DNA of 64,000 nt, taken from Squalus acanthias (lineage: Eukaryota). Below the pieces are notes generated by a model, which was not told where the DNA came from, made no database searches, and saw only the letters and a program-made list of their open reading frames with translations. A program made the translations under genes and the position numbers. The stretch covers positions 10,292,001-10,356,000 of the forward strand of contig CM059432.1 of assembly GCA_030390025.1 (NCBI GenBank), written 5' to 3'. Positions 1 through 64,000 of this stretch are shown piece by piece (the stretch's first letter is position 1; the number at the start of each line of letters is the position of its first letter).

Positions 1-485
1 AGAGATCTCAGAAGGTTGTCGGGCTGGAGGAGGTTACAGAGATAGAGAGGGGGCGAGGCCATGGATGGATTTGAACACAACGATGAGAATTTTAAAATCG
101 AGGCGTTGCCGGACCAGGAGCCAATGTAGGTCAGTGAGCACAGGGGTGATGGGTGAACGGGACTCGGTGCGATTTAGGATATGGGCAGCAGAGTGTTGGA
201 TGAGCTCAGGTTTACAGAGGGTGTAAGGTGGGAGGCCGGTCAGGAGTGTGTTGGAACAGTCGAGTCTAGAGGTAACGAAGGCATGGATGAAGGTTTCAGC
301 AGCAGATGAGCTGAGGCAAGGGCGGAGACGGGCGATGTTACAGAGGTGGAAATAGGCAGTCTTGGTGATGGAGAGGATATGCGGTCGGAAGCTCAGCTCA
401 GGGTTAAATAAGATGCCAAGGTTGCAAGCGGTCTGGTTCAGCTTCAGACAGTGGCCAGGGAAAGAGACGGAGTTGGTGGCTAGAG
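1..485 (-). mobile_element. L2-clade LINE, 3' ORF2 fragment
   Basis: Minus-strand translation includes LHWLLVRQRLDFKILI, typical of the L2 ORF2 C-terminus; same family as 56055-56750. Confidence 0.8.
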
Positions 486-544
486 AACGTAGAGTGATTC
501 ATTATCCTTGTTTCTGATATGGAGTAATGCAGCAAGAAGTTTTA

Positions 545-1349
545 TTTTTTTTATTCGTTTATGGGATGTGGGCGTCGCTGGCAAGGCCAGCATTTATTGC
601 CCATCCCTAATTGCCCTCCAGAAGACGGTAGTGAGCCGCCTTCTTGAACCGTTGCAGTCCGTGTGGTGAAGGTACTCCCACAGTGCTGTTAGGTAGGGAG
701 TTCCAGGATTTTGACCCAGCGATGATGAAGGATCGACAATATACTTCTAAGTCAGGATGGTGTGTAACTTGGAGGGGAACTTGGAGGTGGTGGTATTCCC
801 ATGCACCTGCTGCCCTTGTCCTTCTAGGTGGAAGAGGTCGCGGGTTTGAGAGGTGCTGCCGAAGAAGCCTTGGCGAGTTGCTGCAGTGCATCTTGTAGAT
901 GGTACACACTGCAGCCACGGTACGCCGGTGGTGGAGGGAGTGAATGTTTAAGGCGGTGGATGGGGTGCCAATCAAACGGGCTGCTTTGTCCTGGATGGTG
1001 TCGAGCTTCTTGAGTGTTGTTGGAGCTGCACTCATCTAGGCAAGTGGAGAGTATTCCATCACACTCCTTACTTGTGCCTTGTAGATGGTGGAAAGGCTTT
1101 GGGGAGTCAGGAGGTGAGTCACTCGCCGCAGAATACCCAGCCTCTGACCTGCTCTTGTTGCCCCAGTATTTATGTGGCTGGTCCAGTTAAGTTTCTGGTC
1201 AATGGTGACCCCCAGGATGTTGATGGTGGGGGATTCGGCGATGGTAATGCCGTTGAATGTCAAGGGGAGGTGGTTAGACTCTCGCTTGTTGGAAATAGTC
1301 ATTGACTGGCACTTCTGTGGCGCGAATGTTACCTGTCACTTATCAGCCC
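545..1349 (-). mobile_element. Non-LTR retrotransposon (CR1/L2 group), 3' end
   Basis: ORFs 1036-1302 and 607-1035 (ILGVTIDQKLNWTSHI...RSVMEYSPLA...SLHHRRTVAAV) resemble the RT C-terminus; A-rich tail near 545; second copy at 5170-5905. Confidence 0.85.
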
Positions 1350-1649
1350 AACTTATCTTACATATGATATTGAATTTCTGCCCATTATCGGGTGACCAAC
1401 AACTTGCAGTTGGGTGGGACTTAGTGGCAGGAAGTTCTCACTGAAAATCGCGAGAGCTTCCTATAAATATTACAACTATATTGAAATGAATGCACGCACA
1501 AGCTCCTGTCATCCAGCCATAAATTCAACGGAGGTTCAAGCACTCACAGAAAATATATTTAAAAAGTTGGCCGCTAATAACTTCCTGTCATCGGGTAACC
1601 TAACGACCTGAAACGCCCATTTTACAAAGTATTTACGCACCATATCTTA

Positions 1650-1945
1650 TGTATAAATATAAGATAGTCACTAATAAATCCAATAGGGGATTCGGGAGAA
1701 ATTTCTTTACCCAGAGAATGGCGAGAATGTGGAACTAGCTACTACAGGGAGTAATTGAGGCAAATAGCAGAGATATATTTAAGGGAAGCTAGGTAAGCAC
1801 GTGAAGGGGAAAGGAATAGAAGGATATGTCGATGGGTTAGATGAAGAAGGGTGAGAGGAGGCTTGAGTGGAGCATAAAGACCGGCATGGACCTGTTGGGC
1901 CGAATGGCCTGTTTCTGTCCTGTTAATACTTTGTAATACTTTGTA
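1650..1945 (+). mobile_element. CR1 LINE 3' terminal fragment
   Basis: ttctttacccagaga...gggccgaatggcctgtttctg followed by a short tandem tail (aatactttgt)x2. Confidence 0.75.
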
Positions 1946-1994
1946 AAATGGGTGTTTCAGGTCGTTAGGTTACCCACTGACAGAACGTTATCAA

Positions 1995-3900
1995 TAGGAA
2001 TTTGGAGAGTTGCACGATGACATCTTCATGGAAAGGAAAGGGGGAAGACAAGACTGCTAATGCTGTGTCCAGATGTGGAAAAGTCCTCCTCTATGAGAAT
2101 AGCATGAATATGTCTTGTAGCTGGCATCCACTTCAGGCTGCTGCTCACCTTGCTGATTCCCTCAGTGCCAGTGGGGTCTACCTCCTCAGGGGCCTCCAGA
2201 TTAAGACCTCTTTCTAAAGCAAAGTCATGGAGGTAGCAGCAAACACCCCTGGCCCATGAGACTCTAGCTGTCGGATGCCCCCTAAGAATGATCGAAGCAC
2301 CTGAAGCATATCTTCAAGGTGAAAATGGCGAGCTCAATTACTGCTCTTGTGGATGAATGGACCTCTTTGTCCCGGCGCTTAGCTCTGGTCCTGGAGTACT
2401 GCACAGGTGTCATGAACCGCGGCTTCAGAGGGTAGCCTTGATCTCCCAGGAGTCATCCAGGTACTTGGGTTTTCTGGGTCAAAGGATGTGGCCTTAAAAT
2501 GAAGGTAATGTGGCAACTCCCAGGAAAGCACATATTCAAAGAAAGAAAGACTTGCATTTATATAGCGCCTTTCACAAATCACCGGTCGTCCCAAAGCGCT
2601 TTACAGCCAATGAAGTGTAGCCACTGTTGTAATGTAGGAAACGCGGCAGCCAATTTGCGCACAGCAAGCTTCCACAAACAGCAATGTGATGATGAGCCAG
2701 ATAATCTGTTTTTGTGATGTTGACTGAGAGATAAATATTGGCTCCAGGACACCGGGGATAACTCCCCTGCTCTTCTTCGAAATAGTGCCAGTTGATCTTT
2801 TACGTCCACCTGAGAGAGCAGACGGGGCCTCGGTTTAAGGTCTCATCAGAAAGACGGCACCTCCGACAGTGCAGCACTCCCTCAGCACTGCACTGGAGCG
2901 TCAGCCTAGATTTTTGTGCTCGCCTCTGGAGTGGGACTTGAACCCACAACCTTCTGACTACAAAGGCGAGAGTTCTACCAACTGAGCCACGGCTAACACT
3001 GTTACTCACTTGCATAACTAGTCACAAATATAGGGGAAATGCCCAGTAAATTGCCTGAAATATGTCTTTAAAATGGAGTTTCCACTTAAAGATGTCCACA
3101 AAATAGAGTCAATAGTTAAACTGAACATTGGGGGCTCCAAAGAGACTAAAACTAATTAAATCACACCGCCTTGTGTATATGTAAACAAAACATTACTTAC
3201 TGGTGATGAAAGGCCTGCTTCGAGAACATATGCCCAGAGATTGCTCATTAGCGGGATATAGATATGTCACGCCTCATCTGGTCCTAAGCAAGACCCTTTG
3301 TTAAAGAAAGATTGAGGAGCTAGGGAGTTAAAGTGAGATTTGGCATGTCTAAGTACCCATGTCTCATTAACTTGGAGGTCTTCAAAGACAATTACAAAGC
3401 TGTTTGAAGTGATTGACAACAAATGAGGTAGCGTCTTCTGACACATGAGTCACTTAGATTGGTCAATTGATTGGAAAGAGGTTTTTTTTTAATGAAGGTC
3501 TGCATAAGAGGGTGTATGACACATCTTTGAGAAGATTCTCTTCGATCGCTTCCATCCTCTTGGGTCTTATTCTGCAGCAGTCTTTAGCTACCGTATGTAG
3601 ACGGGTACCTTTAGAAGGGCCAAAGTGTATCCAGGACAAAGGAAAGGTTATAGTCACCTTGTACAGCTATGCCAGCCGGTCACAGGTAGAGATAAGTGTG
3701 TCATCTAAATGTACAAGTTGCATGAGATCAAGGCGAGTAAGATTTATGCCAGCTAGTTCAGATACAGTTACTGGTGTGTAAGGTGGATTTAGCCCAGAGC
3801 GGAAGATCCGAGAGGAATGGATAACCCCACCATCGAAGGGGACTTACCAACCTGATGTTTCAGAAGCTAAAGCCATGGTCTCAGGGTCAGAAGAAGATCA
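1995..3900 (-). pseudogene. Decayed reading frame of unknown origin, split by a SINE
   Basis: Long, mostly open minus-strand frames on both sides of the SINE (SPFDGGVIH...FPLSWIHFGPSKG...FEDLQVNETWVLRH...LSWELPHYLHF...HLEDMLQVLRSFLGG); no family recognised. Confidence 0.4.
2541..3000 (-). mobile_element. tRNA-headed Deu-domain SINE (SacSINE1/AmnSINE1-like)
   Basis: Minus strand: tRNA-like A/B boxes (tggctcagttgg, gggttcaagtcc), Deu-like core gatgagacc-ttaaaccgagg...aaagatc, and a gtaaagcgctttggga...aaaggcgctatataaatgcaagtctttctttc tail. Confidence 0.85.
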
Positions 3901-4104
3901 TCTAAGCCACGCCGCTCAGAAGGATGAGGTTGTACAAGTTGTGGAAAAATTACTAACCACCAGCACATAGGCCTCGATTTTAATGGGGGGGGGGGGGGCA
4001 GGGGTGTGGGTACGGTCCGCGCGAGCCCCGGAGTGTGCTTCGCACCCGGGGAGTACAGAGACGTGGAGACCCTGGACGATGTTAACGACCGTTACCAAAA
4101 CTTT

Positions 4105-5168
4105 CATCAGAGTCCTGGAGGGCTCAAGGACAGAATCTATTTGGCTAGAGTTGAGAAATAATAGAGGTGCCGTTACACTACTAGATGTATTTAATAGGCC
4201 ACCAACTAGTGGGAAGAATATAGAGGAGCAAATTTGCAGGGAAATTACAGAGAGGTGCAAGAACTATAGAGTAGTGATAATGGGGACTTCAATTATCCTA
4301 ATATAGACTGGGATAGTAATAGTGTAAAGGGCAGAGAGGGCGAAGAATTTCTGAAGTGTGTTCAGGGGAACTTCTTGATCAGTACGCTTCTGGCCCAACG
4401 AGGAAGGAGGCATTGCTGGATCTGGTTCTGGGGAATGAGGTGGGTCAAGTGGAGCAAGTGACAGTAGGGGAACATTTAGGGAACAGTGATCATAGTATCA
4501 TAAGGTTTAGATTAGCTATGGAAAGGACAGGAGCAATCTAGAGTAAATATATTTAATTGGAGGAAGGCAAATTTCAGTGGGATGAGAACGGATCTGGCCC
4601 GGGTAAATTGGAATCAGAGATTGGCAGGCAAACTGTAATCGAACAACGGGCTGCCTTCAAAGAGGAGATGGTTCGGGTACAGCTGAGGTACATTCCCACG
4701 AAGGGGAAAGGCAGGGCAACTAAAGCCAGAGCTCACTGGATGACGAAGAGATAGAGAGTAAGATGAAGCAGAAAAAGAGCAAGTATGACAGATGTCAGGT
4801 TGAGAATACAATTGAGAATCAGGCTGAATATAGAAAGTTCAGAGGGGAAGTGAAAAAGAAAATAAGAGGGGCAAAGAGAGATTATGAGAATAGATTGGCA
4901 GCCAACATAAAATGTAATTCACAAGTCTTCTATAGGCATATAAATAATAAACGGGTAGTAAGAGGAGGGGTGGGGCCGATTAGGGACCAAAAAGGAGACC
5001 TACGCATGGAAGCAGAGGGCATAGCTGAGGTACTAAATGAGTACTTTGCATCTGTCTTCACAAAGGAAGAAGACGTTGCCAAAGTCATAGTGAAGGAGGA
5101 AGTAGTGGAGAAACTGAATGAGATAAAAATTGATAAAGAGGAGGTACTAGAAAGGCTGTCTGTACTTT
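4105..5168 (+). mobile_element. CR1 LINE ORF2 fragment (endonuclease to linker), frameshifted
   Basis: ESIWLELRNNRGA...RPP, VVIMG, LLDLVLGNE...GNSDH, AEVLNEYFASVFTKE. Confidence 0.9.
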
Positions 5169-5169
5169 T

Positions 5170-5905
5170 ATTTTATATTTGTTCATGGGATGTGGGCGTC
5201 ACTGGCAAGGCCAACATTTATTGCCCATCCCTAGTTGCCCTTGAGAAGGTAGTGGTGAGCCATCTTCTTGAACCGCAACAGTCCGTGTGGTGAAGGTACT
5301 CCCACAGTGCTGTTAGGGAGGGAGTTCCAGGATTTTAGCCGAGCGATGATGAAGGATCGGCGATATATTTCCAAGTCAGGATGGTGTGTGACTTGGAGGG
5401 GAACTTGGAGATGGTGGTGTTCCCATGCGCCTGCTGCCCTTGTCCTTCTAGGTGGTAAAGATCGTGGGTTTGGGAGGTGCTGCCGAAGAAGCCTTGGCGA
5501 GTTGCTGCAGTGCATCTTGTAGATGGTACACACTGCAGCCACGGTACGCCGGTGGTGGAGGGAGTGAATGTTTAAGGTGGTGGATGGGATGCCAATCAAG
5601 CGGGCTGCTTTGTCCTGGATAGTGTCGAGCTTCTTGAGTGTTGTTGGAGCTGCACTCATCCAGGCAAGTGGAGAGTATTCCATCACACTCCTTACTTGTG
5701 CCTTGTAGATGGTGGAAAGGCTTTGGGGAGTCAGGAGTTGAGGCACTCACCACAGAATACCCAGCCTCTGACCTGCTCTTGTTGCCACAGTATTTCTGTG
5801 GCTGGTCCAGTTAAGTTTCTGGTCAATGGTGACCCTCCAGGATGTTGATGGTGGGGGATTCGGCGATGGTAATGCCGTTGAATGTCAAGGGGAGGTGGTT
5901 AGATG
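5170..5905 (-). mobile_element. Non-LTR retrotransposon 3' end, same family as 545-1349
   Basis: ORF 5231-5746 is nearly identical to ORFs 607-1302. Confidence 0.85.
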
Positions 5906-7830
5906 CTCGCTCTGCCACCTTCAACGATTTGTGCACATATACCCCTAGGTATCTCTGTTCATGCACACTTTTGTACCCTTTAGTTTATATTTCCTCTCCT
6001 CAATCTTTCTACCAAAATGTATCACTTCGCATTTTTCTGCGTTAAATTTCATCTTCCTCACTGTTCACTATACTTTCAAGTTTTTTGTCATCTGCAAATT
6101 TCAAAATTGTGCCCTGTACATCCAAGTCCAAGTCATTAATAAATATCAAGAAAAGCAGTGGTCCTACAACCAACCCCTAGAGAACACCACTGTACACCTT
6201 CCTCCAGTCCGAAAAACAACCGTTCACCACTACTCTCTGTTTCCTGTCACTTAGCCAATTTTGTATCCATGCAGCCACTGTCCCTTTTATTCCATGGGCT
6301 TCAACTTTGCTGGCAAGCCTATTATGTGGCACTTTGTCGAACACCTTTTGGAAATCCATGTACACCACGTCAACCACATTGCCCTCATCAACCCTCTCTG
6401 TTACCTCAACAAAAACCTCGATCAAGTTGGTTAAACACGACTTGCCTTTAACAAATCCGTGCTGGCTTTCCTTAATTAATCCACACTTGTCCAAATGACT
6501 GTTAATTTTGTCCTGGATTATCGTTCTAAAAGCTTCCCCACTACCGAGGTTAAACTGACTGGCCTGTAGTTGCTTTGTTTATCTTTACATCCTTTTTTGA
6601 ACAAGGGTGTAACATTTGCAATTCTCCAGTCCTCTGCCACCATCCCTGTTTCTAAGGAGGATTGGAAGATTATGGCCAATACCTCTGCGATTTCTTCCTT
6701 CACTTTCCTCAGCGTTCTAGGATGCATCCCATCCGGTCTGGGTGACTTATCTACTTTAAGTACAGCCAGCCTTTCTAGTAACTACTCTTTATCAATTTTT
6801 AACCCATCCAGTATCTCCTCTACCTCCTCCTTCATTATGTCTATGGCAGCATCTTCTTCCTTGGTGAAGACAGATGCAAAGTACTCACTTAGCACCTCAA
6901 CCATACCCTCTGCCTCCATGCGTAGGTCTCCTTTTTGGTCCCTAAACAGCCCCACCCCTCCTCTTACTACCCGTTTAGTATTGATAGAAGACTTTTGGAT
7001 TACTTTTTATATTAGCTGCCATTCTGTTCTCATACCCTCTCTTTGCCCCTCTTTTTTTCTTTTTCACTTCTCCTCTGAACTTTCTATATTTAGCCTAAAT
7101 CTCAGTTGTATTATCAATCTGACATCTGTCATACACGCTCTTTTTCTGCTTCATCTTACTCTCTCTCTTTCGTCATCCAGGGAGCTCTGACTTTAGTAGC
7201 CTTACTTTTCCCCCTAGTGGGAATGTACCTCAACTGTATCTGAACTATTTCCTCTTTAAGGGCAGCCCATTGTTCCATTACAGTTTTTAACCCCTCCCTG
7301 CCCTTTACACTATTACTATCCCAGTCTATATTTGGATAATTGAAGTCCCCCATTATCACTACTCTATAGTTCTTGCACTTCTCTGTAATTTCTCTGCAAA
7401 TTTGCTCCTCCATATTTTTCCCACTAGTTGGTGGTCTATAGAATACACCTAGTAGTGTAATGGCACCTCTATTATTTCTTAACTCTAGCCATATAGATTC
7501 TGTCCTTGACCCCTCCAGGACATCCTCTCTCTCCAGCACTGTGATATTTTCCTTAACCAATACTGCCACCCCACCTCCTATCTTTCCTGAACACCTTATA
7601 TCCAGAAATATTTAATACCCAATCCTGCCCTTTTTTGAGTCAGGTCTCCGTTATTGCCACAACATCATATTCCCATGTGGCTATTTGCACCTGCAGCTCA
7701 CCAACCTTGTCTACTATGCCTCGTGTGTTCACATACATACTCTGTAAACCTATCTTAGACCATCCTGTGTTCTCTCTTAGTCTGACCCCACCTAATCCCT
7801 TACTATTTCTTACTTTAGTGCTATCCTTCT
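5906..7830 (-). mobile_element. CR1 LINE ORF2 (endonuclease + RT), internally deleted
   Basis: MGDFNYPNIDW, DWRIANVTPLFKKG...NYRPVSLTSVVGK, SQHGFVKGKSCLTNL...DFQKVFDKVPH. Confidence 0.9.
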
Positions 7831-7831
7831 C

Positions 7832-8797
7832 ATACGATTACATAGGATATACGGCACTGAAATGGGCCATTCGGCCCAACCTGTCCATGCTGGTGTTTAT
7901 GCTCCACTCGAGCCTCCTCCCATCCTTCCTCATCTAAATCTATCAGCATAACCCTCTATTCCCTTCTCGTTCATATGCTTGTCCAGCCTCCCCTTAAAAG
8001 CATCTATACTATTCGCATCAACCACTCTCTGTGGTAGCGAGTTCCACATTCTCACCACTCTTTGGGTAAAGAAATTTTTTCTGAATTCCCTTTTGGATTT
8101 CTTGGTGACTATCTATATTGATGGCCTCTAGTTATGTTCTTCCCCACAAGTGGAAACATTCTCTCTGTATCTACTCTATCAAAACCTCTCATAATTTTAA
8201 AGACCTCGATTAGGTCACTCCTCCGCCTTCTTTTTTCAAGAGAAAAAGAGACCCAGCCTGTTCATCCTTTCCTGATAGGTATACCCTCACATTTCTGGTA
8301 TCATCCTTGTAAATCATCTCTGCACCCTCTCCAGTGCCTCTATATCCTTTTTATAATATTGAGACCAGAACTGCACGCAGTACTCTAAGTGTGGTCTAAC
8401 CAAGGTTCGATACAGGTTTAGTATAACTTCCCTACTTTTCAATTCTATCCCTCTAGAAATAAACCCTAGTGTTTGGTTTGCTTTTTTTTATGGCCTTGCT
8501 AACCTGTGTCGCAACTTTTAGTGATTTGTGTATTTGTACTCCGAGATCCCTTTGTTCCTCTACCCCACCTAGACTTGCACCCTCCAAGTGATAAGTGACC
8601 TCCCTATTCTTCCTACCAAAATGTAATACCTCACATTTATCTGTGTTGAACTTCATTTGCCAATTATTTGCCCATTCTGCAAGTTTATTAATGTCCTCCT
8701 GTAATTTGTTGCAGTCCTCCTCAGTATTGACTATCACCCCCAATTTGTTATCATCCGCAAATTTAGAAATTGTGTTTTTGATTCCAAAGTCTAAATC
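7832..8797 (-). mobile_element. CR1 LINE 3' fragment nested in the flanking CR1
   Basis: ISKFADDNKLG...WQMKFNTDKCEVLHFGRKN...RDLGV, plus 3' UTR. Confidence 0.85.
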
Positions 8798-10130
8798 TCC
8801 CAATCCTTTTTGCCCATTGTTTCTCCTTTCTAATGCTACATCCTGATGCCCATCCCCCTGCCAACTTAGTTTAAACGCTCCTCAATAGCACTAGCAAACC
8901 GGCTCTGTTGAGGTGCAACCTGTCCGGCCTGTACAAGTCCCACCTCCCCCAAAACTGGTCCCAGTGCCCAGGAATCTGAAGCCCTCCCTCCTGCACCATC
9001 TCTCCAGCCACACATTCATCTGCTCTATCCTCCTATTTCTATACTCACTCATGCGTGGCACCGGGAGTAATCCAGAGATTACTACCTTTGAGGTTCTCCT
9101 TTTTAATCTCTTTCCTAGCTCCCTAAAATCTGCCTGCAGAACCTCATCCCTCTTTCTACCTATGTCATTGATACCGATATGGACCACGACCTCTGGCTGT
9201 TCACCCTCCCCCCTCAGAATGTTCTGCAGTCGCTCAGTGACATCCTTAACCCTGGCACCAGGGAGGCAACATACCATCCTGGAGTCACATCTGCGGCCGC
9301 AGAAACGCCTCTCTGCTCCCCTAACTATCGAATCCCCTACGATTATTGCTTTCTGACTCTTCTTCCTTCGCCCCGTACAGCTGAGCCACCCGTGGTGCTG
9401 TGGACTTGACTCTGGCTGTACTCCCTAGAGGAACCATCGCCCTCACCAGTACTCAGAACAGAATACTGGTTGGAGAGCGAGATGCAGTCAGGGGCCTCCT
9501 GCACTACCTGCCTGGTCCTCCTCTTCTGTCTGGTCGTCACCCATTCCCTCTCTGCCTGCGCACTCATTAGCTGCGGGGCTGACCACCTCCTGAAACATGC
9601 TATCAACATAGCTTTCAGCCTCGTGGCTGCACCGCAGTGACACCAGCTTCTGTTCAGGCTCCGAAACCCGGAGCTCGAGCTCCTCTAGCTGACAGCACCT
9701 CCTGCACACGTGGTTGTCCAGGACACGGGAAGTGTCCTGGAGTTCCCACATGGCACAGGATGTGCATTCCGCTGGACCGAGCTGCCCTGCCATGCCTTTA
9801 TTTATTCAACTATTAACTAACTTTACAGAAACTGAAGACTGAGATATACCTAATTCAAGTTATTAATACAATATAGTATTAACAGTTACTAATTTACTTT
9901 GGTATTAACAGTTACTAACTTAATATAGTATTAACAGTTACTAATCTCCAACTCCTGCTTTATCCTTAACCAGCTATTTAACCCCGGCCCCTAACTTGGA
10001 GAAAAAAAAAGTGTGACCTTTGCCAACCAATCAGTTACCAGCTGTCCTGTGACGTCACTCCTTGTGTTTATTTTGAATCTCCGCTCAGCTCCATTTATGC
10101 TGCTGCCTCTCCTGCTCCCACTCAGGTCCA
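8798..10130 (-). mobile_element. CR1 ORF1 (Zn-finger/coiled-coil + SGNH esterase) and 5' UTR
   Basis: MAGQLGPAECTSCAMWE...CRRCCQLEELELRV; VCCLPGARVKDV...VVVHIGINDI esterase; short tagtattaacagttactaa repeats at ~9874-9944 in the UTR. Confidence 0.85.
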
Positions 10131-10137
10131 CGCTGTG

Positions 10138-12268
10138 ACCCATTCCTTTCCTCTCGCAGGCCGCTTCACACCGCAAAGCTGAAATGAGAGACACCACGAA
10201 AGAATGGTAAATGAATGAACACATTTATCAAAAATCAGTGAACACATATTTACAACAACAATATTAACTGTTCACCCTTGTGCAATCCCTTAGTGCCTGT
10301 CGTTACTGTGCCTTTGCCTACTCTAGTGCTCCTATGAAGTGTAGGCCCAGTGGCTGCAGCAGGGCTGGTGGAAGGCTGCTGAGTGTCCGTGCGGGAGACT
10401 TCAGATGGCCTTGCAGGATGCCCTCGACCAGCTCTGGGCCTGGAAGGCCCGCCTGTAGACTGCACCACCTCAGCATGGGCGGCAGCAGTCTGGGCTGGCT
10501 GGATGACAGGCAGTGGCAAGGGCAATGACGGAGTGCCAGTGGTGGGAGCAGGTATGCTGTCATCCTGAGAGAGGACAGCAGGTTCCTGCTCCACTGACCC
10601 ACTGCCACTCCCCCGGGGCAGCACCTCAGCATCACTACCAATCTGCTGGAGCACAGATTGCTGGCCTGCTGCGACACTGTGAAAGCCCCGGTTGACGGTG
10701 GTCGACCCAGCCACGGTGGCAACAGTCAGAGCTTGCGTGGCATCAAGCTGAGACTGCATGAGAGCAGTCTGAGATTGGATGCCACCAAGCATAGACTGCA
10801 TTACAGCACTAAGACGTTGCGTGGATTCCGCCTGTGCTGCAATGGAAAGTGCGACATCGCCCATCACACGCGGCATGAGGTCTGGGTCGCTACGGTCTCT
10901 CTGGGAGTCCACCATCCTTTGCAGACTGGAAATGATGGGCTCCATGGTGTGCGCAGAGCTCTGTGCAATGTTGGAGGGGGACTCCTCCACGCTCCTTACC
11001 ATTGCCGACAGGCTCTCAGGCACCCTTGCCATTGCACCTATCATCTCCGTGTGTGTGGCCATCACCCTTCTTTTGAAGGCCTCCCCATCGAGGTCCTCAT
11101 CTGAGTCCTGTGCAGTAGAACTCGTGCACGAACTCGCCCTCCGGGGAGCTGGCCCCCGAGCTACCCTTTCCCCCAGCCTTGCTGCAGCCCGCTCGTCCCC
11201 GGTGCCTCACCCAGTGCGGATCCCGCTACTATCCTAGCCTCTAAAGAACGCGCAGTGCCAGTATCTGAGCTGGTGCCTGCAGGTGAGACATGCAGTGACG
11301 CGGTGTGTTCTTCCTCCTCCTCTTCTCCCGCCTCGCTCTCTACGGTGCCCTCAGGGACAGGCTGCTCAGCTGCTTGCTGATTATCTGAAAGCATAAAGGC
11401 ACAAGAGTCGAGTTAAGGTGAGGGGAGTGGGGCAGGAAGGGAGAAATGCATGTATACAGCATGATTAGCTGGAAACTGCGTAACGCTTGTGGGGTGAAGG
11501 GGAAGTGGGATATGAGAAGAAGGAGTAGGGATGAAAATACCGTTGTTGTCCGCGAGGGGGTCAACATCGCCGATGGCCACGGCGCCCACCACCTGGCACC
11601 CAATAATCTGCAGCACTCGATTCTCCAGCGCAGACAGTGGTTGGGTGTCGGCTTGTCCCCCACCTGTGCGTTCCTGCTCCCTCCTGTTGTGAGCCACCAT
11701 GGCCTGCAAGAGAAAGGAAAGTGTGTGAGTGAGTGTGGAGCAATGTGTTTGGTTGATGTGCCTGCCATGGTTGAATAGCTGTCATTGTGTGCAAGGTGTG
11801 AGATGTTGGGGTGTGAGTGTTGGTAGGTGGAGATTGTTGGTGGGTGAGTGCTGGGGATGTGGTGCTTTAGCCAGTGTGTGCAGACTGAGGTTCAGGTGGT
11901 GGTATGTAGCATTTGTTGAAGGATTCACTCACCCTGACCACCCGAGTGAGGTTGTTAAATTTCTTCCTGCACTGTGTGTGGGTCCTGGGGACCACAGTGC
12001 TGCCCGAGACCTGCTGGTCAACCTCCCTCCACATGGTGCGGAAGACTTGCGGCGAGGGCCTCCTGCCACTTGCTGGGTACAGCACCGCCCTCCGTCTCTC
12101 CACAGCGAAGACCAATGCCTCCAATGCCTGGTCACAGAATCTGCGAAACTCTCTCCCTGGGGCGTGGATCTGCCATGAGTACACCTGGTTCAGTCCTCCG
12201 CCTGGCGCTAATTCTCCAACTTTTCTACTGATACCACCCATTCCTTGGCTATAATGATTTTCTAGCCC
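10138..12268 (-). mobile_element. PIF/Harbinger transposon B (left part only; transposase side lost)
   Basis: Terminus gggctagaaaatc on minus strand at 12268; collinear with element A (28352-34500). Confidence 0.85.
10250..12176 (-). pseudogene. Harbinger Myb/SANT-like DNA-binding protein, 3 exons, frameshifted
   Basis: RRFCDQALEALVFAVERRRAVLY...WREV...RTHTQCRKKFNNL; GT-AG introns at ~11938/11703 and ~11541/11385; C-terminal ORF 10250-11065. Confidence 0.85.
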
Positions 12269-12530
12269 ATAGAATCTTACAGCACAGAAGGAGGCCATTC
12301 GGCCCATCATGCCTGTGCTGGCTCTTTGAAAGAGCGACCCAACTAGTCCCACTCCCCTGCTGTTTCCCCATAGCTTCACAAATGTTTCCTTTTCTAGTAT
12401 ATATCCATTTCCATTTTGAAAGTTACTATTGAATCTGCTTCCACCTCCCTTTTAGAGAATGTGTTCTAGATCATAACAACTGGCTGTGTGTAAAAAAAAA
12501 TTCTCATCTCCCTTTTGGTTCTTATTACCT
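12269..12530 (-). mobile_element. CR1-type LINE 3' end
   Basis: atagaatc tail unit followed by cagcacagaaggaggccattcggcccatc 3' UTR (reverse complement). Confidence 0.7.
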
Positions 12531-12842
12531 TAAAAATGCCATATTTGATGATTTGGCAAAAAAGGTTAATTGGTTCACTCAGCAACTTGTGGGTAATCTG
12601 ATTGAGGGTCGGTAAGTTAAACTCATGTTCAATCTGAATGTGGTGAAGCAAGACAGTCTGGCATCATTCACTCCTAGACATAGACTGGGTGGTAAACCCC
12701 AGACGGTTCCATAGTGAGGAGTTAAGATGAAAGAGTTAATGATTCACCTGGTATATATTTGACGGGAAACCAACCTCAGAGTCCTTAAACAAACCAACTA
12801 CACGCTGAGACAGTGCAATTCCTTCCTGTTGTATTAAGCATT

Positions 12843-13010
12843 GATGCGGAGATGTCGGTGTTGGACTGGGGTGGACAAAAGTGAGAAGTCGCACAACACC
12901 AGGTTATAGTCCAACAGTTTTATTTGAAATCACAAGCTTTCGGAGCTGCTGCTCCTTCGTCAGGTAAAGTGAAGGAATACGAATCGGCAAAGCATATATA
13001 GACAGAGAAC
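12843..13010 (-). mobile_element. Penelope-like terminal repeat fragment
   Basis: Contains a hammerhead motif followed by aataaaactgttggactataacctggtgttgtg on the minus strand. Confidence 0.65.
12929..12972 (-). ncRNA. Minimal hammerhead ribozyme motif
   Basis: CTGACGA-a-GGAGC agca GCTCC-GAAA-gctt; helix I imperfect. Confidence 0.65.
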
Positions 13011-13259
13011 AATGCCTGTGTAGCGTACAATGTCAGACGACTAAGCACTGACATTGAGAAAGGGAGCATTTAAGTGACTCCTTGGACCTTGGGGAATCCT
13101 GCGGGAATTCCAGTGCCCTGCCATGCTGGTGGTGATTGTCCACGAAAAAAGAGATTAAGTCGCCCACTCTACCAAACAGCACATCTGTGACTCACTTAAC
13201 GCATCTATACGCAGCTGATTGGAAAAGTTACTAAAGTCCCCACTCGCAACCCACAACAT

Positions 13260-14018
13260 GGCCCAGAAATTCGGCTGTTGTCGGGTGAGTACGCGCTGTG
13301 TACTCACCTGTAAGGCCACTTGAAGTGTCGGTTTCCTGCATGCACTGCGCATGCATGGGAAACCGGAACTTCCATTCCCCTGAAGGGAGGGGTTCAGAGG
13401 TGAACCGTTGCGCGGGAGAGGCTGCGCACACGCAGCGAACTTCGTTTTTTTTTCAGGTTTCTCCGGGAAGGTAAGTATGGAGAAGCTGCGCTTTTAAAAA
13501 GGAGGCGCAAGACCCGTTTTTAACAAGGTAAGTGGTTAATTAATTACAGTTTAAAAAAAATTTCAACAGGTTTATCTTTTTTAGATATTTAAAGAAAGGT
13601 AAGTTTATTTTTAGCACCGTTAAAAAGTATTTAAATTTTTTCAAAAATTTAAATTTTTGTTTTAAGTAGTTAATTTATTTAACTTATAGTTATTTTAAAA
13701 ATGTGGATTTTTAAAAAATTTATTTGAAGTTTAAGTATGGTTTTGGGGCCGATTTCAATTCATAGATTTGACAGGTCTTCCTGTCAAATCTATGAATGAA
13801 AATGCCCTGCTAGGATTGGCTCTCCATGGCCCACGTGATCCCAGGGGACGCTTCGAACTAACTGCGCCCCTGGGACACGCAAGCACTGCGCGCCGGCAGC
13901 TGGAGGAGGCCCAGGACCCGAAGTCCTCGTGGGCCCAAAACACAACGGCAGGCGCGGTAGGTAAGTACACGCGCGATGCTTGCACCTGCAGGAAGCCGGA
14001 AAACTGAATTTCTGGCCC
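13260..14018. mobile_element. Harbinger-type MITE, family M1
   Basis: TIRs ggcccagaaattc / gaatttctggccc; flanks cat/aat (degenerate 3-bp TSD); related to 31334-32076 and 43458-49932. Confidence 0.8.
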
Positions 14019-14131
14019 AATAAGGGCAGTTGCAACTTTAACAGTCAGTGGTAGTGCAGTGCCTGCTGTGGTTCACCTGCAGCATGGTAAAACAAAGCAT
14101 CGCTAGACACTCTTCTCCACAAATCCAGGTT

Positions 14132-14610
14132 TGTCAGCTGTGGCTCAGTGGGTAGCACCCTCACCTCTGGGTCAGAAGGTTGTGGGTTCAAAGTCCCACT
14201 CCAGAGACTTGAGCCCAAAAATCTAGGCTGACTATTCCACTGCAATACTGAGGGAGAGCTGCACTGTCAGAGGTGCCGTCTTTCGGATGAGACGTTAAAC
14301 CGAGGCCTTGTCGGCTTTCTCAGGTGGACATAAAAGATCCCACAGGCACTATTTCGAAGAAGAGCAGGGGAGTTATCCCCGGTGTCCTGGCCAATATTTA
14401 TCACTCAACTAACTCACTAAAACAGATTATCTGGTCATTAACACATTGCTGTTGTAGGACATAGTGAAGACATTGCTGTGCGCAAGTTGGCTGCCGCATT
14501 TCCTACATCACAACAGTGACCACACTTCAAAAGTATTTCATTGGCTGTAAAGCGCTTTGGGATGTCCTGAGATCGTGAAAGGCGCGCTAGAAATGCAAGT
14601 TCTTTCTTTT
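14132..14610 (+). mobile_element. Deu-domain SINE
   Basis: tggctcagtggg...gggttcaaagtcc head, cggatgagacgttaaaccgagg core, aaatgcaagttctttct tail. Confidence 0.85.
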
Positions 14611-15357
14611 TATTTCTCTACCTTTGGTGACATTATCCGCAGATATTGGGTAAACTTCCCATTGGATGCACTTTGGGATGTTCTTTTACATTAAAGGTGC
14701 TACACAAATGCAAGTTGTAGTTGTTCTTGTTGTTACAGGTGAATGTGTTCCTCACCTTTCCACACGTGTCTTTTTGAGGCCCATCAAGCATGGCATAAAC
14801 CAAAGCTGGCAACTGCTGCCCCCTCTAGGAGGTACCATGTGAAAGACTATGCACAACCATCAGCCTTTTGCACACACTCAGTCATTACACCTATGCTGCA
14901 CGGCACACCTTACGTGAGGGTGGAGGTGGTAGCTGAGCAAAAGCACAGAGATGCGGAGGAGACCAGGCCAAGCTGCACCTCCGCTGTTGGGGGATCAATG
15001 ACCACAGAAACAGAGGGTAGTCCCATTCATCTCAGAGCCATCGGCCCAGTGTTTCTTCTCCACGTACTGTAGGTACCTAGGGATGCTGCATAGTGAAGAC
15101 ATCATGGCTGCTTCCAGGAAAATGGCCAATGACCTCCGATACCACCCGAACATTCACTTTTAAGTTTCGCTTTAATTTTAATCACTCTATTCATTTAAGC
15201 CACTCCAGCAAAAGTGCAGAAATGAAAATTAAAATGAGGCTGTAAAGAGATTCATATGTCAAATCTGGGAGCTGACAATACAAAAAAATCAAGCCAAATA
15301 TAGAGAATATACCAAGGCAAGTGAAAAATCACATTATAAAGACAAAGTGCTTATGAA

Positions 15358-15695
15358 CTTAAGAAATTAGGAACAGGAGGAGGCCATTTAGCCCCTCGAG
15401 CCTGTTCCGTCATTCAATGAGATCATGGCTGATCTGTGTCTTAACTCCATTTACCCATCTTGGTTCTGTATCCTTTAATACCCTTGCCGAACAAAAATCT
15501 ATCAATCTAAGTTTTGAAATTTTACATTAACCCCCAGCCTGAACAGCTTTTTTGAGAGTTCCAGATTTCCACTACCCTTTGTGTGAAGAAGTGCTTCCTG
15601 ACATCACCCCTGAAAGGTCTGGCTCTAGTTTTTAGACTATGCCCCTAGTCCTAGACTCTCCAACCAGCGGAAATAGTTACTCTCTATCTGCCCTA
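15358..15695 (-). mobile_element. CR1 LINE 3' end
   Basis: aggccatttagcccctcgagcc 3' UTR and ctagtcctagactctc C-terminal coding segment (reverse complement). Confidence 0.75.
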
Positions 15696-16479
15696 TGTAA
15701 AAATACATCATTTGCTATAAAAGTTTGCTGTAACTTGACCAAACTTAAAAGTTGACCAAATTTAATGTACCAGCATGCCTTGAGAGGCCAAGAGACTTTC
15801 TGCTGGACAACTGTTAAAATAACACTGCTGCGGCTGCAAGCTGTTAATCAGATAAGGAAGCGACAGACCCTGAGCAGAAACAGACTGTTGGGCGTTACAA
15901 AGACAGGAACACCTTCAGGCAAATGGTGTGAACGGCCTTGGGACCCACTGATTAACTGACTAGGTGATAAGAAGAGGAAAATAACTGCCCACCATTTGTC
16001 ACACAGTTTGGGACACATACGCATTGAGGGGCCTGCCCAGGTTTTGGGGTATAACAAGAGCTGCTAAAAGACACTTGAGGCTGCAGTCGGGGCAACTTGA
16101 TCAGTTGCCAGTTAAAGTCATACGTCTAGTCATCACCAAACCAACCACTCATTGGTGTTAGTACATATGTGGTGTTTGCTTATGATCGCTTGAGTTTAAA
16201 GTAAAGGAATAGATCTGTGAATGCTGAAGTATAATCGGGAATCGTTATCCGCAACAGTACTATTAGATGCTATCTGGTAATCTCGTGCTGATTTTTAAGT
16301 AAAAGAAAGTTTTTCCCTGAAATCCTTCGGTTTTGTGTTGTCTGTTCCACGGGTCTGAACTCTGTAAACTGTTGGATGGGGCGAGGGGTAATTCTGCATG
16401 TCTTACACCTATCAGTTCCCCTTAAGAAGAAAGACTGGCAGATAACGCAACGGGAAATATTAAACAATTTAATAAAAAT

Positions 16480-17090
16480 AGATAAGGAGAAGGTAGGACT
16501 GATTAGAAATGAAATAGGAAGTCATCTTATGGAGGATGAAGGAATGACTGAGATACTAAATGTGTACTTTGCCTTGGGTTTCACAGAAGAGTTGATAGTG
16601 GGACTGAGGAGGAGGTGGGACAATTGGATAGGATAACTATAGATAAGGAAGTTGTACTGAAAAAATTGGTGCAATTCAAAGTTGAAAAAGCCCTGGTGGC
16701 AAGCACCCTAGAATGCTGAGGAAAGTCAGAGAGGAAATAGCGGAGCTCTGACCACAATCTTTCAAACATCCTTGGATATGGAAATTGTGCTAGAGGACTG
16801 GAAGGTTGGCGATGTAACACCTCTGTTCTGAAAGGGAGAAAGAGATAAGGGGACTATAGACCAGCCAGCCCAACATGTGTTAGCTTATACTTGCTATAAT
16901 ACAGGATAAAATGGAAACTCAGTTAAATAAGAACAGTCAGTATGGATTTGTGACATAAGAACAGGAGTTGGTCATTCAGCCCTTTGAGCCTGTTCCACCA
17001 TTCAGTTCGATCATGGGTGATCTGTATCTTAACTCTGTCTACCCGCCTTGTTTCCGTAACCCTTAATACCCTTGCCTAACAAAAATTGAC
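16480..17090. mobile_element. Degraded CR1 fragments (+ strand ORF2 piece, then - strand 3' tail)
   Basis: EILNVYFA and gaggactggaaggttggcgatgtaacacctctgttc (DW..A.VTPLF); acataaga tail at ~16952. Confidence 0.65.
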
Positions 17091-17312
17091 AGGCACGTAC
17101 CTGGAATTTCATGGGGTTTGTCCCAATGTTCCAAAGTAACTTCAGCAGAAGCCCCAGAGAAACAGCGTAAATGGCTAAAAATTGCGGATCTTCCGCCAAA
17201 GTTGTGGCGGGAAATAGCGAGAACACTGCAGAAGTTCTCTGACAAATTTAACAGAGTTCTTTGAGGATAAAGGGAGTGTGTTGATTAAGGAAATGCAATG
17301 CTTGTTGCATAT

Positions 17313-18028
17313 AGGGGGGAGAAATTCATTATAGCCCCATATGGGGCGCAAAATTTTAAAAGTTTGGAAAATTGGCACCAGGCACTAATGTTTCCAAACT
17401 TTTAAAAAATTTGGTTTTGTGCCACAAGAAGGAAATGGAGCACTAAATCAACCAGTCCACTCCCTTCTTGGAGCGCAATTGGCAGCAGGCGGCGGAGACT
17501 TCAGCAGCGCTGCACACTGGGCCGTGCAGTGCCGCCGTGTTCAAAGGCTCCTCCCCTCCCTTAAAGGGAAGGATCATCGCTGCAGGCTCTGCAATAGAAA
17601 AAGTACCGACCTGAACCACCAAGGCAGCCGCGATCCCGCGCGATCAGCCCGGCACTCAAGCAGAGTGCCAGGCTGATCGATCGCGGGCAGGAACCCACGA
17701 AAAAAAGCAGATCAAAAAAGGTAAGTTTTTTTTTTACTCACCTCGGCCACCTCGCCTTTAATCATCGCCCCCGAAGCAGCCGGCCAGCCGCCCGATGCAC
17801 GCCTCCTGCAGCTGTCGGTGTTTTTGCCCGGCGCTGCTGCAGGGGGCGGAAGTCAATTTCGGGTCCGGGGCGCTACTGGGGCGAGGCGCACGGCGATGAC
17901 GTCACGATCTCCAGATGAAGGAGATCAGGGCGCAACGCCATAGCGCCGCCGCAAAACTCCAGCCGAAAATGGCGGGAATCGATGTCAGCGCCGCGCTCGC
18001 TCGCAGAGCCATTTGCGCCCCCAAGGAC
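17313..18028. mobile_element. Harbinger-type MITE / deletion derivative, right end truncated
   Basis: Starts ggggggagaaattca like element C; rich in CpG and gcgcc/ggcgc motifs. Confidence 0.6.
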
Positions 18029-18029
18029 T

Positions 18030-18560
18030 AGAAACATAGAAGAAACATAGAAGATAGGAGCAGGAGTAGGCCATTCAGCCCCTCGAGCCTGCTCCGCCAT
18101 TTAATGAGATCATGGCTGATCATCCATATTCAGTACCCTATAGAAACATAGAAGATAGGAGCAGGTATTTGATAAGGTGGTGCATTGGAGCCCTATTGAT
18201 AAAAGTAAGGTACATAATATTAAAGTGTGGCATCATGGATAGGAAGTTGGTTAAAGGGCAGAGAATAGAGACTGGTGGTTAATCGATGTTTTTCGGTCTG
18301 GAGAGTAATCAATAATTGTGTCCATTATCCAGCAGTGTTGAGACTGTTGCTCATCTCAACATATATAAGTGATCTGAACTTGGGTATAGAGGTCACAGAA
18401 ATAGGAATCATGGCTAACTGAACAGGGCTATAAACAACTTCAGGAGAACATAGACAAGTTAATAGATTGGGCGGATAGATGTCTGATCAAATTTAATGCT
18501 GAGAAATGTGAATGTATTATATTTTGGGAGGAGGTATAAGGAGAAAATACATATACACTA
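18030..18560. mobile_element. CR1 3' tails (-) and degraded CR1 RT fragment (+)
   Basis: agaaacatag tail repeats; tttgataaggtg...LQENIDKLIDWADR..IKFNAEKCE. Confidence 0.7.
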
Positions 18561-18742
18561 AATGGAGAAGGAGGTCATTTTGTAGATTGTTCCAATAGGG
18601 AGCAAAGTGCCATAATTTAAAAAGTAATGGATACCTTGCTTTGGGGCAATTTTGGGGCTTTTTGAAAGTGCATGACAGACTTGGATCAGCCCTCTGCTGG
18701 CGTAGATTATGCTGGGCTTATCCGGTGGTGTACAGGGTGGAA

Positions 18743-19270
18743 AGAAAAAAGACTTGCATTTACTTAGCGCCATTCACAACCTCCTAAAGCGCTTTACAGC
18801 CAATGAAGTACTTTTGAAGTAAAGTCACTGTTGTAATGTAGGAATCACAGCAGTCAATTTGCACACAGCAAGCTCCCACAAACAGCAATGTGATAATGAC
18901 CAGATAATGTTTTTTAGTGATGTTGGTTGAGGGATAAATATTGGCCAGGATAACTTCCCTGTTTCCCTTCGAAATAGTGCCATGAGATCCACCTGAGAGG
19001 GCAGACGGGGCCTCAGTTTAACGTCTCATCTGAAAGACTGCGCCTCTGACAGTGCAGCACTCCCTCAGCACTGCACTGGAGTGTCAGCCTAGATTTTGTG
19101 CTCAAGTCTCTGGAGTGGACTTGAACCCACAACCTCCCAAAATATAATACATTCACATTTCTCAGCATTAAATTTGATCAGACATCTATCTGCCCAATCT
19201 ATTAACTTGTCTCTGTCCTCCTGAAGTTGCTTATAGCCCTGTGCTACCCACTGAGCCATGGCTGACACTG
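18743..19270 (-). mobile_element. Deu-domain SINE with an inserted ~110 bp CR1 piece
   Basis: SINE tail, core and head present; 19133-19242 is the reverse complement of 18422-18531. Confidence 0.85.
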
Positions 19271-19504
19271 TATTCTCAGGGTAGCCCAGAAGCACACCCA
19301 GAACCTCCACCAAGGTCTCGTCCAGACACACAGAGAGTGGATGTAAGACCAGTCAGCTACCCCGACCCACCTTCCCAAGTAAGTTGCCTTGGATCAAAAG
19401 CCGGTGATTGTGTTTCTTCCCTCCTTCGCCAGAGGTGATCAACCCACTATGAACCCTGGTGCAAAACCAGAGTTTCAAGCCCATTCTTTCTGAATGATTT
19501 ACAA

Positions 19505-19825
19505 TGTTGCCCTACAACCCTTCGAGATCTCTGCGCTCCTCCAATTCTGGCCTCCTGTGCATTCCCAATTTATTTCGCTCCACCATTGGCGGCTGTGCCT
19601 TCAGCTGCCTGAGCACTGAGCTCTGAAATTCCAACACTAAACTCTCCGCCTCTCTACCGCTCCCAAATCCTTTAAGATGCTCCTTAAAACCTACCTCTTT
19701 GACCACCTGTCCTAATATCTCCTCATGCGGCTCGGTGTCAAATATTGTCTAATAATTGCTCCAATGCAGCGCCTTGGGCCATTTTTACTATGTTAAAAGT
19801 GCTATATAAATGCAATGTGTTGTTT
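19505..19825 (+). mobile_element. L2 LINE 3' end
   Basis: ctccttaaaacctacctctttgacca...gcgccttggg...gctatataaatgcaa tail. Confidence 0.75.
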
Positions 19826-20174
19826 TTATATTCGGTGACCAAAGTTATTCTTTGTCCAGTAGATCTTATTTGACCAGAGGTCGTCAGTAAAGAACTGTAC
19901 TATTTTCATGAGTTTAGAGCAAGAACATAGTACATACATAGTGCACAGTGACTTAAGAAAACTACTAGGCACTTGGTCTAAGCGTTAAACAAAGCTTTAA
20001 TCAACTGTTTTACAACATGGAGGTCTAGTTGTGTCCTTCACTAGTTCCTGTTAAGAATGTCCTGCGCAAGCTGGGCCCGTGCCTGAGTACTTATACTATC
20101 CCTGGACAGCGCCACCCGCAAGCCACTCAGTATTATTTCATAAGTCATTTCCACATGAATGACAAGATTCATGT

Positions 20175-21146
20175 CACACAGTATTTACAGCACAGAAACA
20201 GGCCATTCATCCCAACTGGTCCATGCTGGTGTTTATGCTCCACACGAGCCTTCTCCCCACCCTACCTCATCTCACCCTATCAGCATATCCTTCTATTCCC
20301 TTCTCCCTCATGTACTTATCCAGCTTCCCCTTAAATGCATCTATGCTATTTGCCTCAGCTACTCGTTGTGGTAGCGAGTTCCACATTCTCATCACTCTCT
20401 GGGTATAGAAATTTCTTCTGAATTCCTCATTGGATTTATTAGTGACTATCTTATATTTATGGCCCCTAGGGGGGAAAATCGGTTGCTTTGCGCCTCCCGT
20501 TAGCGCCCCGGCCGCAAACTTTGCTCCCGCCCCCTGACCTATCTCCGGACGCTATGTCCGACAGGGTCAGGGTGGTGATTTTGCGGCCGCGGCAGCACAA
20601 ATTAAAGGGCAGGTGCCAGGTGGCCAATTTTTTTGGGCCGCCTGTCAGCAGCTGCCCCCTCTCGCCTCTCTTGCGGGTTGCCGGCCGCGATTGGTCAGCC
20701 CGGCACTCCTCCTTTCAAGTGCCGGGCTGTTTTCCCAGCACCCCGCTCCCCGGTGCGTGCTGCGCTAGGCCCCTCCCCTTTAATCAGGGAGGGAGGGCTG
20801 TAGTACCGCGGCGCAACATGACAATGCGCGTGGCGCTGTTGCACGTAGCGCCGCGATATTCAATGGGAGCGCCCCAAGAGGGAGGGGGAGCGCTTCCAGT
20901 AACGCCCCGCCTCCTGCTTGGGATGCTCCCATTGAACTTTGGGCGAAGTTAGCGCCCCAAAGGGGGCGCGAGCCAATATTTCCCCCCTAGTTTTTGGCTC
21001 TCGTACAAGCGGAAACCTCTTCTCTACGTCTACCCTATCAAACCCCTTCATCATTTTAAAGACCGCTGTCAGGTCTCCCCTTCGACCTTCTCTTTTATAT
21101 AGAAAAGAGCGCCAGCCTGTTCAGTCTTTCCTGATCGGTGTAACCT
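20175..21146 (-). mobile_element. CR1 3' fragment, interrupted by a MITE; resumes at 25988-26090
   Basis: MMKGFDRVDVEKRFPLV..KTRG and the CR1 3' UTR. Confidence 0.8.
20469..20987. mobile_element. Harbinger-type MITE
   Basis: gggggaaaatcgg / ccaatatttccccc termini; 3-bp TSD cta/tag restores the CR1 sequence ggcccctagtttt. Confidence 0.85.
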
Positions 21147-21338
21147 ATGGGTGGTGGAGGCAGATTCAACCGTGGATTTCAAAAGGGAATTGGATAAGTA
21201 CCTGAAGGAAAAAAAATTGCAGGGCTACGGGGAAAGGGCGGGGGAGCGGGACTGGCTGAAGTGCTCTTGCAGGGGGCCGACATGGGCTCGACGGGCCGAA
21301 TGGCCTCCTTCTGTGCGGTAACCATTCTATGATTCTAT
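21147..21338 (+). mobile_element. CR1 3' tail; its (attctatg)n repeat continues at 25981
   Basis: gggccgaatggcctccttctgtg...attctatgattctat; taacct duplicated at 21141 and 25989. Confidence 0.75.
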
Positions 21339-22112
21339 GGGGGAAAAATTAGTGTTAACGGCGGCTGGAAATGGCCGCAACGCTAACCGAGTGAAATTGG
21401 TCTGGGGGGAATGGAGATAGGTGGCGCAGCGCTTACCTTTCGTGCAACGCCACCCTGGTGACGTTGCTGGAGGGATCCGGGATGAAGTTCCTGCCCAGGT
21501 CCGACGTTGCAGCTTCCCACAGCCTCTGGGAGCGAAGCAGTGGAGCTCGCAGGGAATTGTGGGTAATGAAGAGGTCGGAGAATTAAAGGGGCCATGCACA
21601 CTGAAGCAATACAAAATAAAATGCAGTGAATCAAAACGTTTTTCAGCCCTTTCAGCCTTTTAAAAAATATTCAACATTTAAAAGAAATTCCAAATGTGAA
21701 TATTCAGCTGTTAAAGCTGAATTACCTTCCTCACCTCAACAAATGGGAAAACTGCCTCAACACTACCGCAAATGGCTCAATAAGCCAGGGAAGAGGCACC
21801 GAGGGTCTCACACGCAGCACTCCAGCTTTGTGCAAGGGGTCAACACTGCAAAAGCGGCCCTCTACCCACAGGGGCCAGGAGGCCCTCCAGAAAGAAGGAT
21901 GTGGGACTACATCACTAAGACCGTCACTGCCAGCAGTGTCGCCCCCACCACCTGGCTCCAGTGCCCAAAGAAGCTTCATGACCTCAGACCACTGGTCAAG
22001 GTCAGTGAATGCATCTTCAAAAGCCGTCACCTACCAACTGCACCACTAGCCTCACACACTGCTCAATGCACGACCCCCAATCACTCACCTACCAACAATC
22101 TGTACCAGTGAT

Positions 22113-22967
22113 ACATACGAACATACGAATTAGGAGCAGGAATAGGCCCTTCGAGCCTGCTCTGCCAATCAATAAGATCATGGCTGATCTGATTACTCCA
22201 CATTCCCGCCTACCCCCGATAACCTTTCACCTCCTTGCTTATCAAGAATCTATCTACCTCTGCCTTAAAAATATTCAAAGACTCTGCTTCCACCGCCCTC
22301 TGAGGAAGAGAGTTCCAAAGACTCACGACCCTCTGTGAGAAAAAATTTCTCCTCATCTCTGTCTTAAATGGGCGACCCCTTATTTTTAAACAGTGACCCC
22401 TAGTTCTAGATTCTCCCACAGGAGGAAACATCCTCTCCACATCCACCCTGTCCAGACCCTCAGGATCTTATATGTTTCAATCAAGTCACCTCTTACTTTT
22501 CTAAACTCCAGCGGATACAAGCCCAGCCTGTCCAACCTTTCCTCATAAGACAACCCGCCCATTCCAGGTATTAGTCTAGTAAACCTTCTCTGAACTGCTT
22601 CCAACGCATTTACATCCTTCCTTAAATAAGGAGACCAATACTGTACACAGTACTCCAGATGTGGTCTCACCAATGCCCTGTATAACTGAAGCATAACCTC
22701 CCTACTTTTGTATTCAATTCCCCTCGCAATAAACGATAACATTCCATTAGCTTTCCTAATTACTTGCTGTATCTGCACACTAACCTTTTGCGATTCATGC
22801 ACTAGGACACCCAGATCCCTCTGCATCTCAGAGCTCTGCAATCACTCACCATTTAGATAATATGCTTCTTTTTTATTCTTCCAGCCAAAATGGACAATTT
22901 CACATTTTCCCACATTATACTCCATTTGCCAGATCTTTGCCCAGTCACTTAACCTAACTATATCCCT
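22113..22967 (-). mobile_element. CR1 3' fragment; resumes at 24010-24075
   Basis: RDLGVLVHES...LYRALVRPHLEYCVQYWSP...RRNFFSQRVV. Confidence 0.9.
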
Positions 22968-24009
22968 ATAGGGTTCCCCTTGTCCTCACCTTTCACCCCA
23001 CCAGCCTCCACATTCAACGGATCATCCTCCGCCATTTCCGCCACCTCCAGCGTGATCCCACCACCAAACACATCTTCCCCTCACCTCCCCTTTCAGCATT
23101 CCGCAGGGACCGCTCCCTCCGCGACACCCTAGTCCACTCCTCTACCACCCCCAGCACCCCTTCCCCTTCGCCCGGCACCTTCCCGTGCACGCGCAGGAGA
23201 TGCAACACATGCCCTTATACCTCCCCTCTTCCCACTGTCCAGGGCCCCAAACACCCCTTCCAGGTGAAACAGCGATTTACTTGTACTTCCTGCAATTTAG
23301 TATACTGTATTCGCTGCTCACGATGTGGACTCCTCTACATTGGGGAGACCAAACGCAGATTGGGTGACCGCTTTGCGGAACACCTCCGTTCAGTCCGTAA
23401 GGGGGACCCCGAGCTCCCGGTGGCCTGTCACTTTAATTCACCGCTTCACTCCCACTCTGACCTCACCGTCCTCGGCCTAATACACTGTTCCACGGAAGCT
23501 CAGCGTAAGCTCGAGGAACAGCACCTCATCTTTCGTTTAGGCACGCTACAGCCCTCTGGACTCAATATCGAGTTCAACAATTTTAGATCATAACCTCAGC
23601 TCCAATCACATTTATATTTTATTTTATCCACCCTTTTATTTGTCCCCCCCACCCTTTTTTTTCCTCCTAGAAGCTGGCAGCTGTCCTTCATTCTGCCAGT
23701 AGATTTCACACTTCATTCAGCCTTAATCTGTCACATTAACACCACCTCTAGCCTTGCATATCTCTTAATGTCTCTTAATGTCTCTTCATCTCCTCCTTTG
23801 TTCCTTTATCCCCTCCCCCTTTTCCCAGCTTTACCCTGGCCTTAAATCTATTTGATTTCCAGCTCTTCCCAGTTCTGATGAAAGGTCATCGACCTGAAAC
23901 GTCAACTCTCTTTCTCTCTCCACGGATGCTGCCTGGCCTGCTGAGTTTTTCCAGCGTTTTCTGTTGTTATTTCGGATTTCCAGCATCTGCAGTATTTTGC
24001 TATCGTATT
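22968..24009 (+). mobile_element. Penelope-like element 3' part (GIY-YIG endonuclease + terminal repeat)
   Basis: ORF 23264-23593: NLVYCIRCSRCGLLYIGETKRRLGDRFAEH...PVACHFN; flanked by the 9-bp duplication tatatccct (22959-22967 / 24010-24018). Confidence 0.9.
23871..23907 (+). ncRNA. Minimal type I hammerhead ribozyme
   Basis: agtt-CTGATGA-a-AGGTC atc GACCT-GAAAC-GTC-aact: helix I agtt/aact, 5-bp helix II, GUC cleavage triplet. Confidence 0.8.
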
Positions 24010-24082
24010 TATATCCCTTTGTAGCCTCCTTATGTCATCTTCACAATTTACTTTCCTACCTATCTTTGTGTCATGATGAGGC

Positions 24083-24695
24083 ACATAAGAACATAAGAAC
24101 ATAAGAAATAGGAGCAGGAGTAGGCCAATCGGCCCCTCGAGCCTGCTCCGCCATTCAATAAGATCATGGCTGATCTGATCCTAACCTCAAATCTAAAGAA
24201 CACAAGAAGTAGGAGCAGGACCCGGCCACTCAGCCCCTGGGCCCGCTCCGCCACCCACAGGGCCCTGACCGATCCGAACTCAGCCTCATGTCCAATTTCC
24301 TGCCCGCTCCCCGTAACCCCTAATTCCCTTTACCTCTAGGAAACTGTCTATTTCTGTTTTAAATTTATTTAATGATGTAGCTTCCACAGCTTCCTGGGGC
24401 AGCAAATTCCACAGACCCACTACCCTCTGAGTGAAGAAGTTTCTCCTCATCTCAGTTTTGAAAGAGCAGCCCCTTATTCTAAGATTATGCCCCCTAGTTC
24501 TAGTTTCACCCATCCTTGGGAACATCCTTACCGCATCCACCCGATCAAGCCCCTTCACAATCTTATATGTTTCAATAAGATTGCCTCTCATTCTTCTGAA
24601 CTCCAATGAGTAGAGTCCCAATCTACTCAACCTCTCCTCATATGTCCACCCCCTCATCCCCGGGATTAACCGAGTGAACCTTCTTTGTACTTCTT
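24083..24695 (-). mobile_element. CR1 3' fragment with (acataaga)n tail
   Basis: VQRRFTRLIPGMRG..YEERLSRLGLYSLE.RR.RG.LIETYKI. Confidence 0.85.
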
Positions 24696-24699
24696 TGTA

Positions 24700-24992
24700 A
24701 CTCAGCACCCACGGACCAGTTGAACCAGGAACACTCCTCGCCACAATGGACGTCTCGGCACTCTACACCAGTATCCCCCACGATGACGGCATCGCTGCGA
24801 CAGCCTCAGTACTCAACACCAACAACAGCCAATCTCCAGACGCCATCCTACAGCTCATCCGCTTCATCCTTGACCACAATGTCTTCACCTTCGACAACCA
24901 GTTTTTTACCCAAACACACGGAACAGCCATGGGGACCAAATTCGCACCCCAATACGCCAACATCTTCATGCACAAGTTCGAGCAAGACATCT
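24700..24992 (+). mobile_element. Penelope-like RT fragment
   Basis: MDVSALYTSIPH...NVFTFDNQFFTQTHGTAMGTKFAPQYANIFM. Confidence 0.85.
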
Positions 24993-26924
24993 CCCATTCC
25001 TAGCCTCACCTTACCCCCTTGGAGGAGACGGTGCAGCCCATTCTTGGCAGGGGCATGGTTGAGCCCTTGGCCAGCAGCGGGGCTGAAAGGAGACAAGATG
25101 CAGGTATCCTCATACATTATCCTCCTTCTGGCATGCACCTCTTGCTTTTCTGCCCTCCCGTCAGCACAACTCCACCCTTGTGCCTTCCTCATTTCACACA
25201 CCCAAGAAATGCAACCTGCCCAGCCAGTGGGTCAACAAGAAGAGGCAGCCTGCCCAACCAGTGGGACTGCAGGCAGATGATTCCATCCCGGATATCCCAG
25301 CCACAAAGGGGCTGTCTGGGATGCATCCTTCTGTCTGATTCCTCCTCTGCGTCTTCCTCTTCTGTGTCTTCCTCTTCCCTCTGCAAGCAGATGCTGTAAA
25401 TGTGAAATGACAGCATAAAATGCTGGAAGTACTCAGTTGGTCAGGCAGCATGTCGACCTGAGATGTGAACTCTGTTTTTCTCTCCACGGCTATTTCATGA
25501 CCTGCTGAGTATTCGCAGCATGTTCTGTCTTCTCAAAGGTCTTCATTTACCATCCGAGCCCTTGCAAGTGTCCAGCAGCACTCCCTACACATTTAAAAAT
25601 TGTTTCTCATTTAATGCAGCAAGCCACCACTTGAATAAAATCAAAAAAACACAGTCCAAACCCTTAAATTCAAACTTACCTGAATGATGTGTGTGTCCCT
25701 TTAAGAGCTGCAGACATCGTCACTGTCAGCCTGTTTGCAGGACCCAGCGCCAGGGTCGAAGTTCGCGTTGGTGACATTAAGTCGGCTTTGCGCGCCAATT
25801 GACGTCATCGCGCCGCCATTTTTTTCCCAGGGCCCTGCCAGTTACCGGCAGCACAAAGTGAGAGAGAAATATGGCGGCCGCCGCGGGACCCGCCATTAGC
25901 TGGCGAAAGAGCGGCGGCCGCCATTTTATCGCCATTTCATGGTGCTACGGAGTGTCGGTACGGAGGTGAATTTCTAGCCCTATGATTCTAACCTCTCAGT
26001 TCCGGTATCGTCCTTGTAAATCTTGTTTGCACCTTCGACAATGCCTCTATATCCTTTTTATAATATGGAGACCAGAACTGTTTGCGATACTTAAACGTTT
26101 ATTTATTGATTCATAGCTTGATCTGCGTTATTCTATCGTTTATATCAGAACACAGCCATGCATAAAACTAAGGTTTATTATCCTGTGGGTTATTTATGAA
26201 GACTCTGAATAGATAAAACAGCAGGGACATGATTTTAAAATTCAAATGAAACTGTAGTAGATCAGGCGACGAGTGGGTGTAAAGTCAGAAAGGGCCGTGT
26301 GATAGCTGGGATCAGGTGGAGATGCATAAACTGCACCCCATGTGATCTCAGCGCAATTTAATTGTGGAGCCAATAGATTTGATAAGTTGTAACAGATTGA
26401 TGCATAAAGATGAGGCTTTTTTTAAGCAAATTACTTACCAATACAATCAAAGCTGTGGCCTGGTAATCAGAATAATGATTATTACCTCAACTGCTCACTG
26501 TGACTGAGCTACACCTTCTGCAGCTCCCTGTGGGATCCTCAGCTTCCTGTGCGTCTATTGTTGATGGGATTGATGTTGTTTAAAAACCTACCCAGGGCCA
26601 CGTGCCCATCAAGCGAACATATTTCATCTGTGACAGTGAGTTCCAGCCATTTTATTTTGATGTTTTAAAAATAAAGTCTAGTCCAACGCCTGCCCGCAGC
26701 ACAGGTTTGATGGCTTTGCGATACTTGTGGTACAGAAGCAGTTATAACTCACTGTCACCAACAAGATTGCCTAGAATCATAGAATGATACAGCACAGAAG
26801 GAGGCCATTCAGCCCATCGAGTCCATGCTGGATGGGCCAAATCCTCTATTCATTTTCTATATATAAATCAAGTGTTGTCCGAGTGCAGTGAATCGAACAA
26901 TATTGTCACAATATCTCATGGTAT

Positions 26925-27505
26925 TACAACGAATTTATAGCACTGAAACAGGCCATTCGGCCCAACTGGTCCGTGCGGTGTTTATGCTCCACACCAGCCT
27001 CCTCCCCTCCTACTTCATCCCATCCTATCAGAACATAAGAACATAACAAATAGGAGCAGGAGTAGGCCATACGGCCCCTCGAGCCTGCTCCGCCATTCAA
27101 TAAGATCATGGCTGATCATCGACCTCAACTCCACTTTCCCACCGTTTCCAGCATAACCTTCTATTCTGTTTGTGGGAGCTTGCTGTGCGCAAATTGGCTG
27201 CCACGTTTCCCACATTACAACAGTGACTACACTCCAAAAAAGTACTTCATTGGTTATAAAGCACTTTGTGACGTCCAGTGGTCGTGAAAGGCGCTATATA
27301 AATGTAAGTCTTTCTTTCTTTTCTCCCTCATGTGTTTATCTAGCTTCCCCTTAAAGGCGTCTGTGCTATTGGCCTCAACTACCCCATGTGGTAGCGAGTT
27401 CCACATTGTAGCCACTCTCCGGGTAAAGAAGTTTCTCCTGAATTCCCGACTGGATTTATTAGTGACTATCTTATATTGATGGCTCCTAGTTTTGAATTCC
27501 CCTCC
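26925..27505. mobile_element. Nested CR1 3' tails (-) and the 3' half of a Deu SINE (+, ~27165-27320)
   Basis: Two different CR1 3' UTRs plus the SINE tail gtgaaaggcgctatataaatgtaagtctttc. Confidence 0.7.
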
Positions 27506-27714
27506 AAAACTAAAAAAACCCAGAAAAGTAGACGACTAAAAAATACCTTCGGCATATTCCAGATCAGATTAAACACACAAGTAAAACAGATACAAGCTTT
27601 GTAACTTGAATTTTGCTGGAAAAGCAGACTGAAGCGGACAGAATGAACTGTGAAAACATCCCCACAGGATGAATGTCCTCCATTTTAGTGAGTGAAGGGC
27701 TCAGTATGTAGAAG

Positions 27715-28235
27715 ATGTACTGCGAGCAGTTCTGGGCAACACACCTTAAGAAGGATATATTGGCCTTGGAGGGAGTGCAGCGTAGGTTTACCAGAATGAT
27801 ACCTGGACTTCAAGGGTTAAGTTACGAGGAGAGATTACACAAACTAGGGTTGTATTCCCTGGAATTTAGAAGGTTAAGGGGTGATCTGATCGAAGTTTTC
27901 AAGGTATTAAGGGGAACAGATAGCGAGAAACTATTTCCGCTGGTTGGGGATTCTAGGACTAGGGGGCCATAGTCTAAAAATTAGAGCCAGACCTTTCAGG
28001 AGTGAAATTAGGAAACACTTCTACACACAAAGGGTGGTAGAAGTTTGGAACTTTCTTCTGCAAAAGGCATTGATGCTAGATCAACTGCTAATTTTAAATG
28101 TGAGATTGATAGATTTTTGTTAACCAAAGGATATGGGCCAAAGGCGGGTTTATGCAGTTCCGTCACAGATCAGCCATGATCTCATTGCATGAGCTCAAGG
28201 GGCTAAATGGCCTACTCCTGTTCCTATGTTCCTAG
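27715..28235 (+). mobile_element. CR1 3' fragment
   Basis: YCEQFW...ALEGVQRRFTRMIPGLQGLSYEERL; tgttcct tail. Confidence 0.85.
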
Positions 28236-28710
28236 GATTGCAAACACTTCCAAAAGTTGCTTCATCTGAATCAATTAGTCTTAACTACAGCAAGGAAACA
28301 AAAGCATCATAAAATTTCAGGCCACCCTCCAGTCCTGCAGATTAACACTAAGGGCTAGAAATTCATTACAGCCAAGGAATGGGCGGTGTCAGTCGAAAAG
28401 TTGGAGAATTAGCACCAGGCGCAAATGCTTTAGACTGCATACAAAATTCGTCCTCACTGCTCAATAAAATGATTGGAGTCCTAAATCAAGGCTTAAAACC
28501 CAAGCTCATTGGTGTTACCCTTAAAGGCTGGACCAATATCGGGTGCAGTTTAATCGCAACTCATCATTGCCACAGGCATTTTTCACTACTTAAAGGGGAG
28601 GTTCATTGATGCTGCAGCACCTCATTCTCAGCATTGCTGGCTGTACAGCTGCCTCAGCAAGCAGAAGCAGGTCAAGGAGAAGGAGCCAGAGGACTGAAGC
28701 AGGTGTGGTC

Positions 28711-30504
28711 ACGGCAGATCCATCCCCAGGGAACGGGCCCGCAGATTCTGCGACCAGGCATTGGAGGCGTTGGTGTTCGCTGTGGAGAGACGGAGGGCGG
28801 TGCTCTACCCAGCAAGTGGCAGGAGGCCCTTGCCACAAGTCTTCCGCACCATGTGGAGGGAGGTAGCGCAGCCTGTCTCAAGCAGCACTGTGGTCCCCAG
28901 GACCAACACACATTGCAGGAAGAAATTTAACGACCTCACTCGAGTGGTCAGGGTGAGTCAATGCTTCAACAAAGGCTACATACCACCGTCTGAACCATAG
29001 TCTTCACACACTGCCCAAAGCACCACACCCCCAGCACTCACCCACCAACAATCTCCACCTACCAACACTCATACCCACATCTCACACCTTGCACATGATG
29101 ACAGCTATTCAACTATGGCAGGCACATCATCCAAACACATTGCTCCACACTCACTCACACACTTTCCTTTCTCTTGCAGGCCAAGGTGGCTCACAACAGG
29201 AGGGAGCAGGAGCGCACAGGCGGGGGACAAGCCGACACCCAACCATTGTCTGCGCTGGAGAATCAAGTGCTGCAAATCATTGGGCGCCAGGTGGTGGGCG
29301 TCGTAGCCACCGGTGACGTTGACGCCCTTGGGGACAACAGCGGTATGTTCATCCCTACTCCTTCTTTTCATATCCCACTTATCCCTCACCCCACAAGTGT
29401 TTCGCACTTTCCAGCTAATCATGCTGTATGCATGCATTTCTCCCTTCCTGCCCCCCTCCCCTCACCTTAACCCGACTCTGGTGCCTTTATGCTTTGAGAT
29501 AATCAGCAAGCACCTGAGCAGCCAATCCCTGAGGGCACCGTAGAGAGCGAGGCGGGAGAAGAGGAGGAGGAACAACACACCGCGTCACTGCATGTCTCAC
29601 CCGCAGACACCAGCTCAGATACTAGCACTACGCGTTCTTCAGAGGCTAGTATAATAGTGGGATCTGCACAGGGTGAGGCAACGGGGACGAGTGGGCTGCA
29701 GCAAGGCCAGGGAGAGAGGGTAGCTCGGGAGCCAGCTCCCCAGAGGGCTAGTTTGCAGGCGAATTCTGCTGCACAGGACTCAGCTGAGGACCTCGATGAG
29801 GAGGCCTTTAGAAGAAGGGTGTTGGGCATGCACACGGAGATGATAGGTGCAATGGCAAGAGTGCCTGAGAGCCTGTCGGCAATGGTAAGGAGCATGGAGC
29901 AGTCCGCCTCCAATATTGCACAAGGCTCTGCGCACAACATGGAGCCCATCATTTCCAGTCTGCAAAGGATGGTGGACTCCCAGAGAGACCATGGTGACCC
30001 AGACCTGATGCCGCATGCGATGGGCGATCTGGCAGCTTCCATTGCAGCACAGGTGGAAGCGATGCAATGTCTTAGTGCTGTAATGCAGTCTATGCTTGGT
30101 GGCATCCAATCTCAGACTGCTCTCATGCAGCCTCAACTTGATGCCATTCAAGCTCTCACTGCTGCCATCGTGGCTGGGTCTACCATCGTCGACCAGGGCT
30201 TTCACGGTGTCACAGCAGGCCAGCAATCTGTGCTGCAACATATTGCTAGGGATGCTGAGGTACTGCCCCGGGGGATTGGCAGTGGGTCAGTGGAGCAGGA
30301 ACCTGGCTGTCCTCTCTCAGGAGGACAACATTCCTGCTCCCACCACTGCCATTCCGCCATTGCCCTTGTCGCTGCCTGTCATCCAGCCAGCCCAGACTGC
30401 TGCCGCCCATCCTGAGGTGGTGCAGTCTACAGCCAGGCCTTCCAGGTCCAGAGCTGGTCGAGGGCATCCTGCAAGGCCATCTGAAGTCTCCCGCACGGAC
30501 ACTC
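28711..30504 (+). pseudogene. Harbinger Myb/SANT-like protein (exons ~28711-28952, 29180-29342, 29499-; tail resumes ~34258-34390)
   Basis: EALVFAVERRRAVLY...WREVAQ...RTNTHCRKKFNDL; donors gtgagt and gtatgt, acceptor ttgcag; frameshifted and CR1-interrupted. Confidence 0.85.
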
Positions 30505-33500
30505 ATAAGAACATAACATAAGAACATAAGAAATAGGAGCAGGAGTAGTCCTTTCGGCCCCTGAAGCCTGCTCTGCCATTCAATAAGATCATGGCTGATC
30601 TTCTACCTCAACTCCACTTTCCTGCACTATCCCCATATCCTTTGATTCCCTTAATATCCAAAAATCTATCGATCTCTGTCTTGAATAAACTCAATGACTG
30701 AGCCTCCACAGCCCTCTGGGGTAGAGAATTCCAAAGATTCACAACCCTCTGAGTGAAGAAATTTCTCCTCATCTCAGTCCTAAATGGTTGACCCCTTATT
30801 CTGAGACTGTGACCCCTGGTTCTAGACTCCCCAGCCAGGGAAAACATCCTCCCTGCATCTACCCTGTCAAGCCCTGTAAGAATTTTGTATGTTTCAATGA
30901 GATCACCTCTCATTCTTCTAAACTCCAGCGAATATAGGCCCAGTCTACTCAATCTCTCCTCATAGGACAATCCCCCCATCCCAGGAATCAGTCTGGTGAA
31001 CCTTTGTTGCACTCCCTCTATGGCAAGTATATCCTTCCTTAGGTAAGGAGACCAAAACTGTACACAATACTCCAGGTGTGGTCTCACCAGGGCCCTATCT
31101 AATTGCAGTAAGACATCTTTACTCTTATACTCAAATCCTCTTGTAATAAAGGCTAACATACCATTTGCTTTCTTAATTGCTTGCTGTACCTGCATGTTAA
31201 CTTTTAGTGATTCGTGTACAAGGACACCCAGGTCCCTCTGAACACCAACATTTCCCAATCTCTCACCATTAAAAAAATACTCTGCGTTTCTATTTTTCCT
31301 ACCAAAGTGGATAGCTTCACATTTCTCCACATTGGCCCAAAAATTAGTGCCGCTACGCGAGAGTACGCACTGTGTACTCTCGCGTATTCTGTCTCCAATT
31401 GCCGGTTTTCTGCATGCACTGCGCATGCGCTGAAAACCGGCACTTGGTGAATTCAAAAGGGGGCGGTTCCTAGGTGAACCGCGTGCGCGCTACAGGCTGC
31501 GCGCACGCAGTGCACTTAGTGCTTTGGACGCGCAGGTAAGCATGGAAGATTTTAGACAAAGAAAGGAGGAGTAAGACCCTCTTTTAACAAGGTAAGTACT
31601 TAATTAAGTATTATTTTGAATTTTTTTTAACAGGTATATCTTTTTTAGAGACTTTAAAGACAGTTAAGTTTATTTTTATAACTTTTTAAAAGATTTTAAA
31701 TTTTTTCAAAAATTTAATTTTTTGTTTAAAATGCTTAATTTATTTAACTATACTTATTTTATTAATGTGATGGTTTTTTTTTTAAATTTAATTGAGGTTT
31801 AGCTGTTCTTTTGGGGGGGTATAGTATTCATAGCTTTCACAGCCGTGCTGTGAAAGCTATGAATGAAAGATGGTGTGCTGCCATTGGCTCTAACTGAGTC
31901 ACGTGATCCCACAGCTCGCACGAATTAACTACGCCTGTGGGATACGAAAGCCCTGCAACAGCTGCTGTCCAGAACATCAAGTTCGTGCGAGCTCGGACTG
32001 AAAAAGCCAGCGCGCAGTGAGAGATCGCGGGAAGGCCTTACCCTCGCACGAAGACTCACTCACGAATTTTTGGGCCGTTATATTCCATTTGCCATGTTCT
32101 TGCCCACTCACTTATCCTGTCTATATCCCCTTGAAGCTTCTTTGCATCCTCCTCATAACTTACATTCCCACCCAGCTTTGTATCATCAGCAAACTTGGAT
32201 TTTTTACATTTGGTTCCCTCATCCAAATCATTGATATAGATTGTGAATAGCTAAGGCCCAAGCAGTGACCCCACTAGTTACAGCCTGCCATCCCGAAAAT
32301 GACCCATTTATTCCTACTCTCTGTTTTCCATCCGTTAGCCAATCCTCAATCCATGCTAGTATATTACCCCCAATCCCATGAGCCCTAATTTTGTTTAATA
32401 ACCTCTTGTGTGGCACCTTATCGAATGCCTTCTGAAAATTCAAATACAGCATATTCCCCCTTATCTATTCTGCTAGTTACAACCTCAAAACACTCTAACA
32501 GATTTGTCAAACATGATTTCCCTTTCATAAATCCATGTTGACTCTGCCCAATCTTATTATTATTTTCTAAGATCCCTGTTACCACGTCCTTAATAATAGA
32601 TTCTAGCATTTTCCCTACTACTGATGTCAGGCTAACTGGTCTGTAGTTCCCCGTTTCTTCTCTCCCTCCTTTCTTAAATAATGGGGTTTCATTTGCTACC
32701 TTCCAATCCACGGGAACTGTTCTAGAATCTATGGAATTTTGGAAGTTGACAACCAATGCATCCACTATCTCTATAGCTACCTCTTTCAAAAGCCTAGGAT
32801 GTAGGCCATCAGGTCCAGGGGATTTATCGGCTTTCAGTCCCATTAATTTCTCCAGTAATATTTTTTTACCAATATTAATTTCTTTCAGTTCCTCATTCTC
32901 GCTAGACCCTTGGTTCTCCATTATTTCCGGAAGACAAACATAAAGTATTTGTATATTTTCTCTGCCATTTCCTTATTCCCCATTATAATTTCTCCTGTCT
33001 CAGCCTGTAAGGGACCCACATTTACTTTCGCTAATCCTTATCTTTTTACATACCTATAGAAACTTTTACGGTCAATTTATGCCTCTCGCTAGTTTACTCT
33101 CATATTCTATTTTCCCTTTCTTTATCAATTTCTTGGCTCTCCTTTGCTAAATTCTAAAATCCTCCCAATCCTCAGGCTTACTGCTCTTTTTGGCAACATT
33201 ATAAGCCTCTTCCTTTGATCTAATGCTATCTTCAACTTCTCTTGTTAGCCACGGTTGGACCACTTTTCCTGTGGGGTTTTTGTGCCTTAAAGGAATGTAT
33301 ATTTGTTGTAAATGATGTATTAATTCTTTAAATGTTAGCCATTGCTTGTCTACTGTCATACCTTTTAATGTAGTTTCCCAATCTACCTTAGCCAACTCTC
33401 CCCTCATACCTACATGGTTTGCTTTGTTTAGATTTAAGACCCTAGTTTCGGATTTAACTAAATCACTTTCAAACTTAATATAAAATTCTACCATATTATG

Positions 33501-34257
33501 GTCACTCTTCCCTAAGGCCTCTTTACTACAAGGTTATTAATTAACCCTTTCTCATTGCACAATACTAGATCTAAAATAGCCTGTTCTCTAGTTGGTTCCT
33601 AAACATACTGATCTAGAAAACTATCTTGCATGCACTCCATGAATTCGTCCTCCACACTATTACTACAAATTTGGTTTCCCCAGTCTATATGTAGATTAAA
33701 GTCCCCCATGATTACAGTATTACCCTTGTTACATGCGCCTCTAATTTCCTGATTTATACTCTGCCTTACATTACAACTATAAACAACTCCCACCAATGTT
33801 TTCTGCCTGTTGCTATTTCTTAGCTCCACCCAAACTGATTCTACTTCTTGATTTTCGGAGCTAAGATCCTTTCTCTCTATTGGCTTTATCCCATCCTTTA
33901 TTATCAGGGCTACCCCTCCTCCTTTTCCATTTTGCCTATCTCTTCTAAAAGTTAAGTATCCTGGAATATTTAGTTCTCAACCTTGGTCACTTTGCAACCA
34001 TGTCTCCGTAATGGCTATTAAATCAAACCTATTAATTTCTATCTCCCCTATTAATTTATCTATACTGTTGCAAATGCTTCGCACATTCAGATATAGTGCC
34101 TTTAGCTTTGGCTTTTTTCTATTTTTCCCTGATGTCACCTTAGTCACTGATGCCCTTTGTAATACTCTGTCCCTTCCTGACCCACTCTGCTTATTTTTAC
34201 CCAAAACTCTGCCCTGACATTTCCCTTGCTGCTTTTAAATTTACTCTTTCCTGAATC
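30505..34257 (-). mobile_element. CR1 LINE with most of ORF2, degraded
   Basis: KALYLNVRSI...IAITETWL, MGDFNLHIDW, KSPGPDGLHPR...NYRPVSLTS, LVRPHLEYCVQFWSP; (aacataag)n tail. Confidence 0.92.
31334..32076. mobile_element. Harbinger-type MITE, family M1
   Basis: 16-bp TIRs ggcccaaaaatt(a/c)gtg; flanks att/gtt; removal restores the CR1 sequence ccacattatattcc. Confidence 0.9.
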
Positions 34258-34549
34258 TTCAGCAACCTTCCACCAGCTCTGCTGCAGCCACTGGGCCAAC
34301 ACTTCGTCGGAGCACTGGAATCGGTAAAGGCACAGTAACGAGAGGCACTAAGGGATTGTACAAGGGTGAATAGTTCATATTTTAGGTGTAAATATGTGTT
34401 CACTGATTTTTGATAAATTTATTAATTCAGTTTGGATTCTTTTGTGGTGTGTCTCATTTCAGCTTTGCGCTGTGATATGGCCTGCGACAGGGATGGAATG
34501 ATGGGGATGTGGTGAGCAACAGGGATCTGGAGTTTAATTCATTCGAATC

Positions 34550-35703
34550 GCAGCCCTTCTGGAAGGCCAATTGAGTGGTGCCTCCTCCCTCGCTCCTGTT
34601 CCTCCTCCTCCTCGTCTTCTCGTCGTCCTCCTCATCTTACTCTTCCTCATAATCCTCCTCCTCCTCTCCCTCTTCCTCCTCCTGAGGTGGTCCCGCAATC
34701 CCTGGTGGCAAAGGCTGGGCCCTCATGATGGCCAAGTTGTGGAACATGCAGCAGACCACCACGAAATGGGACACCCGCTCAGCCGAGTACTGGAGGGCTC
34801 CTCCTGAGCGGACAAGGCAGCGGAACTGTTACTTCAGCAGGCCGATGGTCTGCTTGATGATGTTCCTGGTGGCAGCATGGCTCTCATTATATGAGTGCTG
34901 CGCAGGAGTGTTGGGGTTGCGGAGGGGAGTCATGAGCCAGCTGGAGAGCGGATAGCCCTTGTCTCCGACCAGCCAGCCGCGAGCTTGGCGTGGTGGCTGG
35001 AAGAGTGCGGGATGAAGGCATCATGGCTGCTGCCAGGATAGCGGGCTTTGACGGTGAGGATTCACTGTGCGTGGTCGCACACCAACTGCACATTAAGTGA
35101 GTGGTGGCCTTTGTAGTTACGGAAGATCTCAGGATTGTTATGTGGTGCCCGCAAAGCCACGTGGGTGCAGTCAATGGCGCTCTGCACCATGGGGAATCCC
35201 GCTATCCTGACAAAGCCACATGAATGCTCATCCTGCTTCTCTCTGGTGATTGGGAAGCCAATGTAGGGGTCCCTTCTCCTGCTGTAGAGCGCCTCAGTGA
35301 CCTCCCGGATGCAGCGATGGATGGTGAACTGCGAGATGTTAGCTATGTCTCCCATTGCAGACTTGAAGGATCTGCTGGTGAAGAAATTGAGGGCCACAGT
35401 GACCTCGACTGTCACTGGAAGATCTGTGGTCACCCTGGTCTGAGGCTGGAGGTCTGGTTGCAGGAGATGGCAGAGATCTGTGACCACCTCCTTGGTGAAG
35501 CGAAGCCTTCTAATACACTGCCCCTCGCTTAATTGAAGGTAGGAGAACTGCTCTCGGAATAACGTCGGAGGGTAAGGCTTCCTGTCAAGAGCCCTGATGG
35601 CCCTCCTCCTCCCTCTGCGCACATGTTCCCGTCTTTGTGGCTGCCTATGCTCCCTCTGTCGTAGATCCTGGAGGGCGAGGTTGACTGCCAGTACAGCCCC
35701 CAT
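34550..35703 (-). pseudogene. Harbinger (HARBI1-like) DDE transposase, disrupted
   Basis: CIRRLRFTKE...ALNFFTSRSF...GFPMVQSAIDCTHV...RNYKGHHSLNVQLVCD; premature stop; acidic C-terminal tract. Confidence 0.9.
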
Positions 35704-36796
35704 TAATGTAACTAAGTTTAGCAGTTTGATTCTTTGAAGTATAAATGTAGCTACTTTTTAGTTGCCACAACACTCCTGATACAAAAGAACCTTGAAATTA
35801 CTGCATGAAACTGTTGCAGTATGTGAAACTGACAAGAAACCACTGAAACTGCACTAACCTGACAGCTGCGAGTCAGTACTGATGATCCCTTTAAATAACG
35901 TCCCTGGAGCTGGCTTTCTGGTGCTTCAAGCCCACTCTCCCTGTCGGTGTTTACTCCAGGCGCTAAGGTAGGTGGCGACAATCAATTTCGCAGATCGGGC
36001 AGTCAGTGAGTGTTGCACACTCACTGACGTCATGATCCACCTGGCGTTGGCGTTGCCGGCGATAACTCTTACTGACGGCACTACGGGGGGGGGCGGGACG
36101 GGATTTAGCGTGCGCTGCTGGATTCGCCTCGCCCCAGCGATACTGCTCTGGAGCCATTAGCGCCATCTGCTGGCACTAATGGGTGGCGCTAAGGGGACGA
36201 ATTTTTCCCCCAATATATTTTATGGTATAAAAAAATGCAAGGCATGGATGTATTTATCCATTTGGTCTTGATTTTTACGGTCCTTTACTAGATGAACTTG
36301 GGTCCATTAGGAATGCATGGTGTTAGTTATAAATTCCCAACAGCTCAGTTGTTAACTCTCTGTCACCGTGACATGTAAAATTACTTTAACCTTTCAAATG
36401 TTATTTTTTTCTTTTTAAATATTGATCTGGTCAAAGAATGTTTGGAGTGTGGATGGCTGGTAGATGTAGATATTTTTGATGTTCATTTGCATTCTGCGTA
36501 GTTATTTCAAGCTCCTGTTCAGCACTCGCATTCACTATTTAGGGATTAGGTACACTGCTGGACCAATAAGGGAACTCAAAGAAAAATCTCTTAAATATTT
36601 AACACTGGAAACATTCATGGCCAAATCTGTGGAACCCTCTCACCACCCTCAGTCTTTCCATCCTTCTATAGTCTACGGACTATTAAAACCAAGGCTTGGA
36701 ATCACCTTACCGCCAATTCTTGAGTAATTTTCCATTCTATTCCACTCTGTTCAACTTTGTGGTCTCCTGCGCTGTACAATGCAGCCCGTCCACTGG

Positions 36797-36994
36797 GACC
36801 AAAAGGGTTAAGCTATGAGGACAGGTTTCATAGACTAGGCTTGTATTCCCTTGAGTATAGAAGATTAAGGGGTGATCTAATTGAGGTGTTTAAGACAATT
36901 AAAGGATTTGATATGTTAGATAGAGAGAAACTATTTCCACTGGTGGGGGCAGTCCAGAACAACAGGGCATAACCTTAAAATTAGAGCTAGGCCG
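36797..36994 (+). mobile_element. CR1 fragment
   Basis: KGLSYEDRFHRLGLYSLEYRRLRGDLIEVFK. Confidence 0.8.
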
Positions 36995-39900
36995 TAAGTT
37001 TAATCAAATACCACTTACAAAGAGTATCGTAGAGTCAAAAACCTACTCCGGAGAAATCCTAGAGACATGTGGACAAATGGAATGTACAGTTCAACGCAAT
37101 GGCCAGTCAGTAAAGCTGCCTATTATTGTAGCGAGCTACAACAACAGGCCAACCCTCATGGGCAAAGACTGGCTGAGAAAGTTAAAACTAGACTGGAAAA
37201 GCATCTTCAGTGTAGATGCTTCAAAGAAGCAACTCGAAGCAATGCTGAACAAGTATAAAAGCATGAGGGCATCACCGGGCAATTCACGCATATCCGCATC
37301 AAGTCCAATGCGAAGCCTGTAAGGCAGGTGGAGGAAGAGCTAGCGAAACTCAGAGAGAACGGAGTGCTAGTAAAAAGTGACAAAAGTGAATGGGCTACCC
37401 TGATTGTGGTAGTGCCCAAAGCAGACAAAACTGTACGCTTGTGCGGTGACTACAAAGTTACTATCAACCAAGCAGTTGACGATGAGCAGTATCCGTTACC
37501 TACATCGCAAGATTTGTATGCAGCACTCTCTGGGTCAAAGGTTTTCTCCAAGCTTGACCTGTCACACGCTTACACTCAGCTGAATGTTGGCAAAGAAAAT
37601 CAACAGTATCTCACTATCAACACACACAAGGGACTGTACTCATATACCAAGCTGCCATATGGTGTAAAGTCCTGTCTCAAAATCTTCCAGGCTACGATGG
37701 ATAAGATTTTGCAAGGAGTTCCAAATTGCTTATGCAATCAAGACAATGTGCTGATTGCAACAAGCAGCGAGGAAGAAAATCTAGAAGTGTTAGATTTAGT
37801 GCTTCAAAGGTTGAATGCCCACAAGGTCAAATTGAAAAGGAGCAAATGTGCTTTTGTGCAGCCCGAGGTTGTGTACCTTGGTCTGAAAGTTGATGCAAAT
37901 GGCTTGCAACTGGTGAAGGAAAAGGTTGATGCTGTCATCACTGCTCCAAAGCCACAGAACGTGTCTGAGTTAAGACCTTTCCTTGGAATGGTCCAGTACT
38001 ACACACGTTTCTTACCTGAGTTAGCGACCGTGTTAGCTCCATCGCACAAGCTCCTCAAGAAGGATATCCAGTGGAAGTGGACGAAAGCGCAACAGGAAGC
38101 TTACGACGCTTGTAAGAGAAGTCTCTCTAGTGTAAGGGGTTTCGGTCCGTAGGTGCTTGTGCGGGGTTAGGCCTTCGTTGCCTAATACTATTGCTTGCTC
38201 TGGTCTCCGGCCAGCCTTGTTGCAATAAGCACCTGTGAGTGGTTCGACCCACTCGCCCTTACTGTTCTAACACTGGACTTAGGTGCGAGAGCAGTAATTC
38301 AGAGAAAAACTCAAATAGATCCGGTTGAATAGTACGAAATGGAAATCTTTATTGCATAACGTCCAAAATCATGAAGTACATGTCATAGGCACAAATTAAT
38401 GACTGTACAAGTATACATACATTCATAAAACTTGGTCTAGGGTAATGAGGAACGCACGGCACATCGTAAAAAGGGGAACACATTATATTTATCCTTAATA
38501 AAAAACCCCCTCCCTATTAATACCTACACTAATCTAGATTTGTAGGATCGGGAAACGTGCTCACCACTCGTGATACTTCGGAGAATTTTAAACTGAGGCA
38601 CTCGGCTCATTTCGCTGCAGCGCCTGACTGTCACGTGTTTGAAGGGGTCTCTGTACCCCACTTGTTTATCTTCGCTGCTCCGGCAAGCAGGCTGGGCTCC
38701 CCGTTGTCATGAAGAACTCGACAGTGCTCGGCCACGGTTGTAGAAGTCCAGAGAGACAATCAAAAGCTCACCAGTCAAGCGAGTCCATGAAGCGGCAAGC
38801 GAATAAGAGTTCAGCAGTCATCAGCCAGATAAGAGAATAATAAGCAAGAGTTCAGCCCGAGTCAAGAGTCGAATCAAGAGAATAAGCCTTTGATGGACAT
38901 TTGTTCACTATAGTTATAGTGCTGTGTTCCCTTATCTCCCGCTCAAATCTTGATATTTGTCCTTTGTGTAATACTGGTGCACAAAACTCCCAGCATGGGG
39001 CGATTCTTTCCTTTAATGGGTTTCGGTAGCACCTTAAACTGGCCAACTACCCGTTAATGTTTTCCCCATTGTCGAACCGGCTAGGAGTCTCCCTGACTGG
39101 TTTTGGGGCCTCCTCGAATACTGACTTAATCAACCGTGAATGGCTCTCTCATTGTAGAGCCGTGGGGGTAGTTGTGGATTGATGTATCTGGATGGGCCTT
39201 CGATTGCCCAGTACAATGGTCCTTACTTGTGCATGGAAAACGATTCCAGCACTTATCTCTTGCTATTGTGTCGAATGCAGACAGGTTGCATCCTGTCTTT
39301 ATCAGTGTTTGCTGCGTATTAACCAATCTTATACTGAAATGTTTATTCGAACGCCATCTTCTCTGCCCACTGAAAATTCTGGAAGCTTCTGCCACGAGGC
39401 TCGGCGGCCATTTTACAGGCTTCTGTGTCCTGTTTAATCATGACAGCATTTCGTTGAAATAAAACTGATGAAACGAATCTGCTTTATCTCGTTATTTCGA
39501 ATCGCGATAATTGCGAATTTTACACTAGCGATGCTCTGCTTGTGCACTACGACACAGAGTGTGAGCTTAAGTTAGAGTGTGATGCTTCTAGCTATGGTGT
39601 GGGAGCTGTCATAAGCCATGTAATGGATGACGACCAAGAAAAACCAATCGCGTTTGCATCGCGATCACTCACAAAGAACGAAAGAAACTACGCGCAAATT
39701 GAAAAGGAAGCACTCGCCACAGTGTTTGGAATCAAGAAATTCCAACAGTCCCTGATCAACAGAAAGTTTACCCTGATAACCGATCACAAACCGCTCCTAG
39801 AAATATTGGGGCCCTAATCTGCCATCCCTGCAATGGCCGCATCAAGAATGCAATGTTGGGCAGTGTTGTTGTCACAATATGACTACACGATTGAATATCG

Positions 39901-40536
39901 CACTTCAAAGCAAAACGCAATCGCAGATGCCTTGTCCAGGTTGCCACATGAGGACTCGTGTGTTGGGAGTGCAGGTGAGATTTTCACTCTAGGTGCAGTT
40001 GACAAAGACTTTCCTGTGAATGCAACTGAGATTGCAGATGAGACTCAAAAGGACTCAGTACTGAAAAGAGTGCATGAAAACACCTTGAATGGATGGACTG
40101 ATCAGTGTCTGGACACAGAGTTGAAACCATTCCATAACCGTCGTACTGAATTGTCTTGTGAGCAAGGTTACATCAAGTGGGGAAACAGAGTGATGGTATC
40201 TACTTCTTTAAGTTCGGAACCAAAACAAAACAGCCTGAAAACTGGTTCAACACCAAAACCTTCTGTAAGGAGATCAGGAAAAGCTCTGCAAACCTGTTAT
40301 TAAGCTGGATTTGTAGTTCATTTAAAAAAAAACAGGAGTTTTTTGTTACGTAATGCTGGGACCATCGTTTTGTTGTATTTGAGGGGGGAATACATACATT
40401 TTTTTTAAGGGGGAAGCAGTGTAATGTATTCTCACATGGTTTGTCACATGGTTTGGTATGAGCATGCTCAGTTCGCTCTGGCCTAGCAAAGCACGCACAT
40501 GAACTAGCAACTCGTGTCTCTGTCACATACATTACA
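36995..40536 (+). mobile_element. Gypsy LTR retrotransposon copy 1 (5'-truncated; RT-RNaseH, no integrase, PPT, 3' LTR 40420-40536)
   Basis: VRLCGDYKVTIN...FSKLDLSHAY...; CDASSYGVGAV...NYAQIEKEALA...TDHKPL; polypurine tract aagggggaagcag before the TG...CA LTR. Confidence 0.9.
38131..39524 (-). mobile_element. Solo LTR (~1.4 kb)
   Basis: tgtaa...ttaca termini; perfect 4-bp TSD ctag; splits the Gypsy pol; AATAAA on minus at ~38348. Confidence 0.8.
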
Positions 40537-40887
40537 AGAATAAACCGATAAAACAACAGGAACATTATTTTAAAATTCAATTTCAACCATAACAGAAAGT
40601 GCAATGCCGAGTAGGTCTCAGAAATAAAATAACAGCACAGTATTGTGTTTTTTCATTAAGCTGCGTATAAAGTTCAAGGAAGAATTAGGAAACGAATGCA
40701 TATTTAATTGGACGCAGAAAGGAATATTAAGAGTAACTTGTGTAAGGAGGTTTAACTAGCTTGGTTGAAGTACTTGTTTCTGCCAGCAGCTATCTCAACT
40801 ACTTCAGAGCAATCTAATTATTTTAAAATGGGGGCGGAAGCTAACTTAGAACTGGAAGGAAATGAGGAAAATAATTACAACCTTAAG

Positions 40888-41326
40888 TGCCAGCTGTGGC
40901 TCAGTGGGCAGCACCCTCGCCTCTGAGTCAGAAGGTTGTGGGTTCAAGTCCCACTCCAGGGACTTGAGCACATAAAGCTAGGCTGATACTGCACTGCAGT
41001 ACTGAGGGAGTGCTGCACTGTCAGAGGTGTCGTCTTTCGGATGAGACGTTAAACCGAGGCCCCCGTCTGCTCTCTCAGGTGGACGTAAAAGATCCCACGG
41101 CCACTATTATTCGAAGAGCAGGGGAGTTATCCCCGGTATCCTGGCCAATATTTATCCCCCAATCAAGATCACTAAAACAGATTATCTGGTCATTATCACA
41201 TTGCTGTTTGTGGGAGCTTGCTGTGCACAAATTGACTGCACTTCAAAAATACTTCATTGGCTGTAAAGCGCTTTGAGACGTTCTGAGATCGTGAAAGGCG
41301 CTATAGAAATGCAAGTCTTTCTTTCA
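40888..41326 (+). mobile_element. Deu-domain SINE
   Basis: tRNA-like head, Deu core, aaatgcaagtctttctttc tail. Confidence 0.85.
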
Positions 41327-41734
41327 AAGTGTATTTGATGAAACTCAGTAGTTCTGGGGCATTGGTCTCAAAATCGGAGCATTGTGTGTTCTTTCAGTTG
41401 GTCCCAGCAGCTGAGTGCTCCATCTCAAGGCAAGTGGAAATTAACAGCACCATTTCACGCCAAGGGTGCCTTCTCTCGGACAATTACCAAGTGCCATTGA
41501 TGGCAGTCAGTCCGTGGCCCAAAGCCATGGCACCTAGCTCTAAGAGCAAGCATGGCACTGGTAGGTAAGTGGGGGGGAGAAAATACAAATTTAAGTTGTT
41601 TGGGAGTTTTCTTAATTAACTAATAGTCAATGGCATTGGCTGATTGGATTCACTCTGCTGGCCGTTTCCTTTGCTCATCTTTTTTTTATTCACAGTTTAT
41701 ACAGGAAAAAGGGCCCTCCTCAGTTTTTACACAG

Positions 41735-42900
41735 AATTACATAGAATGTACAGCACAGAAACAGGCCATTCGGCCCAACTGATGCATGCCGGTGTTTATG
41801 CCCCACACAAGCCTCCTCCCACCCTTCTTCATCTCACCCTATCAGCATAACCCTCTATTCCTTTCTCCCTCATGTCATTATCTAGCTTCCCCTTAAATGC
41901 ATCTATACTTTTCGCCTTAACTACGGTAGTGAGATCCTGATAGGTATTACCTCCCAGTTCTGGTATAATCCTTGTACAGGAAACTTTCGTTTATCCGGCA
42001 TCGACGGGACCGGCGTGGTGCCGGTTTATCGAAAGTACCGGAAAACGGAGAGTTATATCTACCGAGGCTATTTTTAACAGAGACTCCAGGCAGCGCGGGA
42101 GAATCAAATCCTGCTACTGCAGTGTTTCGGACTTCAGACAGCGCCAGGTGGCCGAGTAGTGGCACTTTTGAAAAGTACCCCTACTGACTAAATCGGCGTT
42201 CGCGGACTCGGACTCGGACTCGGGATCGGCAACATTGCCGGTTATTTGAGAGTAGTTTTCGGAGGATGATTTTTGCCGGTTAAGCGAGAATTCCAGATAT
42301 TTGGGTGCCGGATAAACGAAAGTTTCCTGTACATCTTTTTTGCGCCTTCTCCAGTGTCTTTTATAATATGGAGACCAGAACTGTGCACAGCACTTCGCAG
42401 GCACGGGAGAAGGTGCAAAAAAGATTCACAAGGATGATACCACAACTGAGAGGGTATAACTAGCAGGAAAGACTGAACAGGCTGGGGCTCTTTTCACTAG
42501 AAAAGAGAAGGCTGAGGGCTGACCTGATAGAGGTCTTTAAAATTATGAAAGGGTTTGATAGGGTAGCCGTAGAGAAGATGTTTCCACCTGTGGGGGAGTC
42601 CAAAACTAGGGGCCATAAATATAAGGTAATATAAGCCACTAATAAATCCACTAGGGAATTCAAGAGAAATGTCTTTACCCAGAGAGGGTTAGAATGTGGA
42701 GCTCGCTACCACAGGGAGTGGTTGAGGCAAAAAGCATTTAAGGGGAAGCTAGGAAAACACATGAGGGAGAAAGGAATAGAAAGATATGTTGATGGGGTGA
42801 AATGAAGGAGGGTGGGAGGAGGATCATGTGGAGCATAAACACCGGCACGGACCAGTTGGGCCGAACGGCCTGTTTCTGTGCAGTAAGTTCTATGTAAAAG
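41735..42900. mobile_element. CR1 3' fragments (- strand 41735-42395; + strand 42400-42900)
   Basis: AQFWSPYYK on -; gagaaggtgcaaaaaagattcacaaggatg...gggccgaacggcctgtttctg on +. Confidence 0.75.
41977..42329. mobile_element. Tc1/mariner-superfamily (Tigger/pogo-like) MITE
   Basis: Perfect 24-bp TIRs caggaaactttcgtttatccggca; TA target duplication. Confidence 0.9.
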
Positions 42901-44039
42901 ATCGACATTGGCCACAACAGGGACATACCTGCCTGCCCAGTTTGTAGAAACTGCTTAATTCCAATACCAGACAATATGTTTGCCCTATAGGGTCCCATAC
43001 TTCATTTGACATCTGCACTATTAGCTTCGACTTTGGCCTTTGAACATCCATTTTCTACTGATTGCACAAAATTATCCCATCAGGCATAAGGCAAAAGTTT
43101 GAATGATTATCAAACCTCCAGCAAGAATTTCAGGAAGCCATTAACTGTAATAGCAAAGTAAACAGAGGGTCTGAAGGAAAAAAAATGTTTTCCTTCTCTT
43201 GAAAAAAATGATGCTGGAAGTTGCTGAGGAATTTAAGTCAGAACCTTGTTTTATATTTCAGAAACAAAAATAACAGAATTACCTTGAATCTCCTTTCACT
43301 GAACTGTTACACGTGTAATGACAGGACCAATGGGTTCTGCTATGACAAATTATCTTCTTACTCTGTCATTATCCTTCATTCACCTTTGTGCTCTGAATGC
43401 ACGGACGCTTTAAATGAGATGTTACGAGACAAAGACATTTAGGAACTAAAACATATTGGCCCGGATATTCCGATCCCTACGGGTGGGTACGCGCAGTGTA
43501 CACACCCGTAGGGACATCGGAAATGCCGATTTCAGGCATGCACTGCGCATGCGCTGAAAACCGGCATTTACGATCCGTCAAGAATGGTCTTGACAGATCG
43601 GACGCCTGCCCTGGAGAAGGGCCTCTGCGGGCGGACAGTTCCGCTTTCTGGAGTCCCTCCGCCCGCAGAAAACCTTTAGGGGGAGAAATTCAGTATCGCC
43701 CCGTTTGGGACGCGATTATCGGCCGGGCGCAAAGATTAGCGCCTGCCGCTAATTATCGCCTCCGACTGCAAACTTGGCTTTTATCGCCCCTGGAGGTGAT
43801 TGGAGCGCTAAATCAGGCGCTACACACCTCTCTTAAGGCGCAAAGGCCGAGGAGCGAGGCGCGAACTCAGAGCATGGGGGCAGCGCAGGTGATGTCAGTT
43901 AGCGATGGAACACAGACACACTGGCGCCGGACAGTTCTTAAAGGGGAGGGTCGATCCTGCTCTCCAGTCACACCTTGCTCATTGGAGCCTTGAATCTCGG
44001 CCTGGAGAGACCTGTGACTACATTTTCCAGCCAAGGACT

Positions 44040-45929
44040 ATGGAGAGGGTGAGAGAACGAGCTCAGCGCTTCAGTGAGCGGGCCTTGGAGGCTCTGGTTG
44101 GCGCGGTGGAGCGCAGAAGATCTATACTCTGCCCTGAGAGTGGCAGGAGGCCATTGCCGCGCGACTACAGAAGCGTGTGGAGGGAGGTGGCTCAGAGCGT
44201 CTCCTCCAGGAGCATGGTGCCCAGGACCCATACTCAATGTCGCAAAAAGTTCAACGACCTCACTCGGGTCGTTAGGGTGAGTGGATTTTTTTCAATACCT
44301 CTCCATCCCTCCATCTCAACCTCACTCTATGGCCAGAGGGTCTTAAAACCCCAATGCCCAACACTCATCCAACACCTATGGCCCTCTCATGAAACACACA
44401 CGCACATTCCACACTTTGCATACATTAAGGGCTATTCAATTATGGGAGGCACATCAGGCAAGACCATGGCTGCATACATTAAGGGCTATTCAATTATGGG
44501 AGGCACATCAGGCAAGACCATGGCTGCATACATTAAGGGCTATTCAATTATGGGAGGCACATCAGGCAAGACCATGGCTGCATACATTAAGGGCTATTCA
44601 ATTATGGGAGGCACATCAGGCAAGACCATGGCTGTATATTTACTCAGACGCCGTCCTTTTTCTTGCAGGCCAAGCTATCTCATAATAGGAGACAGCAGCA
44701 ACAGACGGGTGGAGGGCAGCCTCAGCTGCAACGCTTCAGCGATTTTGAGGCGCGCGTCCACAGGATTGTGGCAAGCCAGGTGATCGGTCCCGTCGCCCCT
44801 GGAGAGGCCGACCCTGTTCGGGACAGCAATGGTAAGTTCATCACCTTTTTCTCCTCTCTCATTCCACTTGTCCCTCACAACACCAGCCTTTCACACTTTC
44901 AATCCAACTTACTAAATCGCTGCACTCCTTCCTCCCTTACTGCCCCCCTGTCCTCACGCTAAAGCCACTCTTGTACCTCCCTGCTTTCAGATGGTGATTC
45001 ACCAGCTGAGGAGACGGGCCCTCAAGCTGCCAGTGGGAGCAGAGCCACCCTCTCCCGAGGAAGCCCATGCCCACATTGGGAACACATCTTCCCTGGAGGG
45101 GAGCAGGGGGGAAGGGTCTGATGAGGGTGAAGCTCCGGGACCCAGCGGGCTGCAGCAATGCGATGGGAGTAGGGAAGCTCGGGGGCCTTCTCCCCGGAGG
45201 GAGAGTAGGCCAGCGAGACCTGCTGCACTGGATGCAGAGGAGGAGCGGCTCATCGCTGAAATGAACACCCAGGCGGTGGACATGCACACTCAGCTCATGG
45301 GTGCAGTGGGAAGGGTGCCCGAAACCATTGATGCACTGGCAAAGAGTGTGGAGCACTACGCTGCAGCACAGGCGGATGCCACGCTAAAGCTTAGTGCTGC
45401 AATTCAGTCACTGGCTGCCGTGATCCTATCTCAGACTGCTCTCATGCAGACTCAGATTGAGGCCACGCATGCACTGATTGCTGCCATTGTCACTGGTTCG
45501 GACACATTTCCCCGGGGTTCTCATGGCGCCGCAGCAGGCCAGCAATCTGTGCTCCAGCAGATTGCTCCGGATGCTAATGTGCTGCCCCGTGGGAGTGCCA
45601 GTGTGTCGGTCGAGCAGGGAGGTGCTGTCCTCTCTCAAGATGACAGCATTCCTGCTGCCACCACTGTCACTTCCCCATTGCACTTGCCACCGCCTGTAGG
45701 CCAGACTGCTGCCGCCCATGCAGAGTTGGTGCAGTCTGCAGCCGGGCCCTCCAGGCCCAGAGCTGGTCGAGGCCGTCCTTCAAGCGCATCTGCAGTCTCA
45801 GGTTCTGACAATCAGCAGCCTTCCACCAGCCTTGCTGCAGCCACTGGGGCCCCATTACGGAGGAGCAGTGGGGTGGGAAGGGGGGAAGTGCGCAAGGGAA
45901 GGAGATCACCCTCGAAGGGAAAAAAGTAG
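44040..45929 (+). pseudogene. Harbinger Myb/SANT-like protein (exons 44040-44276, 44669-44831, 44991-45929)
   Basis: MERVRERAQRFSERALEALV...WREVAQSV...QCRKKFNDL; canonical GT-AG; apparent frameshift early in exon 3. Confidence 0.85.
44418..44634. repeat. 54-bp minisatellite, 4 copies
   Basis: gcatacattaagggctattcaattatgggaggcacatcaggcaagaccatggct repeated at 54-bp spacing. Confidence 0.95.
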
Positions 45930-46019
45930 GAGGTGTGACGAAATGTTGGTCAATTTTTTATTGAAGGCTGAGGTTCGTGTTCAAACTTTTGTTTAGTATT
46001 TTGGACATTATCTCCAGGT

Positions 46020-47558
46020 TGTGAGAACCAGTTATGTGTAGGGGGTGGTGGTTTGTGTCAGCTTCACCTCTGACTTCTGAGCGGTTCGAATCGCTCCCAC
46101 TCTCTTGGTTCTAGACCTTGGACTTATTTGGGGGTTGTGACAAAAGTGCAACAGACAACTGGTTTTGATGCAAGAACTTTTGAACTTTATTCAAGAGAGA
46201 AAAACATAACACAACAATCTTAACACTCTAATAAAATGGGGAACACTTCGGTACAAACGAGGGAAATTACATTAGAAGAATACCTCACCCCTCCCAATCC
46301 CACTTTACTAGCTAAGTTGGACTCTAGAGGACCAGGGATAATGCTCACCAAAATGAATCCTTGACAGTTGAGCTGGTTCACGGTTTTGGGGTTCGCTGTA
46401 TATGTTTGTTAGTGTCTGCCGTACCCCGGACGCGGTAGAGGACTTCAACTGCGTATCTGGTCAGTCTTTGCGAGTCCGCTGATGCAGTAGGGTGCGTATT
46501 GGATCTATCAGGTGAGTACCCACTTTTCTTTGGTTAGAGGTAGGGTTTAGAGTCTTTTGAGTAAAATTCTTACCCAGGGGTAAGTCAGGAATAGATTGTA
46601 GAGTGGAAACTTTGCGGATCTTCGGTTTTCCTCCGAGTTGGTTTTCTTTGGTCGCGGTGCCACAATATTATTCAGTTGGTTGGTGGTAATATTCAGTTGG
46701 TTGTTTCGTAAGGCCCTTGTTGCCGCGAGGTGTCCGATGGTCACTGAGGCGGTTGCTCTGGTTTCTTCCTGCGTGTCGGCCTGCTTCTGGAGCTGCTGGC
46801 CTTCTTTGTTGAACGGTTTTGTTGCACCCGTTTCTGTTGAACTGTGTACGGTTGTACTGGAGAACTCCTTAACTTCTTGCTGATTGTCTGTGTGACTCCT
46901 GTGCTCCTGCTGTCCTGCTTGTTGCTTGAACTGAACTTGAGAAAAGCAGGCCTTCAATTATACTAATTGAAGCTTCCTTATCTGCGCGCCAAATCAGTCC
47001 CGGTTTATTGTAAGATTTTGGCGGGCTCGTCAACAGTAACTTGTTTGTAAATGTGTGAAGTGGTTTTGGGATGGTTCCATCCTGTCGATCTTCTTGCTTG
47101 ATTGTAGACAATTGTGCTCAGGTTTCAAGTTTCCTGACTGGGCCTGAGATTTCTATAGAGTGGGTCTAAGTGATCTGTTTTATGCATGATTTTGATGGGT
47201 CCTGTAATTTGGGTGGGGACTGCTCTTCCTCGGGTCTATTGTTAGGATGTTAATGTCTGATAGGGGCCGATTAACTCCAAGTGAGGTCATGCGGTTCCCC
47301 AGACAGTTTGATTAACTCCAATATCCAAACTGTCTTTTACAGAGGTTGACCCCAACTCCTGTTGCAGCCTTTTCTCCCTTACAAGTCCAGACATGTCTTT
47401 TAAAATACCAAATCTTGGGGTTTTTTTGCTCCAAATGTCCTTCGGTTAGGCCCAATCACCCTGAAGTAGTTAGAAAAGAGTCCAAAGTCCTTCTCCTTAG
47501 GGTATTGTCTTCGAGTTTTGGGGGATCTGTGAGATCTGTGAATTTTGAGAATCTTACA
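46020..47558 (-). mobile_element. Probable solo LTR (~1.5 kb) inside element C
   Basis: tgtgaga...tcttaca termini; flanks aggt/atgt; AATAAA on minus at ~46186. Confidence 0.65.
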
Positions 47559-47765
47559 ATGTTAATGAATGATTTTTTGTGTTTGTTTCTATTAGTTTGT
47601 CATGAAGAAATGACACACACAGAGTTTGTAAAATAAAAAAGTTTTTGTATTCAAAATGTACAGGTTTGGCCTTTGGAATCATTGCTGCCTTGGCCGACTT
47701 AGGGGTTGTGGGTTGGTTTCATTCCTGTTGTTCTCCATGCCAGAAGCCATTTCCTCAGTAGGGGC

Positions 47766-48915
47766 CTAGAAACGGCTTGTTATCAGCCGTTGACGGACGG
47801 CTCTTGCAGTTTCAACATTGTGGGCCTCCCTCCCGCCTTGGTGCTGCTGCTGATCATCCTCCTCCTCTTCCTCCTCCTCTTCCTCCTCCTCCTCCGGTGG
47901 TGCTCCAAGGCCTGGTGGCATTGGCTGGGTCCTGAGGATTGCCAGGTTATGCAGCATGCAGCACACAACTATGAAGAGGGAGACTCGCTCAGGTGAGTAC
48001 TGCAGGGCTCCTCCTGAGTGGAACTGTTGCTTGAGCACGCCGATCGTCTGCTCAACGATGTTCCTGGTGGCGAGATGGCTCTCGTTGTACCGCAGCTCAG
48101 CAGGGGTGTTGGGGTTACGGAGTGGTGTCATCAGCCAGGTGCACAGTGGATAACCCTTGTCCCCGAAGAGCCAACCACTTGGCTGATGCAGTGCCTGGAA
48201 AAGTTCTGGCACAGCAGTCTGGTGCAGGATGAAAGCATCGTGGCTGCTGCCAGGATAGCGGGCATTGACAGCGAGTATCATCTGTCTGTGGTCACAGACC
48301 AACTGGACGTTTAAGGAGTGGAACCCCTTGCGGTTTCGGAAAACCTCTGCATTCTCATGCGGTGCCCACAATGTCACATGCGTGCAGTCAATGGCGCCCT
48401 GCACCATGGGGAAGCCCGCTATCCTCGCAAAGCCCAATGCGCATTCATGCTGTTTGGCCTGGGTCATCAGGAAAGAGATGTACTGGCGTCTCCTTTTATA
48501 GAGGGCATTTGTGACCTGATGGATACAGCAATGGACCACGAACTATGAGATATTGGCAATGTCCCCAGTAGCTGCTTGAAAGGAGCCGGTGGCATAAACG
48601 TTCAGAGCCACTGTGATCTTCACTGCCACCGACAGAGACGTCCTGGTCCTCAGTAGAGGCTGTAGATCTGGCTACAGCAGGTGGCAGAGCTCAGTGACCA
48701 CCTCCTTGCTGAAGCGCAGCCTGCGCAAACACTGCTCCTCAGATAAATTAATGTAGGATAATTGTTGCCGAAATACCCTGGGAGGGTAAGGTCTCCTGTG
48801 CAGAGGCCTATTGGCCCTCCTCTGTCTGGCCATGATTACCGCTCTCTCTCTGCGTCTCTGTTGCCTCCGATTTTGCAGGTGCAGGATGACGCCCCGAATC
48901 AGTGCAGCCCCCAAA
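47766..48915 (-). pseudogene. Harbinger (HARBI1-like) DDE transposase, disrupted
   Basis: GFPMVQGAIDCTHV...RKGFHSLNVQLVCD...[10 protein letters not shown]...GDKGYP...TRNIVEQTIGVLK...CCMLHN; in-frame stops in the N-terminal half. Confidence 0.92.
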
Positions 48916-50454
48916 GTCTCTTGGTAATCCAAGTAATGAAGGTCAAATCCAAAAGTACCTGCAAAGTGATGCTCAGTAGCCAAAACTACTTCACACAGCG
49001 TTGACTCTATGCAGAAATCTCTCCTTCTCTCTCTCAGAATCTCTCTCTCTGTCAGAATGAGTGGTGCAAAAATGTCTACCACAGAAAAAGCCAGGAAGAG
49101 GCCGCCTTTAAATAGCGCCTCCCCAGCCCCTCACCGACTGAGAAACGTTCCAGTCTCCCTGTCGTTGCTTGCGCCAGGCGGAAAGGAGAGGGGCACCACT
49201 CAATATCCGGTCCGGGGCGCCACAAGGGCGTTGCATGCTTGACTGACGTCAAGATCTGCGGACGCAGGAGATCGGGGCGGTAGTGTTTAGCGCCGCCGCA
49301 AAATGCCTGGTCAATTTCGCGAGCGGCGCAGACATCACCACGCCCGGGCGCTAGTTGCTTTGCGCCCCATTAGCGCCCTCTTAAGGCGCTAACAGGAGGC
49401 GCAAACCAACTGAATTTTCCCCCCTTAGAATTCTTACGCCTGGATAAGAGTTGAAAAAAAGTTTTTAAAAAAAATTTCAGTCATTTATCATTTAAAAATA
49501 CTTCAAAAAAAGGTAAGTTTATTTTTAGCCCTGTAAAAAACTTTAATTATTATTTTCAAAAAATTAAATTTTTGTTTAAGATATTGAATTTATTGTAATT
49601 TCAACTAATTTTAAAAATGTGATTTTTAATAAAATGTATTTAATGTTTAGAAGTGTTTTGGGATGATCTCCATTCATATATTTGACAGGTCTATCTGTCA
49701 AGTGTATGAAGGGAGATTCCCTTCTTTGATTGGCTCCCCATGGCCCACGTGATCCCAGGGACGCTTGCGAACCGCCTGCGCCTCTGGGATACGTGGGCCC
49801 TGCGCACTTGGAGTTCGAGAGGCCCAGCATCGGGACTATACGCACCTCGGGAGCCCTCAGGTAAGTGCGTAGAATTTTTTCCAGATCGGAGGACTCCGCA
49901 TGCGGGAAGCCTCCAATCGGAAAATATGGCCCATTACATGATAATGGCGAGGATTTTTTTAAAAAAATCTGAAATGGGGTTCTTGATCTAAGGCGAATAA
50001 AACAAAAACCACGTGTCAGAAAGTATCATTGCTGCAAGCTGGCTGTTTTGGAAGCTGTTAGCAGTATAAGGTTTTATTTGAATCTCACCCTTTCACTTTT
50101 AAGTAGTACATTTAGAAAGGCCTAACAGTACAGGTAATAGGAAATGCCATAACACATGTCAAAGCAATGCGCCCTCACAGCTCTGGATACACCACAGCCT
50201 CGTATATGTGATAACCAATGTCTTAGCCACTCTCCACTGCACTGGCCTCAGGTCTCTCTTAATAGGATTTCCCAAGTTGTTCTTTGTCTGTCAGGTTCCT
50301 CTGTTTCATGCTTCAGGGACTGGCGTTGTAATTGCAAAGGCAGTTCATCGATCTCTAGCCACTGGATTGGACAAAAGGATTGAGTTGCTTCTGGTTTTAT
50401 TAATTGACTGCGGTGAGTTTTTTTTGCGTTAGCCCAGCACAGCTCCTTCTTCAT

Positions 50455-51775
50455 GCTGCGGATGCTGGAAATCTGAAATAGAAACAGAAAATGCTGGAAA
50501 CGCTCAGCCGGTCAGTCGGCATCCATGGAGAGAGAAACAGAGTCAAAGGGCTGGTTTTTGATACTGGGGCGGGTTGGGGTCGTGTCATCCGCATTTTGTG
50601 TTATCCACCCGCCTGCAATTGGATGTGGGAGATTGATGCAATTTTCACTTAATTGGGCAATTGAGTTCCAGCATGTGGGAACCCATGAACTAATTAGTGG
50701 TTTCAGTCTGAAAGTTGCCTCTGATGATGTCATCATTGCAGGTCAGAGACTGCCTGGTCTCAGAGATTGCCTGGCTTTTGCTGTGAGAGGACCTGGATGC
50801 AAAATGAGCAGCATCTCAGAGAGAGAGAGAGAGAATTTTTTTTGCATCCAGGTCCTCTCACAGCAAAGGCCAGGCAGTTTCTGAAGACATTCAATGCAGC
50901 AGCATCAGAGGCGACTTTCAGACCTAATACTACTACTACCTTCATCACATCTCTGTTGTAATAGTGGACCTGCAGCTGATAATCAGCTATCCACTTGTGC
51001 TCCCGCCAGGTTTCACTGGCGTGTTTCACATCAGGCGTGCTTCATGTCGGAAAAGGGTTAAACTAGCTAAAACTTTTCAAAATGGCATTACAGAGCCAAT
51101 TTAGGGCTTGTTAAGGGCTTTAATGGCCTCTCCCGCCTCTTGGAGGCGGGACGGAGTCGGGAACACCGTACACGATTTTATCAAAATTGCGTGGAGGCGG
51201 GATGGAGTCGGGATGGGGTCGGGACCCCCGAATCTGCAACTTTAACCCCCCACACGCCTCCAAACCCGACTCCACGGGTCATTGAAAATCCAGCCCAAAG
51301 TTTCAGGTGGGTGACCCTTCGTCAGAACTGGAAATAGTTAGTGATGTAACAGGTTTTAAGCAAGTGCAGAGGCAGGGAAAGGAGGGGAGGAGAGGAAAGA
51401 GCAAAAGGGAAGGTCTGTGACAGGGTGGAAGGCTGGAGAGATTAAATGACAAAAGGGATGATGGTGCAAGGCGAAAGGAGATGGTCAACTCTGTTTCTCT
51501 CTCCACAGATGCTGCCTGACCTGCTGAGCATTTTCCAGCATTTTCTGTTTTAATTGCGGATATCCAGCATCCGCAGTGTTTTGCTTTTGCAAAAGGAGAT
51601 GGTAATGGGACAAGTAAAGGAACAAAAGATGGGTCTGGAAGAGGTGTCATTGGGAATAGCAGAATCATCAACAGCTGCCGTTAGAAAAAATGGGGGCAGA
51701 GGTTATGATCTGATCTTTCCCTGCCACTGCACTTGTTTAAAATCTGTTATATTTCTAACTTTTTTCAGTTCTGAC
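50455..51775. mobile_element. Penelope-like terminal-repeat fragments in both orientations
   Basis: gatgctgcctgacctgctgag...ccagca repeats as at 23910-24000; hammerhead core on minus at 51300-51331; partial core ttctgac at 51769-51775. Confidence 0.7.
50548..51296. mobile_element. Harbinger-type MITE, family M2
   Basis: TIRs gggctggtttttga / tgaaaatccagccc; TSD aaa; internal inverted repeat ~50705-50925. Confidence 0.85.
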
Positions 51776-54700
51776 TGTAATGTATTACCACTTGGTTTGT
51801 CACATGGTTTAATCACATGGTTTGGTATGAGCATGCTCAGTTCGCTCTGGCCTAATAAACAAGCACACGGACTAGCAACTCATCGTGTCTCGGTCCTTCA
51901 TTTATTCTACCCACATATATTACATTTTGGCGACCAGGATGGGATCCCAAAGCCATTTTTAGGGATCATGGAAGGACACAGTGTTCAACCTTCGAGTGGA
52001 CAAGTTTACGGTAAATTTGTGACACCTAAACTGAATTTATGCAATGTTTTACTGTTAATGCTGACGCAGAATTGCCTGTGCTTCGCCTTCGCGTGTATGT
52101 ATACACAGCAACAGCAGCGTTGATTCACACATGTACACAGGTAGCGCGCTGAGTCACTGTTCAACGGGATCGGGACAATCATGGCCGCGCCGACGGGGTT
52201 CATCGGAAACCTCGGCATGTGTGACCAAGCTCGCGAACCATTCAGTTCTTACATTGAGCGGATGGAGATATTTTTTAGGGCCAATAACATTATTGAGACC
52301 GAAGGTGCAGATGAGAATGTTCAAGCTCAAAATAAAGTAATTCGTGAACAGAAGAAAGAATTTTTCTAACGGAGATCGGGCCAGATGTCTACGGAACGTT
52401 GACAAACCTACTCACGCCAGGGAAAGCGAAGGATGTGTCGTTTGAAGACATTGTCGAGAAACTCGAGGACCATTTCGACCCAAAACCATTAGAAATAGCA
52501 GAGTTTGGTACCAGAAACCAAAAGTGAGTACATTGTAGCTCTTAAGAACTTGTCTTTGCATTGTAACTTCGACACATTTTTTGATCATGCGTTGCGAGAT
52601 AAGTTTGTGTGTGGACTGGTGGATGAGCGCACACAGTCCAAGTTACTGAACACTCCGAACCTAACGTTTGACATAACATGCAAAATTGCCCTATCTATGG
52701 AGATGGCATCTAAGAATGCTAGGGAGCTCCGTCCAACTCAAGTGACTGGTGCAGCTGAGGTCTACAGTCACAAAGCCACCGGCCGAACCTAAAGCTGTGA
52801 GACCTAGTCAAAAGTATGTCGGTGAGAGCAGTTCAGTGAATTGTTATCGCTGCAATGGAAATCACTCACCACAGTCCTGCCAATACAGAAATGTGAAGTG
52901 TTTTCACTGCCAGAAGCAAGGCCATATTTCAACAGCTTGCAGAGCTAGACCTAAAGCAGGAAGTAAGAACCATTCTAGTGGCAATGCAAAGCAGCAACAA
53001 CAAAAGTGAGGAATTCACAATATTGAAGTGAGCACACCTGATGTGGAAGAACTAGGCATCTACAGTATCTATGCCACTAGCGGCAACGCTAGCAGTCGTG
53101 AGAAAGACTTCCGTACAAAACTTTTGATCCACAACCAATATATTGATGTGTGTATCGACATGGCGGCGGACTGTTCTATCATGAGTAAGGACACATATGA
53201 GAGTAAGTTTAATCAAATACCACTTACAAAGAGTATCGTAGAGTTAAAAACCTACTCTGGAGAAATCCTAGATACATGTGGACAAATGGAATGTACAGTT
53301 CAGCACAATGGCCAGTCAGTAAAGCTGCCTATTATTGTAGCGAGTTACAACAACAGGCCAACCGTCATGGGCAAAGACTTGAGAAAGTTAAAACTAGACT
53401 GGAAAAACATCTTCAGTGTAGATGCTTCAAAGAAGTGGCTCAGCACTATGCTGAACAAATACGAAAGCAAGTTCACCGACAGTTATGAGGACATCACTAG
53501 GTATGACGTGCATATCCACATCACGTCTAACGTGAAGCCTGTCTATTGTAAGGTAAGGCCGGTCCACTATGCGTTGAAAAGTCAGGTGGAGGAGGAGCTA
53601 GCGAAGCTCAGAGAGAACAGAGTGCTAGTAAAAACTGGCAAAAGTGAATGGGCTACCCTGATTGTGGTAGTGCGCAAAGCAGTCAAAACTGTACGCTTGT
53701 GCGGTGACTACAAAGTTACGATCAACCAAGCAGTTGACGATGAGCAGCACCCGTTACCTACAACGCAAGATTTGTATGCAGCACGCTCTGGGTCAAAGGT
53801 TTTCTCCAAGCTTGACCTGTCGCACGCTTACGCTCAGCTGAATGTTGACAAAGAGAGTCAACAGTATCTCACCATCAACACACACAAGGGACTGCACTCA
53901 TACACCAAGCTGCCGTATGGTGTAAAGTTCTCCTCCAAAATCTTCCAGGCTACGATGGATAAGATTTTGCAAGGAGTTACAAATTGCTTATGCAATCAAG
54001 ACAATGTGCTGATCGCAACAAGCAGCGAGGAAGAAAATCTAGAAATGTTACATGTACTGCTTCAAAGGTTGAATTCCCACAATGTCAAGTTGAAAAGGAG
54101 CAAATGTGCTTTTGTGCAGCCCGAGGTTGTGTACCTTGGTCTGAAAGTTGATGCAACCAGTGAAGGAAAAGGTTGATGCTGTCATCAATGCTCCAAAGCC
54201 ACAGAACGTGTCTGAGTTAAGACCTTTCCTTGGAATGGTCCAGTACTATGCACGATTCTTACCTGAGTTAGCGACCATGTTAGTTCCATTGCACGAGCTC
54301 CTCAAAAAGGATGTCCAGTGGAAATGGACGAAAGCGCAACAGGAAGCTTACGACGCTTGTAAGAGAAGTCTCACTAGCAATGCTCTACTTGTGCACTACG
54401 ACACAGAGCGTGAGCTTAAGTTAGCGTGTGATGCTTCTAGCTATGGTGTGGGAGCTGTCATAAGCCATGTACTGGATGACAGCCAAGAGAAACCAATCGC
54501 ATTCACATCGTGAACCCTCATAAAGTGCGAAAGAAACTACGCGCAAATTGAAAAGGAAGCACTCGCCATAGTGTTTGGAATCAAGAAATTCCAACAGTTT
54601 CTGATTGACAGAAAGTTTATCCTGATAACCGATCACAAACCGCTCCTAGAAATATTGGGGCCCAAATCTGCCATCCCTGCAATGGTCGCATCAAGAATGC

Positions 54701-55160
54701 AACGTTGGGCAGTGTTGTTGTCACAATATGACTACACGATTGAATATCGCACTTCAAAGCAAAACGCAATTGCAGATGCCTTGTCCAGGTTGCCACATGA
54801 GGACTCGTGTGTTGGGAGTGAAGGTGAGATTTTCACGCTGGGCGCAGTTGACAAAGACTTTCCCGTGAATGCAACTGAGATTGCAGATGAGACTCAACAG
54901 GACTCAGTACTGAAAAGAGTGTATGGAAACACCTTGAATGGATGGACTGATCAGTGTCTGGACACAGAGTTGAAACCATTCCATAACCGTCGTACTGAGC
55001 AAGGTTGTATCAAGTGGGGAAACAGAGTGATGGTACCTACTTCTTTGAGTTCAGAACCAAAACAAAGCAGCTCAAATATTGGTTCAACCCAAAACCTTCT
55101 TTAAGGAGATCAGGAAGGCTCCGCAAGCCTGTTATTAAATTGGATTTGTAGTTCATTTGA
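51776..55160 (+). mobile_element. Gypsy LTR retrotransposon copy 2 (5' LTR 51776-51924, PBS, gag, PR, RT, RNaseH; no integrase; 3' LTR lost)
   Basis: TG...CA LTR matching 40420-40536; PBS tggcgaccaggatgggat (51928-51945) matches the tRNA-Ser(GCU) 3' end as I recall it; gag LRDKFVCGL and knuckle CFHCQKQGHISTAC; RT ORF 53028-54176. Confidence 0.92.
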
Positions 55161-55719
55161 TATGTTCGAGTGCCGTATCTGTGCAACAGCTGACCCACAA
55201 AAAGATAAGCAATTGATTCAGACAATCGTAAATTGAGATTTTACAGAAAAGGGGCGTAAATCTCTTGGCAATTGTTGTAAAACACTGAAGATAAGGAAGT
55301 CATTTAAAGTAGCACATTTAAATAGAATAAACGTCAAAAGTGTTTTTCTATTCAGACCAGCAGATCTCCCATGAGTAGCTGAAAAGTTGCAAAGCGAAGG
55401 TTCTGGGGTGTGGGAGCAGGACAGGGGCGCACATCGCCACTGAAAAGATTTGAAAGAAACCTCCTTCAGTGAAGGAAAGAACTAACATTGTTGAAGCAAT
55501 TTTCAAATCCTCAGGGTGATTCAAGGCATTTCTTAGCCAATGAATGACTTTGTTTGGATGTGTGGTAACTCTTGCTATGTAGGCACAAGCAGCAGCAAGG
55601 TTCCAAAAAAACGGCAAATGAGTTAAAGGACTAGTTAATCTGTTCTGGGTGATGTCTGAGGGACCAGTGTCAGCCAAGGCTTCTCTCTGAGCTCTTTATT
55701 GAAATGGAGCCGCGGGATA

Positions 55720-55960
55720 TCCGCGCTCCTTCCAATTCTGGCCTCTTGCGCAGCCCCGATTTTCATCGCTCGACCATTGGCGGCCGTGCCTTCAGCTACC
55801 TGGGCCGCTGAGCCCCGGAATTCATCCCTAAACCTCTCCACCTCTCTACCTCTCTCTATCTCTCTCTCTCTCCTTTAGGACGCTCCTTAAAACCTACCTC
55901 TTTGATCAAGCTTTTGGTCGCCTGTCCCAATAGCTCCTTAAATGGCTCGGTGTCAACTTC
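55720..55960 (+). mobile_element. L2 LINE 3' fragment
   Basis: Similar to 19505-19825 (ctccttaaaacctacctctttga). Confidence 0.7.
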
Positions 55961-56054
55961 TGACGATAGTGTAAAACGGGCGATAGTGGATCAGCCGACA
56001 TTATATACATCATCGGATTTTCCTTGCCGGTGACTTCAATAACTTCCTAAGTGC

Positions 56055-56750
56055 AATAACAACAACAACAACTTGTATTTATATGGCACCTTTAATATAG
56101 TACAACATCCCCAGGCGCTTCACAGGAGCGTTATCAAACAAAATTTGACACCGAGCCATATTGGAGCTATTAGTGACCAAAAGCTTGGGTCAAAGATGTC
56201 GTTTTTAAGGAACATCTTAAAGGAGGAGAGAGAGGTAGAGAGGTTTAGGGAGGGAATTCAGAGTTTAGGGCCTAGGCAGCTGAAGGCACGGCCGCCAATG
56301 GTGGAGAGATTAAAAAATGGGGCTGCACAAGAGGGCAGAATTGGAAGAGCGCAGAGATCTAGGAGGGTTGTGGGGCTGAAGGCGATTACAGAGATAGGGA
56401 GGGGCGAGGCCATGGTGTGATTGGAATACAAGGATGAGAATTTTAAAATCGAGGCGTTGCCGGACTGGGAGCCAATGTGGGTCAGTGAGCACAGGGGGTG
56501 ATGGGTGAACGGGACTTGGTGCGAGTTAGGGTGCGGGCAGCAGAGTTTTGGATGAGCTCAAGCTTACAGAGGGTGCAAGGTGGGAGGCCGGCCATCAAGA
56601 GCATTGAAAGAGTCGAGTCCAGAGGTAACAAAGGCATGGATGAGGGTTTCCGCAGCAGATGAGATGAGGCAGGGGCCGGAGTCGGGTGATGTTGTGGAGG
56701 TGGAGGCAGGCGGTCTTGGTGATGGAGCGGGATACGGGTTCGGAAGCTCG
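56055..56750 (-). mobile_element. L2 LINE 3' end with (gtt)n tail
   Basis: KLELIQNSAARTLT...HWLPVRQRLDFKILILVF...GLAPPYL. Confidence 0.85.
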
Positions 56751-57664
56751 TCAAGAACATCTGCCTCAACATCTGTGATGGATCAAAATATTTACCTAGC
56801 CCTGCCAACTTCTTTGTGCGGAACTTTTCCATACATTTTTTTGTAAGTGTATTCCTGTTCTTGCCTGCGTCGGCAAAAATTGATGTGTTGGATTTTCAAC
56901 ATCAGTTATAATGAGTATTACTTGTAGTTCAAATATGTTGCAATGTATACGAATCCTCGGGCACAGATTATGAAAAATGCAATTCTTGTAGTTCACCTGA
57001 TTAAGATCTACAACCCTTTGGGCAAAGCCACTTAACTGAAGTGAACGGAACGCATATTTATAATTATCATGCCATTTACATTATTTCATTACACAAAGCA
57101 GATTGAGAACAGGCCGGCTCAAATTATAGAATGACTGCTGCTGACGCTGTAGGTAACTTTATTAGAAACTGTAGCTCAGTAATGGTTTAATCAAAGGATA
57201 TATGTTGAACAAGTTTGATGACAGCTTCTGGCTGTGAAACACTGTGTTACCCCACGGGAGGCTGCCCTAGTTTTTGCTTTTTGTTCGTTTTTCTTTGCTT
57301 TGGAACCTGATTACAGAACGCCCAGCAAGTGGTAGATGTGAGACTTGGGTGCAGTTTTATCTGGTTCCTCTTGCAGCTTGTGTGGACTATCACTTGCTGC
57401 GTGATTACCAAATTACACACCGAGTCGGAGCGGCTGACGGCCGCCTTTTAGAAAGGACCGTGGAGAAATGAATGAACGAGCGGCCGATGTTCCAGGTAGC
57501 GCACGGGACACGCCGATTAAATGCAACCTGGCATTCCGCGCCCGTTCAGTCGGGTTGCCAACCTTTCCAGGATTGCCCAGGCAGCGCCAGGGATTGAAGA
57601 TTAATTTCCTGGGCACTGCCGCGAGCAACACCCCCGGGAGAAAAAAAAAATCATTGTGGGTACA

Positions 57665-58118
57665 GTGTCAGCCAGTGGCTCAGTGGGTAGCACACTCGCC
57701 TCTGAGTCAGAAGGTTGTGGGTTCAAGTCCCACTCCAGAGACTTGAGCACATAAATCTAGGCTGACACTCCAGTGCAACACTGAGGGAGCGCTGCACTGT
57801 CGGAGCCGTCTTTCAGTTAAACCGAGGCCCCCGTCTGCTCTCTCAGGTGGACGTAAAAGATCCTCATGGCACTATTTTGAAGAAGAGCAGGGGAGTTATC
57901 CCCGGTGTCCCGGGGCCAATATTTATCCCTCAATCAGCATCACCAAAAAACAGGTTATCTGGTCATTATCACATTGCTGTTTGTGGGATCTTGCTGTGTG
58001 CAAATTGGCTGCTGCGTTTCCTTACGTTACAGCAGCGACTCTACTTCATTGGCTGTAAAGCGCTTTGAGACGTCCGGTGGTCGTGAAAGGCGCTATAGAA
58101 ATGCAAGTCTTTCTTTCA
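57665..58118 (+). mobile_element. Deu-domain SINE
   Basis: tRNA-like head, Deu core, tail. Confidence 0.85.
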
Positions 58119-58489
58119 TTTAAAAAAATACTGGGGTAGAGTTTCCGCTTTGGGCGCAAACGGCAAACTGGGTGCAAATTGCGCTTGAAATGAAATCATG
58201 GTTCTAGTTACCGCCTAAGCTCACTTGCATAATCACAAACCTTACGTCTTCCGTGGACCAGCACAATCGGGCAGCGTGATAGAACGTAATCCTTTATTTT
58301 TATTTCTTTGCATTGAAAAATATTCCTTGAGTGTTAAGAGCGGTAACCTGGTGCAGATTTATTAATACAGCTGAACATGGGTTTATCACATAAAAGAGGC
58401 ATGTTTAATACAGCGTCCAGTCCTCCACCTGTGAGTAACCCGATTTTAAAATCACTGAAAATAACTTTAAAAAAAAACTATACTGAACT

Positions 58490-58662
58490 ATTGCTGGAAA
58501 TCTGAAATAACAGAAAGTGCTGGGAACACTCAGACAGGTTGGGCAGCATCGAGGAGAGAGAAACAGAGTCAACTGAAGAAGGGTTCGACCCGAAACGTTG
58601 ACTCTGTTTCTCTCTCCTCGATGCTGCCCGACCTGCTGAGTGTTTCCAGCACTTTCTTTTGT
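58490..58662. repeat. Long hairpin of inverted Penelope-like repeats with a hammerhead core in the loop
   Basis: Arms ~58512-58573 and 58597-58656 are near-perfect inverted repeats around CTGAAGA-a-GGGT tcg ACCC-GAAAC. Confidence 0.8.
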
Positions 58663-58692
58663 TAGACTCAACCATTTACTAGTTTCATTCTT

Positions 58693-58880
58693 AGGGGCAA
58701 AAATTGGGTTGCTTTGTGCCTCCTGAGGGGGCACTAGGCCCCTCCCTTTTAACTAGCGTAGCACGTAGTGCCATGATATTGAATGGTAGCACCCCAAGAG
58801 GGAGGGGGAGCACTTCCCAGTAGCACCCTGCCTCCTGCTTGGAACACTACCATTCAATTTCTGGCACAGGGGCACTAACT
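58693..58880. mobile_element. MITE remnant related to 20469-20987
   Basis: Shares ggttgctttg.gcctcc and ccccaagagggagggggagc.cttcc. Confidence 0.65.
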
Positions 58881-58887
58881 TTTATTG

Positions 58888-59035
58888 ATACTAGCTTTTT
58901 ATTCCAGATTTATTTAATTAATTGAATTTGAATTCCCCAGCTGCCATGCTGGAGATTTGAACTCATGTCTCCAGATCATGAGTCCAAGCTTCTAGGATTA
59001 CTAGCCCAGATGACATTACCACTATACTACCGTAC
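58888..59035 (-). mobile_element. tRNA-derived SINE head (second family)
   Basis: Minus strand has an A-box-like tagtatagtgg and a B-box-like gagttcaaatc. Confidence 0.55.
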
Positions 59036-59041
59036 CCCTAT

Positions 59042-59520
59042 AAATGGAAACATTTTCTCTATGTCTATCCTATCAAGCCCTTCATAATTTTAAAGACCTC
59101 ATCCTCAGCTTTCTCTTTTCTGGAGAAAAGAGCCCCAGCCTGTTCGGCCTTTCCTGATTACTATATCCTCTCTTGGTATCATCCTTGTGAGTTGTTTTTT
59201 GCACCTTTTCCAGTGCCTCTATATTCTTTTTATAATATGGAGACCAGAACTGCTCACAGCGCTCCAAGTGTGGTCCAACCAAGGTTCTGTATAAGTTTAA
59301 CATAACTTCTCTGCTTTTCAGTTATATCCCTCTAGAAATCAACCCCAGTGCTGTGTCTGCGTTTTCTTATGACCTTATTAACCTGCATTGCTACTTTCAA
59401 TGATTTGTGTATCTGTATCCGTAGATCCCTCTGACCCTTTATCCGTTTCGGCACTTATTATCCAAGCTGTGTGTGGCCCCCACTTATTCTTCCTGCCAAA
59501 ATGTACCACACCACACTTAC
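59042..59520 (-). mobile_element. CR1 fragment
   Basis: MLNLYRTLVGPHLERCEQFWSPYYKK. Confidence 0.8.
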
Positions 59521-60164
59521 AGGAAGGTAAGTAAAAAAGAGTTTACCTACCATTTCTTCGGCGGCCTTCAGTGGGCTCTTGAAGTTGCCGCTGGTTAGGA
59601 CACGGTAGAACTGGGAAAACTAGTTGGAGCTTGCACACCCATGATCCGCCTTGTTTTTGACCAATTTCCTACAGGGGGCCTAAATCAGGCGTTAGGCCTC
59701 TGATTTGCATATGCCAAGAGGTTTAACGCCTGAGAAGAAGCCTTTGCCAATATGGCGACGCCCATATGCCAGATCGGCGCCGATCGGGCACCGGACTTTG
59801 CATCCTGAAATTGGTCCTCATTGCCCCCATTTTTACGCCCAGAAAATGGGCGCAACGAGGACCAATTTCCCCCCAACCCTCCGCCCCACCATTGACTTTA
59901 TTCTGTGGACTGAATATGATTGAAATGCTTGCCAGGGGAAAAATTATTTAAGAACAGCACGTGTTAATTTTCATAGAAAATATACAATAATTAATGGTGC
60001 AAGTCGATTATTCATTGTGAAGCTGTTTTACATAGCTTGCATTTTTAATTAATCTGTTGTCCTTTGAACACTTCAACCGTAAGCACATTGAATGACTGGG
60101 TGTGGAATAATAGTTTCCCAGTTAGACGTAGAGCTAAAGAGGATCGAGATTTGTTTCCTTTCAG

Positions 60165-60630
60165 AGTGTCCACCATGGTTCAGTGGGTAGCATCATTATC
60201 TCTGATATCATAAAGGTTGTGGGTTCAAATCCCACTCCAGAGACTTAAGCACAAAAATCTAGGCTGACACTCCAGTGTAGTACTGAGGGAGCGCCAAACT
60301 GTTGGAGGTTCCGTCGTTCAGATGAGATGTTAAACCGAGGCCCCGTCTGCCCTCTCAGGTGGACATAAAAGATCCCATGGCACTATTTTGAAGAATGGTA
60401 GGGGAGTTATTCCTGGGGCCAATATTTATCCCTCACTCAACATCACTAAAACAGATTATCTGGTCATTATCACATCGCTATTTATGGGAGCTTGCTGTGT
60501 GAAAATTAGCTGTCGCGTTTCCCACATTACAACAGTGACTACACTTCAAAAAGTACTTCATCGGCTGTAAAGCGCTTTGGAGGTCTGGTGATCATGAAAG
60601 GCGCTATATAAATGAAAGTCTTTCTTTTTC
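60165..60630 (+). mobile_element. Deu-domain SINE
   Basis: tRNA-like head, Deu core, tail. Confidence 0.85.
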
Positions 60631-61042
60631 CTGATTGATTCAGTAAACTCTATACAGTTAGATCTTGTGTCAAACCTGCATGCAATGGCCTGAGGGGTTT
60701 AATTCAGTCCTGGCATCTCTGAAACATTGCAGTCGCTTCTGATGCATGCGATGTTACACAACAGATCCCCAGAAGAAATACTTTGTTTTTTTTGCTCCAG
60801 TTTTCAAGGTCAGGTGCTGAACCACGACGTGTTAATAATATAAACTAAAAATACACTTTATCTGTACAGAATCATAGTTATAACTATTATTTGCCTGTAG
60901 GACATCTCATTGCGCATTCATGTGTCATTTCGTTTTTCAATATTAGAATGAGGGAATGGTTTGTCTTCTACCTGTGCCTGTCACAATTAACCTTCAAAAG
61001 CCAAAAATTTAAGAACAAAAATATTGTAAACTAGGACTACTT

Positions 61043-61462
61043 TAAGAAAGACTTGCATTTATATAGCGCCTTTCACGACCACCGGACATCTCAAAGCGCT
61101 TTACAGCCAATGAAGTACTTTTGGAGTGTAGTCACTGTTGTAATGTGGGAAATGCAGCAGCCAATTTGTACACAGCAAGCTCCCACAAACAGCAATGTGA
61201 TAGCGACCCGTTAATCTGTTTTTGTTATGTTGGTTGAGGGATAAATATTGGCCAAGACACCAGGGGTAACTCCCCTGCTCGTCTTTGAAATAGTGCCATG
61301 GGATCTTTTACGTCCACCTGAGGACAGACAGGCCTTGACAGTGCAGCACTCCCTCAGAGAGTCAGCCTAGCTGTATGTGCTCAAGTCTCTGGAGTGGGAC
61401 TTGAACCCACAACCTTTTGACTCAGAGGCGAGTGTACTACCAACTAAGCCACAGCTGACACT
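61043..61462 (-). mobile_element. Deu-domain SINE with internal deletions
   Basis: Tail, partial core and head on the minus strand. Confidence 0.85.
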
Positions 61463-61731
61463 TTGACATTTAGACATTTAGCTGACGTTTAGAGAAAGTA
61501 ATGTTGTTTGTGCCATACATACCGATCAGAGCTGGTTTTCCCTACTCCTTTTGCCATCCTGGATTTTGCTATGCTTCACACACTTTGCCTCACCAAGGTG
61601 ACACACTGGAGATGTGCGCCTGCAAGCTTTGCAACTACTGTTCCATAGTGTAAGAACTAAGAATTTTTGGAAGCTGGAAAACCTCATTAGGCGCAACAAG
61701 CATTTCTGAGAGATTGGGTTTACGACATTAT

Positions 61732-62290
61732 ACGAACATAGGAACGTACGAACAATGACGGACAGGTAAAGGACCCTCTGGTCCATCCAGCCTGACCCAC
61801 ACAATTGCGATACCTTGTGTATCACAATATATAGACTCCCCAGCCCACCCGAAACCAGGTGATCTCCTGGGAGAGGTGAAAAAAACAGATAAAAACCTAG
61901 GCCAATTTGGGGAAATAAATCTGGGAAATTCCTCTCCGACCCATCTAGGCGATCGAAACTAGTCCAGGAGATCACTCTGGCCCTGAATTCCCTGCAGTGC
62001 CTACCTTCTGTAAGAGGTGATCTCCGCCCCAGCCAGAAACAGGTCCAGCTCTCGCTAGAAGGAATTCAGCGAGTCCGCGTCCACCGCACGAGACGACAGC
62101 CTGTTCCCGAGGTCCACTATTCTCTGGGAAAAGAACCACCTCCTGAAATCTAACCTAGCTCTGGCCTTACACAACTGAAAATTGTAACCGTGGTCCTCCC
62201 TAACCTATTTATTGGAACAAACTGTCAACTGGAACACAATCTATTCCCTTCATTATCTTATAAACCTCAATCAGATCACCTCTAAGTCTA
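61732..62290 (-). mobile_element. CR1-type LINE 3' end; resumes at 63727-63805
   Basis: Minus strand reads RGDLIEVYKIM...RTTV...WFFSQRIVDL; gaacatag-like tail. Confidence 0.65.
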
Positions 62291-63726
62291 GATGTCACTT
62301 TAATTCTCCGCACCATTCCCACTCAGACCTCACCGTCCTCGGCCTCTTGCATTGTTCCACTGAAGCTCAGCGTAAGCTCGAGGAACAGCAGCTCATCTTT
62401 CGATTAGGCCCTTTAGAGCCTTCTGGACTCAACATAGAGTTCAACAATTTCAGATCATAACCTCGGCCCTATCATATATATATTTTTTATCCACACTTTT
62501 TGTTTGTGCTCTGTTCTTCTCTCCCACATGGCAGCTGTCTTTCATTCTGCCAGCGCAATTTACACTTCATCTGAGCCATCCTTTGTTTCTTAACCTGTCC
62601 CATTACCATCCCCTATTGCCTTGAATATCTCTCAATGTCTCTTAACCTCTCCTGCCTTCTATCCTATCACAGACCTTCCCTTTTGTTCTTTCATCCCCTC
62701 TCCCCTTTCCCAGCCCCTACACTTGCTTAAAAATCTGTTCCATTTCCTGCTTATTTCCAGTTCTGACGAAAGGTCATCGACCTGAAACGTTGGGCAGAAT
62801 TTTCATTGAGCCGTGGAGGCGGGTTTGGAGGCGGGACTGGATTGAAAATAGCAGATTCGGGGGTCCCGACCCCATCCCGCCCCTAACCCGCCTCCATGCC
62901 AGTTTCACAGGAGGCGGGTACCCGACCTGTGCTGGGACCCGCCTCCCCGAGGCGGGAAGGGGATTAGTGCCAATTAACTGCCTGTTAACAGGTAGTTAAC
63001 AGGCAGTTTTTTGCCTAATCCCTATTTTTATGCCTGAAATGTGGGCTCTCTGACAGGTCCCAACCACGCCGGTTTAGCGAGGCGGACCGTGGGTCTGCAG
63101 GGGTTGGAGGGGTCGATATATCCGGTGGGCAGGTGAGTGATGGGTGCATGTGTGCAGAGGTAGGTGTGTAAGGTAAGTGTAAAGTGTGGAAAAAAGTTTT
63201 ACTTACCTTAACTTCCTCCTGCAGGTGTCAGCCCTTCAGGTCTCGGGAGTCAGAAATCTCACTGGCACAGAAAGCAGAATGGCCGTTAAGCTGTCAAAAG
63301 CTGCAGCCTCTGCTTTTTGTTCTGCAGAGATCTCTAAATCAGCCTGAGAGGAAGGAATTAACTTAGAGGACAGACTGTCAGTGTTTGACAGCTTCAAGGA
63401 GCTGTCAAACGCTGATATTTCATCTGTCAAAAGCTCTTGACAGATGAAATGTCAATCTGTGACGTCACCTGTTGCCGGGTGGCCCTTGATTGGCCTGCTA
63501 AGCCCGCTGGGCGGGCTCAACAAGGTCAATCAAGTGAAAATACAGTGGGTTGGCCACAAGTCGATGGAGGCGGGACTACAACCCAAAAAGTGGGAGTCCC
63601 GCCTCCATCACGTCCCCAGTTTCAAAATCTGTTTCTCTCTTCACAGATGCTGCCTGACCTGCTGAGTATCTCCAGAATTTTCTGTTTTTATTTCAGATTT
63701 CCAGCATCTGCAGCATTTTCTTTTTG
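62291..63726 (+). mobile_element. Penelope-like 3' fragment with hammerhead core (62759-62791), split by a MITE
   Basis: CHFNSPHHSHSDLTVLGL...EQQLIFRLG matches the ORF at 23264; perfect 14-bp duplication cacctctaagtcta (62277-62290 / 63727-63740). Confidence 0.9.
62792..63629. mobile_element. Harbinger-type MITE, family M2 (right tip deleted)
   Basis: First ~110 bp align with the reverse complement of 51190-51296 (ccgtggag.cgggtttggaggcg...gcagattcgggggtcccgaccccatcccg). Confidence 0.75.
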
Positions 63727-64000
63727 CACCTCTAAGTCTACGTTTCTCTAAAGTGTAGAGTCCCAACTCTTTTAGCCTATCTTGACAACTAAGATGCTTT
63801 AGACATCATGACGAACTGCGCCCAATCAGCGCAAGCCACCTAAAACAGGCATTAGGCCCCCTGAAGATGTTAATTTGGGGCCTAACACCTGGCGAAGGAT
63901 CCTCGTGTAAAATTAGTTACCGATAAGCAGGGAAGGCTTCAGGTCTCCGTCGCTCAGGATTCTTCAGTGGCTCCCATGGCCGCCAACTGCAGGTAAGTCT

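What the first reader, a model, noticed from the sequence alone, without database searches (positions are those of the whole stretch)
50548..63629. Same MITE family inserted at the hammerhead cleavage site of two separate Penelope repeats
Seen: at 62759-62791 (+) the motif agtt-CTGACGA-a-AGGTCatcGACCT-GAAACGTT is followed immediately by a MITE (gggcagaattttca...). At 51331-51297 (-) the motif agtt-CTGACGA-agggtcacccacct-GAAACTTT is followed immediately by a related MITE (gggctggattttca..., TSD aaa/ttt). Position and relative orientation are identical, and the Penelope repeat resumes after each MITE. The MITE ends align but their interiors have diverged. Established: Penelope-like elements carry minimal hammerheads that cleave after the NUH triplet, and some Harbingers show target-sequence preference. 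Inference: either a DNA transposon preferentially targets and disables a retroelement ribozyme site, or an old composite element was amplified.
Basis: partly seen in the sequence, partly recalled or inferred. Interest (0 to 1): 0.75.

Follow-up and report, generated by a model that had tools for sequence, protein, structure and literature searches.

The report
Harbinger hotspot at Penelope hammerhead motif
Hundreds of separate cut-and-paste Harbinger transposons in this vertebrate genome sit on the same three bases of a predicted ribozyme in another mobile element, likely only because that very common spot half-matches the DNA word they prefer everywhere, and a ribozyme-free site in a LINE is filled about 25 times more often per copy.

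Summary
Both window sites carry a Harbinger-derived MITE that duplicates the predicted NUH triplet of a Penelope minimal-hammerhead motif. The two MITEs share termini but belong to different subfamilies, and their closest relatives lie elsewhere. Genome-wide, 553 such junctions exist against 50,902 empty motifs (1.1% filled, about 800-fold over uniform). Both orientations, several subfamilies, matched variant duplications and trees reject one amplified composite. The elements have a palindromic target preference resembling zebrafish Harbinger3_DR's. The hammerhead end is a middling match present in over 50,000 copies. A ribozyme-free LINE site that matches better is 27% filled (382 of 1,404). 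Hammerheads that had already lost the CG palindrome are filled four times more often. This is DNA-sequence targeting, not ribozyme targeting, although a 2- to 12-fold excess over the motif model is unexplained. Side result: one duplicated triplet is often replaced by an A/T-rich one, consistent with bases carried from the donor site. The scan noted this hotspot before, in this genome and others; those unreviewed notes agree and gave the carry-over lead.

The parts
62293..62460 (+). 3' end of a Penelope ORF (C-terminal 55 aa and stop) of a 5'-truncated copy
   Evidence: 52 of 55 residues identical to the C-terminus of the 1004-aa ORF of L248, which has weak RVT_1 and GIY-YIG hits
62461..62791 (+). 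Penelope 3' repeat, part before the insertion
62759..62791 (+). minimal hammerhead motif: stem I 5' strand, CUGANGA, extra A, stem II, GAAAC-GUU; the last three bases (62789-62791) are the predicted NUH triplet and the left duplicated triplet
   Evidence: descriptor in PMC4209133
62792..63629 (+). Harbinger-derived MITE, ~845-bp subfamily; right terminal repeat truncated by a ~14-bp deletion
   Evidence: nearest relative 93% identical, at a non-hammerhead site
63628..63729 (+). Penelope repeat resumes
51297..51660 (-). Penelope 3' repeat, part before the insertion (interrupted by an inverted tail fragment at 51486-51591)
51297..51329 (-). decayed minimal hammerhead motif (C.C mismatch in stem II; GUU changed to UUU); 51299-51297 is the left duplicated triplet TTT
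50548..51296 (-). Harbinger-derived MITE, ~750-bp subfamily, both terminal repeats present; its first 40 bp nearly match one end of the coding Harbinger L261
   Evidence: nearest relative 97% identical, at a non-hammerhead site
50545..50547 (-). right duplicated triplet TTT
50453..50544 (-). Penelope repeat resumes
23871..23907 (+). uninterrupted hammerhead motif of the same Penelope family (empty-site control, GUC triplet)
58569..58603 (+). uninterrupted hammerhead motif variant inside a long hairpin (empty-site control)

Best explanation
Two different non-autonomous Harbinger elements inserted independently at the same three bases of two Penelope copies, likely because the DNA there partly matches the palindromic target word that this Harbinger group uses across the genome and is present in more than 50,000 copies. 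Shown: the group has terminal repeats GGGC(T/A)G(G/A)ATTTT, a 3-bp duplication, coding relatives with a Myb/SANT gene and a DDE_Tnp_4 transposase, and a target roughly R-G-A-S-W-C / W-W-W / G-W-S-T-C-Y. The hammerhead end GAAAC-GTT-AACTC has the conserved A/T at +-5, C at -2 and a purine at +2, but a disfavoured A at -4 and G in the core. Inferred: a Myb-plus-transposase complex reads double-stranded DNA, so the overlap with the ribozyme's cleavage triplet is a coincidence of letters. An insertion would break stem I, but most hit copies are truncated or mutated, so little effect on Penelope activity is expected. CpG decay of the motif (GTT to ATT) likely improves the target.
For: Independent events: at least three subfamilies plus 1.8-3.2-kb Myb-bearing elements sit at the site. 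Both orientations occur (5:3 and 8:3). Hammerhead-site MITEs are rejected as a clade in both subfamilies (AU p=5e-78 for 9 of 35 rows; p=1e-31 for 12 of 86 rows). Where the left triplet starts with A the right does too in 13 of 13, against 6 of 35 otherwise (p=1e-7; 48 of 69 loci with both ends). Target word: 67 of 96 flank-blind elements have identical 3-bp duplications and 0 of 96 have 4-bp ones; 64 unique targets give a palindromic logo. A matrix trained on 62 sites without hammerhead or LINE-hotspot rows scores the hammerhead site 6.5 bits (9.5 with ATT) and the LINE site 15.5 bits. Filling follows that order: 0.87% (411 of 47,318), 3.4% (142 of 4,137), 27% (382 of 1,404). Three other recurrent sites have 8, 4 and 4 rows against 4 for the hammerhead among 96. 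Extended palindromic targets are published for Harbinger3_DR and PIF/mPing (PMC3016246, PMC2836001).
Against: The matrix under-predicts the hammerhead site: calibrated filling is 0.07% for 5-7 bits, 0.27% for 7-9 bits and 1.4% for 9-11 bits, against 0.87% and 3.4% observed. It over-predicts the LINE site (74% against 27%). A position of equal score 126 bp upstream in the intact Penelope L248 had no hit in the flank-blind sample, while the hammerhead had 4 of 100 (small numbers, and many copies are truncated before that position). Age is a confound: filled motifs also carry more of the disfavoured C-to-T CpG product (11 of 98 against 1 of 100, eye count), so part of the fourfold ATT effect may be age. 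No transposition assay was run.
Confidence: 0.88

Rival explanations
1. The Harbinger complex recognises something specific to the ribozyme (a DNA hairpin from stems I/II, an R-loop or the RNA) on top of the sequence word, and so selectively inactivates Penelope ribozymes.
For: 2- to 12-fold excess over the calibrated matrix. Position is exact: on contig C1, 46 hammerhead-type rows at GAAA+4 against 3 at other offsets (eye count). All 4 Penelope-flanked insertions among 100 flank-blind loci are at this base.
Against: Only 1.1% of motifs are filled, against 27% at a LINE site with no hammerhead stems. Motifs that lost the helix III palindrome are filled four times more often. Window site 2 was a decayed motif with a better matrix score (11.5 against 6.5 bits). 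Exact positioning is equally seen at LINE hotspots.
Confidence: 0.06
2. One or a few Penelope-plus-MITE composites were amplified by retrotransposition or duplication.
For: Same position and orientation at the two window sites. In the ~845-bp subfamily the hammerhead label is somewhat clustered (6 changes; 18 of 500 shuffles as low), though this reflects how the comparison rows were sampled. Some listed pairs look duplicated (e.g. the two C12 rows 99 kb apart).
Against: Different subfamilies at the two window sites; nearest relatives at non-hammerhead sites; both orientations; AU rejection of monophyly; element lengths from 293 to 1,359 bp among 48 loci plus 1.8-3.2-kb elements.
Confidence: 0.02
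3. Insertion is less specific than it looks, and the pattern comes from selection or open chromatin favouring insertions inside dead repeats.
For: Many targets lie in other repeats; regional density was not controlled.
Against: Tolerance cannot give single-base precision or a palindromic logo, and 65 of 96 flank-blind targets are singletons.
Confidence: 0.04

Closest known systems
Zebrafish Harbinger3_DR / Harbinger3N_DR (PIF/Harbinger)
   Same: Two-gene design (Myb-like plus DDE), 3-bp duplication, and a long palindromic target; the published consensus AAACACCWGGTCTTT (PMC3016246, passage seen) has the same C and G next to the core and A and T at +-5 as the logo found here.
   Different: Here the core is A/T-rich (WWW, not CWG), +-4 is C or G, and copy number is about 50,000. 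Single positions in other repeats are filled up to 27%. The original paper (PMC2290759) could not be read.
PIF/Pong and Tourist-like MITEs (maize PIF, rice mPing)
   Same: Non-autonomous copies moved by ORF1 plus transposase, 3-bp duplication, extended target (9 bp in plants, 15 bp in vertebrates; PMC2836001, passages). A staggered cut through the duplication leaving 3-nt overhangs is proposed (PMC4561436), and donor TTA is carried to Cas9-cut sites (PMC11254759).
   Different: These MITEs are 600-870 bp, the core is not fixed to TTA/TAA, and one-sided triplet replacement appears here in natural insertions; I did not see that reported in the passages read.
Minimal hammerheads in pLTRs of metazoan Penelope-like elements (Cervera and De la Pena 2014, PMC4209133)
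   Same: Core boxes, extra base between A9 and stem II, short helix I, palindromic 15.2-16.2 with no loop, two copies about 3.2 kb apart around an RT/GIY-YIG ORF, and many solitary copies.
   Different: Copy number here (over 50,000) exceeds the 4,000 and 9,000 given for coelacanth and Xenopus; the two parts read mention no cartilaginous fish and no DNA-transposon insertion. Activity of this variant is untested; in the paper a single motif showed no cleavage and dimers low activity.

Membership tests
PIF/Harbinger non-autonomous element (MITE) | terminal inverted repeats | tested here: met
   site 2 has both; site 1 has the left one and a truncated right one; 96 of 100 family members have both ends
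PIF/Harbinger non-autonomous element (MITE) | 3-bp target duplication | tested here: met
   67 of 96 identical at 3 bp, 0 of 96 at 4 bp; TTT/TTT at site 2; lost at site 1
PIF/Harbinger non-autonomous element (MITE) | coding relative with the same termini carrying a DDE_Tnp_4 transposase and a Myb/SANT gene | tested here: met
   L261:3377-7654, 4,278 bp, AAA/AAA; PF13873 E=1.6e-10, PF13359 E=4.5e-28 on a 254-aa frame; not shown to be intact; L254 and L256 similar
PIF/Harbinger non-autonomous element (MITE) | extended palindromic target preference | tested here: met
PIF/Harbinger non-autonomous element (MITE) | mobilisation by the two proteins; precise excision | not testable with these tools
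   needs a cell assay
Penelope-like element | single ORF with RT and C-terminal GIY-YIG | tested here: met
   L248 1004-aa ORF, RVT_1 E=2.8e-5 and GIY-YIG E=1.2e-3, both under Pfam's curated cut-offs; window tail 52 of 55 identical; no RT tree was built
Penelope-like element | direct terminal repeats (pLTRs) each holding the hammerhead motif | tested here: met
   two motif copies 3,190 bp apart in L248
Minimal hammerhead ribozyme | core boxes CUGANGA and GAAA, NUH triplet, extra base before stem II, palindromic 15.2-16.2 | tested here: met
   the two boxes were required by the search pattern, the rest was not; site 2 has lost the palindrome
Minimal hammerhead ribozyme | helices I and II supported by covariation | tested here: inconclusive
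   92% and 95% of cells paired in 22 distinct rows, slid controls 10-44%, but covariation equals shuffles (254 of 500); no Rfam hit
Minimal hammerhead ribozyme | self-cleavage after the NUH triplet | not testable with these tools
   position predicted from the numbering scheme only
   about 1-4% of insertions; LINE site filled 25-fold more; damaged motifs preferred

The most novel reading that the evidence does not exclude
In natural transposition these Harbingers carry three bases from the donor site and often write them over one copy of the new duplication, so fixed-sequence hotspots (the LINE site and this hammerhead) record donor triplets and let target choice and end joining be measured on tens of thousands of natural events. 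At the LINE site 14 of 47 elements have unequal triplets, none shares a non-reference one, and A-to-T changes are about 3.7-fold above the flanks; the hammerhead site alone was not significant. The lead came from earlier unreviewed notes.
Probability: 0.5. Interest if true: 0.5.

Novelty: new member of a known kind. Interest (0 to 1): 0.3.

Why it matters
As it stands, this is a clean natural example of one mobile element's sequence preference creating single-base hotspots inside other mobile elements. It warns that 'insertion at a functional site' needs a per-copy control: the ribozyme site looks special only because it is abundant. The useful by-products are a target logo for a very large vertebrate Harbinger group, a LINE position that is 27% filled, and fixed-sequence sites where donor-base carry-over can be counted. 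If a ribozyme-specific excess survived a better model it would be a new kind of conflict between mobile elements, but I put that at about 6%.

Tried and rejected
Rfam scan of the window: no hammerhead family at E<=1, only microRNA-like hairpins under their cut-offs. Monomer folding did not give the hammerhead fold, as expected for a motif without helix III loop, so it is uninformative. Covariation in 22 motif rows was no higher than shuffles. The top-scoring transposase loci belong to sister Harbinger groups with other termini; the matching coding elements were found instead by extending MITE ends that lacked a partner. No solved structure matched the Penelope ORF. The stricter test of triplet replacement (two or more changes) was borderline at the LINE site (3 of 92 against 3 of 506, p=0.05; 46 of 65 loci scored) and negative at the hammerhead (2 of 80 against 5 of 520, p=0.24; 40 of 69 scored). 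A repeated flank seen in 14 of 100 rows first looked like an amplified composite; it is a terminal-repeat-like word inside an unrelated repeat over 3 kb long, so the element count is somewhat overstated. Paper searches: Harbinger + target site + hammerhead + Penelope gave one unrelated review; two searches gave none; searches listed nothing on this hotspot by title or abstract start. The library lacks most subscription papers, and repeat databases were not available.
Full report
Observation. Both sites are as described. At 62759-62791 (+) the motif AGTT-CTGACGA-A-AGGTC-ATC-GACCT-GAAACGTT is followed by a MITE from 62792. At 51329-51297 (-) a decayed version ending GAAACTTT is followed by a 749-bp MITE (51296-50548) with TTT on both sides. 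Empty copies at 23875 and 58573 show that the host continues with (A/G)ACTCTG, so the duplicated triplet is the predicted NUH triplet itself. At site 1 a deletion of about 14 bp removed the end of the right terminal repeat and the right triplet. The MITEs align only over their first 114 bp at 82%.

The host is Penelope. Upstream of site 1 lie 55 codons that are 52 of 55 identical to the end of a 1004-aa ORF in L248. That ORF has weak RVT_1 and GIY-YIG hits, both under the curated cut-offs, and lies between two copies of the motif 3,190 bp apart. This matches the minimal hammerheads of PMC4209133 (parts 1 and 2 of 4 read: abstract, results, discussion, start of methods; supplements with the alignments not seen). 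Helices I and II are 92% and 95% paired in 22 distinct rows, but covariation is no higher than shuffles, and Rfam has no hit. Cleavage is predicted, not shown.

The insert is Harbinger. L261 is a 4,278-bp element with the same terminal repeats, an AAA duplication, a Myb/SANT frame and a DDE_Tnp_4 frame. One of its ends nearly matches the start of the site-2 MITE. Elements of 1.8-3.2 kb at hammerhead sites keep Myb-like sequence but gave no transposase match. The 11-letter terminal pattern occurs 105,413 times with a control of 5,608, so about 50,000 elements. Exact matching understates this. An unrelated repeat with look-alike words overstates it (18 of the first 100 rows by eye).

Enrichment. 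The junction pattern matches 553 times with control 0; the empty motif matches 50,902 times. That is 1.07% filled and about 800-fold over uniform insertion. With a free 0-30-base gap there are 1,083 matches. On contig C1, 46 hammerhead-type rows sit at exactly GAAA+4 and 3 at other offsets (eye count); most other rows belong to a different repeat. In the first 100 places of a flank-blind terminal pattern (11,818 matches; all 100 on C1 between 2.7 and 37 Mb), 4 are at the hammerhead triplet and none elsewhere in four Penelope references.

Independent insertions. Clustering by interior put the two window MITEs into different subfamilies, each also found at other sites. For trees I dropped 8 rows (4 with false right ends, 4 duplicates) and rows under 60% coverage or of 1 kb or more. 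Hammerhead-site copies are rejected as a clade in both subfamilies (9 of 35 rows, AU p=5e-78; 12 of 86 rows, p=1e-31), occur in both orientations (5:3, 8:3), and the window copies' nearest rows are at non-hammerhead sites (93% and 97% identity). Against this, the label is mildly clustered in the smaller subfamily (18 of 500 shuffles as low), because comparison rows were sampled from one end type. Among 48 of 69 hammerhead loci with both ends, triplets were GTT/GTT 26, ATT/ATT 12, GTT/ATT 5, CTT/CTT 1 and 4 others. An A on the left goes with an A on the right in 13 of 13 against 6 of 35, so many hosts had mutated before the insertion.

Why this spot. Of 96 flank-blind elements with both ends, 67 have identical 3-bp duplications. 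Their 64 unique targets give a palindromic logo: A at -5 (90%), C/G at -4, A/T at -3, C at -2 (78%), an A/T-rich core, and the mirror image. This resembles the Harbinger3_DR consensus quoted in PMC3016246 (passages) and the extended preference described in PMC2836001 (passages). A matrix from 62 sites (71 minus 2 hammerhead and 7 LINE-hotspot rows) scores the common hammerhead site 6.5 bits, its ATT variant 9.5 and the LINE site 15.5. The LINE site lies about 40 bp after an FADD reverse-transcriptase motif (the label CR1-type is recalled, not from a call) and matched my pattern by accident. It is filled in 382 and empty in 1,022 copies, 27%, or 25-fold more per copy. Three further-or-equal recurrent sites had 8, 4 and 4 of 96 rows. 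Motifs with CATT, which lack the helix III palindrome, are filled at 3.4% (142 of 4,137) against 0.87% (411 of 47,318) for the rest. Window site 2 scores 11.5 bits.

Results against this reading. The calibrated matrix predicts 0.07-0.27% for the common variant and 1.4% for ATT, so the hammerhead is used 2- to 12-fold more than predicted, while the LINE site is used less than predicted (74%). The training set is small, positions are treated as independent, and the 484-kb background is repeat-rich and not random. Filled motifs look older (C-to-T at the same CpG in 11 of 98 against 1 of 100 empty rows, eye count), which confounds both the ATT effect and the filling rates. I regard the residual as model error and age, but did not show that.

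Side result, from a lead in earlier notes. At the LINE site, where the host triplet is AAA, 14 of 47 elements with both ends (of 65 loci) have unequal triplets and none shares a non-reference one. A-to-T changes are 18 of 336 triplet bases against 11 of 758 flank bases (p=7e-4). By eye, 11 of 100 filled rows and 0 of 100 empty rows have a T in that triplet (p=7e-4; these rows overlap the loci). At the hammerhead the matching test was not significant (6 of 234 against 5 of 522, p=0.10), and the stricter two-change test was borderline or negative. Carry-over of a donor 3-nt overhang would explain this. It fits the staggered-cut model of PMC4561436 and the donor TTA seen at Cas9-cut sites in PMC11254759 (passages only). 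Error-prone gap filling is not excluded.

Literature. The four-term search for Harbinger, target site, hammerhead and Penelope returned one unrelated review. Searches returned nothing; some searches were seen as listings only, apart from the papers named above and PMC8151067 (passages, nothing of use). The Harbinger3_DR paper itself is not held. Six earlier unreviewed notes of this scan describe the same hotspot in this and other genomes with the same conclusion; they are not independent support.

Verdict. A real and precise hotspot made by many independent Harbinger insertions, best explained by known extended target preference meeting a very abundant repeat. New member of a known kind; interest 0.3.

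Noticed in passing
G000, LINE RT site; L211-L235 and L268-L307: One position about 40 bp after the FADD motif of a LINE reverse transcriptase is filled by these Harbingers in 382 of 1,404 pattern-matching copies (27%), with many subfamilies and both orientations, including coding elements (L254, L256).
   Followed up: yes
L211-L235, L268-L307; also L001-L030, L308-L347: One of the two duplicated triplets is often replaced by another A/T-rich triplet (14 of 47 unequal at the LINE site; A-to-T excess p=7e-4; not significant at the hammerhead). Possible carry-over of donor bases.
   Followed up: partly
window 51486-51591 (+), flanked by a 12-bp direct repeat at 51474-51485 and 51592-51603: A short Penelope tail fragment is inserted in inverted orientation into the site-2 host and starts one base before the predicted 5' end of the hammerhead cleavage product. 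It could be a reverse-transcribed cleaved RNA, which would support cutting in vivo.
   Followed up: no
L001-L030, L308-L347: 36 of 69 filled hammerhead copies lack the usual upstream Penelope motif within 70 bp, so homology seems to begin close to stem I. Penelope 5' truncation may cluster there.
   Followed up: partly
window 58549-58621: Hammerhead variant inside a long hairpin made by an inverted copy of its own downstream tail, which extends stem I; Rfam scores it weakly as a microRNA precursor.
   Followed up: no
window 34682-35547, 47937-48650, 2110-2545: Harbinger transposase remnants; the first two lie near GGGGGAAAATTC-type termini at 36210 and 49423, a sister group whose coding members show similar target flanks.
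   Followed up: partly
L169 (G000:C1:196207000-196216900): Two back-to-back hammerhead motifs on opposite strands each carry their own Harbinger insertion (3,243 bp and 824 bp), 65 bp apart.
   Followed up: partly
L061-L065, L074, L075, L083, L084: A young repeat over 3 kb long (98-99% identical copies) contains two outward-facing words that mimic the terminal repeat and inflate pattern counts; its identity was not determined.
   Followed up: partly
window 44363-44686: Tandem array with a 54-bp period.
   Followed up: no
window 50779-50866: A 27-bp inverted repeat around a CT microsatellite inside the site-2 MITE.
   Followed up: no
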